Assembly: GCA_951406725.2 (NCBI GenBank)
Contig: OX597834.1
Coordinates: forward strand, 22,444,001 to 22,508,000
Reading direction: 5' to 3'
From: Octopus vulgaris
Lineage: Eukaryota
Length of the DNA stretch: 64,000 bases
A program made the translations under genes and the position numbers. The notes below the pieces were generated by a model. The model did not search any database. It worked only from the letters and a program-made list of their open reading frames with translations, and had not been told where the DNA came from. Below are positions 1 to 64,000 of this stretch, one piece after another; position 1 is the first letter of the stretch; each line of letters opens with the position of its first letter.

Positions 1-1725
1 TAATAAGTTATTCAGCTAATGTTGTCTTTTTCCACAATGCACAAATATTTCTAATTAGATTTCACTGATGGTCATTAACACTAACTTAATTACCACTTTT
101 CTTGCTTATGTCATCTCTGGCTAATTAACATCAGCTATTTAATTATTCATTTTTTTTATCTGCTAATTTATCCAGTTTTCCATTTAAGTATTTACAATGA
201 CACTTTTGGAAGTTTCCCACATAAAAAATGTATGTTAAAAGGAGAAGAGTAAGGATTTAAAGTCCAAATTTGTAATGGTTGTGAGTTATAATAATTTACA
301 ATGATATGTAAATATATACTTCATTTCCGTATTTGGTTTGCAAGATTCTTGATGTGAATTCATGTGTTGAAATAAATCTTTTTTGTCTTGGGAAGGTCGT
401 TATGCCAATAACACATGCACTGGTTCAATATCACTTCTTTGATGTTATGACTAACAATAAAGAAGTGATATCGAACCTGTGCCTGTATTATTGCTGGTGT
501 ACTGATCCTCCCAATACACAACGAGATAAATATATTCTTTAATGTAATTTAAATTAGTAATCTAGTCCCAGTGGTTTCATGCTGGCATGTTATTCAGTAT
601 TTTGCCAACACAGTGGTTGCACCACCATTGGTACTAAGTTACTAATCTAAATTTCATTTAAAAAATTTATTATCCACCTTTACTGTATTGAGCACTCTTT
701 CTTTCATTTTCTTATTGAAGTATCATGTATCTGTGTGTATATAATAATAATAATAATAATAATAATATAACAGCATGTATATATTGGGTTAACAAACCCT
801 TAGAATAAAAATATGTCAATGATTGCCTACGGGCTCCAACTTTTTGTATCTAAAGGGTGTTTAGCCCAATATTTATATGCTATTATTTATTAAAAACTAA
901 TTATTTCACGTTCTCTTGAAGTTTTGAAAAATTTATGCCATAAACAGTGTGTATGTATATATATATATATATATATACATACCCACACATACACAAAGCA
1001 TGTGTGTGTGTGTGTATGTCATTTACAAGTACCTTTAAGGCAGGAAAAAATTGGTACAGGATTTCATTTGGTAATCAGACATGGTTGTCTGGTATACAAC
1101 AGATATGCAGTTCAATTCCAATGAAAGGATGTGTCCCTTCACTTTTTTCTGTTTTAGGAATGCTTGTTAATGTCACACACACATTCACACACACACACAC
1201 ATATATATAGTATTTTTTTAAATCGTCACTGTTTACATTATAGTTAATACATATGCATGTATGTATAAAAATATGAATTATATACAGTGTGTGTGTGTGT
1301 GTATATATATATATTTTGTTATATTTAGGAATGGTTATTTTGCCAGTTTAGCCAATAAAAATATATATTAATCTATCTATATATGCACACACATGTATAT
1401 CCATATATATATAATTTATAATTTATCTTTGAAAAATGTTTACTGCTTACATGATAGTGTGTGTGTGCATATGTCTGCATGTGCATATGCACACACACAC
1501 ACACACACACATTTATATATACACACACATGCAAGTGTATACTTACATATATGCATTTCAATAAATTTTCACATCATTTACAGGGAACCAGTTAATTAAT
1601 TCAGGAAATTTCATTTTTTCTTTTCTCTATATTTGATGTTTATCATAAAATCTCAAATATAACATATATACACATCACTACATAGCACATCTAATTTTAT
1701 TGTGACTCCAGCACTAATGTATGCA

Positions 1726-1760
<35 letters not shown>

Positions 1761-1822
1761 AACGAAGACTACTAGGTGTAAACCATTCATTTTATTATCC
1801 ATTACATACATATATATATATA

Positions 1823-2297
1823 TGAGTGGTTGGCGTTAGGAAGGGCATCCAGCTGTAGAAACATTGCCAGATAAGACTGGAGCCTGGTGCAGTCTTCTGG
1901 CTTCCCAGATCCCCGGTCGAACCATCCAACCCATGCTAGCATGGAGAACGGACGTCAAACGATGATGATGATGATTACCAGCATCGCCTTACTGGCACGT
2001 GAAAATAAATATTCAAGCGAGGTCATTGCCAGTGCCGCTGGACTGGCTCCTGTTCAGGTGGCACGTAAAAAGACACCATTTGAGCGTGGCTGTTGCCAGT
2101 ACCACCTGACTGGCACGTAAAAGCACCCACTACACTCTCGGAGTGGTTGGCATTAGGAAGGGCATCCAACTGTAGAAACTCTGCCAAATCAGATTGAAGC
2201 TTGGTGCAGCCATCTGGTTCGCCAGTCCTCAAACAAATCGTCTAACCCATGCTAGCATGGAAAGCGGACGTTAAACGATGATGATGTTGATGATGAT
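1823..2297 (+). mobile_element. Two tandem SINE/LINE 3' tails with (gat)n ends, family A
   Basis: gagtggttggcgttaggaagggcatccagctgtag...catgctagcatgga...aaacgatgatgatg. Homologs at 3773-3960(-), 4718-4895(-), 16853-17040(-), 18827-19008(-), 19230-19335, 31575-31775. Confidence 0.8.
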
Positions 2298-2350
2298 ACT
2301 CTCTAAAAGAGAGTACAGAGTATATATACATAAAAACACACACACATACA

Positions 2351-2572
2351 CAGTAATCCCTTGACTATTGCAGGCGTTACGTTCCAAACCCCCTCCCTCC
2401 ACGATAGGTGAAAATCTGCGTAGTAGAAGCAGTACTGTATATTTTTTTCTTTATTTTTATAATTTGTATGTATTTATTTTATGATAAATGCAAAACAACA
2501 CCACAAAGGAATCGACGTAAGCCTAAATAATAAACCGCAATAGGTGAACTGCAATATGGCGAGGAATTACTG
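2351..2572. mobile_element. Tigger/pogo-type MITE
   Basis: TIR cagtaatcccttg... / ...cgaggaattactg|ta; 222 bp. Confidence 0.7.
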
Positions 2573-2842
2573 TAAAAATATATGTGTGATGGCCTCACCC
2601 ATCAAAGACGATGTATGAGTGTTTTAGTCTTTTAAATCCTGCTTCGTTACTATATCATCTGCACAATGATTCCGGAGGCCTTTTGCCATTAATTTCATCC
2701 TCATATAATGAATGAGGGTCCATAATGAACAGTTTTTCTTCTTCCTCTCTTCATAGCATCCATTAACAGCCATTTAGCATTCAGATTACTCTGTCAAATG
2801 TAATTTTTTTCTTTAGGCACATTGTTTTGGATTAACCATGCA

Positions 2843-2894
<52 letters not shown>

Positions 2895-5504
2895 TACACA
2901 AAGCGTGTGTGTGTGTGTATGTCGTTAATAAGTATCTTTAAGACAGGAAAAAATTGGTACAGGACCTCATTTCGTAATCAGACATGGTTGTCTGGTATAC
3001 AACAGATATGCGGTTCAATTCCAATGAAAGATGTGCCACTTTGAGAGATTTCAATGTGATTGCTTATTTATAGTATAGCATTGTAGGGTAGGTGTGAGAG
3101 GCTGTATCTGGCCAGTTTGACCGTAATATAGGTAAACTATTTGGGTGTAATATTGGTGGTTTAAATGCTAAACCATCCCCTGACTCCAGATTTCCAGCTG
3201 ATTGCCATGGCTCAGGGATTCCAAGATAGCCCAAGCCACTCATGGCAACTGCACAGGATTACCATTTTATTGTACCACTTTTCAAACAATGAATATTCTC
3301 TTATTCTTTCGATTAGGACAATTTCTAAAATATATAAAGCTGTAGCTATCTGTGTATCATGCTTAAAGCAGATACATGGTTGAAAACCTGGAAGCTGTGG
3401 TATTTGTCTCAGGAAAGCATCTTTTACTGATATGTATTAAAAACACGAAAATATATTAATAGCCAAAAAAATCCATCCAGGTGCAGTCATGATGATGCTA
3501 CTTGTGTATTTATGCTTCTATGGGCTTTGTCAATAGCAAATATCCATTGACAAATGCATGTTAAGACAAAATCTGTTGCTGGTGATATATTCTTTTTTTT
3601 TTTTTTTTTTCACTCTATACATCTACAAGAGATACTTTCTTGAGATGAATACAGCAATTTATTAGGCTTTCAATGATGTATCTGCTTTAAGTATGAAGCA
3701 CAGATTGCTATTTTGAACTAAAACTGCTTCTATCACTAATAATGACTACAAAACAGTATATACATAATATATCATCATCATCTTTTAACATCCATATTCC
3801 ATGCTGGCATGGGTTGCACGGTTTAGCTGGATCTGATATAAGACTGCATTGTACTCTAGTGTTTTCTTAGGTGTATTTCTACAGCTGGATGCCCTTTCTA
3901 ATGCCAACCACATTAGAGTGTACTGTGTGTGTTTTTATGTGGCACCAGCACTAGTGAGGTTACCTTGCAACCTGCAAGACTGAACTCATTCAACTGAACA
4001 AGACTGCAGTAAAGAGATAGGCAGCTTTATGCAGGGAGATGAGGAGTTAAAGTCTAAGAGAAGGGGGTGGCGTGGAGCAGATTTCTTGCTGTAGACAAGC
4101 TACATGGCTCCAAACATTATAGGAGCTTGGGTCTGAGTGACAGTTATTGTGAATCTGTAACAGATGTTTCTTATATGAAGTGAGGTTACTAGCCCTACGC
4201 TCGACCCTGAGAAAGAAACTCAGGGAACCAATTGTGGTCTATTTTGGAGTCGGGGGGAAAAGGAAAATCACCCAAAAACTGTCCAAGAGGACATGGGAAA
4301 TGCAATTCACCTGGATTGATGCAAAAATGGCTGCAGCAGATTGCACTCAGCAGAGCCAGCTCATCACCCAGTGGTCCATTAGAAACAGGAAGGACTAAGA
4401 CTTAGGGGTTGAGTGGCCAGGGTTGTGCTGGGAAGATATCAAAATAGGGGTGATGAGGGGTGCATCCTCAACTTATGAGGTGAGTAAAGATATTCACAAT
4501 GAAATAACAGGGATATTATTTTTAAAAAATAGATAGAAACAAACTGCAGCAAAATATATATTTTATAAATGATTTATTTAATTGCTAAAGGGACTTTTGA
4601 ATCATTCTGTGTGGATTAGCAGCAATAATCCTTATCCATATAGGATTTAATAACCTAAGACAGTAAACTGACAGAATTGTTAGCATGCTGGACAAAATGT
4701 ATAGTGACATTTTGTCCATCATCATCATCATGATTAAACGTCTGTTTCCCATACTGGTATGGGTTGAACAGTTTGATAAGCTGGAGAGCTGCATCAGACT
4801 CCAGTCTGATTTGGCATGGTTTCTGTGGCTGGATGCCCTTCCTAACATGCCAACCACTTTACAGAATGTGCTGCGTGCTTTTACACGGCACCGCACGGGC
4901 AGTTGTTTGTCTTTACATCCTGACTTTATATTCCACCAAGGTTGACTTTGTCGTTCATCCATTTAGGGGTCAATAAAATAAGTACCGGTTGTGCATTGGA
5001 GTTGATTTAACCGACTTGACTCTCTCCTTTGAAATTTCTGGCCTTGTGTCAAAATTTGAAAGCAATATTACAAACCACCTAAGGCAGTGAGCTGGCAGAA
5101 TCATTAGCAAAATGGGCAACATGTTCAGCAGCATTTTGTTCATCTTTATGTTCTAAATTCAAATTCCACCAAGGTTAACTTTGCCTTCCATCCTTTTTGT
5201 GGGGGACAATAACACAAGTGCCAGTTAAGCAATAGGATCAATGAAATTGATTTACCCACTTTCTCTGAAATTGCTGGCCTTGTGCCAAGATTTGAAAGCA
5301 ATATTATAAACATCATGTCATATTTCTTACATGTCCATATTTCTATTTCTGAAGATAAAGAAATAAAAAGATGAAATAAAACTAAATTTATAAAAATAAA
5401 ATTATCAATCCAAAGCTGTTAAATTAAAATTATTCCATTTTAGAGCTTTGTTTTTTCAACTTTTATTCATTTTTTTTTTTTTTTTTTTTTGCTTTGTTTT
5501 TCAG

Positions 5505-5657
5505 ACAAACAAATTGACAAAGTTTCAAGAAACGACAAGTCCAACATCGTCAAAGATTCCCACCATTTTAAACAATGAAAACGACACATCAAACCAGGAT
5601 AATTATAGTAACAATGCCCCAGAATATTCCAACTGCAGTGTCGAATCGATGTTATGA
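5505..5657 (+). CDS. Probable terminal coding exon of an unidentified + strand gene
   Basis: Very strong acceptor (long poly-T then gctttgtttttcag|). Phase-0 reading gives non-repetitive TNKLTKFQETTSPTSSKIPTILNNENDTSNQDNYSNNAPEYSNCSVESML*, followed by several kb of SINE-free, UTR-like sequence. The frame is assumed; no upstream exon was found. Confidence 0.55.
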   Translation, partial: TNKLTKFQETTSPTSSKIPTILNNENDTSNQDNYSNNAPEYSNCSVESML

Positions 5658-6839
5658 ATACTTTGACTATGAAAATACACATACACAAACATACACAAGC
5701 ACACACATACATATATACATATATATGTATATACATATATATTCTCATTCATTCTTAAAAGATATGCAATGCCAGAGCTATAAATCAAACAAACTGTGAG
5801 TGGTATTTAAAAAAAAAAGCCAAACAAAATAATTTAAACTTAAATTAAAAAACAATTAATTAATTAGTTAATTAAAAGACAAACGATACAATGAAAGAGA
5901 ATCCATTGTTGATGTCCTACTTTGGCATGCATATATATATAGACAAACTTTACGTTGGATCATTGAAACTTGTTCATTTTTGCTCCTTCCTTTGTTGAAA
6001 AATACACATCTAAAACTCAAGAAGCATCTACGAGAAATAATGATAATAATATTAATAACAATTATAAAAACATTGATGATGGTCGGTGTATAATATTCAC
6101 TGCAGTAGAAGTCTCTATTACTGAACTTTGAGACTTTTCTCTGTAGAATGCAATGGAATGACCAACTGGTTTCTTTGAAATGGACTTTCTCATTTCTTTT
6201 GCTTATACTCTCTCTTCTCTCTCTCTCTTTTTATTGCTCTACTTTTATATATATGGAGGCGAGGAAAGAAAAAGCTCAGATTTCAGTGACATCATCATAT
6301 TATATTTAAAAAAAAACATAAAGACGATGATATTTTGGTCTCAGACAACCAACAGACGAACAGACAGACATTTTTGGTCATATTATTTATTAACCACTGC
6401 TGTGAATTTCCCACTCATACGATGTTGTATAACAAAGAGCAACAAATACTGACCCCCTCACTCCACCCACGACCACCATTAACCAATACCATCACTATCA
6501 TATTTAATTATAGTGAACAGAAATGCAAGTCTAACTTTCAACATTTCCTGAGGTTTTGCACAGCTAGGAACAAAAAAAAACAAAACTATTTTCATCTCGT
6601 TCGAGTGATAAAATTCAAATAATAAAGTCAAATAATTTTTCTGAAGAAGCAAAAAGCAAATTGCAGTCTGTTGTTGAAGCTCAGATAAATGGTGGATCAA
6701 CTAACAGGTGAGACAGGTGAAGCTCAACTGATCAAATAAATTCAGACAAGCAGAGAGAGAGAGAAAGAGATGATCATGAAACTCAACAGATGAGTATAAA
6801 TGATGATTGATGATTTCTGGTTTTTGGTTTGTTTTTTTC

Positions 6840-7460
6840 TTTAAAGTTCAATGGAATCTAAACCATTGGGTGCGGATTGTGAAGCTCAAGTGATATTTAG
6901 CCATGTGAGGAAGGATCACACAAGCTCAGTGGAATATAAACCATCTGGGGTAAAGAAAGATAATGGAAGCTCAAGTGATATTTAATCATTTGATGCAGAT
7001 TTGTGCAGCTCAGTTGAATCTAAATCATCATATGAAGGATATGGAAGTTCAAGTGATATTTAATCATCTGGTGTGGATCATGCAAGCTCAGTTGAATCTA
7101 AACAACTGGGGAAGATCGAAGCTCAAGTGATATTTAACTATCTGGTGCTGATCATGCAGCTCAGTTCAAACTCAACTATCTGGTGCTGATCATGCAGCTC
7201 AGTTCAAACTCAACTTTCTGGTGCTGACCATGCCAGCTCAGTGGAATATAAATCATCTGGTGAAGATTAGGAAACTCAAGTGATATTTAATTATCTGGTG
7301 CAGATCATGTAACTCAGTTCAACCTAAACCTTCTGGGGGAAGATCTTGGAAACTCAAGTGATATTAAAACCGTCTGGTGGGGCTCGTTCAGCCCAGGTGA
7401 TATTTAACTAATCAAACCAAATCAACAGGTGATGATTGTGAAGCTCAATGGTACTTAACC
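6840..7460. repeat. Degenerate ~38-39-bp minisatellite with ~77-bp dimer structure
   Basis: Alternating gaagctcaagtgatatttaa and caagctcagttgaatctaaa motifs at ~6881, 6921, 6966, 7006, 7044, 7083, 7118, 7157, 7195, 7233, 7271, 7310, 7349, 7389. Confidence 0.85.
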
Positions 7461-7751
7461 AACCAAACCCTAAAGGTGATAATCATGCAGTTTTATAATT
7501 AGTGATGGTGTAATTGCTAGTTAATTAACTGCAGTTTCTTAAAAACATTAATTATTAAATGAGGCTTTGACTTCTCCATCCACTTTTTTTTAATTAAACA
7601 CTGATTCATTATCTCATTGCTGACAGAAAATAAACATATATATATATCCACATGTATATAAACATATACATCTATATATATATATATATCCACATGTATA
7701 TATACATTTACATACATATATACATACATATATATGTAAGTATATATATGT

Positions 7752-7782
<31 letters not shown>

Positions 7783-8755
7783 CATATATACACATATATA
7801 TATATATTTATATATGCATGTATGTATATATGTGAAACACATACTATCTGCGCTTATAAATGAAGGATCCAGCTGAAATGGAAAACAAGAACCCACTTGG
7901 TGGCCTTTCTGTTGTTGTAACAAAAACGTTTGGTTTTTGTTTTTTGTTCATTTTCTTCTGTGTAAAAATATAAACAATTTCCTTGGAGCTTGTCCTCAAA
8001 TAACGGCGTCGTAAAGAGCAAAGCAACACTTGATATTGGTATTGATCTTAATATTTGGCAGAGATGCTGCTGCTATCTTACATGTGAGTGTTTGTGTCCA
8101 AATTGAAACTATTTAAGATTCAAAAAAATATTAATAATTATAATTAATTAATTCATTCATTCATCAATTAACAGACCTACCAATAGACACAAATATTTAA
8201 TTGCGAGTGTATGACTTCCAACAGAAAAAAAGGAAATACTTAAAAGAAATATATATCATTTCAAAGAAGAATAAATAATATATATACTTTTTCATCAAAA
8301 TCAAACTAAAATCAACGGACATATATTTATGCTGAACTTCAATAATAAAAATAAAAGCTGAAGAGATATTCTGGATGAAAAAAAATAACAATTAATTAAT
8401 AAATACTTAATTAGATTCTTAAAAAAAATGTTATAATAATGTGATCTAAGTCAGTTGGTAAGAAAAAGAAGAAAAAAAATTTTGCAAGACAAACTCAACA
8501 ACCAAACTATAACATATATACACACATTGCACAATGACAATTCAACCGGTCTCTGTAGAATTTTGTACATTCTCTTGTTCTATAGTTAATGATTCATCCT
8601 AACGTTGTAATTTTTTCCTTGTAATGTATTTAATAATTTCTAAAGAAGACACCCACCTGCCTCTTTGGAAAAAAACCAAAAAAAAAAGAAAAAACAAATT
8701 TCTTTCTCTCACAGACTTTCAGCAAGGGAGTCAATCTCATTCCTTGACTTATCTT

Positions 8756-9515
<760 letters not shown>

Positions 9516-11981
9516 CATAAAATTTTAGCCATGAGACATACACATGTTATTTTCCCACAGGAATGTTCATTGACCACTGCTTTCCAACTGCTGCCATTTG
9601 CCTGGCTAAAAACAGATTGCAAACGTTGGGGGTATACATGAGGATATAGACTAAGTTTAATGGAAGATATGCAGTCCATCTTAACTTTAGACTAGATCAT
9701 CCGTTAGATTACTGTAGAAACCATTCTTGTGTAGTAGTTGTATAGTTTTCAGACTCTTCACTTTCAGAATACAACACAGATGTCTGTAAGTGAAATTTTT
9801 ATTATTATTATTATTATTATGATTATTATTATTAGTGGGGCGATGAGCTGGCCGAATCGTTAGAACCGTTGGAGAAAATGCTTTGCTGTATTTCTTCCAG
9901 CAATTCATGTTCTAAGCTCAAATACTGCCGAGGTCAACTTTGCCTTACGTCCTCTCAGGGTCGATAAAACAAAGTACTGGTCAAATATTGGAGTCAATGC
10001 ACTTGACTGACTACCCCCACACCTTTTAAAATTGCTGGCCTTGTGCCAAAATTTGAAACAATTATTATTATCATTATTATTATTATTTCTTGTTCAGATC
10101 TTTTCTTTGCAATGGTACCTCTTCAAGCAGGAAATAATTAGAATTTTGCCTAACGAGATGGCATTAAGGAGTTAGTCGTCCGAAGCTTGAAGTTTGCACT
10201 GTCTCTGGCTCAAGGAAACCCATCTAGGTTTACTTCTTTGAACGAAGAGGGTCAACATTGAGCTTTAATGTGAAAGGGTTAAATGATGCACATGGAACTT
10301 GCCTGGAAGGTTTTGTGAATGATATGGGGGTGGGGGTGGATCATGTGGTTTGGTAAACCATTGCGTTTAGGTATTAAATGATTATCATTGACCTTAATCA
10401 ACTTCCAGATGGCAATTACATTAATCACACTTACACGTTTGTGTGTGTATGTTGTTTTTTATGGTGGTGAGCTAACAGATTTATTCGCATGTTGGACAAA
10501 ATGCTTAGCAGTATTTTTTTGCTGCTCTTTACATTCTGAGTTCAAATGCCACTGAGGTCAACTTTGCCTTTCAGGGTCAATAAAGTAAAGTGCTAATCAA
10601 GTTGGGAGTCAGAGTAATCGACTTTCCCCTCCCCTCAAAATTTGGCTCTTGGACCAAAATCAGAACAAATTACCGTGATGGCAAGCTGGCAGAAATGTTG
10701 AGAGTTGAACAAAATGCTATGCAGTGTTCCTTCCAGGTCTTTACGATCTGGTTTCTAACCTCTGTTGAGGTGAAGTTTGAATCAGCCTTCCAGGGTCAAT
10801 GATTAAAGTACCTGTACAGGTGTCAGTTATTCTCTCTCTTGCTTTCTTTTTCTCTTTCTCACCTGGAAGAAACGGACTATGGTCTGTTCTGAAGTGATAG
10901 AGACTCAACCAGGTCCAAAAAATATGCTCAAGACACACCATATGTTATGGTGGCACCTCTAAAAGAAACCCATCAAAGAGCTATGGGCTTATGGCACAGT
11001 ACGTTATATTTGCTGTGGTATTAGCTAAGATTAGCTTTTGGTTTAAAAGAGGCCATTAATAGATTTTCTGCAAGATCGTGCGAAATAGCAAAAGGAAAAG
11101 ATCAGTTTGTGTACTTTGTTATGTAGAAGTAGAACACAATACTTTCATATTGGTGTAGGACCATTTGGGACTGTATGGCAGGAAGAGGTTTAGCATTATG
11201 CTTGTTTCTTTATTTTGGGTTCCAATTCTACACCATTAAACACATAAAATAAATGACATAAAACAGGAAATTTTCATTTTTTACTATGATTTAAAAAAAT
11301 TTTTTTTTTAGAAAGTCTTAAAACCGAGTCTGAAAAAGACACAAACAAGAATGGTTTTTAAACTCCCATCTGTACACCCCTTACGTTTGTTAAAATGAAA
11401 ATTGCATTGTCAGGATGTTTTTCGTATATTGTTCGGGTTTGCGTTTTTAGCCAAGCCATCTTAGTAGCAGAAGGAAAAAAAAAAGATTGGGAATGAACTG
11501 AAGTTTCATATTTTCATCTCTGCCGTTGCCATTGGACAAAACACTGATAAACTACTTTCAATACTCATTATATATATATATAATGTGTGTGTGTATATGT
11601 ATATATATATCAGTAAATGTATATGTGTATGTATATAATATGTATAGTGTCTTCCTGTTTGGTTGAATTTAGGTGATAAATGATTAACTTTTTCAACTTG
11701 AATGACTGATCAATACTATAAAAGAAATATTAACCACACATTTGTCTATAATAATAACGATATTAATTATAATAATAAAGATTGTACAGTTGTCTGCAAT
11801 ATTATTTAACTGTACAGTGTAAAGTTCATTATATTGTTTTCTGCGAATGAAAATACTTTCATAGTTGGATTAAAATTTGTTGTTTTAATTTATATAAATA
11901 TAAATAAATGTGTGTGTATATATATATACATATATATTATATATTATATATATATATATAATTTTATATATTATATATATA

Positions 11982-12036
<55 letters not shown>

Positions 12037-12831
12037 TTATATATATAATATATATTATATATATATATTATATATATATATATATATAAAATTATGTGTA
12101 TTTTATTCTGAAAAGTGTCTTTGACTACCAACTTTGTGATGATGTTTAGTAATTATCAGGTGAGTGGATTCTTTTTCGTTATTTCTGCATTGGATAATAA
12201 CATACTAAAATAGTTTATTATATATAAATATAAATAAATATATATATATACAACTGTTAAAAAAATAATCAAAAAACAACCTCTAAAAAACACTAACAAA
12301 AAAATGATAACTAATAATAATAATAATAATAATAATACAAAGAGCATGTTAAATAATCTATCTATCTATCTAAAAAGAAAAATTTACAAAAAATTAATCT
12401 CGTTTTGTGTATAAATGTGACTTCTAGGTGAACAAACGTCACTTATAAAGGCTTTAATGGGAAAGCTATGGGTTGCTGCTAACTCTTTCTTCCTCCCCAA
12501 CACACACCTCTCACCCACCACCAACTGCCCCTGTCCCCATGTCCCTCTCCACTCTAAAAAAATAAATTGAATTCTCTGGCTCAGAAACTGTCAGACAGCT
12601 CAATACTGTTGCTTAAATAAAAAAAAACAGTATGTTTGTGTATATATATATATGTGTGTGTGTGTCCATTTAGTGTTGACTGTTGGAAACAAGAGTATAC
12701 AGTACCATAGTAGATATTGATAATATAATATATTCTATTTTGGTCGAGTCAGCCTCTTGCTACTCTGAGTTTCACTTGGTGGCTACACAGAATCTTCAGG
12801 CAAGTTATGACTATATGTACATGTATGTCTC

Positions 12832-12876
<45 letters not shown>

Positions 12877-12879
<3 letters not shown>

Positions 12880-13107
12880 GGAGTAAACACATAAATATGA
12901 AACAAGGTGGAAAAAGAGTACTCAAATACCAGTGGTAGACTAATATGCTTTATTTAAAGCAGCAGAAAATTCAACAAAACCTGTTACTCTGAGTTTCACG
13001 TTCCCGTTCGTCGGACAGTTTTTAGCAAAAACTGTCCTACATACGGGAACGTGAAACTCAGAGTAACAGGTTTTGTTGAATTTTCTGCTGCTTTAAATAA
13101 AGTATAT
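12877..13107. mobile_element. Penelope-like inverted terminal fragment (hairpin) with hammerhead-like motif
   Basis: ~80-bp arms 12943-13023 and 13027-13107, embedded in (TA)n. Minus strand of 12981-13018 reads CTGT CCGACGA ACG GGAA CGT GAAA CTCAGAG TA ACAG. Confidence 0.6.
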
Positions 13108-13294
13108 ATATATATTTACATATGTATATGTACATATACATATGTATATGTACATATACATATGTATATGTATATATATATATATGTATATATATATATG
13201 TATATATACATATGTATATATATATGTATATGTACATATACATATGTATATGTATATATATATATGTATATATATATATGTATATATACATATG

Positions 13295-13326
<32 letters not shown>

Positions 13327-14202
13327 CATATGTATATATACATATGTATATATATATGTGCGTGTGTACATATATATATACATGTATATGTGTTGAATCC
13401 ATAATTATGAGTCCAACAAAATGTATATTGTTCTACTCGCTGTTACGGATTAAAGGTGCCAATACGCAAACTTTTTATTTTTGAGTTCTTATTTTCTAAG
13501 TGAACCTCACTCCTCCAGGACTATAACATACAAACATGCACATACACATATATATGTATGTGTATATATATCTATATATATATATATATACTCACATATA
13601 TATGCATATATATATATACACATGCTAGCCTTTTTTCATAAAATTAAACCAATAATTTCTTTCCTGTATTATAAATACTGGTGGTGGTTTTGGGTGAAAA
13701 TATTGTAATATTGTACCAAAAAAAAATAGAAAACTGGCGACGCTCCCCTTCTCCCCGTCTCTCACTCCAACCCCACAACCACATCATTTTGCTAGTACAG
13801 TTTTGTACTTTATTGTCAGAAGAACATATATATGTATGTATGTGTATATATATATATATATCATTATTCCAACGGTTGATGTAATTATTTTGTTTTTTGT
13901 TGGTTTTGTTTGTATATATTAATCAATCATTAATCCTGAATCAAACAGATTGACAGGATATCGTAATTCTCCGTTCCGAGGGTAAAGAAAATGCATACAC
14001 AAATTGGTCTCATTTCTTTTTCACAACTCACATACCACACACACATACACGTCCCCATCTCCGTTCCTTGTTTTTTTGTTTTTTTGCATCTTTTTCTATT
14101 TTGTACTCTTCAATACATTAATTATATCAATTAAAACATTGCTGACATCATACTGACAAAAGACGTTTGCCTATATCCTTTCTCTCTCTGTCTCTCTCTC
14201 TC

Positions 14203-14234
<32 letters not shown>

Positions 14235-14387
14235 CTTTCTCTCTTTCTAGTTATCTGGCTATATAATAATAAAACATTAAATTAACAAGGGCTTATCATA
14301 AGACCTTGGTCTTATCATAAGTCCTATGATGTTACTTATGACAAATTACCCTGATTTTGATACCTCACTGATGACTAAATGCTTCAA

Positions 14388-14422
<35 letters not shown>

Positions 14423-14469
14423 TGTGTTCTATTTTTTCCTGCTTGCAACAACATACCTATATATGTGTA

Positions 14470-14508
<39 letters not shown>

Positions 14509-14854
14509 CATGTTTTCCTCAAGAACACAATATGCTGCTTTGTCCAGGAATCGAACCCATGGTGTAGTAACTATGAGCACAACACCCTAACCACTAGGTC
14601 TTCCTTCACTTTGCTCCAGTCCACTCAGCTATGACTAGGTAACTTTGCAATGGACTGATCTTCCAAGCAGGGGCAGCATTGACCTGCTCGCCTACCCAGT
14701 GGAGTGGCATTGTCCAAAAGCTAAAAAACAATGCAAAGTGCATTGTGACCAGCGATGTATAACAACATCCATCAGTCTGGTCGATATAATTTGAGTTCAA
14801 TATAGTATATTATGTGTGTGTGTGTATATATATATATATATTCATTCACATACT

Positions 14855-15060
14855 ATATCTATCTATCCGCTCAGTCAAAGTCGACTCTTGGTTACTCTTT
14901 GGATCAGTGTCCTCCAGTCAGTTCTCTCCTGGGCCGCTTCTTTCAGATTGGCTATGTCCATTCCGGTATCACTCTTGATGGTGTCAAGCCAGCGGGTTCT
15001 TGGTCGGCCTCTTCCACTCTTGCCACTGACCATTCCAAGCATGATGTCTTTCTCCAGGAA
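14855..15060 (-). mobile_element. 3' fragment of the same BovB-like RTE family
   Basis: LEKDIMLGMVSGKSGRGRPRTRWLDTIKSDTGMDIANLKEAAQERTDWRTLIQRVTKSRL plus (atag)n tail; near-identical to 29970-30174. Confidence 0.9.
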
Positions 15061-16529
15061 TTCACATACACGCACATAAATATATGTGCATTTGTGTGTA
15101 CACATGCATTTAAAATATATATAAATTTGAATATATATATATATACACTGCATAATATATGCCAAGTATAATGTTAACCTAGCTGTTCAGCTTATATAAC
15201 TAACTCAGCATCCTATTTTGGTTTATGGATGCATTTACAGTTCTCAGCCCTGCTGAAGAATGGCTCAGACACACATACATTCACCTGTACATCTAGGTAC
15301 ACAGACCTACCATCATTCTTTTCCTGGCCATCCAATCCCATTTTACAATGCATACATATGTATGTTTGTACATCATTAAGCTGGTGTCTAGAATATAAAT
15401 TAACATGAAATTTTGATGGAAAAGTTTTAATTTTGATCACTTTATGGCAACAAGTTTATATGATAGAAGCAGGAGCAGTCTCAAAAGGGTTAAAATGCTC
15501 CCAAGCTAGCAGGCAGGGAACCAGAAGCTCTGGTTCAAACGTTTGCTATTCTATAAGAAAGCAAAAAAGGTTCCACTTAACTCTTTTGTTACCATTTTTC
15601 TCTTGAAAAACACTGCCTAATTTTCAATTAATTTTGAAAATACGGAAGAACTTAGTAAAATATCTTTTGTCCTTATCAATCTGGTGTTTGGGACATGAAT
15701 CAACATGAAATTTTGATGGAAAGTTTTAATTTAGATCACTTTAAAACTAGAAGCTTGTATCATAGGGTGGTGGTCTTAAGTGGATTGACATTAGAACAGT
15801 TAAGTTCCATAGATTTGTTCATTGTGTAATTGTTTGATTTGCAGTGAATCATAGATAAGTTTGTTGACCATGTGAATGTTGTATCTTATTGCCAGGCACC
15901 CCATCCACCCCTCCAAAAATAGATTCATTTAAAATGTAAATAGTGTGTATAGCTTTGAAGCTATTTACACATTTTCTGTTGTAGCTAGCAATAAATCTTG
16001 CTGCATAAATTCCTTATAATACAAGAAAGTCTAGATGAATTATGTGGTCATATATGTGTGTGGAAGCTAAAGTATATTGGTACAAATGTTTCCTTCTGTC
16101 TTCTTAGACCAAACCAAAATGTGACATAGCTTTCATCATCATCATCATCATCATCATCACTCCTACCACTGCCACCAACATCACTAGAACTTTGCCCCCT
16201 ACTCCCATTAGTTTGGAATATTTTTTTTTAATAAACTTCAGTTGTCTACACTTAATTATTGATTCCAAATCGATTGATTGATTCTTAAATTCCTAACTTA
16301 GTGCTATCAATCAAACATACTTTTATTTAACATAGTCACATCTTCAGTTTATAAACTTCAAATCATAATAGTTTACCTATTGATTTTTTTCTAATCAACT
16401 AATTGAATCTTATCTTTATCAATTAAACATTCTGTACAAACTTTCTATCTTTCTTCATGTATCTTTGTTTCTCTCTCTCTCTCTCATTCTTGCTTCCTCT
16501 CTCTCTCATTCTTGCTTCCTCTCTCTCTC

Positions 16530-16604
<75 letters not shown>

Positions 16605-16802
16605 ATATATTTACTTATATATTCCAGATATTTGATTTTTAAAAATGCTGAAAATGTGCAAAATTAAAATTATATACTACTTAATTATATAACTCATTAA
16701 TAATATTCGGTTCATTGAAGCAGATCTCTCACTTTCAGTGAAGTATTTTAGGAATTGCAAACAAATATTAGAGCATATAATAACTGTACTCTTATGAGTT
16801 TC

Positions 16803-16856
<54 letters not shown>

Positions 16857-17037
16857 TCATCATCATCATCGTTTAACGTCCGTTCTCCATGCTAGCATGG
16901 GTTGGACGGTTCGACCGGGATCTGGGAAGCCAGAAGGCTGCACCAGGCTCCAGTCCTATCTGGCAATGTTTCTACAGCTGGATGCCCTTCCTAACGCCAA
17001 CCACTCCGTGAGTGTAGTGGCTGCTTTTTACGTGCCA

Positions 17038-17091
<54 letters not shown>

Positions 17092-17295
17092 ATATCATCT
17101 GGGTAATAACCACATAATGTATATGTCAAAGCTCCTATACTGCTATTGGCTACCATATGCCATCATGCAGCTGGGGTACTCCTTATACTGGATATACATG
17201 TGGAAATCCATTAGTGTATGCAGAATTCATATAAAAATTATAAAACAAGAAAATGGAATGAACAGGCTGTAATAATTAAAGCTTATTCATTCCAT

Positions 17296-17349
<54 letters not shown>

Positions 17350-20300
17350 AATGATGTGAAAGCAAATAATGATATTTTGAAATTATTTAATACGTATGTT
17401 TACATAATATATACTAGGAAATGTATCCATTATGTAAGCTTTCCTCAGTTAAAGCATTTCACAGTATACATATGGCGGTGCCCCAGCATGGCCACAGCTC
17501 GTGAGCTAAAACTAGATAAAATTAAAAAAATATAGGTTCAACTTGAGCACATCTATGCGGTCTGTGTGTTTTGTAAGAAAAATATAACTATACACACGTG
17601 TGTGTGTGTATAAACCCATACTGACTAGTTGATGTATATTGATAAAATATATCTACAGTATTTAAGAACTCAATTATTAATGTATTGTTGAAATACTAAT
17701 ACATCTATTACAATGTAATAAATATTGGTTGAATGGACTTGTATGTCTACACACAGAATCGGTTAAAGTCATAGTTGAGAGCAACCTAGTTAGAATAGTG
17801 TAAAGCAGAAAAGTGTAAATTTCACATCCACAGGAATTGTCTGTGTGTTTCCATCTTCATGTCTCTATGTTTAATTATTGATGTATGTGAATAATAAAGT
17901 CTAAAATCTTTGTATAGGACTTACAGACGCAAGGAACGAGAGCTTATTTAGGGGTTTCTCAGGTATTAAGGTAACTTAGTGTATGAGACTGGCCTCTGAG
18001 TGCTACTCCAGTCCTTCGTGAGGCTGACCTACAGCTACCTCATGTAGGAGTCAATTTAATCAACTACAAATCAAGGGCTGGAGTCTGTAAATGTCATCTG
18101 TCAAGTTCTGATGTTGATGGCATTGACTAACCCTTTCCCTGAAAATTGGTGTCCTGAGCTAGCAGAATTGTTATGGTATCAGACAAAATACTGAGCAGCA
18201 TTCCTTGCTAGTGTTTTACATTCTGAGTTCAAATTGCACTGGGGTCAACTTTATTTTTCATCTTTTGGGATCGATAAAATAAAGTACCAGTTAAATACTG
18301 AGGTTGCTGTAATTGACTTTTCCCTCCCCTCAAAAATTACTGGTCTTGTGCCAGAATTAGAAAGAATATTAATTCAAATTACTCGATAATATAATTTTGT
18401 ATAAGACACAGTATCACATAGGGATATCCTTCAGTCAGCTGGTCATGAAATACATGATATCACAAAAATCATACTAGCCTTGTTAACATTCATTCTGGAA
18501 GAAGTGAGCCATTCTCATCCTGTCTATCAATTCTGTTCTTTTACTGAATTATTGCAGGACTGGAATTTCAACTTAGAAACATTCAATAGAATATTAAATG
18601 TTAATTAAAGTTCATAATATTCCTCAGATCTTAGCATATAGGTGCAGGTGTTGCTGTATGGTTAAGAAGATTGCTTCCCAACCACATGGTTATAGGTTCA
18701 GTCCCACTGTCTTGTACCTTGGTTGAGCATTTTCTGTTATATCCCCAGGCCTGCCAAAACCTTGTGAATGGATTTGATAGATGGAAACTGAAGGAATCCC
18801 ATCGTGTATATACATATATATATATGTCATCATCATCATCATCATCATCGTTTAGCGTCCGTTTTCCATGCTAGCATGGGTTGGACGGTTCTACTGGGGT
18901 CTGTGAAGCCAGAAGGCTTCATCAGGCCCAGTCAAATCTGGCAGTGTTTCTATGGCTGGATGCCCTTCCTAACGCCAACCACTCCGTGAGTGTAGTGGAT
19001 GCTTTTTATATGTATATATATGTATATATATATACATATACACAGTATCACACATACATATACACACATACACATGTAAGCATGTGTATTTTTGACTCCT
19101 TGTCTTGACATCTCATGATAATTGTAAATGAGTGTCACTGACATACAAGCAGTGTCGTTTCCAATGTCCTGCAAGAGCTTGTTTAACCCTTGGGAAATAT
19201 TAGCTTGCTTGGAAACAGGTAATAGTTGGCAACAGGAAGAACATCCAGTCATAGAAAATCTGACTCAATAAACTCTATCTGATGCATGCAAACATGGAAA
19301 AGTGAATGTTAAAACAATGATGATGATGATGATGATGGCAGTTGTAAGGACTTAAAGAATTTGAAGCTAAATAAGTAAATTTCAGACACAAGAAGTGGTA
19401 GGTGACTTCCAGAGTGAACTTGGCTTCACAGCTCAGTATTTGACTCCCAGTTATTACAGATTTCTCACTTTACTTTTGTGTCGCTAATGTTCTTTATGAA
19501 CAACGTAAACATTACACAACTTTTCTCCATTTTATCTCCTATATGGCCTTCTGCTTTTAAAACATCAATAAGGAATCAATATATTTTATGAAACAAATGA
19601 ATAAATATTGAACCCATGGTTTAAGTTTCCTCAGATAATTGCCATTAAAACACTTTTAGATCCAAAGAGAAAATTTTTTTTTTTTTTGTAAATTTATGTT
19701 TATCTTCAAAGATTCTTCCAGAAATATAAAACTATGATCTCTTTTGTCATATCTTCGATCACCATTATCATTTCATCTTTCTCTTCTTTCCACTTTAATT
19801 CACACTCAGCATCTTCCAACGTTAGTTTTGGTTTTTTTCTTTATGCTAACTTTGTAGAATATCTTGTTTCATCTTTCACTATTGCCGTTATCCCTATTAC
19901 AAACAGAATCATTAGTGTTTTCAACATCATCACCACCCTTCACTCAGCCCAATAAAACTGCCAAATCTCCATCAATAAACCCGTTATTCATTTCAGAAAG
20001 ATGGTCCCTGCATTTGTTTGGGTTTATATTCAATATTTTCATTATTGTCAAAATACGCTTCATCTGTTTCAATTAATTTTTAAAATAATGAAGAATTTAG
20101 TATGAAATAAGTTTGTCATTATTAATCCATTATTTGAAATTAACATGAAATTTTAATGGTAAATTTTAATTTAGATAATTTTAAAACAGGGTGTTTGTAC
20201 CATGGAACCATGGGTGGGAATGTTTCAGGTGGTTTGGTGTGCTTAAAACAGGAAACTTGTATCATAGAACTTGGTTAGTTGGTATGAAAAGGGTTAATTC

Positions 20301-20589
20301 TTCACCTTAAATTAATAACGTGACTCAATAAAGATGTGATGGCTGTAGTTTGGAATGGTAACTTGTTCAATCAATTTCATTGTGAAGATGCATAGCTTAG
20401 TGGTTCATGATCCTAGGGTCCTGAGTTCAATTCCCACTAGCAATGTGTTGTGCCCTTTAGAAAGACACTTATTTCATGTTGCTCCATGCCACTCTGATGG
20501 TAATAGTGAGTTGTACTTATAATTCAAAGGGGCCAGCCTTGTCACACTCAATCTCCCTGAGAATTATGTTAAGGGTATGCATGTCTCTA

Positions 20590-20821
20590 AGGCGGCGAGC
20601 TGGCAGAATCGTTAGCATGCCGGGCAAAATGCTTAACGGTATTTCGTCTGCTGTTACGTTCTGAGTTCAAATGCCGCCGAGGTCGACTTTGCCTTTCATC
20701 CTTTCGGGGTCGATTAACTAAGTTCCAGTTACACACTGGGGTCAATATAATCAACTTAATCCATTTGTCAATCCTTGTTTGTCCCCTCTGTGTTTAGCCC
20801 CTTGTGGGTAGTAAAGAAATA
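20590..20821 (+). mobile_element. tRNA-derived SINE, family B (Meta-domain-like core), nested in a family D SINE
   Basis: ggcggcgagctggcagaatcgttag...gagttcaaat...gtcgactttgcctttcatcctttcggggtcgat; 16-bp TSD ggtatgcatgtctcta at 20574-20589 and 20822-20837. Other copies: ~5083-5305, 9838-10065, 10462-10670, 18155-18370, 23708-23920, 27075-27285(-), 28005-28386(-), 61579-61790, 62030-62180(-). Confidence 0.85.
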
Positions 20822-21520
20822 GGTATGCATGTCTCTAGAGAGCTCATGTTAATTTCATGAGCATGCTGTTCCTTTGAACAGATCAACTGAGACGATCACT
20901 GTCGTGGCCGATGGGAGCTTCTTGGTGGTTGCTGAACCAGTCAGAAAAAGCAGTCAAATCTTCCTCAAATCACACTCCACTGTCTTAGATCAAGAAATCT
21001 GGTTTCCAAACAAATATCCCCATCTCCACCAGCACTTAAAAGAAACGAGTGAAATTTTTAGCTCCTCCTTCTGCTCTGCAATAATGAAAAATATAAATAA
21101 AAATAGATTTTCGGCCCCACCTAGGTCTTCTTTATTCTTCATTATGGTGTAGGGCTAATTAAATTTTATAATCAGGAAGTTTGTATCCTAGAATCAGGGC
21201 AATTTCATGCAGATTGGTATTGAAAGGGTCAAAAGGCTTCTAAGTTAGCAGGCAGGGAACCAGAAAGGTAGAGAAGCATCCTCTTAACAACTTCTTAACT
21301 CTTCTGTTTCAATATTTCTGTTGAAACACTCAGTTTCAATTAATTTGGAAAATAATGAAGAATTTAGTAACTTAACTTTGTCATAATCTGGTGTTTGGGA
21401 CATAAATTAACATAAAATTTTGATGAGAAAAGGTTTTGATTGATATGACTTCAAATGGAGGCTTGTGTATTGTATATCGTAGAATCAGGAGCAGTCTCAG
21501 GCAGATTGATATCAAAATGG

Positions 21521-21747
21521 TTAACCCTTTAGTATTTAAGCCGGCCATATCTGGCCAAAATAGTTAATCTGTTTTATGTTCAAACTGACCAGATCCAGGC
21601 TCTCACACCTACCCTACAATGTTATTCTACATTAAGTAATTACACCATCAAGATGGTGAAGATATGAGATAATGCATAATTAATTCAAATCAATGTGAAT
21701 CAATTAGCATTATGTTTGATAGAATAATCTGAACAGTAAAGGGTTAA
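21521..21747. mobile_element. piggyBac-like (TTAA|CCC) MITE, family 1
   Basis: ttaacccttt...aaagggttaa. Further copies at 60197-60413 (reverse), ~28820-29030, ~2765-3173, and partial at 60960-61085. Confidence 0.75.
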
Positions 21748-23246
21748 ATATGGTAACTTTGCCTGATTCTTCCGTAGTCCTTATAAAATCCCTTTATAAG
21801 AAACACTGTATTAGATAAAATGTGTCTTGATTTCTTGTACAAAGGACAAACACTGGATGGTCGTGACTGGAAAACGTTTGATCATACAACTGCTTGATCA
21901 GGGTTTGACCTAGGGTTAAAAAAAAATAACAAGAACAAGTTGAGCAGAACTGATGAATTAATTCACAACATTTTGTTTTTGTCTTTTCTGATGTTGGAAT
22001 CATTTAGAGAGAGAGAGAGAGAGAGAGAGAGGGAATCAGACAGCAATAAAGAGATTGAGAGAACGGTTGTAGAAGAAGTGACTCTACGACAGATATAATT
22101 TATTAAACAGAATTAAACGACTGCGAGCTTAACAAGAGACATTTTTTGGTAAGATACCTTTAATTAACAGACAGACGGTACCAATGCAACTCTAAGTATT
22201 CGTGCAATGTTTTATTTCTGTTCTATTCTACTTGGTGAAAACTGCTAAGTACCTTTGCAATATATTCTCATCAATCATCCATGATTTTTTGCTGTGTAAT
22301 AATCTTTGTTGTATGTATTATAGAAATATTTCTGGCTGGGCGGGGATATTTTTTTTTCTGTTTCTTATTTTTGTGTTTCTTTTCCTTCAATCACTTTTTT
22401 TTTTTACTTAGTTCTTCATTTGTTGGGAGGGTTTTTTTGGTTTGTTTTTGTTGAGTTTTCTGAGGGGTTTTTTCTCTTTTTTTTTTTCATTTTTCTTTTT
22501 TCTTTTTCTTTCCAAATTTATTTATTTGTAACACTTTGAAATATCTTCTTAGATATTTTTTATCTTTTAAATTTAAATATTAACTAACACTGGAATTTAA
22601 AAAAAAAAAAATTAACATTATTTATTGACTGACACAAACCTGCTGTTTATTTTATTTTTCCCTTTTTTTTATTTTTAATTTTTTTATATATATATCTATA
22701 CCTATCTATCTATTGACTTTGCTATTTTTTACTTTTGGGGGTGAAATTTTCAATTCCTTTGTACTTCACTTGCCAAACAAACCAATTCCTAATTCTAGCT
22801 GTACATATATATATATATATATCTATAACTGCCTGTAACCTTCATTTATTCAATTTTAATTTCAAGAACATTAACAAATTTAACCTCCCCCTTGTCAAAA
22901 AAAAACCCATCTCCTCACCTCACCTCACCTATCTCCTCTTTTCCTCCTCCCTTCCCATTTTCCTGCCTAGTATTATTAGAAATTTAATCTCCCCATCAAA
23001 AAAGCAAAAAAAAAAATACACCAAAAAAATAATAATAACGTAAAAATGTGTGTACATAAATTAATTTATTCGAAAATTGCTATTATGTCTCTTAATAACA
23101 GACCTAATACTGTCTCCTCCTCCTCCTCCTCTTCCCACCTTTCACTTTTTGCATACTAGTCAATTTTAAGCGTGTTGCAATACTGTGAATATTTACTTCA
23201 TATATTTTGAGTCAATGAAATGTTAATTAGATCATGTGTATTGCAT

Positions 23247-23252
23247 AATAAA
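23247..23252 (+). promoter_or_regulatory. Candidate polyadenylation signal
   Basis: AATAAA at the end of a TE-free, U-rich block (22000-23300), preceded by TGTA and followed by a G/T-rich tract (ttgtgtctttgttgatttctttcc). Confidence 0.35.
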
Positions 23253-23671
23253 GATTTCTATTTTTGTTCATAATTGTGTCTTTGTTGATTTCTTTCCTTT
23301 ATGAATTAATTAACATAAATTAACATAAGTTTTATTCCATTCCAGATTTCTCAGGTATGTGAAATTATTGTCTTTGTTGTACATTGATATATTTGGATTG
23401 GTGTCCTCATCTTCTTCTTTGTTATATGGTCACACTATTTCAGCTGTTGTACTTTCCAGCCATCTTCAGGTGCCTGTCATATTTAGTACCAATTTTCAGA
23501 ATCTTAAGCCATTCTTTTATTATCTTTACTAGACCCAACCAAGGTAGATTCTTTCATTCCATACCAAGAATATTCTCTTATTTGTAATGCCTTCTGCTCA
23601 TTCCTCTTGAACCAGGATGTGCAAGTATGTATGACTATGTGTATGTGTATATACATGTTGTTGTTATTATT

Positions 23672-23703
<32 letters not shown>

Positions 23704-24879
23704 ATAAAGCGGTAAGCTGGCAGAATCGTTAGCACACCGGGCAAAATGCTTAACAGTATTTCATCTGCTGCTATGTTTTGAGTTCAGATTCCATTGAGGT
23801 CATCTTTGCCCTTCATCCTTTTCAGGCTCAATAAATCAAGTACCAGTTGAGTACTGGGGTTGATGTGATTGACTGTCCCCCTCACAAAATCCAGGCCTTG
23901 TGCCTATAGTAGAAAGGATTATGACAACAATAATAATAATAATAATAATAATAACATACACACACATACATTATGTGTGAAGGTTCAGGACCTAGTTAAT
24001 GGTTAGGCATGTTGCACTCTCAATCTCACCACTGTGGTTTTGGTTCCCAGACCGTCTTCATGTTGTATACTTGAGCAAAGCACTTTATTTCACATTGTTC
24101 CAGTCCATGCACCTACAGATGGGTAACCCTGCAACGGATTAGCCCTCCAATCAAGGACAATGTTGGCCTGCTTGCCTATCCAACTGGGTAGCATCATTCA
24201 AAAGCTAAAACGATGCAAAGCACATTGTGACCAGCGATGTATAACATCTGATAGCCTGGTTGATCACACAATACACACACACACAAGTTCAAGCCAAATG
24301 ACCACAGAGCATCACAAGCAGAAAAATAACTAGAGAACATCTATAGTTTAGATAATGAAATGAGGACAATGTACCCTGGGTGGAATTTAATAAAGGAATT
24401 GGTTTAAAACTCTGAGAATCTTACCTAATAAACAAGTACCTGAAGGTGACTGGAGAATACAACAGCTGAAACATTGTGACTATAACAACCGAAACATTGT
24501 GACTATAACAACCAACGCCATTAGAACAACAGTCTGAACATAACAATGTATAATGACAAAATTTATTGTTGAAAATAACTAAACAAAGTTTATTTTTAAT
24601 TAATTAATGTTCATTTTTCTAATTAATTAACTAACTAACTCAAGTTTGTTAATGAACTTCGTACTTTACATACAAATACTCCATGGCATCTTTAAACACT
24701 TTTATTACCACATTTCTGTTAAAATACACTGATTTGTTTCAATTAATTTTGAAAAATAAAATGAGTCATTATTAAACTAGTGTTTGAAACAAATCAATTT
24801 GAATTTTTGATGGAAAGTCTTAATTAAGATCACTTTAACTCTTTTGTTACCATATTTATGTTGAAATACATTTTGTTTA

Positions 24880-26470
24880 AATTAAGTTAATTTTTGGCTC
24901 AAAAAGCAAAAGTAAGGCCATGTAGGGGGACATGGAGTTATGTACAGGGAGGGTGTTCATACAAAGAGTTCAGGCCATTTCTGGTCAAGAGAGACTTTGA
25001 ACCGAGCGATCGTCGGCATCTTCACTATCTCGTCCGGCAGCTTATTCCACGGATCCGCAACCCAGACGGAGAAAGCCCCTCTCCTATTGAGATGAAATCG
25101 TCGCAGATAGAGCTTTTCGGAGTGACCCTGCAGCTGATGCTCTGGAGCAGGAGTGAAGAACAGCTCTTTCGAGAGGTTATACTTTCCGCTTATGATGTTG
25201 TGAGCGAGAATGAGATCACCACAGCGGTGGCGTTTTTCTAGAGAATAAAGGTCAAGCATCTTCAGCCTTTCTTCATAAGACAAATGCTTGAGACCAAGAA
25301 CCATGCGGGTAGCCAGCTTCTGGACTCTTTCGAGATGATGTATGTCTTTGAGGAGATAAGGAGAAGAGGCTTGAATCCCGTACTCCAATATGGGTCTCAC
25401 CAGCGTGACATAGAGCGGTAGGAATATGGCTGCTGTGAGCATTCCGAATGACCGTCGAATCAAAAACACAACTCTGCATGCTTTGTTGGCAGCATGGACG
25501 CATTGGGCCGAAGGCGAAAAGGAAGAATCCACAAAGATACCCAGGTCCTTTACCTGGTCAGTCATCTCCAGCAGCAGACGACCCGGCTCGAAATCAAGTT
25601 GAGTTGCAGGAGAGGAGCCAACAAGCAGATGACAGCACTTTGACACGTTCAGACACAGGTCCCATTCGTTTGACCATCTCCAAACTTGTTGGAGGCATCC
25701 ACAAAGATCATCTATAACACTGCAAGGAGTGACCAGTTTGACATCGTCGGCAAATAGAAGGGTGTGTTGCGTGAGGTCGTCGGGCAAGTCATTTATGAAG
25801 ACTAAAAATAATAAGGGCCCAAGCACTGAACCATGAGGCATGCCACTGCTCGCACTGGAGACATCGGACAGCGAACCATTAACTTGGACTTGGAAGGAGC
25901 GATCTGAGAGGAAGGCACCAACCCATCGTACAATATCCGGATGGAAACTATATGCTTGAAGCTTGACAAGTAATAGGCGGTGGTTAACCGAGTCAAAAGC
26001 TTTGGCAAAGTCCAATAAAACGATGTCAACAGCATCACCATCATCCAGGATACACGTCACCAATTCTTCCATTACCAGTAAGTTGGTCAAGCATGATCTC
26101 TTCAGCACGAAGCCGTGTTGGGAATCAAAGATAGAGGCTGTGTTTTGGAGGTGAAGCAACATACTTTTCTTGAGGATGGTTTCGAACATCTTACTGATTA
26201 TTGAAGGGAAACCGGTCGGTAGTTAAGCGGGTCTTTGCGGCTCCCTTTCTTGAAAATCGGGCAGATTATCGCTGTTCTCCAGTCCGCACGTACAACACCC
26301 ATCGCCAATGACATATTGAATAGAAGTGTTAAAGGATCGCAGATGACCAGAGCCAACGCTTTGATAACCTGTGGGTGTATGCCGTCAGAGCCGTGACCCT
26401 TGTTGACATCGAGGCCTTGAATGACGCTTTCGACTTCGTCCCGAGTGATGACCAATCTAGGCATATCATA
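24880..26470 (-). mobile_element. 5'-truncated CR1-clade-like LINE (RT domain and C-terminus)
   Basis: ORF 24957-26189 (410 aa) with QHGF...RSCLTNL, LDFAKAFDSV, GMPHGSVLGPLLF, FADD, KDLG, RPILEY, LERVQ. Upstream frameshifted ORF 26198-26464 (PIFKKGSRKDPLNYRPVSL). Visibly more GC-rich than the flanks; interrupts a TTAA-type MITE. Confidence 0.92.
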
Positions 26471-29101
26471 GTCATTATTAAGTTGGTGTCAGAATATAAA
26501 TTAGCATGAAATTTTGGTGGAAGGTTTTAAAACAGGAAGTTTGTATCAAAGAACCAGGAATGGTCTCAGGTAGATTGGCATCAAAAGGATAAAGAAACTT
26601 TTAATTTGACATATAAGCAATCAAGAGAGTATAATGCTCTTTCCTGACCCTGGAAGAAACACCAGTCCATCACATCCTCAGCTATTACTGATATCCATTT
26701 ACACCTGAATGGACTGGAATAATGAGAAGTGAAGTTCATGAACATAGTAACACTGCCCAATCTGGGAATTGAAACCATGAGCCTAATGACCCTGAGTACA
26801 ATACCCTAACCACTAGACTATGCATTTTTCATCATTTATTAAAGAAAGGCTTTTCATATTGGCAAATAGTCACTCCCCTGTGGCAGGGCACTTGAACCTT
26901 AGTATTTAACTGGTATCCATTTTATTGACTCCAGAGTGATGAGTGGCTAAGTCAACCACAATTGTGAACTTAGAATGTTAAGAGGATTAATTAAATATGG
27001 GAAGTCAATTTGTTCAACACTTTCTTAATTTTGTCATCATCATCATCATCATCATAATAATAATAATAATAATAGTTTCAGATTTTGGCACAAGGCCAGC
27101 ACTTTTAGGGGAGAAGTAAGTCAATTACATCCACCCACAGTATTCAGCTGGTACTTATTTTATTGACCCCGAAAAGGATGAAAGGCAAACTCAGCTTCAG
27201 TAGAGTTTGAACTCAGAATGTAAAGATGTACAAAATGCCACCAACTGTTTTGTTCTGGAGACTAACAATTCTGCTAACTTACCATTTTCATGCTAAAGAA
27301 ATATTTCTTTTTTTTTTTTAAGTTGCAAGACACTTAAGAACTGGGGTTCTTAATCTCCCTAGGAGTATTTTGAGCTCACAAAGGGCAAAAGGTATTGTGT
27401 GTTTAAATGGAGAGCATGGTTTTTCTTAGAAATGAAATCTCTTAACTCCTTTGATACCAACTTGCCTGAGACTGCCCCTGGTTCTTGTACAGAAATGCAA
27501 TCTAAATGAAAATCTTCCATGTTAATTTATGTTCCAAACACTAGATTAACCCTTTCATTACCAACTTGGCTGAAACCGCCTCTGGCTTTATAGTACAAAT
27601 GCCTTATTTTCATGAGTTTTGAATTAAAACCTTCCACCAAACCTTAGTCACAATTTATGTTCCTAACACTATCTGAATTACAACTAAGTCATTTTACTAA
27701 ATTCTCTGTTATATTTAAAATTAATTGAAAGAAATACAGAGCATCTCAACAGAAATACAGTAACGAAAAAGTTAATAATCTTTTCTACTATAGGCACTCA
27801 GAAAGTAAAGACAAATGAAATTTTGTCCCGACATCAGTTCATTGATTCTGTCAGCTCACCACCTTAAAGACCAGGTAAATGACAAAATTATTTAATAAAT
27901 GCTTCATTATTTTAAAAATTAATTCAAATAAAGGCAGTGAACTTCAATAGAAATATGGTAACAAAAGGGTTAAGTAGATCTTTCTCTATCTTTCACAGAA
28001 TCTTTTCTACTCTAGGCACAAGGCCCAAAATTTTGGGGAAGGGGCCAGTCGATTAGATCAACACCAGTACTAAGGAATTTATATACAATTATAAATTGCC
28101 AGTACCATTTGCAGAGAAACACCCCCACACCATGATGTTGCCACCTCCAAACTTTATGGTAGGAATTGTGTTTTTCGGTGAATAGGCAGTACCATCTTTC
28201 CTTCCAAATATGGCTACATGAATTTCTTCCAAACAATTCAATTTTAGACTGTTACTTAATTTATCGATTCTGAGAGGATGAAAGGCAAAGTCGACTTTGG
28301 TGGAATTTGAACTCAGAACGTAAAGACAGATGAAATACTGCTAAGCATTTCACCTGGCATGCTAATGTTTCTGCCAGCTTGCCGCCGTTCTGCCTTTTGC
28401 AGAATGGCAAACATTTGAACCAAACTTTTTGGTTCCTTACCTGCCAACTTACAAGATTCTTAACCGTTCTGATACCAACTCAGCTGAGACTGTGCCTGGT
28501 TCTATGATACAAATTTCCATGTTTTTAAGTGATCTAAATTATAATCTTCCATTCAAATTTCATGTTATGTTCCGGTCATCAGATTAATAATGACAAACTT
28601 ATCTTAATTAATTCTTTTTATATTTTTAATAAACTGAAAAAAGAAAATGGCAATATATTTCAATAGAAATTTGATAACAAAAGAGTTAAACCAGTTAGAG
28701 ATTTTATACTTTAAACAACATTTTCAAAAAATTTTTGGTCAAGATTAGATGAATCAAACATTCTATTGTCAGTAAGCTGAAACAGGACTGATGATGTGTT
28801 AAGGGCCAACATAGCTTCATTGACCCTTTAGCATTTAAACTGGCCATATCCAGCCAAAATATTCTACCTGTTTTATGTTCAAACCAGCCAGATTTGGCCT
28901 CTCACATCTGCCCTGCAATATCATTCTGCATATAAACAATCAGGTCATTGAAATCTCAAAGATTAAATCAAATCAATGGGAATAAAGAAGCATTGCATTT
29001 GACAGAATAATCTGAATGTTAAAGGATTAAATAAGGGAAAAATAACAAGCAAATCACTCCTATATTGCATTCTTTACTGTTGAAAACAGGACTCATTGGA
29101 T

Positions 29102-30223
29102 CAGTGGTTCTCAACCATTTTTTTCTGCCTATGAACCCTTTTGATTCTTAATCTATTCAGGTGGACCTCCCCTGCCCTAGCCATTCAATGTTTTAAAAAT
29201 CCTATTATATTTTTATGATTGAATATTATTAGGAATTGTATAAAAAAAGGCTGTTAAAATATTTTGTGCATTGTAGAAGAATAACCAATTTATTGCGAAT
29301 AAATTTTAACATGGGGGTCATGAGGAATGCAGGCCTGGGGGATAGCAGCATTGGAGTGAGGATTGGAGGAAGAAATATTAATAACCTTCGCTATGCAGAC
29401 GATACAACCCTGCTGACGGAGAGTGGTAAGGATCTGGAGGATCTTGTCCTGCTGGTCAAGAAAGAGAGTGAGAAATTTGGGCTGTACCTCAATGTTAAGA
29501 AAACAAAGATCATGTCAACAGCAGCCACAACAAACATCAGCATCAAGATCGATAATGAAGAGATCGAAGTGGTTGATGATTTTCATCTTCCTTGGCTCCA
29601 AAATAAATTGAGATGGTGACTGCACTCCAGAAATAAGACAGCGGATAGTACTAGGCAGAGAGGCAATGGTCAGTATGAGCAGGGTCTGGAAGAGTAGAGA
29701 CATCAGACTCGCTACCAAATGCAGATTGGTGAATGCAATTGTCTTCCCAATAGCAACATATGGATGCGAGTCCTGGACACTAAAGAAAGCTGACCAGAAG
29801 AGAATTAATGCATTCGAGCTTTGGTGTTGGAGAAGACTTTTACAGATTCCATGGACAGCGAGGCTCACCAATGGAGAAGTCCTTAAGCAGATCAGGCCGA
29901 ATATGTTGCTAGAAGCTAGGATCACCAAGCATAGCTTGGCATATTTTGGTCATATTATGCGGAGAAAATCCCTGGAGAAGGACATCATGCTCGGAATGGT
30001 CAGTGGCAAGAGAGGAAGAGGCCGACCAAGAACCCGCTGGCTTGACACCATCAAGAGTGATACCAGAATGGACATAGCCAATCTGAAAGAAGTGGCCCAG
30101 GATAGAACTGACTGGAGGACACTGATCCAACGAGTAACCTAGAGTCGACTTCGACTGAGCGGATAAATAGATAGATAAATTTTAACAAGAACATCTTATA
30201 TGGACACTGGTTGAGAACCATTG
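29102..30223. mobile_element. hAT-like MITE interrupted by the RTE
   Basis: TIRs cagtggttctcaa... / ...ggttgagaaccattg. Related uninterrupted copies at ~40428-40678 and ~31790-32007 (reverse). Confidence 0.65.
29312..30174 (+). mobile_element. 5'-truncated RTE-clade (BovB-like) LINE with 13-bp TSD
   Basis: GVRIGGRNINNLRYADDTTL...GLYLNVKKTKIM and VFPIATYGCESWTLKKADQKRINAFELWCWRRLLQIPWTAR...GRPRTRWLD; one frameshift near 29585; (atag)n tail; TSD ataaattttaaca at 29299-29311 and 30175-30187. Confidence 0.93.
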
Positions 30224-32763
30224 TCTTCAATAATACATCAGGCTCAAGAGAAGATGATGGAATGCTCACCACTAAAACTCTTCTGATTAAAGATTTGCTG
30301 TCAGAACTGACCTCAGGCTTAACTACGGAATCTTGGATCAATCTTCTTTTTTTTTTGTTCTTTGTTTGTTTCACTCATTTGATTGCTGCCATGTTGGAGC
30401 ACCACCTTAACCTTTTTGTTACCTTATTTATTTTGAGATGCTCTGTGTATTTTTTTTTTCAATTAATTTTAAATATAACAAAGAATTTAGTAAAATAACT
30501 TGGTTATAATTAAGCTAGTGTTAGGAACATAAATTGCAACTAAGGTTTGGTGGAAGATTCTAATTCAAAAATTATGCAAACAAGACATTTATGCTACAGA
30601 ACCAGAGGCTGTTTCAGCCAGGTTGGTATCAAAAGGGGTGAAGGGTTGTTTTTGTGCTGAAGAAACCATCCCCAGGTCTTATTCTTTGTAAGCCTAGTAC
30701 TTATCCTTTCAATCTCTTTTGCTGAACTGCGAAGCTGTGGGTATGTAAACACACCAACATTGGTTGTCAGGGGATGGTTGGGGGGGGGGACAATAACAGA
30801 CACACACACACACATAAATAAATATATGATCAACTGAACAGCCTGCTTATGAAATTAATGTGCAAGTGGCCGAGTACTCCACAGACAGGCATACTCTTCA
30901 CATAATTCTCATAGAGATTCAGTATGACACAGAATGTGATAAAGCAGGCCCTTTTGAATTACAGGTACAATCTATTTTTGCCAGGTGAGGTAACTGGAGT
31001 AACATGAAATAAAGTGTCTTGCTCAAGCACACGATGTCCTGCCAGGAGTATTTTGAAGGAGAGGATGTTAAAACTTAGGTAAATAAGTTGTTTTTTATGA
31101 AACATAACTAGTCCTGGAACTTCTTTGATACCACCTCATACATTCTTTTATTTGTTTTAGTCATTTGACTGTGGCCATGCTGCAGCACCACCTTTAGTCA
31201 AAGAAATCTTTGTAAGCCTGGTACTTATTCTATCGATCTCTTTTTCCAAACCGCTAAGTTATGGGGATGTAAACTCACCAACATTGGTTGTCAAGCGATA
31301 GGGGTGGGGACAAATACACACACACATATATATATATATATATACACAATGGGCTTCTTTCAGTTTCCATCTACCAAATCCACTCACAAAGCTTTGGTTG
31401 GCCCGAGGCTATAGCAGAAGACACTTGCCCAAGGTGTCACACAGTAGGACTGAACCTGGAACCATAGAGTTGGTAAGCAAGCTACTTACCGCACAGCCAC
31501 TTCAATTTTAGTGTTTTACAATAGAAAGGTCCTCCATTTTAAAATGATCACCTTCTATAATATAATGTAAGAGGTGACTCCACTGGTCCTGGTGCCACAT
31601 AAGAAGCACCCAACACCCTCAGTTAAGTGGTTGGCATTGGAAATCAGGAAAGGCATCCAGCCATAGAAACCATGAGAAAGTCGACATTGGAATTTGGTGC
31701 ATTCCTCTGACTCGTTGAACCCTGCAATCCATACCAGCATGGTAAACAAATATTAAATAGTGCTGGTGATGATGATAATTTGGCCCTTGGGTTGGGTGGG
31801 GTCCATAGATTTTTTTGTAAAACATTTATCAGCAATAAATTGGTTATTCTCCTACAAACCACAAAATATTTGAACAAATTTCTTTTTATACAATTTCTAA
31901 TAATATTTAATTATCAAAATATAATAGGAGTTTTTAAACATCAAAGGGCTTTGAGGGGCCAGTAGAGTGAAATAAGAATAAAAAGGGATTCATAAGCAAA
32001 ACCACTTTTACTAAACCCCTGTAAGGTTTTCCATTATTTTCTAAATGTATTGAACCTTAATTGATTGACAATTGATTAAAAATCTGATCGCAAAAGGATT
32101 GTTAATTTTCTTATTGCACTAGACCCTTGTCCCTCACTATGGTTGGGAAAAGTTCAAGGAATTATCTCTGCTAACAATGTAATCCTCGATGCTTAAAAAG
32201 ATGGGATCATCATGGCCACACACATTCAGTTGTCAGATAAATTCGTTTCCTTCCATTTATTTTAATCCTTTCCGTTTTTTTTTTTTTTTTTTTGAATTAG
32301 CAAGAAAAATATTTTTTATTGTAGTATTTTATGGGGTTTTTTTCTTTTGTAAGCTCTATTCTTCCTCTACAACTTTTGCTTATCATTTCTGAAATTTGGA
32401 TAAATTTTACCTCTTCCCAGATCTATGACAATGGAGTGTAAAGTAGAAAACAAAACAAAAAAAAAAACAAACGGATTTATCTGACAATTCAATTTAATTT
32501 ATTCATTCCAATTGTGAAGGTTTAATAATTGAATGCTGAGAATTAAAATCATCTGACAATGTATCAAAACCAATTTCATTCCAAGATTAAAACAAAAATT
32601 TATTTTAGATGAGACTTCGCTAATAAATGTGGGGAAAAAACAGCAATTTTAACTCTCAGCATTCAATTATTAAGCCTTCATAATTGGAATGAATAAATTA
32701 AATTGAATATTAAATATTTATGAGAATTTGATTTACTGTCAGTAGACTTTTGGCCAACCCTGT

Positions 32764-32807
<44 letters not shown>

Positions 32808-32833
32808 TACATATATATATATATATATATATA

Positions 32834-34429
32834 CAGTACATATAAATATAAATATTCGTACATGTCAAAATTCTCTATTTATCTAATTTCTAATGAACAT
32901 AAATGGGATATACCAATACTATATTTGCATACATATGCATAAACTAAGAATATGCAAAAGAAACTAATAAATTATAGTTACTAAGGAATTTATATACAAT
33001 TATAAATATTTAGGGGTGAAAAAAGTATTCGTACAGAACATAAATAACTGATAATTCTGATTTAATACTTTGTAGCATAACCATTATTCAGTTCCAGTTC
33101 AACCAATCTCTTCTTGTAGTTCTTAATCAATTATTCGCATGTTTCTTTAGGAATTTTTTCCCATTCTTCTTGACAAATTTTCTTCAAATCTGGAATGCAC
33201 GTTGGGGCTCTTGAATGAATTTTAATTTTCAAATAACGCCACAAATTTTCAATGGGGTTCAAGTCAGGTAACTGGCTTGGCCATTCTAATAATTTTATAT
33301 TGTGATCGACAATCCATTTTTTGGTAGACTTCGCCGTGTGCTTTACTTTTCGCCATTATTATGATACTACTTTATCCTGTTGTGAAACCCACCCTTTATA
33401 AAGCTGGAGCTTTTCTACAGAGTCCCATAAATTATTGTTCAAAATATTTTGGTACATCTCTGCATTCATTCTACCATCTATCACATGTAAATTGCCAGTA
33501 CCATTTGCAGAGAAACACCCCCACATCATGATGTGGGGGTGTTTCTTTTATGGTAGGAATTGTGTTTTTCGGCGAATAGGCAGTACCATCTTTCCTTTTG
33601 AATATGGCTACACAAATTTCTTCCAAACAATTCAATTTTCGACTCGTCTGTCCATAGAACATTTTCCTAGAATGTATCAGATTTATCTTTATGTTCATAA
33701 ACAAATTTTAAATGGGCATCTCTATGCCTTTTAGTCAACAGTGGAGTTTTTCTGGGAGAGCGTGACTTCAGTTCATTGCTGATTGTTCGTAGTGCAACAC
33801 TAGTCCCTGAAACTAACAAATCTTCTTGCAACTCCTTTCTGGTGATCATTGCATTTTTTTTCGATTCTTCACTTCATTTTTCTTAAAGATCTAGGGGAAA
33901 TCTTGCATGGTGCACTGGATCTTATTCTGTTTTCAACAGTTCCTGATTTGTTATGTCTTTGAATAAATGAAGATATGGTAGAAAATGGAATACAAAGGGT
34001 CTCTGATATTTTCCTGTAACTTTTATCTGCTTTCTACTGCTCAATAATTAAGTTTTTCACTGTATTCGTGAGTTCTTTACTTTTCGCCATTATTACGATA
34101 CTACTTAATGTTGTCTCAGTGCTGAATGAAGAAGCTAGCGTTTTGACACTTAAAAATGACAACTGATAAGATTATTGGAATAAACAAGAACGTTCTGGTA
34201 AAAAAAAAATATTTTAATAGTATTTTGTGGCATAGAAAATCATAAATTTATTCTGTACGAATACTTTTTTCACCCCTAAATATTTATGATTGTATATAAA
34301 TTCCTTAGTTACTATAATTTATTAGTTTCATTTGCATATTCTTAGTTTATGCATCCGTATGCAAATATAGTATTGGTATTAGAAATTAAATAAAGAATTT
34401 TGACATGTACGAATATTTATTTCCCCCCA

Positions 34430-34432
<3 letters not shown>
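32834..34432 (-). mobile_element. Full-length decayed Tc1-family transposon with ~200-bp IR/DR-type TIRs
   Basis: Inverted repeats ~32850-33038 and 34251-34432, each with tattcgtaca at both the inner and outer ends; inserted in a (TA)n tract. Confidence 0.9.
33062..34090 (-). pseudogene. Tc1 transposase pseudogene
   Basis: ATG at 34090: MAKSKELTNTVKNLIIEQ*KADKSYRKISETLCIPFSTI...; RSPRKTPLL; [15 protein letters not shown] motif at ~33235-33285; ends GYATKY*. Contains stops and frameshifts. Confidence 0.88.
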
Positions 34433-34480
<48 letters not shown>

Positions 34481-34680
34481 ATATTTGATGTCATATAAGA
34501 CACTCTTTATAAAAAAAAGAATATCTCAAAACATCTACACAGGCTCTATATGCCTAGTTGGTCCTCTCATTAGCTAATTTTGTCCCTGACACTCTTTTTC
34601 CTTAAAGTGTACACTGCTGAGATTGAGGTGCATCTAATATGCCTCTGCATCTTTTATACCATCAAATACTATGTATACAC

Positions 34681-34715
<35 letters not shown>

Positions 34716-34719
<4 letters not shown>

Positions 34720-35103
34720 AGTGGCTGTGTGGTAAGTAGCTTGCTAACCAACCACATGGTTCCGAGTTCAGTCCCACTGCGTGGCATCTTGGACAAGTGT
34801 CTTCTGCTATAGCCCTGGGCCAACCAATGCCTTGTGAGTGGATTTGGTAGACGGAAACTGAAAGAATCCTGTCGTATATATGTATGTGTGTGTGTTTGTG
34901 TGTCTGTGTTTGTCCCCCCAGCATTGCTTGACAACCGATGCTGATGTGTTTACGTCCCCGTCACTTAGTGGTTCGGCAAAAGAGACTGATAGAATAAGTA
35001 CTAGGCTTACAAAGCATAAGTCCCGGGGTCGATTTGCTCGACTAAAGGCGGTGCTCCAGCATGGCTGCAGTCAAATGACTGAAACAAGTAAAAGAGTAGA
35101 GAG
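34716..35103 (+). mobile_element. tRNA-derived SINE, family C
   Basis: ggagtggctgtgtggtaag (A box), gagttcagtccc (B box), central (TA/TG)n, tail aagtaaaagagt; lies just past the GPCR stop codon. Confidence 0.85.
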
Positions 35104-35140
35104 TAATATATACACACACACATACACATTATATATATAA

Positions 35141-35291
35141 TCAATGGAAATCCGATTTGTGGCAGCATTTACAGAAGGAAGACAATTTCTTCAAGTCTTT
35201 TTTCAAAATGTTTCTAAATTCTCCATCTCTTCCAGCATAAACAAATACGTTGATGGCACTGTTCATGAAAAGCAGAATGCGGACGGTGGCT
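35141..35291 (-). CDS. GPCR terminal exon encoding TM7, helix 8 and C-tail
   Basis: Acceptor ttttgtacctttcag|; phase 2 matches the TM6 exon. (R)ATVRILLFMNSAINVFVYAGRDGEFRNILKKDLKKLSSFCKCCHKSDFH*: NSxxNxxxY, helix-8 EFR, Cys cluster; TGA at 35141-35143. Confidence 0.88.
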
Positions 35292-37039
35292 CTGAAAGGT
35301 ACAAAACGTAAGACGTAAGTTTAGATATACTAATGGTAATTTTAATGGGAAAACAAATTGGCAAGAAAATTAGTAAGCAACTGAGGAGATAAACTGAAGC
35401 CCTGTAAGTGAATTTGGTGGAGAGAGGCAGAAAGGAACATTATCACCATCATTATTTAATGTCTGGCCAAACAGAAGACTGCACCAAGTTTCACCATCTG
35501 TTGTGGCAGTTTTTATAGCTGAATGCCCGTCCTAACACCAACCACCTTACACATACACACACACACATGTATATATATATATATATATATATATAACAAT
35601 TTAGGTGTAAAATTCAGGTAAGGGATATTAGATATCCAAAGAATTTATTGATTTATATTACCTACATCAATACCAATGTTATAGAAAGGAATATTTATAG
35701 ATTTAAATTCAGGAATTTACATAATTTCAGTTAGATTATTTACTTATTTATGATTAAGCTTGCTCTTATAAAGCGTTTTTGTAAAGCCTTAGCAGTTAAA
35801 AATATTTTCAATTGATATTTTTCATCAAATATTTAAGCAGGATGAAGCATCATCACATACTTAAACGGATTTGATTATTAGTGAAAAACTTCATTTTATT
35901 AATGAAGCAGAATCAGCTGTAATTTATGAAATGTATCGTTTGTTTGTATAGAATATTTAAATTGAATTGAATTTATAATTGTTCAATTCATTGTTTTGTT
36001 TTTTATTTCTCATATATATATATATATATATATACATACATACACACATATAGAAAGAGAGACAGAGAGTATGTATTTTTGCACCCTTTGTTAGCTAGTT
36101 TTTCTGTCTATAAGAGTAGGATTAGAATGAAAAGAAAGATGAGAAAATCATATATACATACATACAAAATTGGTTATAGGTTTTAACCTTTGCTTATTTA
36201 TTCATTCTATAATTAAGAGTAATTTGATTTGTTCCCGAATCCCTCATTTATGTATAGTAATGCCCTCTATATAATATATATATATAGCCACTACACACAT
36301 TTTTTTCTGTGTCCCTTTCTGTAGAAGAGCATAGACTTGAAACGTAAAAGACGTTTTCTATTCCTGAGCGTTATACTAATACATCTGTTTGTTTTGTACA
36401 CCACCTGTCTACGTCTTTTGTTCTTTTCGTAAACTCTCCTTATATATATATATATATATAATGTGCAGGAGTGGTTGTGTGGTAAGTAGCTTGCTTACCA
36501 ACCACATGGTTCCAGGTTCAGTCCCACTGCATGGCAGCTCAGGCAAGTGTCTTCTACTATAGCCTCAGGCCAACCAAAGCTTTGTAAGTGGATTTGGTTG
36601 ACCGAAACTGAAAGAGGTCCATCGTGTATATGTGTGTGTGTCCCGAACATCGCTTGACAACTATAGAAGGAAAATCAGAAAAATACAAAGTAACTAATTA
36701 ATTAGGTTTGTCAAAGAAATCGGTTTCTAAGGAAGACGTGTGTACTATGACAGAAACTAAATTCTAAAGAAAGATGCATTCAGCATCCCAGTATTAATTT
36801 AGAGGTAGTATAAATGAATTAAAAATTAACAAGGCATATGTTTAGAGAAGACAATAAGATAAATATGACAAGAAAATAGATAAATATAGTGGAAAGTATA
36901 TATATATATAGAGAGAGAGAGATAAAGAGAAAACTATATATATATAACATGTCTGTTCACTCCAGGTCAGTCCAAATCCACCAAAGAGATATAGTAACTC
37001 TGTGTGTGTGTGTGTTTTATTTAATCTATAGAAAAAAAA

Positions 37040-38125
37040 AATGAAGTTTCTCTTCTCTAGGAGCCAGGACAGTACTTGAACCCTGATACAGGTGTTCAGC
37101 ACATCCTGTGTGTGTCTTGATACCTACACCTTTACCCACCAGACTACCAGGTCCCCTCCAACAGATGTAGCCAAAATTAGATATTTAAGTCTATCATATC
37201 AATAAGAAATTAAAAAAATAGATTTAAATATCTCATTTTCGACTACATCTATTGGGGGGACCCAGTGGTCTGGTGGGTAAAGGTGTAGGTATGAAGGCAT
37301 ATGGTGTGCCGGACACCTGTATCAGGGTTCAAGTACTGTCTGGAGTCTACAAAAGATTATTATTTTTTTTTTTTTTTAAATTTGTGTGTGTGTATGTGTG
37401 TTATTTAAAAAAAAAAAAGTCTCTCTTCTCTGGGCTCCCGGACAGTACTTGAACCCTGATACAGGTGTTCAACACACCATGTGTCTACTACCTACACCTT
37501 TACCCACCAGACCACCGGGTCCCCCCCAATATATGTAGTTAAAAATGAGATACTTAAATCTATTTTATCAATTATAGAAAAATAGATTTAAATATGTCAT
37601 TTTCGACTACCTCTATTGGGGGGACCCGGTGGGTAAAGGTGTAGGTAGTAGACACATGATGTGTTGAACACCTGTACCAGGGTTCAAGTACTGTCCGGGA
37701 GCCCAGAGAAGAGATTTCTTTTTTTTTTTTTTTTTTTAAATAACACACATACACACACACAAATTAAAAAAAAAAAAAATTAATCTTTTGTAGACTCCAG
37801 ACAGTACCTGAACCCTGATACAGGTGTCCAGCACACCATATGCCTTCATACCTACACCTTTACCCACCAGACCACTGGGTCCCCCCAATAGATGTAGTCG
37901 AAAATGACATATTTAAATCTATTTTTTTTATTTCTTATTGATAAAATAGATTTAAGTATCTCATTTCCAACTACAGATGTTGGGGGGACCCAGTGGTCTG
38001 GTGGGTAAAGGTGTAGGTATGAAGGTGGGTAACGGTGTAGGTAGTAGACACATGATGTGTTGAACACCTGCATCAGGGTTCAAGTACTGTCGTAGAGAAG
38101 AGAAACTTTTTGCTTTTTTTTTTTT
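37040..38125. repeat. Nested palindrome of six alternately oriented tRNA-like units
   Basis: Units at about 37060-37153(-), 37259-37348(+), 37432-37521(-), 37623-37705(+), 37792-37881(-), 37987-38092(+). The whole block is an inverted repeat centred near 37570. More decayed copies continue to ~38610. Confidence 0.9.
37259..37348 (+). ncRNA. tRNA-like / Pol III-type unit (representative copy)
   Basis: A-box-like TGGTCTGGTGG, B-box GGTTCAAGTAC, D-stem GTCT/AGGT, anticodon stem TAGGT/ACCTG with an intron-like insert, oligo-T at ~37362. Acceptor and T stems are imperfect. Confidence 0.4.
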
Positions 38126-40859
38126 AAATTTAATCTGTAGAAAAAAAAAATTAAAAGTACTTTGGAAATTCTGGAAGAGATTGAAACCCTCTACCAAGTG
38201 TTAAATTAGTAGTAATCAACACCTCAACCCACAAGACTACCAAAGCAGTTGCAATTTGTGTGTAAATTATGAGATATTTAAACCTATTTTTATTATTGAT
38301 CTAGTGGGGGTGGGGATGGATGTGTAGGCAAAGGGATAGGTAACTTTTATTTTCTTTAATTTTTTTTTGGCGAAGCAGAAAGAAAGAACCCAAAAATCTT
38401 AGTTTACACCTAGGGCAGTGTTGAACCCTGAACATTCATTGTGTTCTTTGCTACTCACTGCCTAAATCTTTATCGACAAGACTACCAGGCATCCCCAAAA
38501 AAGGGATATTTAAGATATTTAAAGCATCACATCACTAATGATGAAAATGGATTTAATTAGCTAATTTTTCACCACAACATTGTAGCACTGAGGGTAAGGG
38601 TGCTCATGAGAAGAATTTTAATACATCGGTGAAGGGACCAAACAATGGGAAGCAGAATGGAATAATGTCATTTTTTTTTTTTGCCATGGTCTCTAGAGAA
38701 TCAAAAGATAAGTGCACACTATTATTAGGACCACCTCAGTGGTTAGGAGGATTAACTAAATATAAGAAGTCACATTTAGTTTATGTGTGTAGGTATATAT
38801 ATATATATATATATATATTGACAGACAACAATGTCTTTATTCTCAGGGACACCAAAAATAGCTACAAAACAGGATATTAAAAATCAATCACAGCATCAGA
38901 TCAATAACCAATTATGAAATATCTAGTAACAGACAGAAGAATTATTTGACAAGGAAAACAAAGACGAATCTCTTGTATGAAATATAAGCCATTGTAACCA
39001 AATAAAATCTAGGAACTCAGCATTAAACAAAGTAGATATTACATCAACCTTCCCATATAATGGAATGGTGAATATAAACCAGGTTCCAAAACCAACACAC
39101 CAGTAGAAAGGAATGGGATACTAGCTATGAACTCAAAAACAATATCAACATTGTAATCAAACTATTCTGATGCCAACCTATACGAGACAGCTTTTGGTTC
39201 CAAGAAACAGACTTCCTATTTTAGTGATTAAAATTGAAACTTTCCATCAAACTATCATGTTAATCTATGTTCCAAACATCAGATTAATAAAATTATTTCA
39301 TTAAATTCTTCATTATTTTCAAAAATTTATTGAAACAAAAGGGTTAAATAGGAGTTATTGATTTGATCCATCTCTACCTTTTACAGAATTGCAAACATTT
39401 GAGCCAGACCTCAGTTTCCTTGTCAACCAACTTGCCAGTTTAATCCTTTTCATGCCAACCGACATGAAACTGCCTCTAGTTTTAAAATGAGCTAAATTAA
39501 AACTTTATCTGCAAGATCCTTTATGTGAATTCGTATGTTGAAACAAATCTTGTTGTATTTGGAGAGAGTCGTTATGCTAAAATAATTAACACACACAAGG
39601 GAGTGGAATGGAAACCTAGACACAACTAAATAAAAACTTTTCATCAAAATTTCATGGTAATTCATGTTGCAAACACCAGATTAATTAATGATAACAAATA
39701 TACTAAATTCTTTATTTTCGAAATTCAAGTAAGAAAAGGGCCAAAGAAGCAAATTAGAAAAATGCTATAGTCATTATGAATACTGAATTCTACAGAGACA
39801 TCACATTTTCCCTACTTTAAAGGGTTTTTTTTTTTCCTTCGCAAATGTAAATAAACCCAATCTGTTTCTTAAACGAGGGACATATTCATACAGCACAGAA
39901 TCTTTTCACCCCAAATGGAGGTGAGCGATTGGTTAAAATTGCCAAAATGCTCGATTTTAAAGTGGAAATATGTTATAACATATAGAACTTTCTCAATAAA
40001 GCCAAGAAAAATTGATGTTTTATAAACACATTCTACCAGTATACAAAGTTTAAAAGTGTTTAGTTAACTAGAAATTGTGTTGACATCTGCCGTTCAAAAG
40101 GAAAAGATCCAATGTGGATAAACCAGAAAATGTTTAAGAAGGAATGTTGCTACTTAATGAACATTGAACGTTAACCCAGAAATGTAAATTTACAAGAGAA
40201 GAACAATATGTAACACCTTTAAAGAATCAACTACAACAAGTATAAACATACCATAAATTTCAGAACAACTGTTAAAGACTGAATTTCTGAGACATATAGA
40301 CACAACTTTACAGGCTTCAGTAAAACCTACTGGGAGCACTAAGTTTTAGAAGAGATGATTTGGATGTGTTAAACCACCTTTTGAAAATAAGGTAACAAAA
40401 ATGCAGAATAGAAAATTGAGTCTAACACAGTGGTTCTCTATCATATTTTGTGTATGGACTCCTTTGAGTTCTATCTTAACTCGGGATATGGGACTCTAAT
40501 TCATGTCTAAAATCTATTATATTTTTATGATTGAATATTGTTAGGAATTGTATTTAAAAAAATGTTTGAATATTTTGAGTATTGTAGAAATGTGACTAGT
40601 TTATTGCACATAAATTTTGACAACAAAATCTTCTATGGAACTCCAAGGACCATATGGATCCTAGTTGAGGATCACTAGTTAAGCAGATGGTCAAGGGGTT
40701 GTCAAACTGGTGGACAAGGGGTCACCGTCAAACAGATGTTGAAAGGGTTTTAGTGAAAGAGGGGACATATTCAAGCTGGCAAGAGGGGCCATGGTCAAGC
40801 TAATAGGCAAGGGGTCATAAGCAAAAAATCATAGTCAAGCAATCAGTTAAAATAATGTA

Positions 40860-43800
40860 CCATAAAAATCCATGTATTTTATGCACTTTTTTGCGCAAAA
40901 ACAAAAATAAATTTTAGTGGGTGCGTAAACTACATAAGTAATTCTGTTTCCAGAATTTTTTTTAGAAATTTTCTTTGTTGAAAAATGATGTAAAAATTTG
41001 TATGGAAAATTGACTCATTTAATGTCAGAATAGGTTTTTACAGAAAAAGATAATGAAGTTGACTTTTATTTATGCTGGACAGTATAATACTTAGATTTTC
41101 TGTATAAATTTACAAAAACCATTAAATGGTCAACTACTTTTTAAAGTTTGACATTCATGCTGGCAATCATGGTCTGGGCCATATTTTACATTGCTTGGAG
41201 TTTCTACCTATCGCTATGGAACCCAGCAATTACCTTAAATATATCAGTTTTTCTCCGCTTAAGGAGTCTAGCTTGCGTTTGCCTCCAGGAAGTAATTGCT
41301 CGCTTCCTCCGCATTCGGACAATGAAATTCATCACTGCCAACGACAATATCATAATTCATCCTTGCACATAGCGTTCCTACAGAAACATTCATTTGCCTC
41401 ATACAATATTTAATGTCATTTCACATTTATGTTGAATTATGCAGCAATCTTATGTTCTCTTCAGAGAACACTTATAATGTATGTGTTACCAGTTCTTTTG
41501 GTATAGTAGATTTTTGCTATTTTTGTTTGTCTCCTCACAGATGTGAGGAGTCATTTCTTAAATTTCGCACCTCTCTTGTTCAATAAACACCGAGTTAAAC
41601 TTGCAAAACTGTTTCTTTTCGCCTTTCAATTTTTAATGTTTATTTAAGCAGGTTACCAAACTATCAGTATAGTCTCCCAGCTAATTTGGTAATGACAAAT
41701 TTTAAGTTTGCTTGAAATTTTATAAGTGTGAAATTGATTAAAATTACTATACTCCGTATCAAAGGTTCCGACAGGAATAGGCAGAAAAGCAGTGCTTGAG
41801 ACAAGAAGGCACTTTCGACCAATCAAAATTCTATTTACATAATCAGTTTGATCAATCACCTTCCTCTGTCGGTTGAGTAAAGTGTCATCCAAGCTGATGT
41901 TTATTAGTAATTAAACTTAATTTGCAACACTTGTGCATATTTATCAGCTTTGTTTTTGTTGATGTTTCTTATCAACAACTTTTCCTGTGGTCGTGATTTG
42001 AGAAGACATACAGCAGTATGCTAAAGATTGGTCATAATCTCTTGTGGGCAAGAAATGTAAAATAAAGTCTATTATAAACAACAAATACACTTCGTAATTT
42101 AATAGCTCTCACTGTGATACCTGTTCAACAGAAATTATTTTTATTTAATGAAAATTTAATAAAATCTAGTCATAACTAACTGAAATTATGCTAAATGCAA
42201 CGAAATTGAAAACCTTTTATCCCTGGCTAGATCGGCAATTCTGGAAACTTTTGGGTGCAAATTTGACATGAGTAGCTTTTTTTTATCAATTTTTATCCTG
42301 AAAATCACCCCCATAAACTACACAGGTGCACAAATTACATGGGTTTTTATGGTAGTCAAAAATACAACTAAATTGAAAACCTATCCCTGGCTAGATCGGC
42401 AATTCTGGAAACTTTTGGGTACAGATTTTACACGAGTAGAAGCTTTTTTTTATCAATTTTTATGCTGAAAATCACCCCCATAAATTACACAGGTGCACAA
42501 ATTACATGGGTTTTTATGGTAGTCAAAAATACAACTAAATAAAAAACCTTCTATCCCTGGCTAGATCAGCAATTCTGGAAAACTTTTGGGTGCAAATTTT
42601 ACACGAGTAGAAGCTTTTTTGTTATAAATTTTTATCCTAAAAATCATCCCCATAAACTACACAGGTGCACAAATTACATGGGTTTTTATGGTAGTCAAAA
42701 ATACAACTAAATTGAAAACCTATCCCTGGCTAGATCGGCAATTCTGGAAACTTTTGGGTGCAATTTTACTCGAGTAGAAGCTTTTTTTTATCAATTTTTA
42801 TCCTGAAAATCACCCCCATAAATTACACAGGTGAACAAATTACATGGGTTTTTATGGTAGTCAAAAATACAACTAAATTGAAAACCTATCCCTGGCTAGA
42901 TCAGCAATTCTGGAAACTTTTGGGTACAGATTTTACACGAGTAGAAGCTTTTTTTGTTATCAATTTTTATCCTGAAAATCACCCCCATAAATTACACAGG
43001 TGCACAAATTACATGGGTTTTTATGGTAGTCAAAAATACAACTAAATTAAAAACCTTCTATCCCTGGCTAGATCAGCAATTCTGGAAACTTTTGGGTACA
43101 TATTTTACACGAGTAGAAGCTTTTTTTTTTATCAATTATTATCCTGAGAATCACCCCCATAAATTACACAGGTGCACAAATTACATGGGTTTTTATGGTA
43201 GTCAAAAATACAACTAAATTAAAAGCCTTCTATCCCTGGCTAGATTGGTAATTCTGGAAACTTTTGAGTGCAAATTTTACAGGAGTAGAAGCTTTTTTTT
43301 TATCAATTTTATCCTGAAAATCACCCCCATAAACTACACAGGTGCACAAATTACATGGGTTTTTATGGTAGTCAAAAATACAACTAAATTGAAAACCTAT
43401 CCCTGGCTAGATCAGTAATTCTGGAAACTTTTGGGTGCAAATTTTACACGAGTACAAGCTTTTTTTTTATCAATTTTTATCCTGAATATCACCCCCATAA
43501 ATTACACAGGTGCACAAATTACATGGGTTTTTATGGCAGTCAAAAATACAACTAAATTGAAAACCTATCCCTGGCTAGATCGGTAATTCTGGAAACTTTT
43601 GGGTGCAAATTTTACACGAGTAGAAGCTTTTTTTTCATCAATTTTTATCCTGAAAATCACCCCCATAAATTACACAGGTGCCCAAACTACATGAGTTTTT
43701 ATGGCAGTCAAAAATACAACTAAACTGAAAAGCCTTCTATCCCTGGCTAGATCAGCAATTCTGGAAACTTTTGGGTGCAAATTTTACTCGAGTAGAAGCT

Positions 43801-46800
43801 TTTTTTTATCAATTTTTATGCTGAAAATCACCCCCATAAATTACACAGGTGCACAAATTACATGGGTTTTTATGGTAGTCAAAAATACAACTAAATTGAA
43901 AACCTATCCCTGGCTAGATCGGTAATTCTGGAAACTTTTGGGTGCCAATTTTACACGAGTACAAACTTTTTAGCAATTTTTATCCTAAAAATCAGCCCAT
44001 GAACTACACAGGTGCACAAATTACATGGGTTTTTATGGTAGTCAAAAATACAACTAAATTGAAAACCTTCTATCTCTGGCTACATCGGTAATTCTGGAAA
44101 CTTTTGGGTGCAAATTTTACACGAGTAGAAGCTTTTTTTTATCAATTTTTATGCTGAAAATCACCCCCATAAATTACACAGGTGCACAAATTACATGGGT
44201 TTTTATGGTAGTCAAAAATACAACTAAATTGAAAACCTATCCCTGGATAGATCCGTAATTCTGGAAACTTTTGGGTGCAAATTTTACACGAGTACAAGCT
44301 TTTTTTTTATCAATTTTTATCCTGAAGATCACCCCCATAAATTACACAGGTGACCAAATTACTGGGGTTTTTATGGCAGTCAAAAATACAACTAAATTGA
44401 AAACCTTCTATACCTGGCTAGATCGGCAATTCTGGAAACTTTTGGGTGCAAATTTTACACGAGTAGAAGCTTTTTTTTAGCAATTTTTATCCTGAATATC
44501 ACCCCCATAAACTACACAGGTGCACAAATTACATGGATTTTTATGGTAGTCAAAAATACAACTAAATTGAAAACCTATCCCTGGCTAGATCGGTAATTCT
44601 GGAAACTTTTGGGTGCCAATTTTACACGAGTACAAGCTTTTTTTTAGCAATTTTTATCCTGAAAATCAGCCCATGAACTACACAGGTGCACAAATTACAT
44701 GGGTTTTTATGGTAGTCAAAAATACAACTAAATTGAAAACCTATCTCAGGCTACATCGGTAATTCTGGAAACTTTTGGGTGCAAATTTTACACGAGTAGA
44801 AGCTTTTTTTTATCAATTTTTATCCTGAAAATCACCCCCATAAATTACACAGGTGCCCAAATTACATGGGTTTTTATGGCAGTCAAAAATACAACTAAAT
44901 TGAAAACCTTCTATACCTGGCTAGATCGGCAATTCTGGAAACTTTTGGGTGCAAATTTTACACGAGTAGAAGCTTTTTTTTTAGCAATTTTTATCCTGAA
45001 AATCACCCCCATAAATTACACAGGTGCACAAATTACATGGGTTTTTATGGTAGTCAAAAATACAACTAAATTGAAAACCTATCCCTGGCTAGATCGGTAA
45101 TTCTGGAAACTTTTGGGTGCCAATTTTACACGAGTACAAGCTTTTTTTTTAGCAATTTTTATCCTGAAAATCAGCCCATGAACTACACAGGTGCACAAAT
45201 TACATGGGTTTTTATGGTAGTCAAAAATACAACTAAATTGAAAACCTTCTATCTCTGGCTACATCGGTAATTCTGGAAACTTTTGGGTGCAAATTTTACA
45301 CGAGTAGAAGCTTTTTTTTATCAATTTTTATGCTGAAAATCACCCCCATAAATTACACAGGTGCACAAATTACATGGGTTTTTATGGTAGTCAAAAATAC
45401 AACTAAATTGAAAACCTATCCCTGGATAGATCCGTAATTCTGGAAACTTTTGGGTGCAAATTTTACACGAGTACAAGCTTTTTTTTTATCAATTTTTATC
45501 CTGAAGATCACCCCCATAAATTACACAGGTGCACAAATTACATGGGTTTTTATGGTAGTCAAAAATACAACTAAATTGAAAACCTATCCCTGGCTAGATC
45601 GGCAATTCTGGAAACTTTTGGGTGCAAATTTTACACGAGTAGAAGCTTTTTTTTATCAATTTTTATCCTGAAAATCACCCCCATAAATTACACAGGTGCA
45701 CAAATTACATGGGTTTTTATGGTAGTCAAAAATACAACTAAATTGAAAACCTATCCCTGGCTAGATCGGTAATTCTGGAAACTTTTGGGTGCAAATTTTA
45801 CTCTAGTACAAGCTTTTTTTTTAGCAATTTTTATCCTGAAAATCACCCCCATGAACTACACAGGTGCACAAATTACATAGGTTTTTATGGTAGTCAAAAA
45901 TACAACTAAATTGAAAACCTATCTCAGGCTACATCGGTAATTCTGGAAACTTTTGGGTGCAATTTTACTCGAGTAGAAGCTTTTTTTTTATCAATTTTTA
46001 TGCTGAAAATCACCCCCATAAATTACACAGGTGCACAAATTACATGGATTTTTATGGTAGTCAAAAATACAACTAAATTGAAAACCTATCCCTGGCTAGA
46101 TCGGCAATTCTGGAAACTTTTTTGTGCAAATTTTACACGAGTAGAAGCTTTTTTTTTATCAATTTTTATCCTGAGAATCACCCCCATAAATTACACAGGT
46201 GCACAAATTACATGGGTTTTTATGGTAGTCAAAAATACAGCTAAATTAAAAGCCTTCTATCCCTGGCTAGATTGGTAATTCTGGAAACTTTTGGGTGCAA
46301 ATTTTACACGAGTACAAGCTTTTTTGTTATCAATTTTTATCCTAAAAATCACCCCCATAAACTACACAGGTGCACAAATTACATGGGTTTTTATGGTAGT
46401 CAAAAATACAACTAAATTGAAAACCTTCTATCCCTGGCTATATCGGTAATTCTGGAAACTTTTGGGTGCAAATTTTACTCGGAGTACAAGCTTTTTTTTT
46501 TATCAATTTTTATCCTGAGAATCACCCCCATAAATTACACAGGTGCACAAATTACATGGGTTTTTATGGTAGTCAAAAATACAACTAAATTGAAAACCTA
46601 TCCCTGGCTAGATCGGTAATTCTGGAAACTTTTGGGTGCCAATTTTACTCGACTAGAAGCTTTTTTTTATCAATTTTTATCCTGAGAATCACCCCCATAA
46701 ATTACACAGGTGCACAAATTACATGGGTTTTTATGGTAGTCAAAAATACAACTAAATTGAAAACCTATCCCTGGCTAGATCGGCAATTCTGGAAACTTTT

Positions 46801-49800
46801 GGGTACAGATTTTACACGAGTAGAAGCTTTTTTTTTTATCAATTATTATCCTGAGAATCACCCCCATAAATTACACAGGTGCACAAATTACATGGGTTTT
46901 TATGGTAGTCAAAAATACAACTAAATTAAAAGCCTTCTATCCCTGGCTAGATTGGTAATTCTGGAAACTTTTGGGTGGAAATTTTACACGAGTAGAAGCT
47001 TTTTTTTTATCAATTTTTATCCTGAAAATCACCCCCATAAATTACACAGGTGCACAAATTACATGGGTTTTTATGGTAGTCAAAAATACAACTAAATTGA
47101 AAACCTTCTATCCCTGGCTAGATCGGTAATTCTGGAAACTTTTGGGTGCAAATTTTACACGAGTAGAAGCTTTTTTTTTATCAATTTTTATCCTGAAAAT
47201 CACCCCCATAAATTACACAGGTGCACAAATTACATGGGTTTTTATGGTAGTCAAAAATACAACTAAATTGAAAACCTTCTATCCCTGGCTAGATCGGTAA
47301 TTCTGGAAACTTTTGGGTGCAAATTTTACACTAGTAGAAGCTTTTTTTTATCAATTTTTATCCTGAAAATCACCCCCATAAATTACACAGGTGCACAAAT
47401 TACATGGGTTTTTATGGTAGTCAAAAATACAACTAAATTGAAAACCTATGCCTGGCTAGATCGGCAATTCTGGAAACTTTTGGGTGCAATTTTACTCGAG
47501 TACAAGCTTTTTTTTTATCAATTTTTATCCTGAATATCACCCCCATAAACTACACAGGTGCACAAATTACATGGGTTTTTATGGTAGTCAAAAATACAAC
47601 TAAATTGAAAACCTATCCCTGGCTAGATCGGTAATTCTGGAAACTTTTGGGTGCCAATTTTACACGAGTACAAACTTTTTTTTTAGCAATTTTTATCCTG
47701 AAAATCACCCCCATAAACTACACAGGTGCACAAATTACATGGGTTTTTATGGTAGTACACATAAAGATACACTCAAAATACAACTACATGGGTTTTTATG
47801 GTAGTCAAAAATACAACTAAATTGAAACCCTATCCCTGGCTAGATCGGTAATTCTGGAAACTTTTGGGTGCAATTTTACACGAGTACAAGCTTTTTTTTT
47901 ATCAATTTTTATCCTGAAAATCACCCCCATAAACTACACAGGTGCACAAATTACATGGGTTTTTATGGTAGTCAAAAATACAACTAAATTGAAAACCTAT
48001 CCCTGGCTAGATCGGTAATTCTGGAAACTTTTGGGTGCAAATTTTACACGAGTAGAACTTTTTTTTTAGCAATTTTTATCCTGAAAATCACCCCCATAAA
48101 CTACACAGGTGCACAAATTACATGGGTTTTTATGGTAGTCAAAAATACAACTAAATTGAAAACCTATCCCTGGCTAGATCGGTAATTCTGGAAACTTTTG
48201 GGTGCAAATTTTACACGAGTAGAAGCTTTTTTTTATCAATTTTTATCCTGAAAATCACCCCCATAAACTACACAGGTGCACAAATTACATGGATTTTTAT
48301 GGTAGTCAAAAATACAACTAAATTGAAAACCTTCTATCCCTGGCTAGATCGGTAATTCTGGAAACTTTTGGGTGCAAATTTTACTCTAGTAGAAGCTTTT
48401 TTGTTATCAATTTTTATCCTGAAAATCACCCCCATAAATTACACAGGTGCACAAATTACATGGGTTTTTATGGTAGTCAAAAATACAACTAAATTAAAAC
48501 CTTCTACCCCTGGCTAGATCAGCAATTCTGGAAACTTTTGGGTGCAAATTTTACACGAGTACAAGCTTTTTTTTATCGATTTTTATCCTAAAAATCACCC
48601 CCATAAACTACACAGGTGCACAAATTACATGGGTTTTTATGGTAGTCAAAAATACAACTCAAAAATACCTATTGAAAACATGGGTATCCTGGCTAGATCG
48701 GCAATTCTGGAAACTTTTGGGTGCAATTTTACCGAGTACAAGCTTTTTTTTATCAATTTTTATCCTGAAAATCACCCCCATAAACTACACAGGTGCACAA
48801 ATTACATGGGTTTTTATGGTAGTCAAAAATACAACTAAATTGAAAACCTATCCCTGGCTAGATCGGTAATTCTGGAAACTTTTGGGTGCCAATTTTACAC
48901 GAGTACAAGCTTTTTTTTTAGCAATTTTTATCCTGAAAATCACCCCCATAAACTACACAGGTGCACAAATTACATGGGTTTTTATGGTAGTCAAAAATAC
49001 AACTAAATTGAAAACCTTCTATCCCTGGCTAGATCGGTAATTCTGGAAACTTTTGGGTGCAAATTTTACTCTAGTAGAAGCTTTTTTGTTATCAATTTTT
49101 ATCCTGAAAATCACCCCCATAAATTACACAGGTGCACAAATTACATGGGTTTTTATCAATCACCCCATAAACTACACAGGTGCACAAATTACATGGGTTT
49201 TTATGGTAGTCAAAAATACAACTAAATTAAAAACCTTCTATCCCTGGCTAGATCAGCAATTCTGGAAAATTTTGGGTGCAAATTTTCGGTAATTCTGGAA
49301 ACTTTTGGGTGCCAATTTTACTCGACTAGAAGCTTTTTTTTTATCAATTTTTATCCTGAGAATCACCCCCATAAATTACACAGGTGCACAAATTACATGG
49401 GTTTTTATGGTAGTCAAAAATACAACTAAATTGAAAACCTTCTATCCCTGGCTAGATCGGTAATTCTGGAAACTTTTGGGTGCCAATTTTACCGAGTAGA
49501 AGCTTTTTTTTATCAATTTTTATCCTGAGAATCACCCCCATAAATTACACAGGTGCACAAATTACATGGGTTTTTATGGTAGTCAAAAATACAACTAAAT
49601 TAAAAGCCTTCTATCCCTGGCTAGATTGGTAATTCTGGAAACTTTTGGGTGGAAATTTTACACGAGTAGAAGCTTTTTTTTTATCAATTTTTATCCTGAA
49701 AATCACCCCCATAAATTACACAGGTGAACAAATTACATGGGTTTTTATGGTAGTCAAAAATACAACTAAATTGAAAACCTTCTATCCCACGCTACATCAG

Positions 49801-51794
49801 TAATTCTGGAAACTTTTGTGTGCCAATTTTACTCGAGTAGAAGCTTTTCTTTTATCAATTTTTATCCTGAGAATCACCCCCATAAATTACACAGGTGCAC
49901 AAATTACATGGGTTTTTATGGTAGTCAAAAATACAACTAAATTGAAAACCTATCCCTGGCTAGATCGGCAATTCTGGAAACTTTTGGGTACAGATTTTAC
50001 ACGAGTAGAAGCTTTTTTTTTATCAATTTTTATCCTGAGAATCACCCCCATAAATTACACAGGTGCACAAATTACATGGGTTTTTATGGTAGTCAAAAAT
50101 ACAACTAAATTAAAAGCCTTCTATCCCTGGCTAGATTGGTAATTCTGGAAACTTTTGGGTGGAAATTTTACACGAGTAGAAGCTTTTTTTTTATCAATTT
50201 TTATCCTGAAGATCACCCCCATAAATTACACAGGTGCACAAATTACATGGGTTTTTATGGCAGTCAAAAATACAACTAAATTGAAGACCTTCTATCCCTG
50301 GCTAGATCGGTAATTCTGGAAACTTTTGGGTGCAAAATTTACTCGAGTAGAAGCTTTTTTTTTATCAATTTTTATCCTGAAAATCACCCCCATAAATTAC
50401 ACAGGTGCCCAAACTACATGGGTTTTTATGGCAGTCAAAAATACAACTAAATTGAAAACCTTCTATCCCTGGCTAGATCGGCAATTCTGGAAACTTTTGG
50501 GTGCAAATTTTACACGAGTAGAAGCTTTTTTTTTTAGCAATTTTTATCCTGAAAATCACCCCCATAAATTACACAGGTGCACAAATTACATGGGTTTTTA
50601 TGGTAGTCAAAAATACAACTAAATTGAAAACCTATCCCTGGCTCGATCCGTAATTCTGGAAACTTTTGGGTGCAAATTTTACACGAGTACAAGCTTTTTT
50701 TTTATCAATTTTTATCCTGAAGATCACCCCCATAAATTACACAGGTGCACAAATTACATGGGTTTTTATGGCAGTCAAAAATACAACTAAATTGAAGACC
50801 TTCTATCCCTGGCTAGATCGGTAATTCTGGAAACTTTTGGGTGCAAATTTTACACGAGTAGAAGCTTTTTTTTTATCAATTTTTATCCTGAAAATCACCC
50901 CCATAAATTACACAGGTGCACAAATTACATGGGTTTTTATGGTAGTCAAAAATACAACTAAATTGAAAACCTATCTCTGGCTAGATCGGCAATTCTGGAA
51001 ACTTTTGGGTGCAAATTTTACACGAGTAGAAGCTTTTTTGTTATCAATTTTTTTCCTGAAAATCACCCCCATAAATTACACAGGTGCACAAATTACATGG
51101 GTTTTTATGGTAGTCAAAAATACAACTAAATTGAAAACCTTCTATCCCTTCATAGATTGGCAATTCTGGAAACTTTTGGGTGCAAATTTTACTCGAGTAG
51201 AAGCTTTTTTTTTATCAATTTTTATCCTAAAAATAACCCCCATAAATTACACGGGTGTACAAATTACATGGGTTTTTATGGTAGTGAAAAATACAACTAA
51301 ATTAAAAACCTTCTATCCATGGCTAGATCAGCAATTCTGGAAACATTTGGGTGCAAATTTTACTCGAGTAGAAGCTGTTTTTTTATCAATTTTTATCCTG
51401 AAAATCACCCCCATAAATTACACTGGTGCACAAATTACATGGCTGTTTATGGTAGTGAAAAATACAACTAAATTGAAAACCTTCTATCCCTTCATAGATT
51501 GGCAATTCTGGGAACTTTTGGGTGCAAATTTTACTTGAGTAGAAGCTTTTTTTTTATCAATTTTAAACCTGAAAATCAGCCCCATAAATTACACAGGTGC
51601 ACAAATTACATGGGTTTTTATGGTAGTCAAAAATACAACTAAATTGAAAACCTTCTATCCCTGGCTAGATCGGCAATTCCAGAAAGTTTTGGGTGCAAAT
51701 TTTACTCGAGTAGAAGCTTTTTTTTTATCAATTTTTATACTGAAAATCACCCCCGTAAATTACACAGGTGCGCAAATTACATGGGTTTTTATGG
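40860..51794. mobile_element. Tc2/pogo-like DNA transposon relic (~1.5 kb body) with tandemly amplified right end
   Basis: Left end TA|CCATAAAAATCCATGTATTTTATGCAC (40860) versus reverse complement of each monomer end CCATAAAAACCCATGTAATTTGTGCAC: 24/27 identical, TA on both sides. End architecture (CCRTA...GCAC TIR, internal GGGTGC subrepeats) resembles TcMar-Tc2 elements. No intact transposase seen. Confidence 0.75.
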
Positions 51795-51800
51795 TAGTTA
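42200..51800. repeat. Satellite array, ~168/171-bp monomer, roughly 57 copies
   Basis: Tandem monomer aaattgaaaacc(ttc)tatccctggctagatcgg(c/t)aattctggaaacttttgggtgcaaattttacacgagtagaagct(n)atcaatttttatcctgaaaatcacccccataaattacacaggtgcacaaattacatgggtttttatggtagtcaaaaatacaact. The gtcaaaaatac landmark falls at 42355, 42522, 42694, 42860 and 43029. Confidence 0.97.
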
Positions 51801-51819
51801 AAAATTTGGGTCTATATTA

Positions 51820-51916
51820 GAAATCTTTATTATTATTAATTTCTTGAAGAACTTACCTGATATAGTGGTTAATATTTCCTTTTAAAGCAATACTGGCATA
51901 AAACTAAATGATAATC

Positions 51917-51949
<33 letters not shown>

Positions 51950-52111
51950 TTCTTGAAGAACTTACCTGATATTGTGGTTAATATTTCCATTTAAAGCAAT
52001 ACTGGCATAAATGATAATCTTTATTATAATTATTATTAATTTCTTGAAGAACTTACCTGATATAATGGTTAATATTTCCTTTTAAAGCAATACTGGCATA
52101 AAAATAAATGA
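51820..52111. repeat. Triple ~90-110-bp tandem duplication of the TM6 exon 3' end and splice donor
   Basis: Three copies of attaatttcttgaagaacttacctgatat...aatatttccttttaaagcaatactggcataaa; minus-strand GT donors at 52055-56, 51964-65 and 51855-56. Confidence 0.92.
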
Positions 52112-52235
52112 CTGTAGGGGTCCAAAAGATGGCAAAGCAACCAAGAAGCGATGTAACCATATAAGTTGACTTTCTCTCTTGGCTTGTTATTGCTGACCGA
52201 GTCACAGAACATTCCTGAATAGCAATCACTTTGGC
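52057..52235 (-). CDS. GPCR exon encoding ICL3-TM6-ECL3
   Basis: Acceptor ttttatttattttgatag|, donor |gtaagt; 179 nt, phase 0 in and phase 2 out. AKVIAIQECSVTRSAITSQERKSTYMVTSLLGCFAIFWTPTVIYFYASIALKGNINHYI: ERK...FxxxWxP TM6 motif. Confidence 0.88.
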
Positions 52236-53331
52236 CTATCAAAATAAATAAAATATAAGATTTACAACCACATGGTTACATGTTCAGTTTCACTGCATGG
52301 TACCTTGGGCATTGGTTATTGGTCATAATGAACCAATCACTGTCCACTCAAAGAAGCATCTGTACAATCTGGGCGGAACAAGCATCACAAGGTATTTTTG
52401 TTTGAATTCACAGGTTTGTCGGATTTTTCTCATTGATATTTACATCAATCAATAAACATCAATGTGTGTATGTGTATAATATCATGTAGGTAATTTCCTT
52501 ATAATGTGCATTTCAAATCTATAGCTGGATCATATATAATAATATGTATAATATGGGAAACTCAGCAACTAACAGCTTTTATTAATGCACAGAAACAACT
52601 GTGTGATTTGTGATAAAATCTTCTTGTATTATATATATATATATATATATAGATAGATATAAACACACAACACAGATGTGTAAAGGCAGATACACACAAG
52701 TAGGGTTGAGCATATTTACAAGCATTTGCCCGGCGTGCTAACGTTTCTGCTATCTCGCCGCCTTCACCATTTTTGTGGCTTATCAACATCACATGCCTGA
52801 ATCAGACTGGGGACAAACTGAATCGCCAGCCTACAACTACAAAGCCTCATCACTGGTGTGCCATGATGAGGCTTACATAAAATGAAACTCAACCATGAAT
52901 AGCTATTTTAGTTGTTAAGGGCAAGAATTAAAACTAAAAATTAGTGGACAGCCAGTTTTTACAATTGAATCATAAAGATTTTAGGTAATGAGAGAAGGTT
53001 ATGTAAAACTTATGCTTGCACGTGGAAATTACATCAGAGAAATGATTTCAAAGGGAGACCTCATTGTGAAAGATTATAATGAGTAATTCACAGCAACAGG
53101 AAATAGACAGAGTGATCTACTTCCTATATATATATATATATATATGCACTATAAGATTGTGTATAAATGTACTGTCACCCCTCAGACCAACTCCACCAGG
53201 GTTTACATTGGTGGTACTTCCAAGCACTTTCACTAATCACCATCATCATTTAACATCTGTTTTCCATGCTGGCATGGGTTGAGTGTTTTCTCGAATAGTT
53301 CCAGGAAACACTCTACCTCCCTCACCACCCG

Positions 53332-53545
53332 TATACAAGGAGTTGCTGAAAAATTCCTGACTACAAGATTATCACAAAAGGCCTGATTGGAGGTCTAAAC
53401 TTCCTAATTTTTTTTTTCAGGGCTTAGAAAAACTGAAGGAGTGTCGCAATAAGTGTGTCAATATAATGAGTAAAAACAAAATTAACCGATCCTCCTATAT
53501 TTTCTTTTACCAAAACGAGGATCTTTCTTCAGTACCCCCTCGTAT
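53332..53545. mobile_element. mariner-derived MITE
   Basis: tacaaggagttgctgaaaaatt... / ...ttcagtaccccctcgta TIRs; internal remnant of a mariner ORF 3' end (agaaaaactg...aagtgtgt). Confidence 0.65.
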
Positions 53546-53935
53546 AGGCGCAGGAGTGGCTGTGTGGTAAGTAGTTTGCTAACCAACCATATGGTTCCGG
53601 GTTTAGTCCCACTGCATGGCATCTTGGGCAAGTGTCTTCTGCTATATCCCCGGGCCGACCAATGCCTTGTGAGTGGATTTGGTAGATGGAAACTGAAAGA
53701 AGCCTGTCGTATATATGTATATATATATATATATGTGTGTGTGTGTTTGTTCCCCTAGCATTGCTTGACAACCGATCCTGGTGTGTTTACGTCCCCGTCA
53801 CTTAGCAGTTCGGCAAAAGAGACCGATAGAATAAGTACTGGGCTTACAAAGAATAAGTCCCGGGGTCGATTTGCTCGACTAAAGGCGGTGCTTCAGCATG
53901 GTTGCAGTCAAATGACTGAAACAAGTAAAAGAGTA
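53546..53935 (+). mobile_element. tRNA-derived SINE, family C
   Basis: Full-length homolog of 34716-35103. Confidence 0.85.
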
Positions 53936-53937
53936 TA

Positions 53938-54159
53938 TATGAAGGGATGCTGAAAAGTTTCTGGCTTTAAGGGTATTGCAAAAGGCCTGGCTGGAGGTTC
54001 AACCTTCCGAGCTCTTTTACAGGGCTTAGAAAAACTGAAGGACCGCTGCAATAAGTGTGTGAATCTGAGATGGGAATACGTTGAATAAAATTGTAATTAA
54101 CCGATTCTCCTGTATTTTCTTTTTACCAAAGCCAGAAACTTTTCAGCACCTCCTTGTAC
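53938..54159. mobile_element. mariner-derived MITE (second copy)
   Basis: tatgaagggatgctgaaaagtttctggc / gccagaaacttttcagcacctccttgta. Confidence 0.7.
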
Positions 54160-54353
54160 ACCACCTCAAGGCTGGAGGCTGACCCTATAAACTGTCCTGA
54201 TATACTGTGTGTGATGAAATTCCATATATAAGCTTGGGAAAATGGACATTAAAATAATGATGATACCATTGTGATTCCTCTTCAGATAACAAACACCAAG
54301 ATTTATTGCAACAACATTGATTTGACATATAATATCATCGCTGACATATTTAC

Positions 54354-54493
54354 CTGTTTCCGGGCAATTCGTATCAGAGGAATGTATAAGCACGTCATTA
54401 TGGTCACTGGCAAGAATAGTTGAATGATAAACAGTATATTGGTATGTGCAAACCGGAATATGTTCTCATACCGACATGCTCCTACGTATTCTC
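54354..54493 (-). CDS. GPCR exon encoding ECL2-TM5
   Basis: Acceptor tttatttttcag|, donor |gtaaat; 140 nt, phase 1 in and phase 0 out, matching its neighbours. GEYVGACRYENIFRFAHTNILFIIQLFLPVTIMTCLYIPLIRIARKQ: ECL2 Cys, FxLPxxIMxxLY TM5 motif, IARKQ. Not in the ORF track. Confidence 0.88.
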
Positions 54494-54671
54494 CTGAAAA
54501 ATAAAACGAATTATATTTTCATGTTAATTTGAATTAATCCATTCTGTGAACTAATCATCTTCAAAAATTTATTTGCCAAAATACATGCATATACATATAA
54601 TATAATTTGATAAATAAAACATATGCATACATACATATATGTACATACCCACATCTATATGTATATATACA

Positions 54672-54719
<48 letters not shown>

Positions 54720-55555
54720 TACAGGACACCACAAATAAATGTAGAACACAACGATAAATAAAAACATAAAATCAAACAAGGAAACAGACTTTTTTTTACA
54801 ATGAAAAAACAGAGTACAAGACAAACAATACAAGGAATATTCCCCTTCATCAGCTGCCCCTGGTTCGACTCAATGCATGTATATATACATATAGATGTGG
54901 GTATGTACATATATGTATGTATGTATGCATATGTTTTATTTATTAAATTGTTATTATATGACTGAACGCCTCGCGTCGTTTCTTATTCTATATATATATA
55001 TATATATATAGAAGATGAAAGCAAATTGAACTGGGTTGGATTTAAACACAAAACATACAGCTACGTAACAAACATCAGTACATGGAACCTTATTTTATTT
55101 GAAAAATGAACACATTTTTTTCCAATGTTGTCCTGGATGTACTAAAAGGATTGGATGGTCACAAATGGAATGTCCTTTATCATAGTTCTCCTCAGACAAG
55201 CTGACCTGGGGCTTAAAACCACTGACAACAACACTATCACTATTATTGTCATAATCATCATCACTATCATCATTATCACCACCACTATCAACTATTATGA
55301 GCTAATGACAGAGCTTCAGCACAGTCTCTTTGATCTGCTAAAACAGCAGCTAAATTTTCCTCAAATCACACCCTACTATCCAAAATAAGGAAAAGATGCA
55401 TTAGACAGTAGGGTCCAAGATCCCCCTCACATGGCTGGAATGTCTTAAATCATAGCTCTGCCTGATTTGGGTTGACCTGGGGCTAAACAACAACCAGCAC
55501 CATTCCCACCTGGAAAACAGGTTATGAAAGAGAAAGAGCAGAGATGTTTACTTAC

Positions 55556-55780
55556 CTTCTGGTATGTGTATTGTATACAAGAGAATTATTGTTGTCTGAG
55601 TGGAGAGCCATATGAAAACAATGCAGACCAGGATCCGTTTCTCGTTGACATAGTTGTGGTATTTTAATGGGTGAACAACAGCAATGTATCGGATCACAGT
55701 GATACAGACAAGATGGTAAGAGGATCCCAAGTCCAAGGCAAGCACTTCAGTCAATAGAAACTGACAGAGAGACCAGGCTC
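55556..55780 (-). CDS. Rhodopsin-family (class A) GPCR, exon encoding TM3-ICL2-TM4
   Basis: Acceptor ...ccccctattgcag| and donor |gtaagt; 225 nt, phase 1-1. Translates AWSLCQFLLTEVLALDLGSSYHLVCITVIRYIAVVHPLKYHNYVNEKRILVCIVFIWLSTQTTIILLYTIHIPE: TM3 Cys, xRY-I-A-V-x-HPLxY ICL2 signature, TM4 Trp. Confidence 0.9.
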
Positions 55781-55939
55781 CTGCAATAGGGGGAATACAA
55801 AAACATATACATACATATATTAAGGTTGGCTGAATATCACCTGATGAAATGGAGTGGTTATGCAACAAAGTACATTACATTGTGCAACAAAGTATACATT
55901 ACATGGTGCTCCTTTGGCATGTGATCTACAACTTTAGGT

Positions 55940-56710
55940 TTCTTTTTAAATTATTTTGAACATACTTAGCATTGGAAATGTATTCTTCCAAAATTATTAT
56001 TATTTTAATAATAAAAAAAAGAAACATATAATAATTAAAATAAGCACGTAAATCACCCACCAAAGTAAATTTGCTCACAGAGATCACATGATCAACAAGT
56101 TATTCTGAGCAACTTTAACTCTTCTTTGACAAGTTCTTTACACAACATTCCAATCATTGCTGCAAAGAGTTTATTTAATCAATAAATCCACCTTTCAGAA
56201 TTTTATCCTTTTAGCAGTACAAGCGTCCATATAATGGAATCTAGATTCATCTTCCTCTTTATGGTAGTTGAACTCTCGTAAAATATACAGTAAGTGAAAC
56301 CTGATCCATTCATGTCTTTCACTACATGTCCTTCAAACTGAAGTTTGTTTTTTTATTTTAATTTTTGTAACCAGTAAAAATTCTTTTTCACACAATTAAA
56401 AATGCTAAGTATTATCACCTTCAAGACAACCATAATATTCATGCAAAATAATGAAGCCCTCACACTCAGCAAAGAAAACTACAGAAATCTGCAACAGTTA
56501 AGCTTCTGTAGACTTCAGGCCTGCCTGTTCCCTCGACTTAAAACCCAAGAGAAAACTTGTGGAGTATTCTAAACAATGATTTTATGAGAATGGATGCCAA
56601 TTTAGGAGCAAGGATGAATTGCGGCAGGCAGTTGTGGATGTATCACGTGGTATACCATCAGAGGAGATCCAGAAATTAGCATGTTCCAACTTATTTCAAA
56701 AACTAAGGCT
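55940..56710 (+). pseudogene. Heavily decayed Tc1/mariner-superfamily relic
   Basis: 56517-56570 resembles [15 protein letters not shown] (gcctgcctgttccctcgacttaaaacccaagagaaaacttgtgg); QDN..IH-like stretch at ~56420. Boundaries approximate. Confidence 0.55.
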
Positions 56711-59283
56711 CATATACCCCTTATCAACCAGCTCACCAATTTTTTTTGAACGCTGTTTATTTCTATTTCTTCCATGATTGTGACTGTATGTTTTCATTTC
56801 GTATACATCAAGCAATTAAATTGATATTTTCTTGTTTTCATGAGTTTTAATTAGACCTCACTAATAATTTGAAACGGTGACAATTGGCCATAGTTTCTGT
56901 GTTGTTTTACAAAACCTCAGAGATTGGAAGTAGTCGATGAAACCCTCTGGCTCGTCTGTCTGTTTTGGACTATAAAACCCATGCCAGTATGGAAAAAGAG
57001 GTGTTAGATGTTAGTAGATGATGATGAGGAGGATATTTTTTAAAAAATGAAGAATGATTTTCCTTATAATTATTTTCCACTTTATTGATTTGGTGTTTAC
57101 AAATTGTTTAAACATCTGATAATTTGTCAACATCAAGTTATTAAAGTAGGAAATAATCAACAGAAAAATCACTCTTCTTCACCTTTTCAAATATACAAAA
57201 CTGTGCCAAGTTTTTTTCTATTTCTATTAAAAACACACACACACACACAAATGTATGCATGTGTATATATATGTGTGTGTGTAATCATATCTTATAAATG
57301 TATATATATATATATATAAATATATATCCCACTCCTCCAACCTACCCAACCACACACATTTCTCTCTCTTTCTCTCCCTCTCTCACATCTTTCTTCTGTC
57401 TACCATATCATTATTACTATTCTGATACTCTTCACTTTTATCGGCTGCATGGTCAGTCATCTCCTACTCTCCCCTGCCTACCTCCAACTCATGTTTTGTT
57501 CTGGCCCCTTCATCCCATAACATAAATTAGGTGAGAAGGAGTCAAAACAGAACAGGGTTATTGCTGTGGAAGAGCTACATGGTGACACAGATTACAGAAG
57601 AGAGAGAATGGAAGTAACTGGGGCAGAAGTGAAAAGAGGTAAAAAAAATAGTGGTGATGAGAGATCAGGATGGAGCCCTAGGGTTCAAGGTGAGCAGAAG
57701 GGTGTGGGGACAGAACAGGGGATGTGTATGGTGCTGGTATGCTCACATCTCTGTAACTTAGTGGTTCAGCAAAAGCGACTGATGGAATAAGTCCCAGGCT
57801 TTAAAAAAATAAGTACTGGGGTTGATTTATTAGACAAAAAATTCTTCAAGGTGGCGCCCCAGCATGGCCACAGTCTCATGAATGAAACAAGTAAAAGATA
57901 AAAGATTGCTGGATTAAAAATTTTGGGTTTTATTTTAAAGATTGAAAACAGTCCTTTTTAATTTTAGTTTTCTGAGGGGACATTCTCATTTTTTCCCCTA
58001 AATCCTATCATTTTTGAAAAGAAATGGGCACATTGGATGGCATGGTCCAGTATAGCCTTGAAAAGGCAGGATGGCCACGATTGGAATGACTTTGGTCGCA
58101 GGTGAATATAGAATTAGGGTCCGGGCTAAACAATGACAATACATAACGAATTACACATTAGACAATGTGGTCCTGGATTCAAAATGATGACAGCTTTGAT
58201 CACAGGTATGCTCAATAATGACTGACCCAGGGCTAAACAACAGCAACAATAACAACAGCAACAACGATAATGATGGAACATATCAGTATGCATAAATGTG
58301 TTGGTTCAGCTGGGAAAGACATGAGCTGATCTTATATGATAAATAGTTGCAGGAAAATTAACAGCAAACGATGATAAGCTCTTCATCAAAATATCGTTTA
58401 ACAGATATTTTCAGCCACATAATAGATCATTACTGTTTTAGGGGATGGGTGGAGAGACAGAGAGACAGAGAGACAGACAGAGTTAGAGATAGTGGTAGAG
58501 AGAGTGAGGGGGGTGAGGAAAACACTATAATGCTAATAATAAAATGAAAAATAATTTAAGAGAAGCCTAGCAGAAGGTGAAAAAAGAAAGAAAAAAATAA
58601 CAAAAAAAGAAAGAAAAAATAAGAAAAAGAAGGAAAAAATAAGAAAAAGAAAGAGAAAGCTATAAGTCACTTGAAATGAAAACAATGAACAAATAATAAA
58701 GAAATATAGAAAACACCTCCACAAGGCCATTTGAACTGTGATTTAAGCCCTTAATATACAGGTCGTTCGTTATTTGTGTGCAGAGTGGCAGTTTCTATAT
58801 AAACAGATGATAAGTTATTGAAGTGAGGCAGCAAATGATTGTCTCCACTTGAAATGTTTCTTCCTGTGTTTAAAGATGAAGTTTCACATCTGTCTCTCAC
58901 GACCAGGGCCACTTGTCACTGAACAAACACAACCTTGGTTGCATGAGGTAATAAAAACGTACAACTTTGATTTGTTGTAGAGAAAACTAAAGTAATTCTA
59001 GCGATATTTTGAAATTGTTTTCAAGAACGAAGATGTGTTCTACAGCAACGATCCAAATAATTGATTCATTTATTATTGAAGTACCATCGAGTGCGAGTAT
59101 TTCCCCACTAGGAATTGCCCTCTCAGAAAAAAACAAAAACAAAAAAAAAAACAATGATAATAGAAATAAACTCTAACTCATTAGCTTTTAAAACAGCCAT
59201 ATCCAGCCAAAATATTCTGCCTGTGTTATGTTTAACTCTGTCATGTTCAGCACTGGATTAACCATTGAGCAAAATAAGCATAT

Positions 59284-59446
59284 AGGCACAGGAGTGGCTG
59301 TGTGGTAAGTAGCTTGCTTACCAACCACATGGTTCCGGGTTCAGTCCCATTGTGTGGCACCTTGGGCAAATGTCTTCAACTATAGCCTCAGGCCGACCAA
59401 AGCCTTGTGAGTGGATTTGGTCGATGGAAACTGAAAGAAGCCCGTC

Positions 59447-59494
<48 letters not shown>

Positions 59495-59712
59495 TTGTGT
59501 ATCTGTGTTTGTCTCCCTAGCATTGCTTGACAACCGATGCTGGTGTGTTTACATCCCCGTCACTTAACGGTTCGGCAAAAGAAACCGATAGAATAAGTAC
59601 TAAGCTTACAAAGAGTAAGTCCTGGGGTCGATTTGCTCGACTAAAGGCGGTGCTCCGGCATGGCCGCAGTCAAATAACTGAAACAAGTAAAAGAGTAAAA
59701 AGAGTAAAGAGT
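59284..59712 (+). mobile_element. tRNA-derived SINE, family C
   Basis: Full-length with (aaaagagt)n tail. Other copies: 18640-18810, 31150-31500(-), 30640-30810(-), 36463-36660, 57740-57905, 61800-61935(-). Confidence 0.85.
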
Positions 59713-60196
59713 AATGATACATAGAAATAAACTCTAACTCATTAGCTTTTAAAACAGCCATATCCAGCCAAAATATTCTGCCTGTTTTATGTTTAACTCT
59801 CATGCTCAGCACTGGATTAACCATTAAGCAAAATAAGCATGTGCTTAGGGCATCAAAGGAAGGAGGGGGAGCACCACAGAAATGGTAAATGGTTTATGGC
59901 ACAAAAGAAATCACTTTAAACTTGTTAAAATAATATTCTGGATGCCTTTACATCTACTAAGTATAGATGCAGATGTGTTACCTAAGATTAATTTTGAGGG
60001 TCTAATCAAAGACTTTGCAATTCAAAAAAAGAAGAGGAAACTTTGCAAATATAAATAAAGAGGAAGTATACAAAAATAAGCATTATTTTCCCTCTTCCTG
60101 TTTTTGTTTCATTTTGGAAAATAAAAATTTATTTTATGGTTTGTTATTGTTTCTATTTTGAAACTATATAATCTTTTATAGGGGCACCAAAACCTT

Positions 60197-60413
60197 TTAA
60201 CCCTTTAGTGTTCAGATTATTCTATCAAACATAATGCTTATTGATTCACATTGATTTGAATTAATCATGCATTATCTCATATCTTCAAGATCTTGATGGT
60301 GTAATTACTTAATGTAGAATAACATTGTAGGGTAGGTGTGAGGGCCTGGATCTGGTCACTTTGAACATAAAACAGATTAGCTATTTTGGCCGGTTTAAAT
60401 ACTAAAGGGTTAA
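60197..60413. mobile_element. piggyBac-like MITE, family 1
   Basis: ttaaccctttag...ctaaagggttaa; reverse-complement homolog of 21521-21747. Confidence 0.75.
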
Positions 60414-62506
60414 GTACTTAGAGCCTTGATGGGTCTTAATCTAGCCCTGGTCATGCTGTATTCCTAGCAGGAATAGGTTACAAATCATCTTCGGCTGGAT
60501 TCCCTGTAAAGCAGTAATGAGCAATACACATAGAAAAAGATGATGAACTGATTCTGCCAATTAGTTTGCCCACAATTGTTATTCTTGAGCTCTATATGCG
60601 GCCATTTAATTTTCTGCTCAGGAGTCCAGTGGGAGGGTAAAGGTAGACACAGGAGCCCAGGTCTGAAAGAGTTAAATTGGCCAGATTCAGCCTCTCACTC
60701 ACTCTCTCTCCCATCTTTCCTCTGTCTACCGTATCATTACTATTCTGATACTCTTCACTTTTTTCGTCTGCATGGTCAGTCATCTCCTACTCTCCCCTGC
60801 CTACTTCCAACTCATATGTATAACAGGCCACCCCAAACCCTCAGTCCACCACTCACTGCATCGACCCTTCAACCCAGCCTGATCTCTACAGTTGTCACCT
60901 ACTCTTCCCAACCTTCCCTAAACTTGTTCATCATTTATTATACTCACCCCTCAACCCTTACTATGTTATTCTAAAAGTAGGCAATCACATTAGTGAAAAC
61001 TCAAAGCTACAAGATAATGCTTGATTAATTCAAAACATTGTGAATAAATAAGCATTACATTTGACAGAGTAATCTGAATGCTAAATGGTCAAACTAGTAT
61101 ACCCATTTTTTTAGCCAAGAGAGAAAGCAGTGTGCATGATTTATTACTAGGCTTCTGTGACTGGATTGATGCAATAAAATGTCCAACTCTGATTAGTTTT
61201 AGAGAAGCTAAAGTTATTCTAGTGATATTTTGTATTGTTTTAAAGAATGAGGATTTGTTATATGGCAACAACTAAAGTATTGTTTTATGTAGCATTGCAG
61301 TTCTATTGGGAACAAGAACTGCCACACTGGGAATTGCTCTCTGAAGACAGTTCTACTCATTCATCACTTCAGGCAGCTTACCCAGACCAAAACAACACGT
61401 TCTCTCCAAGCGTTCCTGTCTTCCACAACATAAATACACCAACACCAGTTGTCAAGAGGTTGTCACACACACACACACAATTGAAAGTACATAGTACAAT
61501 TATTCTATTGGTCTCTCTTGTACGTACGTACATACATACATACATACATACACACACACATACATACATACATAATTAAGGCGATGAGCTGGCAGAATTG
61601 TTAGCACACCGGGTGAAATGCTTAGCAGTATTTCGTCTGTCTTTATGTTCTGAGTTCAAATTCCACCAAGGTCAACTTTGCCTTTCATCCTTTTGAGGTC
61701 AATAAATCAAGTACTAGTTATGTACTGGGGTCAATCTAATTGACTAGCCTCCACCCCAAAATTTTCAGGGCTTGTGCATAGAGTAGAAAAAAAAATATTT
61801 CCGTTTCCATCTACCAAATCCACTCACAAGGCTTTGGTTGATCCAAGGCTAATATTAGAAGACATTTGCCCAAGGTGCCATGCAGTGGGACTGAGCCTGG
61901 AACCATATGGTTGGCAAGCAAACTTCTTATCACATAGCTATGTCTTTGGTTTCCCAAATCCCAGGTATGGGTGCTAAACCAGGAAATGAATTAAGCCTGT
62001 TAATCTAAGTAGGTTAGATTGGGGTGGGAGCTAGTCAATTAGATCGACCCTAGTACATAACTGGTACTTGATTTATTGACCCCAAAAGGATGAAAGGCAA
62101 AGTCGACCTCGGTGGAATTTGAACTCAGAACATAAAGACAGACGAAATACTGCTAAGCATTTCACCTGGCGTGCTAACAATTAAAGTCAGAAGGGTTAGA
62201 ATTCAGAATGCAAAGAGCCAGAATAAATACCACAAGGCACCTTATCCAATGTTCTCACAGTTTCACCATTCCCCCTCCCACCCCATGGTGGCATTTTGTA
62301 TTATCAACTTTGAAAGGATGAAGGCACAAAGTTGACTTGGGTGGAATTTGAACTCAGAGCACCAAGCATCAGAATAAATACCACGAAGCATTCTATTTGT
62401 TGCTCTACTGACTCTATAAATTCACCATCTCTTACTCAATAAACACTTTTAATTGGTACTACGTTAGTTATGACAATGAGGGTTCCAGTTCATCCAATTA
62501 AGCCTT

Positions 62507-62730
62507 TAAACCCTTTCGTTACCGTATTTATTTTGAGATGCTCTGTGTTTCAATCAATTAATTTTAAATATAACAAAGAATTTAGTAAAGTAACTTAGTC
62601 ATCATTAAGCTAGTGTTGGGAACATAAATTGTGACTAAGGTTTGGTGGAAGAATTTAATTCAATACTTATGGAAACATGACATTTGTACTACAGAGCCAG
62701 TTTCAGCTGGGTTGGTAACGAAAGGGTTAA
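62507..62730. mobile_element. piggyBac-like MITE, family 2
   Basis: ccctttcgttacc...ggtaacgaaagggttaa. Many diverged relatives, e.g. 15577-15803, 21296-21524, 27546-27775, 28460-28690, 30407-30637, 39180-39347. Confidence 0.7.
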
Positions 62731-62854
62731 AGTCAGGTATAAATAGCAAGTCTTTTCATGCAGGATGCAAAACAAGGAAAAAAAAATACAAGATTTTTAA
62801 TTAAATCTTAATTACTATTTATGACTCTATTTCAATAATTCTTGTGTGTATGGA

Positions 62855-63112
62855 ACAGCCTGCTCATGAAATTAACGTGCAAATGGCTGAGCACCCCACA
62901 GACAGGCATACCTTTAACATAACTCTCAGGAAAATTCACTATGACACTGAATGCGACAAGGCTGGCCCTTTGAAATACAGGCACAACTCATTTCTGCTGA
63001 CCTGGAGCAATGTGAAGTAAAGTGTCTTGCTGAAGGATACAACACACCACCAGGTATTGAACTCACAACCTTACAATCATGAGCTGAATACCCTAACCAT
63101 TTAGCCATGCAT
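62855..63112 (-). mobile_element. tRNA-derived SINE, family D
   Basis: Minus-strand head atgcatggctaaatggttagggtattc...gagttcaatacc. Relatives at 20388-20910 and 30830-31050(-); related heads at 14510-14600 and 23985-24110. Confidence 0.7.
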
Positions 63113-63129
63113 CTTTGCACCTCAGTAAA

Positions 63130-63560
63130 GATTGCAGTTTGTGCTAATGAAGACCTCTCTAACCCATATTTGTATTACACCTGGTGTACCCCAAGGTTCA
63201 CTACTAACCCCTACTCTCTTCCTTCCATATATCGATGGCCTATTCGTTGTCATTCCTTTGACCCTTTACTCCTCCTTAACCTTATTCACACAGCAGTCAT
63301 TCAAATACAATTTAAACACCTTATGCCAGGACATACTCTAAATCCAAGAACATCTTCCCATGGCGGACAGAACATCCGAGTTTCTTTTAACAAGGAAGCA
63401 AGTCTTGTGGTTCACACTCTCTAATAATCAGGAACAACCTACAATAAAACCATCTGAAAAGACCTCGGAATCCTCAATGATCCTTCATGGAGATCCCTCC
63501 TACGTAAGATACCCAAAACTACAGTAAAATGATCTAAAGTCCGGAATCACTTCTGACTGG
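63130..63560 (+). pseudogene. Decayed LINE RT fragment
   Basis: ITPGVPQGSLLTPTLFLPYIDGL motif in ORF 63132-63341; KDLG-like remnant at ~63460. Confidence 0.6.
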
Positions 63561-63596
63561 ATCTCCTGCTACACTTCAACAAACCCTAGAAACCAT

Positions 63597-63757
63597 TCAC
63601 ATTGAAGCATCACTCACATTCAAGTACCACTCACACAGAAATAATATTCACACTAGAGTACAACTCACACTGAAGTACCACTCACACTGGAGTATCACTC
63701 ACACTGAAGACTACTCCTACTGGAGTATCACTCACATACTGGAGTGTTACTCATATC
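63597..63757. repeat. 17-bp minisatellite
   Basis: About 9 degenerate copies of cactcacactggagtat. Confidence 0.8.
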
Positions 63758-64000
63758 TATGAGACAGTGCTGCTCTTACAATCATTAACATCCAAATCCA
63801 AGACTGAATCCAAATGACGTCTATTGAAGTAATTAGAAACGATCTAATCCTCAACAGACCTCAGTCTCTGACAACCACTAACAACAACAATAGCCTCTGC
63901 TGCTCGGAACTATCAACTCTCTACTTTTCCTCTTCCAAGCCCCAGTCACCCATCCAGTTCTCGTCTCTCTCTCTCTCTCTCTGGTCATTCACACTGTATC

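Follow-up and report, generated by a model that had tools for sequence, protein, structure and literature searches.

Layout of the window cluster

The window analysed here is a 64,000-nucleotide stretch of the Octopus vulgaris genome (C21:22444001-22508000 of the 2.8-Gb assembly in 227 contigs) and contains a cluster of tRNA-like units placed on alternating strands (Table 1). Units 1 to 6 follow one another in the order -,+,-,+,-,+, with B boxes at -37082, +37326, -37455, +37681, -37814 and +38077, and constitute three head-to-head pairs with AT-rich spacers of about 95-100 bp, a T-run following each of the six units on its own strand. The alternation, the pairing around a shared self-complementary spacer and the oligo-T run after every unit were described in a sequence-only reading of this DNA and are borne out, whereas the unit size of ~90 nt given there was an underestimate, the distance from predicted start to T-run being ~106-130 nt. 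Self-complementarity of the spacers arises because either half serves as the upstream promoter region of one unit. The partial deletion noticed in unit 4 corresponds to 8 nt missing from its A box, and unit 6 is indeed chimeric, as an internal duplication of ~24 nt joins the two subtypes with the loss of 7 nt from the terminal stem. What had been taken for fainter copies of the same units further to the right are additional units, but of other types of the family, with unit 7 intact, unit 9 shortened upstream and units 8 and 10 present as remnants. Units 4, 8 and 10 are likely dead copies. In a tree of the family, window units 1, 2, 3, 5 and 6 form one clade (96/96) and unit 7 falls on the opposite side.

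Table 1. Units and upstream boxes of the window cluster, with positions counted from the first letter of the window
Feature	Position	Strand	Remarks
Unit 1, predicted Pol III transcript	37038..37159	-	A box T 37146, B-box core 37078, T-run from 37041
Unit 1, upstream TATA-like box	37173..37194	-	Two mismatches, profile score 12.5
Unit 2, upstream TATA-like box	37218..37239	+	Consensus ATAGRTTTAARTATCTCATTTT; core common to 7SL genes
Unit 2, predicted transcript	37253..37366	+	A box 37266, B core 37330, T-run from 37363
Unit 3, predicted transcript	37415..37528	-	
Unit 3, upstream box	37542..37563	-	
Unit 4, upstream box	37582..37603	+	
Unit 4, likely damaged copy	37617..37722	+	A box broken by 8-nt deletion
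Unit 5, predicted transcript	37776..37887	-	
Unit 5, upstream box	37901..37922	-	
Unit 6, upstream box	37946..37967	+	
Unit 6, two-subtype chimera	37981..38110	+	Internal duplication, 7-nt terminal-stem loss
Unit 7, different family type	38153..38252	-	Box, A box, B box and T-run all intact
Unit 7, upstream box	38266..38287	-	
Unit 8, possible remnant	38298..38369	+	G-rich start and T-run, without box or B box; read by eye
Unit 9, another type	38390..38530	-	Short upstream part (box to A box, 47); has B box and T-run
Unit 10, remnant	38547..38682	+	Weak box (score 9.7), partial A box, without clear B box, terminal T-run

AT microsatellites and SINEs of octopus type in the sequence suggest a cephalopod. 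The cluster is flanked by SINEs, LINE fragments and a 167-bp satellite, with no host gene evident nearby among open reading frames of at least 120 amino acids, and, as had been claimed, it is unlike the SINEs of the window, self-BLAST of the region giving no match between them. Contigs assembled from public runs (three runs of unrecorded kind, from three samples and two studies) cover unit bodies and spacers piecewise, and none of them spans the whole palindrome, the count of three pairs thus being that of the assembly.

The stems drawn in the sequence-only reading can be recovered within the window. In an eight-row alignment, 90% of the cells of the D-stem GTCT/AGGT, the stem TAGGT/ACCTG and the insert hairpin pair, as compared to 27-49% with slid partners. 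Five pairs are changed on both sides in this alignment, although few events lie behind them, and some are due to units belonging to other types or to offsets in the alignment. For the insert hairpin, the proposed covariation comes down to a single pair in which both bases differ between the two subtypes (A-U to G-C), probably the result of one event, and the hairpin is not seen in other types. The TAG 'anticodon' assigned to units 3, 4 and 6 is an artefact of counting across a 1-nt indel, as after alignment GAAG corresponds to GTAG, and the aligned triplets at this position are CAA, GAA and GTA. Neither the anticodon differences nor the covarying inner hairpin, on which the earlier reading had placed its emphasis, extends to the family as a whole.

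A genome-wide family of alternating units

A genome search for one unit together with its spacer revealed clusters on C2, C6, C25 and C26, matched mainly through the spacer and the 5' end of the unit; units in these clusters alternate as well, but their bodies differ. The upstream 21-mer has 44 exact occurrences in the genome (control, 0), and a strict pattern combining the upstream box with the A box, with the gap left free between 22 and 46, gives 109 matches against one in the reversed control, hence the combination is not due to chance. Among the 100 matches listed out of these 109, located on 17 contigs, the gap is exactly 34 in 63 and 33-36 in 84, with 16 shorter gaps and none longer than 36. 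An 8-nt deletion is common to 10 of these 100 listed matches, showing that damaged copies have been propagated.

With a relaxed grammar run on 45 segments (216 kb, covering part of the matched loci), at least 150 units in 41 clusters are obtained. Applied to control loci totalling 154 kb, an earlier, looser grammar gave four matches, all of them SINE, tRNA or chance sequence. Clustering of the units at 70% identity yields 21 groups, of which 19 were used as types after the removal of one false match within a SINE-like stretch and one cluster without a clear box. Adjacent units alternate in strand in 95 of 107 pairs. Upstream boxes in head-to-head orientation lie 27-41 bp apart, and predicted unit lengths range from 91 to 118 nt (5th-95th percentile). 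The only match obtained in metagenomes lies inside an apparent bacterial coding sequence and was taken as chance.

No account of such a family was found in the literature covered by the search, although an entry in a repeat library or a small-RNA annotation may exist, and none of the family motifs occurs in approximately 24,000 characters of supplementary material to the octopus microRNA paper PMC9699675. The earlier suggestion of an undescribed Pol III ncRNA cluster is supported, with the window cluster being one of dozens, and a paired tRNA-like family with a 7SL-type hybrid promoter has probably not been described before.

Conserved promoter elements and terminators

Across the 19 types, the upstream box, the A box, the B box and the T-run are maintained at fixed spacing while the bodies diverge. 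Between-type identity amounts to 0.80 for the 22-bp upstream box, 0.68 for the A box and 0.82 for the B box, values that are upper bounds, since units were selected by their boxes and copies without them are undercounted. The nine other regions of the unit have between-type identities of 0.29-0.51 against the 0.25-0.32 expected from composition. A T5 run is present 10-50 nt past the B box in 132 of the 150 units, as compared to a background frequency of 0.10, and its occurrence is strand-specific, as within 10-40 nt past the B box T5 is found in 100 units and A5 in only 6. Inside the bodies T4 is absent from all 19 types (about 5-7 expected), which is not counted as evidence, because A4 is depleted too (1 against 4-5 expected) and the depletion is thus not strand-specific. 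A YR initiator at the predicted start, present at +31 in 10 of the 19 types, is no more than suggestive.

The upstream box was scored with a profile of its 12-bp core, using a threshold of at least 12. In the 7SL cluster on C5, all eight genes examined carry the box with scores of 14-15 at exactly -32. No score of 12 or above was observed upstream of 12 U6, 8 vault-like, 30 tRNA and 6 MRP genes and 6 tRNA-Sec hits, nor in 2000 background stretches. Of 11 dispersed 7SL copies, 8 were amenable to parsing. A single one of these carries the box, likewise at -32 and together with a clean T-run. The other seven are without the box, and the sequence following their 3' ends is repeat-like, as expected of retrocopies. 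This calibration amounts to about two independent promoters, because the eight clustered 7SL genes are a single tandem family. It places the predicted start of the units about 12-13 nt before the A box, a position that fits a tRNA-type layout. U6, MRP and tRNA-Sec loci have a different upstream arrangement, consisting of ATGCAAAT and, in some copies, a TATA box; a resemblance of the units to tRNA-Sec was discarded, as the true tRNA-Sec genes sit elsewhere and without the box.

According to PMC8362101, 7SL, EBER, vault and BC200 genes use A and B boxes together with an upstream TATA-like element, located near -30. The octopus units combine internal A and B boxes, an upstream TATA-like box and an oligo-T run on the coding strand, with the start placed by prediction, and the core of their box is that of the 7SL genes of this genome at the same distance. 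Their bodies are unlike that of 7SL, they have no Rfam match, and they form a large multi-type family in palindromic clusters. On these sequence features, it is well supported that the units are, or once were, Pol III genes.

Relationship to tRNA and predicted RNA structure

When unit bodies are compared with 12 tRNAs, z-scores of 3.7-6.3 are obtained for nine and of 1.5-3.0 for the remaining three, the likeness residing in the boxes, and the best D-arm match, found for one type, is with tRNA-Arg(TCG). Comparison with 7SL, U6 and MRP reveals no resemblance (z about 1 or lower). The units are nevertheless not working tRNAs, as had been anticipated. ARAGORN reports no tRNA gene in the window or in 32 loci, and with introns allowed it accepts none of 150 units at the default threshold and three at 90%, the calls at thresholds of 70-80% being inconsistent noise. 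Rfam model RF00005 has no match in the window up to E=10. All other Rfam matches in the window are generic hairpins below the cut-off, including microRNA matches that were set aside as generic long hairpins far under it, and in 17 loci no Y RNA, sbRNA, 7SK or other Rfam family exceeds its gathering score. In the window units, an A lies opposite G53 and the variable region is too short for a tRNA.

Over the 19 types, the acceptor, anticodon and D stems show no excess of cognate pairing (p = 0.18, 0.49 and 0.31, respectively). For the T-arm, in contrast, cognate strands pair with -6.1 kcal/mol as compared to -3.9 kcal/mol for swapped strands, a difference reached in none of 20000 permutations (p<1e-4). 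Without the B-box bases this signal is reduced to p=0.011, a value given equally by one of two controls, and related types are not independent. TTCA lies in a hairpin loop in 15 of the 19 types, and several types form hairpins of 8-12 bp over the B box. This B-box hairpin is the only element that covaries family-wide, and it does so modestly. Folding z-scores for predicted transcripts of the window units range from -0.6 to -2.3 and are mostly weak, with values below -2 in three of the 19 types. Given the weak folding and the absence of covariation in the acceptor, D and anticodon stems, the cloverleaf is to be regarded as a relic in the type present in the window and not as a trait of the family.

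Spread of the family and the possibility of a selfish cassette

Members of the family have probably spread as cassettes rather than as single units, as copies bring along the upstream box and neighbouring units. One lineage occupies more than 25 loci with a cassette of 0.3-2.4 kb, at roughly 75-93% identity and with unrelated flanks. In these loci the cassette is joined to a degenerate SINE-like stretch and to a LINE 3' fragment, which reads as RTE-like from its translation. In 10 of 22 loci the shared sequence stops at the tail of the LINE fragment, a hint that the cassette may have been copied in its entirety with the help of a LINE, but it stops earlier in the other 12. Left ends are ragged (255-2394 bp shared among the 22 loci), and no convincing target site duplication was found in these loci. 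A second lineage with a cassette of about 2 kb and about eight types is present on C3, C6, C9, C17, C21, C24 and C26. Clusters on C10 and C25 and that of the window are more isolated, with their boxes intact, and no LINE tail lies beside the window cluster.

Such dispersal is what would be anticipated if the units were passengers of selfish DNA, with Pol III promoters retained for the benefit of the element itself, as in Helenus and Cassandra TRIMs or in the viral VA, EBER and TMER arrays, or with the units being mostly decaying cargo. PMC10886601 describes for Helenus and Ajax the same pattern, in which promoter motifs are kept and RNA structure is not, and this counts in favour of the selfish explanation. 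The likeness to Helenus TRIMs extends to tRNA-like sequence and to dispersed repeats in molluscs and other taxa; however, as described in the same source, Helenus has two direct LTRs, a PBS, a PPT and TSDs of 4-5 bp (PMC10886601), whereas octopus units are inverted, have ragged ends and no TSD was found. Identity with a Helenus TRIM was rejected due to the lack of direct LTRs and of fixed ends and the alternating orientation. Since strands alternate and every unit has a terminator, the transcript of a unit could carry neither its own upstream box nor its neighbours. The persistence of unique, highly diverged clusters with intact boxes, including that of the window with no LINE tail, further argues against passenger DNA. 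A viral origin was rejected, as the pattern has no match in viral contigs. Taken with the spread of the dispersed lineage, these observations make the selfish cassette an unlikely explanation.

The nature of the unit as a foldback repeat or MITE, as had been alternatively suggested, is not upheld: in the 22 loci the left ends are ragged and none of the candidate TSDs is convincing, and types whose bodies are near background identity retain the same promoter spacing. Octopus SINEs OK, OR1 and OR2 are derived from tRNA and share with the units a tRNA-like head with A and B boxes. The SINE-like stretch beside one cassette resembles the bodies (z=5.5), and two SINE copies of the window do so weakly (z 1.5-1.8). 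In contrast to these SINEs, the units themselves have no LINE-derived tail and, in a search that covered box-bearing copies, always occur with their upstream DNA and partner units; SINE identity was rejected on the retained upstream box, the clustering and the alternation of adjacent pairs.

Proposed function and comparison with known systems

The preferred explanation, to which we assign a probability of roughly 0.6, is that the units constitute a tRNA-derived, non-decoding family of likely Pol III genes with a 7SL-type box, whose predicted RNAs of about 100-120 nt would act as tRNA mimics or decoys. By analogy with hybrid promoters, TFIIIC would bind the A and B boxes and TFIIIB would be positioned by the TATA-like box. 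Pol III would start about 31-32 bp past this box, in the window at 37159, 37253, 37528, 37887, 37981 and 38252, and stop at the T-run, such that each compact spacer would serve two genes firing outwards. In the predicted RNA, the B box would lie in a T-loop-like hairpin and the terminal stem would be loose, with a variable middle largely free to drift. Its candidate partners are La, dsRNA binders and general proteins of Pol III transcripts or structured RNAs, as for snaR, BC1 and EBER. Growth of the family would have proceeded via inverted local duplication and copying of whole cassettes, and not by retrotransposition of single units. The decoy role is proposed by analogy only. Contigs of four presumed-RNA runs, which show no ends, strand or level in a stretch containing a common repeat, cover bodies and spacers of a related cluster alike, with some crossing the spacers.

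In its way of working, the family may be most like primate snaR. As described in PMC3045588, snaR are lineage-restricted Pol III genes of ~117 nt with ~30 clustered copies, which spread by segmental duplication and comprise several diverged types. Common to both are an ancestry from a small RNA or SINE, clustering, spread by duplication, diverged types and an oligo-U end. snaR genes are, according to the same source, Alu/7SL-derived, with an intragenic promoter and a tandem arrangement (PMC3045588). No homology with the octopus units is implied. The octopus family, unlike snaR, has a tRNA-like body, an upstream box, alternating divergent pairs, at least fivefold larger size and types that are far more diverged, and an ancestry of the BC200/snaR type finds no support, since the body is not homologous to the Alu domain of 7SL (z=1.0 against its first 130 nt).

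Likeness to vault RNA (RF00006) includes a length of ~100 nt, an A box near the 5' end, a B box near the 3' end, a variable middle and a T-run, but none of the units matches RF00006. The description of the window cluster as vault-like is therefore not retained: the genome has a separate vault-like family with 29 RF00006 matches, 20 of them over the cut-off, which lie all elsewhere and include no locus of the window family; the upstream box is absent from the eight vault-like genes scored.

A function at the DNA level, with the arrays acting as TFIIIC/TFIIIB-bound boundaries or nucleosome-free regions comparable to tDNA insulators and ETC sites and the RNA being a by-product, would account for conservation limited to protein-binding boxes, with bodies near background and a single covarying hairpin. 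Transcription is indicated instead by the narrow distance at which strand-specific terminators follow and by the fixed spacing of the 7SL-type start-site box, and T-arm pairing persists, weakly, outside the box, so that this explanation appears improbable. Least credible is a role as precursors of small guide RNAs, in which tRF- or miRNA-like pieces would be excised from the B-box hairpin or the trailer and body diversity would represent guide diversity. In its favour are the B-box hairpins of 8-12 bp formed by several types and the precedents of snaR-A, reportedly the source of a miRNA (PMC8127991), and of the small-RNA precursors of MHV68, the TMERs. Against it, most hairpins are below pre-miRNA length and there is no seed-like conservation within types, body positions being among the most variable.

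It is rare for a new family of Pol III genes to come to light, and lineage-specific ones such as BC1, BC200 and snaR are small. With at least 150 copies in 19 types that escape ARAGORN and Rfam, the family of Pol III genes proposed here would rank among the largest lineage-specific ones, and it would provide a non-coding layer in an animal group whose RNA biology is a subject of study. A bolder version holds that at least 20 distinct tRNA-mimic RNAs, transcribed from 7SL-type promoters in divergent pairs, form a new lineage-specific layer of RNA regulation, for example as decoys or guides that act on dsRNA-binding and editing enzymes in particular tissues, and that inverted duplication, slippage and chimerism within the palindromic clusters give rise to new types; this we consider quite unlikely. 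The family makes exact and inexpensive predictions of start sites, ends and Pol III occupancy. Its analysis also gives a definition of the 7SL-type upstream promoter box in this genome, and its paired cassettes represent a route for the multiplication of tRNA-like genes.

Cassettes and derivatives of the tRNA-like family

The cassette at L138, a locus fetched from the genome searched, and at 21 other loci joins Pol III-like units to a SINE-like stretch and the 3' end of an RTE-like LINE, and may be a composite retroposon. The LINE tail constitutes the end of the shared cassette sequence in 10 of these 22 loci, and an inverted repeat of ~40 bp flanks the cassette at L138 only. Truncated family units, which retain the upstream box, the B box and the T-run with the loss of the A box, are organized head-to-tail in ~120-bp tandem arrays at three loci, and these arrays are a satellite-like derivative of the family. 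At another locus, a family unit is represented by its 3' half, fused to a stretch that we take to resemble mitochondrial 16S rRNA.

Vault-RNA-like family and other small RNA genes

A multi-copy vault-RNA-like family is also present in the genome, with 20 of 29 matches above the Rfam RF00006 cut-off, and the copies at L113-L120 exhibit a terminal stem and T-runs. No paper on this family was found in a literature search pairing octopus with vault RNA. At least 13 7SL/SRP RNA genes form a tandem array with a common upstream box at -32, and a second promoter variant of such genes is located elsewhere on the same contig. U6 variants in tandem, altered in the 5' stem, are preceded by an intact ATGCAAAT and a TATA element. 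Two identical tRNA-Sec genes lie 57 kb apart, both with octamer-like and TATA elements upstream.

Other repeats in the window

The large satellite comprises ~57 copies of 167/171-bp units with ~92% identity. A degenerate tandem repeat with a period of 38/39/78 bp could be coding. Two ORFs are LINE reverse-transcriptase-like as judged by eye.

Positions of the features in the genome searched (G000; C, contig; L, fetched locus) and in the window
Feature	Locus	Position	Remark
Cassette	L138	3560-4500 of locus	
Truncated-unit arrays	L063-L065	C30:9.96 Mb; C30:17.17 Mb; C34:0.47 Mb	
16S-like fusion	L062	near C26:36806195	
Vault-RNA-like examples	among L113-L120	C4:15615042-15615131; C8:49747988-49748082; C10:10706849-10706943	RF00006 matches
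7SL/SRP array	L142-L149	C5:143.07-143.12 Mb	
7SL/SRP, second promoter variant		C5:124164724	
U6 variants	L109-L112	C1:139.42 Mb	
tRNA-Sec genes	L150; L151	C24:10907805; C24:10964902	mutually inverted
Satellite	window	42193-51805	
Tandem repeat	window	6881-7365	
LINE RT-like ORF	window	24957-26222	421 aa, - strand
LINE RT-like ORF	window	29233-30142	broken, RTE-like

Follow-up and report, generated by a model that had tools for sequence, protein, structure and literature searches.

A tandem array in an octopus receptor-gene intron, probably formed in place from the end of a decayed Tc2/pogo-like transposon

An intron of a rhodopsin-type GPCR gene of Octopus vulgaris holds a single-locus tandem array that is best explained, with a probability of about 0.85, as the product of the end of a decayed non-autonomous Tc2/pogo-like transposon copy and a short piece of its flank, likely founded by one microhomology-mediated 171-bp duplication, likely expanded by unequal exchange and with no function shown. 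Positions below are those of the window, the whole 64,000-nucleotide stretch analysed (contig OX597834.1, 22,444,001 to 22,508,000). The features concerned are:

40858 to 40859, no strand: TA target site on the left side, read from the sequence; TA precedes most family copies.
40860 to 40886, plus strand: single left terminal inverted repeat (TIR), 27 bp, a CpG-decayed CCGTA-start end.
40860 to 42352, minus strand: non-autonomous Tc2/pogo-like DNA transposon copy of 1.49 kb, without a transposase match of its own.
42193 to 42196, plus strand: internal AAAT microhomology, the left breakpoint of the putative founding duplication.
42193 to 51805, plus strand: tandem array of 58 transposon ends, head to tail (TRF and end-motif scan).
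42193 to 42363, plus strand: first unit, its left half with private and ancestral states (an edge, little homogenised).
47753 to 49410, plus strand: zone of irregular units (47753-47801, 48643-48819, 49159-49206 and 49207-49410), out-of-register events.
51624 to 51805, plus strand: last unit, the sole unit retaining two ancestral CpGs; its parts are TIR 51768-51794, TA 51795-51796, flank 51797-51805 and AAAT 51802-51805.
51827 to 52111, minus strand: separate triplication, about 100 bp, of the host exon end and splice donor, with GT at 52056, 51965 and 51856.
52057 to 52235, minus strand: rhodopsin-type GPCR exon, residues ~235-294 of P0001.

The intron that follows this exon, about 16.8 kb long, contains the array, the next coding exon being at 35144-35293. 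The exon-end triplication starts about 30 bp from the array, and the transposon copy is about 60 bp from a splice-donor copy.

TRF called the array at 42193-51805 (9.6 kb, in one place), and the end-motif scan counted 58 ends, bearing out the roughly 57 tandem TIR copies of the first-pass annotation. Units of 163-173 bp number 54 and four are irregular (48, 49, 177 and 204 bp); most are 167-171 bp, the commonest lengths being 171 bp (16 units), 168 bp (11) and 167 bp (10). Each unit comprises the terminal ~160 bp of the element, TA and 9 bp of flank (11 bases of target site and flank). The inverted left end matches 43 of the 58 array ends at 24/27, as had been reported for the monomers (range 18-25), and the two bases that follow the end are TA in 50/58 and CA in 7/58. 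The units run head to tail and are homologous to part of the transposon, with a mean pairwise distance of 5.5% and a distance of 8.3% between array consensus and family end. Three bases distinguish the 171-bp from the 168-bp unit, and because they are kept in the family consensus and in the first and last units (as well as in 26 of 52 interior units), the alignments identify 171 bp as the ancestral length and 168 bp as derived by a 3-bp loss.

The parent copy belongs to a dispersed family. The genome holds 20 near-full copies at 78-83% identity to it, with sharp TA-bounded ends and unrelated flanks, so that elements carrying both ends, which the first-pass annotation had proposed to look for, do exist. 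The window copy (1.49 kb, against about 1.55-1.58 kb for the family) is 8.2% from the family consensus and has TA on both sides, and most aligned family copies likewise start and end at TA. Its inverted repeats match at 24/27, other copies having inverted ends of 27-29 bp, and the family alignment identifies its CCATA start as a CpG-decayed CCGTA. Exact matches to the TIR number 214 in the genome, of which 42 are within the array; no further array of this TIR was found among the 100 matches listed, and the 72 matches outside the window beyond those listed do not exceed the roughly 80 that the density of the listed ones would predict.

No coding remnant was detected in the window copy by tblastn, nor any Pfam match for the two ORFs tested. 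Four sibling pieces match BrkDBD with E-values between 1e-4 and 1.4e-3, none of them reaching the curated cut-off, suggesting that sibling copies carry a remnant of the start (HTH) of a Brinker-type, Tc2/pogo-like transposase and indirectly supporting the pogo/Tc2 label given earlier. Relative to this remnant, the amplified end is the upstream end and the left TIR the downstream end. The DDE piece is absent from all 20 HTH-bearing sibling loci examined. A CCGTA start, which we take to be a sign of Tc2 elements, has a parallel within the genome in locus L087, for which one end only was found. L087 is a Tc2-like pogo element with BrkDBD, HTH_Tnp_Tc5 and DDE_1; it resembles the window family in its TA target, in a CCGTA-start end of ~27 bp closing in CGCAC, and in an N-terminal HTH homologous to that of the sibling copies. 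In contrast to L087, the window subfamily lacks a detectable coding remnant, and both L087 and the nearest long ORF to the sibling HTH (458 aa, 51% identical over 41 aa; 150 of 354 candidates scored) represent other families. High identity to the sibling HTH was found only in short frames among those same 150 scored candidates. The search for DDE_1 loci (150 of 1958 candidates scored) gave 152 matches, the best 30 of which were inspected for an autonomous partner and had no match to the family consensus or TIR. An intact cognate transposase thus appears to be missing among the matches scored. Two longer copies considered as full-transposase copies, L051 (2.0 kb) and L052 (4.05 kb), were rejected: their extra length consists of insertions, plus a sibling middle segment in L051.

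The junction between units records how the array began. Among the 57 internal junctions 46 read TAGTCAAAAAT and nine more differ by one base, while the bases following the last end read TAGTTAAAAAT; in the assembly, this right flank begins GTTAAAAAT after the TA. The nine extra bases of the junction match the right flank at 8/9 and are joined at AAAT, which is present at both 42193-42196 and 51802-51805, as the first-pass annotation described. Of the 5032 TA sites in the rest of the window, only 2 match the 9-mer at 8/9 or better, which favours the earlier reading of the junction as right flank fused to internal sequence. An origin of the junction from internal sequence alone was rejected, as about four of the nine bases would have to have changed, compared with one if they come from the flank. 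The GCAACG noted earlier before the first copy is indeed there but is a private change and not the ancestral state, since the family has ACAACT; the monomers have ACAACT too, which strengthens the junction reading. What is taken as the true right flank is identified from the assembly and from the TA...TA symmetry, about 51797-51828 being apparently uncovered in four runs. A search for a paralogue with an empty site found none, the left flank having no second occurrence in the genome.

Hundreds of homologous ends in the genome might have allowed a satellite formed elsewhere to be imported by recombination with a homologous transposon end. Against this, the junction holds the locus's own flank and is found nowhere else: all genome matches to it fall at the array (43/43 exact, 55/55 at up to three mismatches), and the other 39 loci scored with the monomer query each hold one copy. 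Locus-private changes are, moreover, common to the first and last units. Import is largely refuted in this assembly and we give it almost no credence; with dispersed two-ended elements and a junction at no other locus, the earlier proposal of an origin in place is supported.

Nine substitutions in the terminal 160 bp are private to the locus and common to three units, those at the two ends of the array and one from its middle, other copies (46 ends at 45 loci) carrying at most three of the nine. This sharing argues that the duplication came long after insertion, a dating that is coarse with nine changes in 160 bp. It also bears on whether a transposase triggered the founding event, through an abortive cut and gap repair with template slip at family ends that are duplication hotspots. 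The right breakpoint lies only 11 bp beyond the TIR, and L052, in a counterpoint to the preferred reading, also locally duplicated its own same end: it has the corresponding last ~180 bp a second time, nearby and inverted, in a copy that starts within ~20 bp of the array's internal breakpoint and shares private variants with the end of L052 itself. Such a trigger is nonetheless unlikely, given that the nine private changes, some of them in binding-type motifs, predate the duplication, that tandem end duplication occurs at none of the 45 other loci, that the breakpoint is off the TIR boundary, and that no intact cognate transposase was found among 150 scored matches nor a DDE piece in the 20 HTH-bearing loci. 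A hairpin as trigger was also considered and gave no signal (z 0.56). The founding microhomology is only 4 bp, a further counterpoint to the preferred reading, and the sequence does not reveal the repair pathway.

Under that preferred reading of duplication in place, a dispersed, TA-flanked family copy sitting in the GPCR intron would first have acquired the nine terminal substitutions, common to three units and absent as a set from the other copies examined. Replication slippage or double-strand-break repair would then have paired the flanking AAAT with the AAAT 171 bp inside the element, giving two copies. Gene conversion and unequal exchange, between sisters or homologues, would have raised these to about 58 units and kept the interior turning over, leaving the two outer half-units to drift alone. 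Because the family was already decayed, transposase was presumably not involved in the duplication, and the array would be neutral intronic filler.

The edges fit the expectation for a two-copy founder: the first unit is private or ancestral in its left half and the last unit ancestral in its right half. The CpG motifs reported for the last monomer are kept there, with the correction that they are absent from all other units (1/58), not just from most. Array turnover is indicated by two pairs of identical units (3 and 7 units apart), by short runs duplicated at various lags, by the four irregular units and by a unit distance that is flat over lag, and fixed changes in interior units together with the identical pairs indicate homogenisation.

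Other sequencing runs bear on the reality of the array. Two X20 contigs, from a run that bears another species label, span the junction with at least 35 bases per side, and the junction is also present in runs with other species labels; the array is therefore real and probably predates the split from the other labelled species. A unit variant absent from the window occurs at ~9x flank depth in X19 and X20, is also present in X5, and was not seen in X2, so that homogenisation with lineage-specific variants is observed. Run X7 (label C) contains family copies but, at 90%, yielded no long piece for the left flank, which is unique. Single-contig array depths of ~10x flank in X19 and 12-18x in X20 (two contigs) fit tens of copies. 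An artefact of assembly, or a badly wrong array length, would suit the X5 junction contigs, which at 100x flank depth or more would be in line with a far longer array and run counter to the preferred reading, as well as the right edge left unbridged in four runs. The depths in X19 and X20, the crossing of the junction by X20 contigs, and units whose mean difference is 5.5% and which share classes of variants, as is not expected from copying one unit, make this highly improbable. The array contains 47 GATC sites, through which a Hi-C library could bias the X5 depth.

The first-pass annotation had also raised, as speculation, that the array could serve as a platform for a pogo transposase or a domesticated CENP-B-like protein; such a platform might act in the centromere, in chromatin organisation or on the host receptor gene. 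In keeping with this are the unit length (167-171 bp), the position near the middle of the contig (22.49 Mb of 46.97 Mb), long open pogo-type ORFs in the genome (6 of 9 scanned exceed the CENP-B_N cut-off), the junction in runs with other species labels and the high array depth in X5. Variation per cell is also lower in the TIR than in the remainder of the unit (1.4% against 3.3%), but 9% of 27-column windows are as low and distinct alleles per site do not differ (TIR 11/27, rest 70/141, p 0.65), so this is a weak hint of constraint and no clear TIR conservation within monomers. The monomer, mapped genome-wide as had been proposed, forms a single 9.6-kb array inside a gene intron and attached to its parent element, in place of the many loci of a classical satellite or, in this assembly, the long arrays on many chromosomes of CENP-B-box satellites. 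The CENP-B box pattern has no match in the array at up to two mismatches (22 elsewhere in the window, 42 expected). No higher-order repeat was found in the array, and its 10-bp WW periodicity does not reach the mean of the controls, 400 windows of which 73% are equal or higher. All three repeats of the GTGCG-AAATT motif of the family end, a presumed binding motif, are mutated in interior units, and the family HTH is Brinker-type, not CENP-B_N-type. The monomers are nucleosome-sized as claimed, but no sign of selection on length was found. A centromere role is not supported by these sequence tests, no intact cognate transposase was found among scored matches, and the platform idea is very improbable.

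Satellites from transposon ends are already well described, and the octopus array is an ordinary but unusually readable case. Microhomology-started duplication followed by unequal recombination is one satellite mechanism given in reviews (PMC9659126, PMC12628747). As in the transposon-terminus satellites described there, the monomer is homologous to the TIR-bearing part of a non-autonomous class II element, whereas the octopus unit consists of the whole terminus plus target site and host flank. Because the octopus array has remained joined, at one locus, to the copy it came from, the sequence of events is directly readable. TIR-220 of Tetris in Drosophila virilis (PMC4079207) likewise forms kb-size satellite-like arrays with a nucleosome-scale unit from the TIR region of a DNA transposon, but as internal tandem repeats carried by the element itself; the octopus dispersed copies have one unit, and the octopus repeat crosses the element boundary. 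Xenopus Xstir/Xmix and miDNA4, the latter Tc1/mariner-type with short AT-rich microhomologies, are also tandem repeats from non-autonomous TIR elements (PMC12628747, PMC9659126), yet as described there their arrays lie inside mobile copies and spread with them, while the octopus array is confined to one site. Another source of transposon-derived arrays as satellite seeds is the formation of tandem transposons by double insertion (PMC5932611), which starts from two insertions, judging by that report's title; the octopus unit is a 160-bp part plus flank, duplicated after decay. The alpha satellite of humans, with its CENP-B boxes (PMC5857280, PMC7325037, PMC12321929), shares an AT-rich unit of about 171 bp, and the pogo-type end motif in each octopus unit recalls the proposal that the CENP-B box comes from a Tigger TIR. 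Human alpha satellite differs from the octopus array, a single 9.6-kb intronic locus with no box-like match, higher-order repeat or periodicity, whose family has a Brinker-type and not a CENP-B_N-type binding domain.

It is distinctly unlikely that the locus shows an alpha-satellite-like element at its very beginning, a pogo-type end amplified in units of nucleosome size that has been retained in sister lineages, has grown to hundreds of units or is held in special chromatin in some animals (X5), and is bound by a host pogo-derived HTH protein. If true, the array would offer a present-day model of how a transposon end is proposed to become a CENP-B-box satellite or, alternatively, would be a copy-number-variable regulator of a neural GPCR. 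On present evidence the array has no bearing on centromere identity. One locus preserves the parent element, the breakpoint, the microhomology, the mutations that preceded the duplication and the edges that escaped homogenisation, making the order of insertion, decay, duplication and expansion readable. The locus argues that a transposon end can seed a satellite without transposase activity, and the array could mark rates of array turnover between sister octopus lineages.

The array spans 42193-51805 of the window (TRF) and, divided at its end motif, holds 58 transposon ends; 54 of the resulting units measure 163-173 bp and the other four are irregular. In 43 of the 58 ends, 24 of 27 bases are shared with the inverted left terminal inverted repeat (TIR) at 40860-40886, and TA follows 50 of the ends and CA seven. 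Of the 57 unit junctions, 46 read TAGTCAAAAAT and nine more deviate by a single base, and TAGTTAAAAAT stands beyond the final end; just 2 of the 5032 TA sites in the rest of the window match the nine junction bases equally well. The first-pass annotation, which proposed a satellite formed in place from a pogo/Tc2-type transposon end, had thus described the array accurately, including its TIR match, junction and following sequence. It had also reported two CpG motifs kept in the last unit and absent from most others; they are indeed kept there, but every other unit lacks them. Interior units differ by a mean of 5.5% with no trend with lag, and the array contains two pairs of identical units as well as short runs duplicated at differing lags.

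A search of the 2.8 Gb genome (window at G000:C21:22444001-22508000) with 40840-42360, covering the parent copy, gave 53 matches from 39 of 811 candidates scored. The 20 copies fetched are near full length, with 78-83% identity to the query, ends that coincide at TA and unrelated flanks, and are the dispersed, unamplified elements bounded by both ends that an origin from a transposon had led the annotation to anticipate; the autonomous partner also anticipated did not emerge, no intact cognate transposase being found among the matches scored. The genome contains 214 exact matches to a degenerate 29-base end pattern, 42 of them inside the array. The family is old, since these copies lie 6.3-9.8% and the window body 8.2% from the consensus, and most of its ends begin CCGTA; CpG decay has turned this into CCATA in the window copy.

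No coding remnant was detected in the window copy. A sibling subfamily of ~1.25-1.3 kb shares both ends with the window family (~630 bp on the array side, ~380 bp on the opposite side) and holds a transposase start between them; four such pieces match the Pfam domain BrkDBD, all under its curated cut-off (E 1e-4 to 1.4e-3). A seemingly intact relative in the genome, L087, combines BrkDBD, HTH_Tnp_Tc5 and DDE_1 with a CCGTA-start end, a type that we take to be Tc2; its open Tc2-like transposase ORF lies at 399-2163, with that end upstream, and it belongs to a separate, apparently younger family. The sibling pieces and the domains and end of L087 support a Tc2-like pogo family, which gives the earlier label indirect support. 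The transposase start of the siblings is oriented away from the array-side end, and the amplified end is therefore the upstream one.

The junction occurs at this locus only, with 43 of 43 exact genome matches and 55 of 55 at ≤3 mismatches falling within the array. With the monomer as query (40 of 541 candidates scored), 57 of 96 matches lie in the array and the 39 other scored loci carry one copy apiece; no tandem end duplication was seen in 45 fetched loci. Another family copy, L052, has its terminal ~180 bp duplicated locally in inverted orientation; the extra copy (4045-4223; G000:C6:3057044-3057222) sits near the opposite end of the element, shares private variants with the original end and starts close to the array's internal breakpoint.

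The element lies in a gene for a 343-aa rhodopsin-type GPCR (source name 'octopamine receptor beta-2R-like [Octopus vulgaris]'). No match to the receptor's first 112 residues turned up in the window or within 10 kb on either side.

Host gene and neighbourhood in the window
~35293-52056, minus strand: last coding intron of the GPCR, holding the element
51827-52111, minus strand: triplicated GPCR exon end and splice donor adjoining the array (GT at 52056, 51965 and 51856)
24957-26488 (minus strand) and 29233-30142 (plus strand): LINE reverse-transcriptase-like ORF fragments, translations judged by eye
37033-37996, 6881-7365 and 63592-63753: other local tandem repeats, periods ~360, 39/78 and 17 bp

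A (TTA)n tract containing stops separates the exon-end copies, and the intron continues from the copy closest to the array. The repeat at 37033-37996 shares the array's intron, and local tandem duplication is therefore common here and not bound to nucleosome length.

Independent sequencing runs also contain the junction. Two contigs of X20 (species label D) bridge it with at least 35 bases on each side, at depths of 82 and 60 against 8-12 on the flanks. Junction contigs of X19 (label A; depth 431 against ~46) and X5 (label B; 2688 against 16-26) have 22 bases on the short side, under the bridging rule applied, and X2 gave a single 79-base piece with 15. From the unique left flank, X5 and X20 contigs enter the left TIR by 26-28 bases, likewise short of the rule; the right edge lacks confirmation from the runs because none covers ~51797-51828 in bin depths. 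Additional exon-end copies are present in X19, X20 and X5 contigs. Array depth in X5 is elevated about ten times as much as on other repeats: on 51560-51910 it reaches at least 100-fold in the array contigs and 15-20-fold in the adjoining flank, falling to zero at 52072-52231, 200 bp further on. Bias, chromatin enrichment or a larger array may each account for this excess.

A unit variant changed at 51618 and 51639 occurs in X19, X20 and X5, is absent from the window and was not seen in X2, which suggests separate array turnover. X19 shares flank alleles at 52185 and 52467 with X20 and not with X2 or the window; although labelled A like X2, it thus agrees with X20 in flank alleles and unit variant, and the species labels may hide two lineages.

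Nine substitutions relative to the family consensus are common to the first, a middle and the last unit, and other copies carry at most three of them among 46 ends; they therefore predate the first duplication. The family reads CTAAAT then ACAACT at the internal breakpoint, as do the monomers, so GCAACG in the first unit is a later private change. Private or ancestral states fill the left half of the first unit, and ancestral ones the right half of the last, the pattern expected from a two-copy founder with homogenisation of the interior only. The two outer units differ by 8.4%, and X20 shows 15 differences over 837 flank bases. In coarse substitution units per lineage, insertion falls at ~8-9%, duplication at ~4% and the split from the X5/X20 lineage at ~1%. 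A single, putatively microhomology-mediated duplication at AAAT probably founded the array, which unequal exchange then probably enlarged and mixed.

The annotation had further speculated that the array is a platform for a CENP-B-like protein. Within the array we found no match to what we take to be the CENP-B box pattern, no higher-order repeat and no hairpin; WW periodicity is below control and the locus is single, small and intronic. A function of this kind is very improbable. CENP-B is a domesticated Tigger-type transposase with a box resembling Tigger TIRs (PMC5857280, PMC7325037, PMC12321929). The family's own domain is Brinker-type, not CENP-B_N-type. The family end has three copies of a GTGCG-AAATT-type motif, presumed to be a binding site, and interior units carry mutations in each of them. 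Variant cells are rarer in the TIR than in the rest of the unit (1.4% vs 3.3%), and distinct alleles per site are equal (p 0.65). The genome has long pogo-type ORFs, six of the nine scanned passing the CENP-B_N cut-off, and a host binder is therefore possible. Open pogo-type ORFs measuring 504-647 aa between stops occur at seven loci (L058, L059, L063, L067, L070, L072 and L075); with their CENP-B_N-like, HTH_Tnp_Tc5 and DDE_1 domains, they could encode active transposases or be domesticated genes. On contig C21, L070 and L071 appear to be near-identical copies.

The literature searched, largely outside subscription journals, yielded no paper about this array or about centromeric satellites of octopuses. 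Satellites derived from TIRs and from non-autonomous class II elements are already catalogued, with duplication initiated by microhomology and followed by unequal recombination among the mechanisms listed (PMC12628747, PMC9659126, PMC4079207, PMC5932611). Compared with those TIR satellites, the array differs in having a unit made of a whole end, target site and host flank, and in a fully preserved history.
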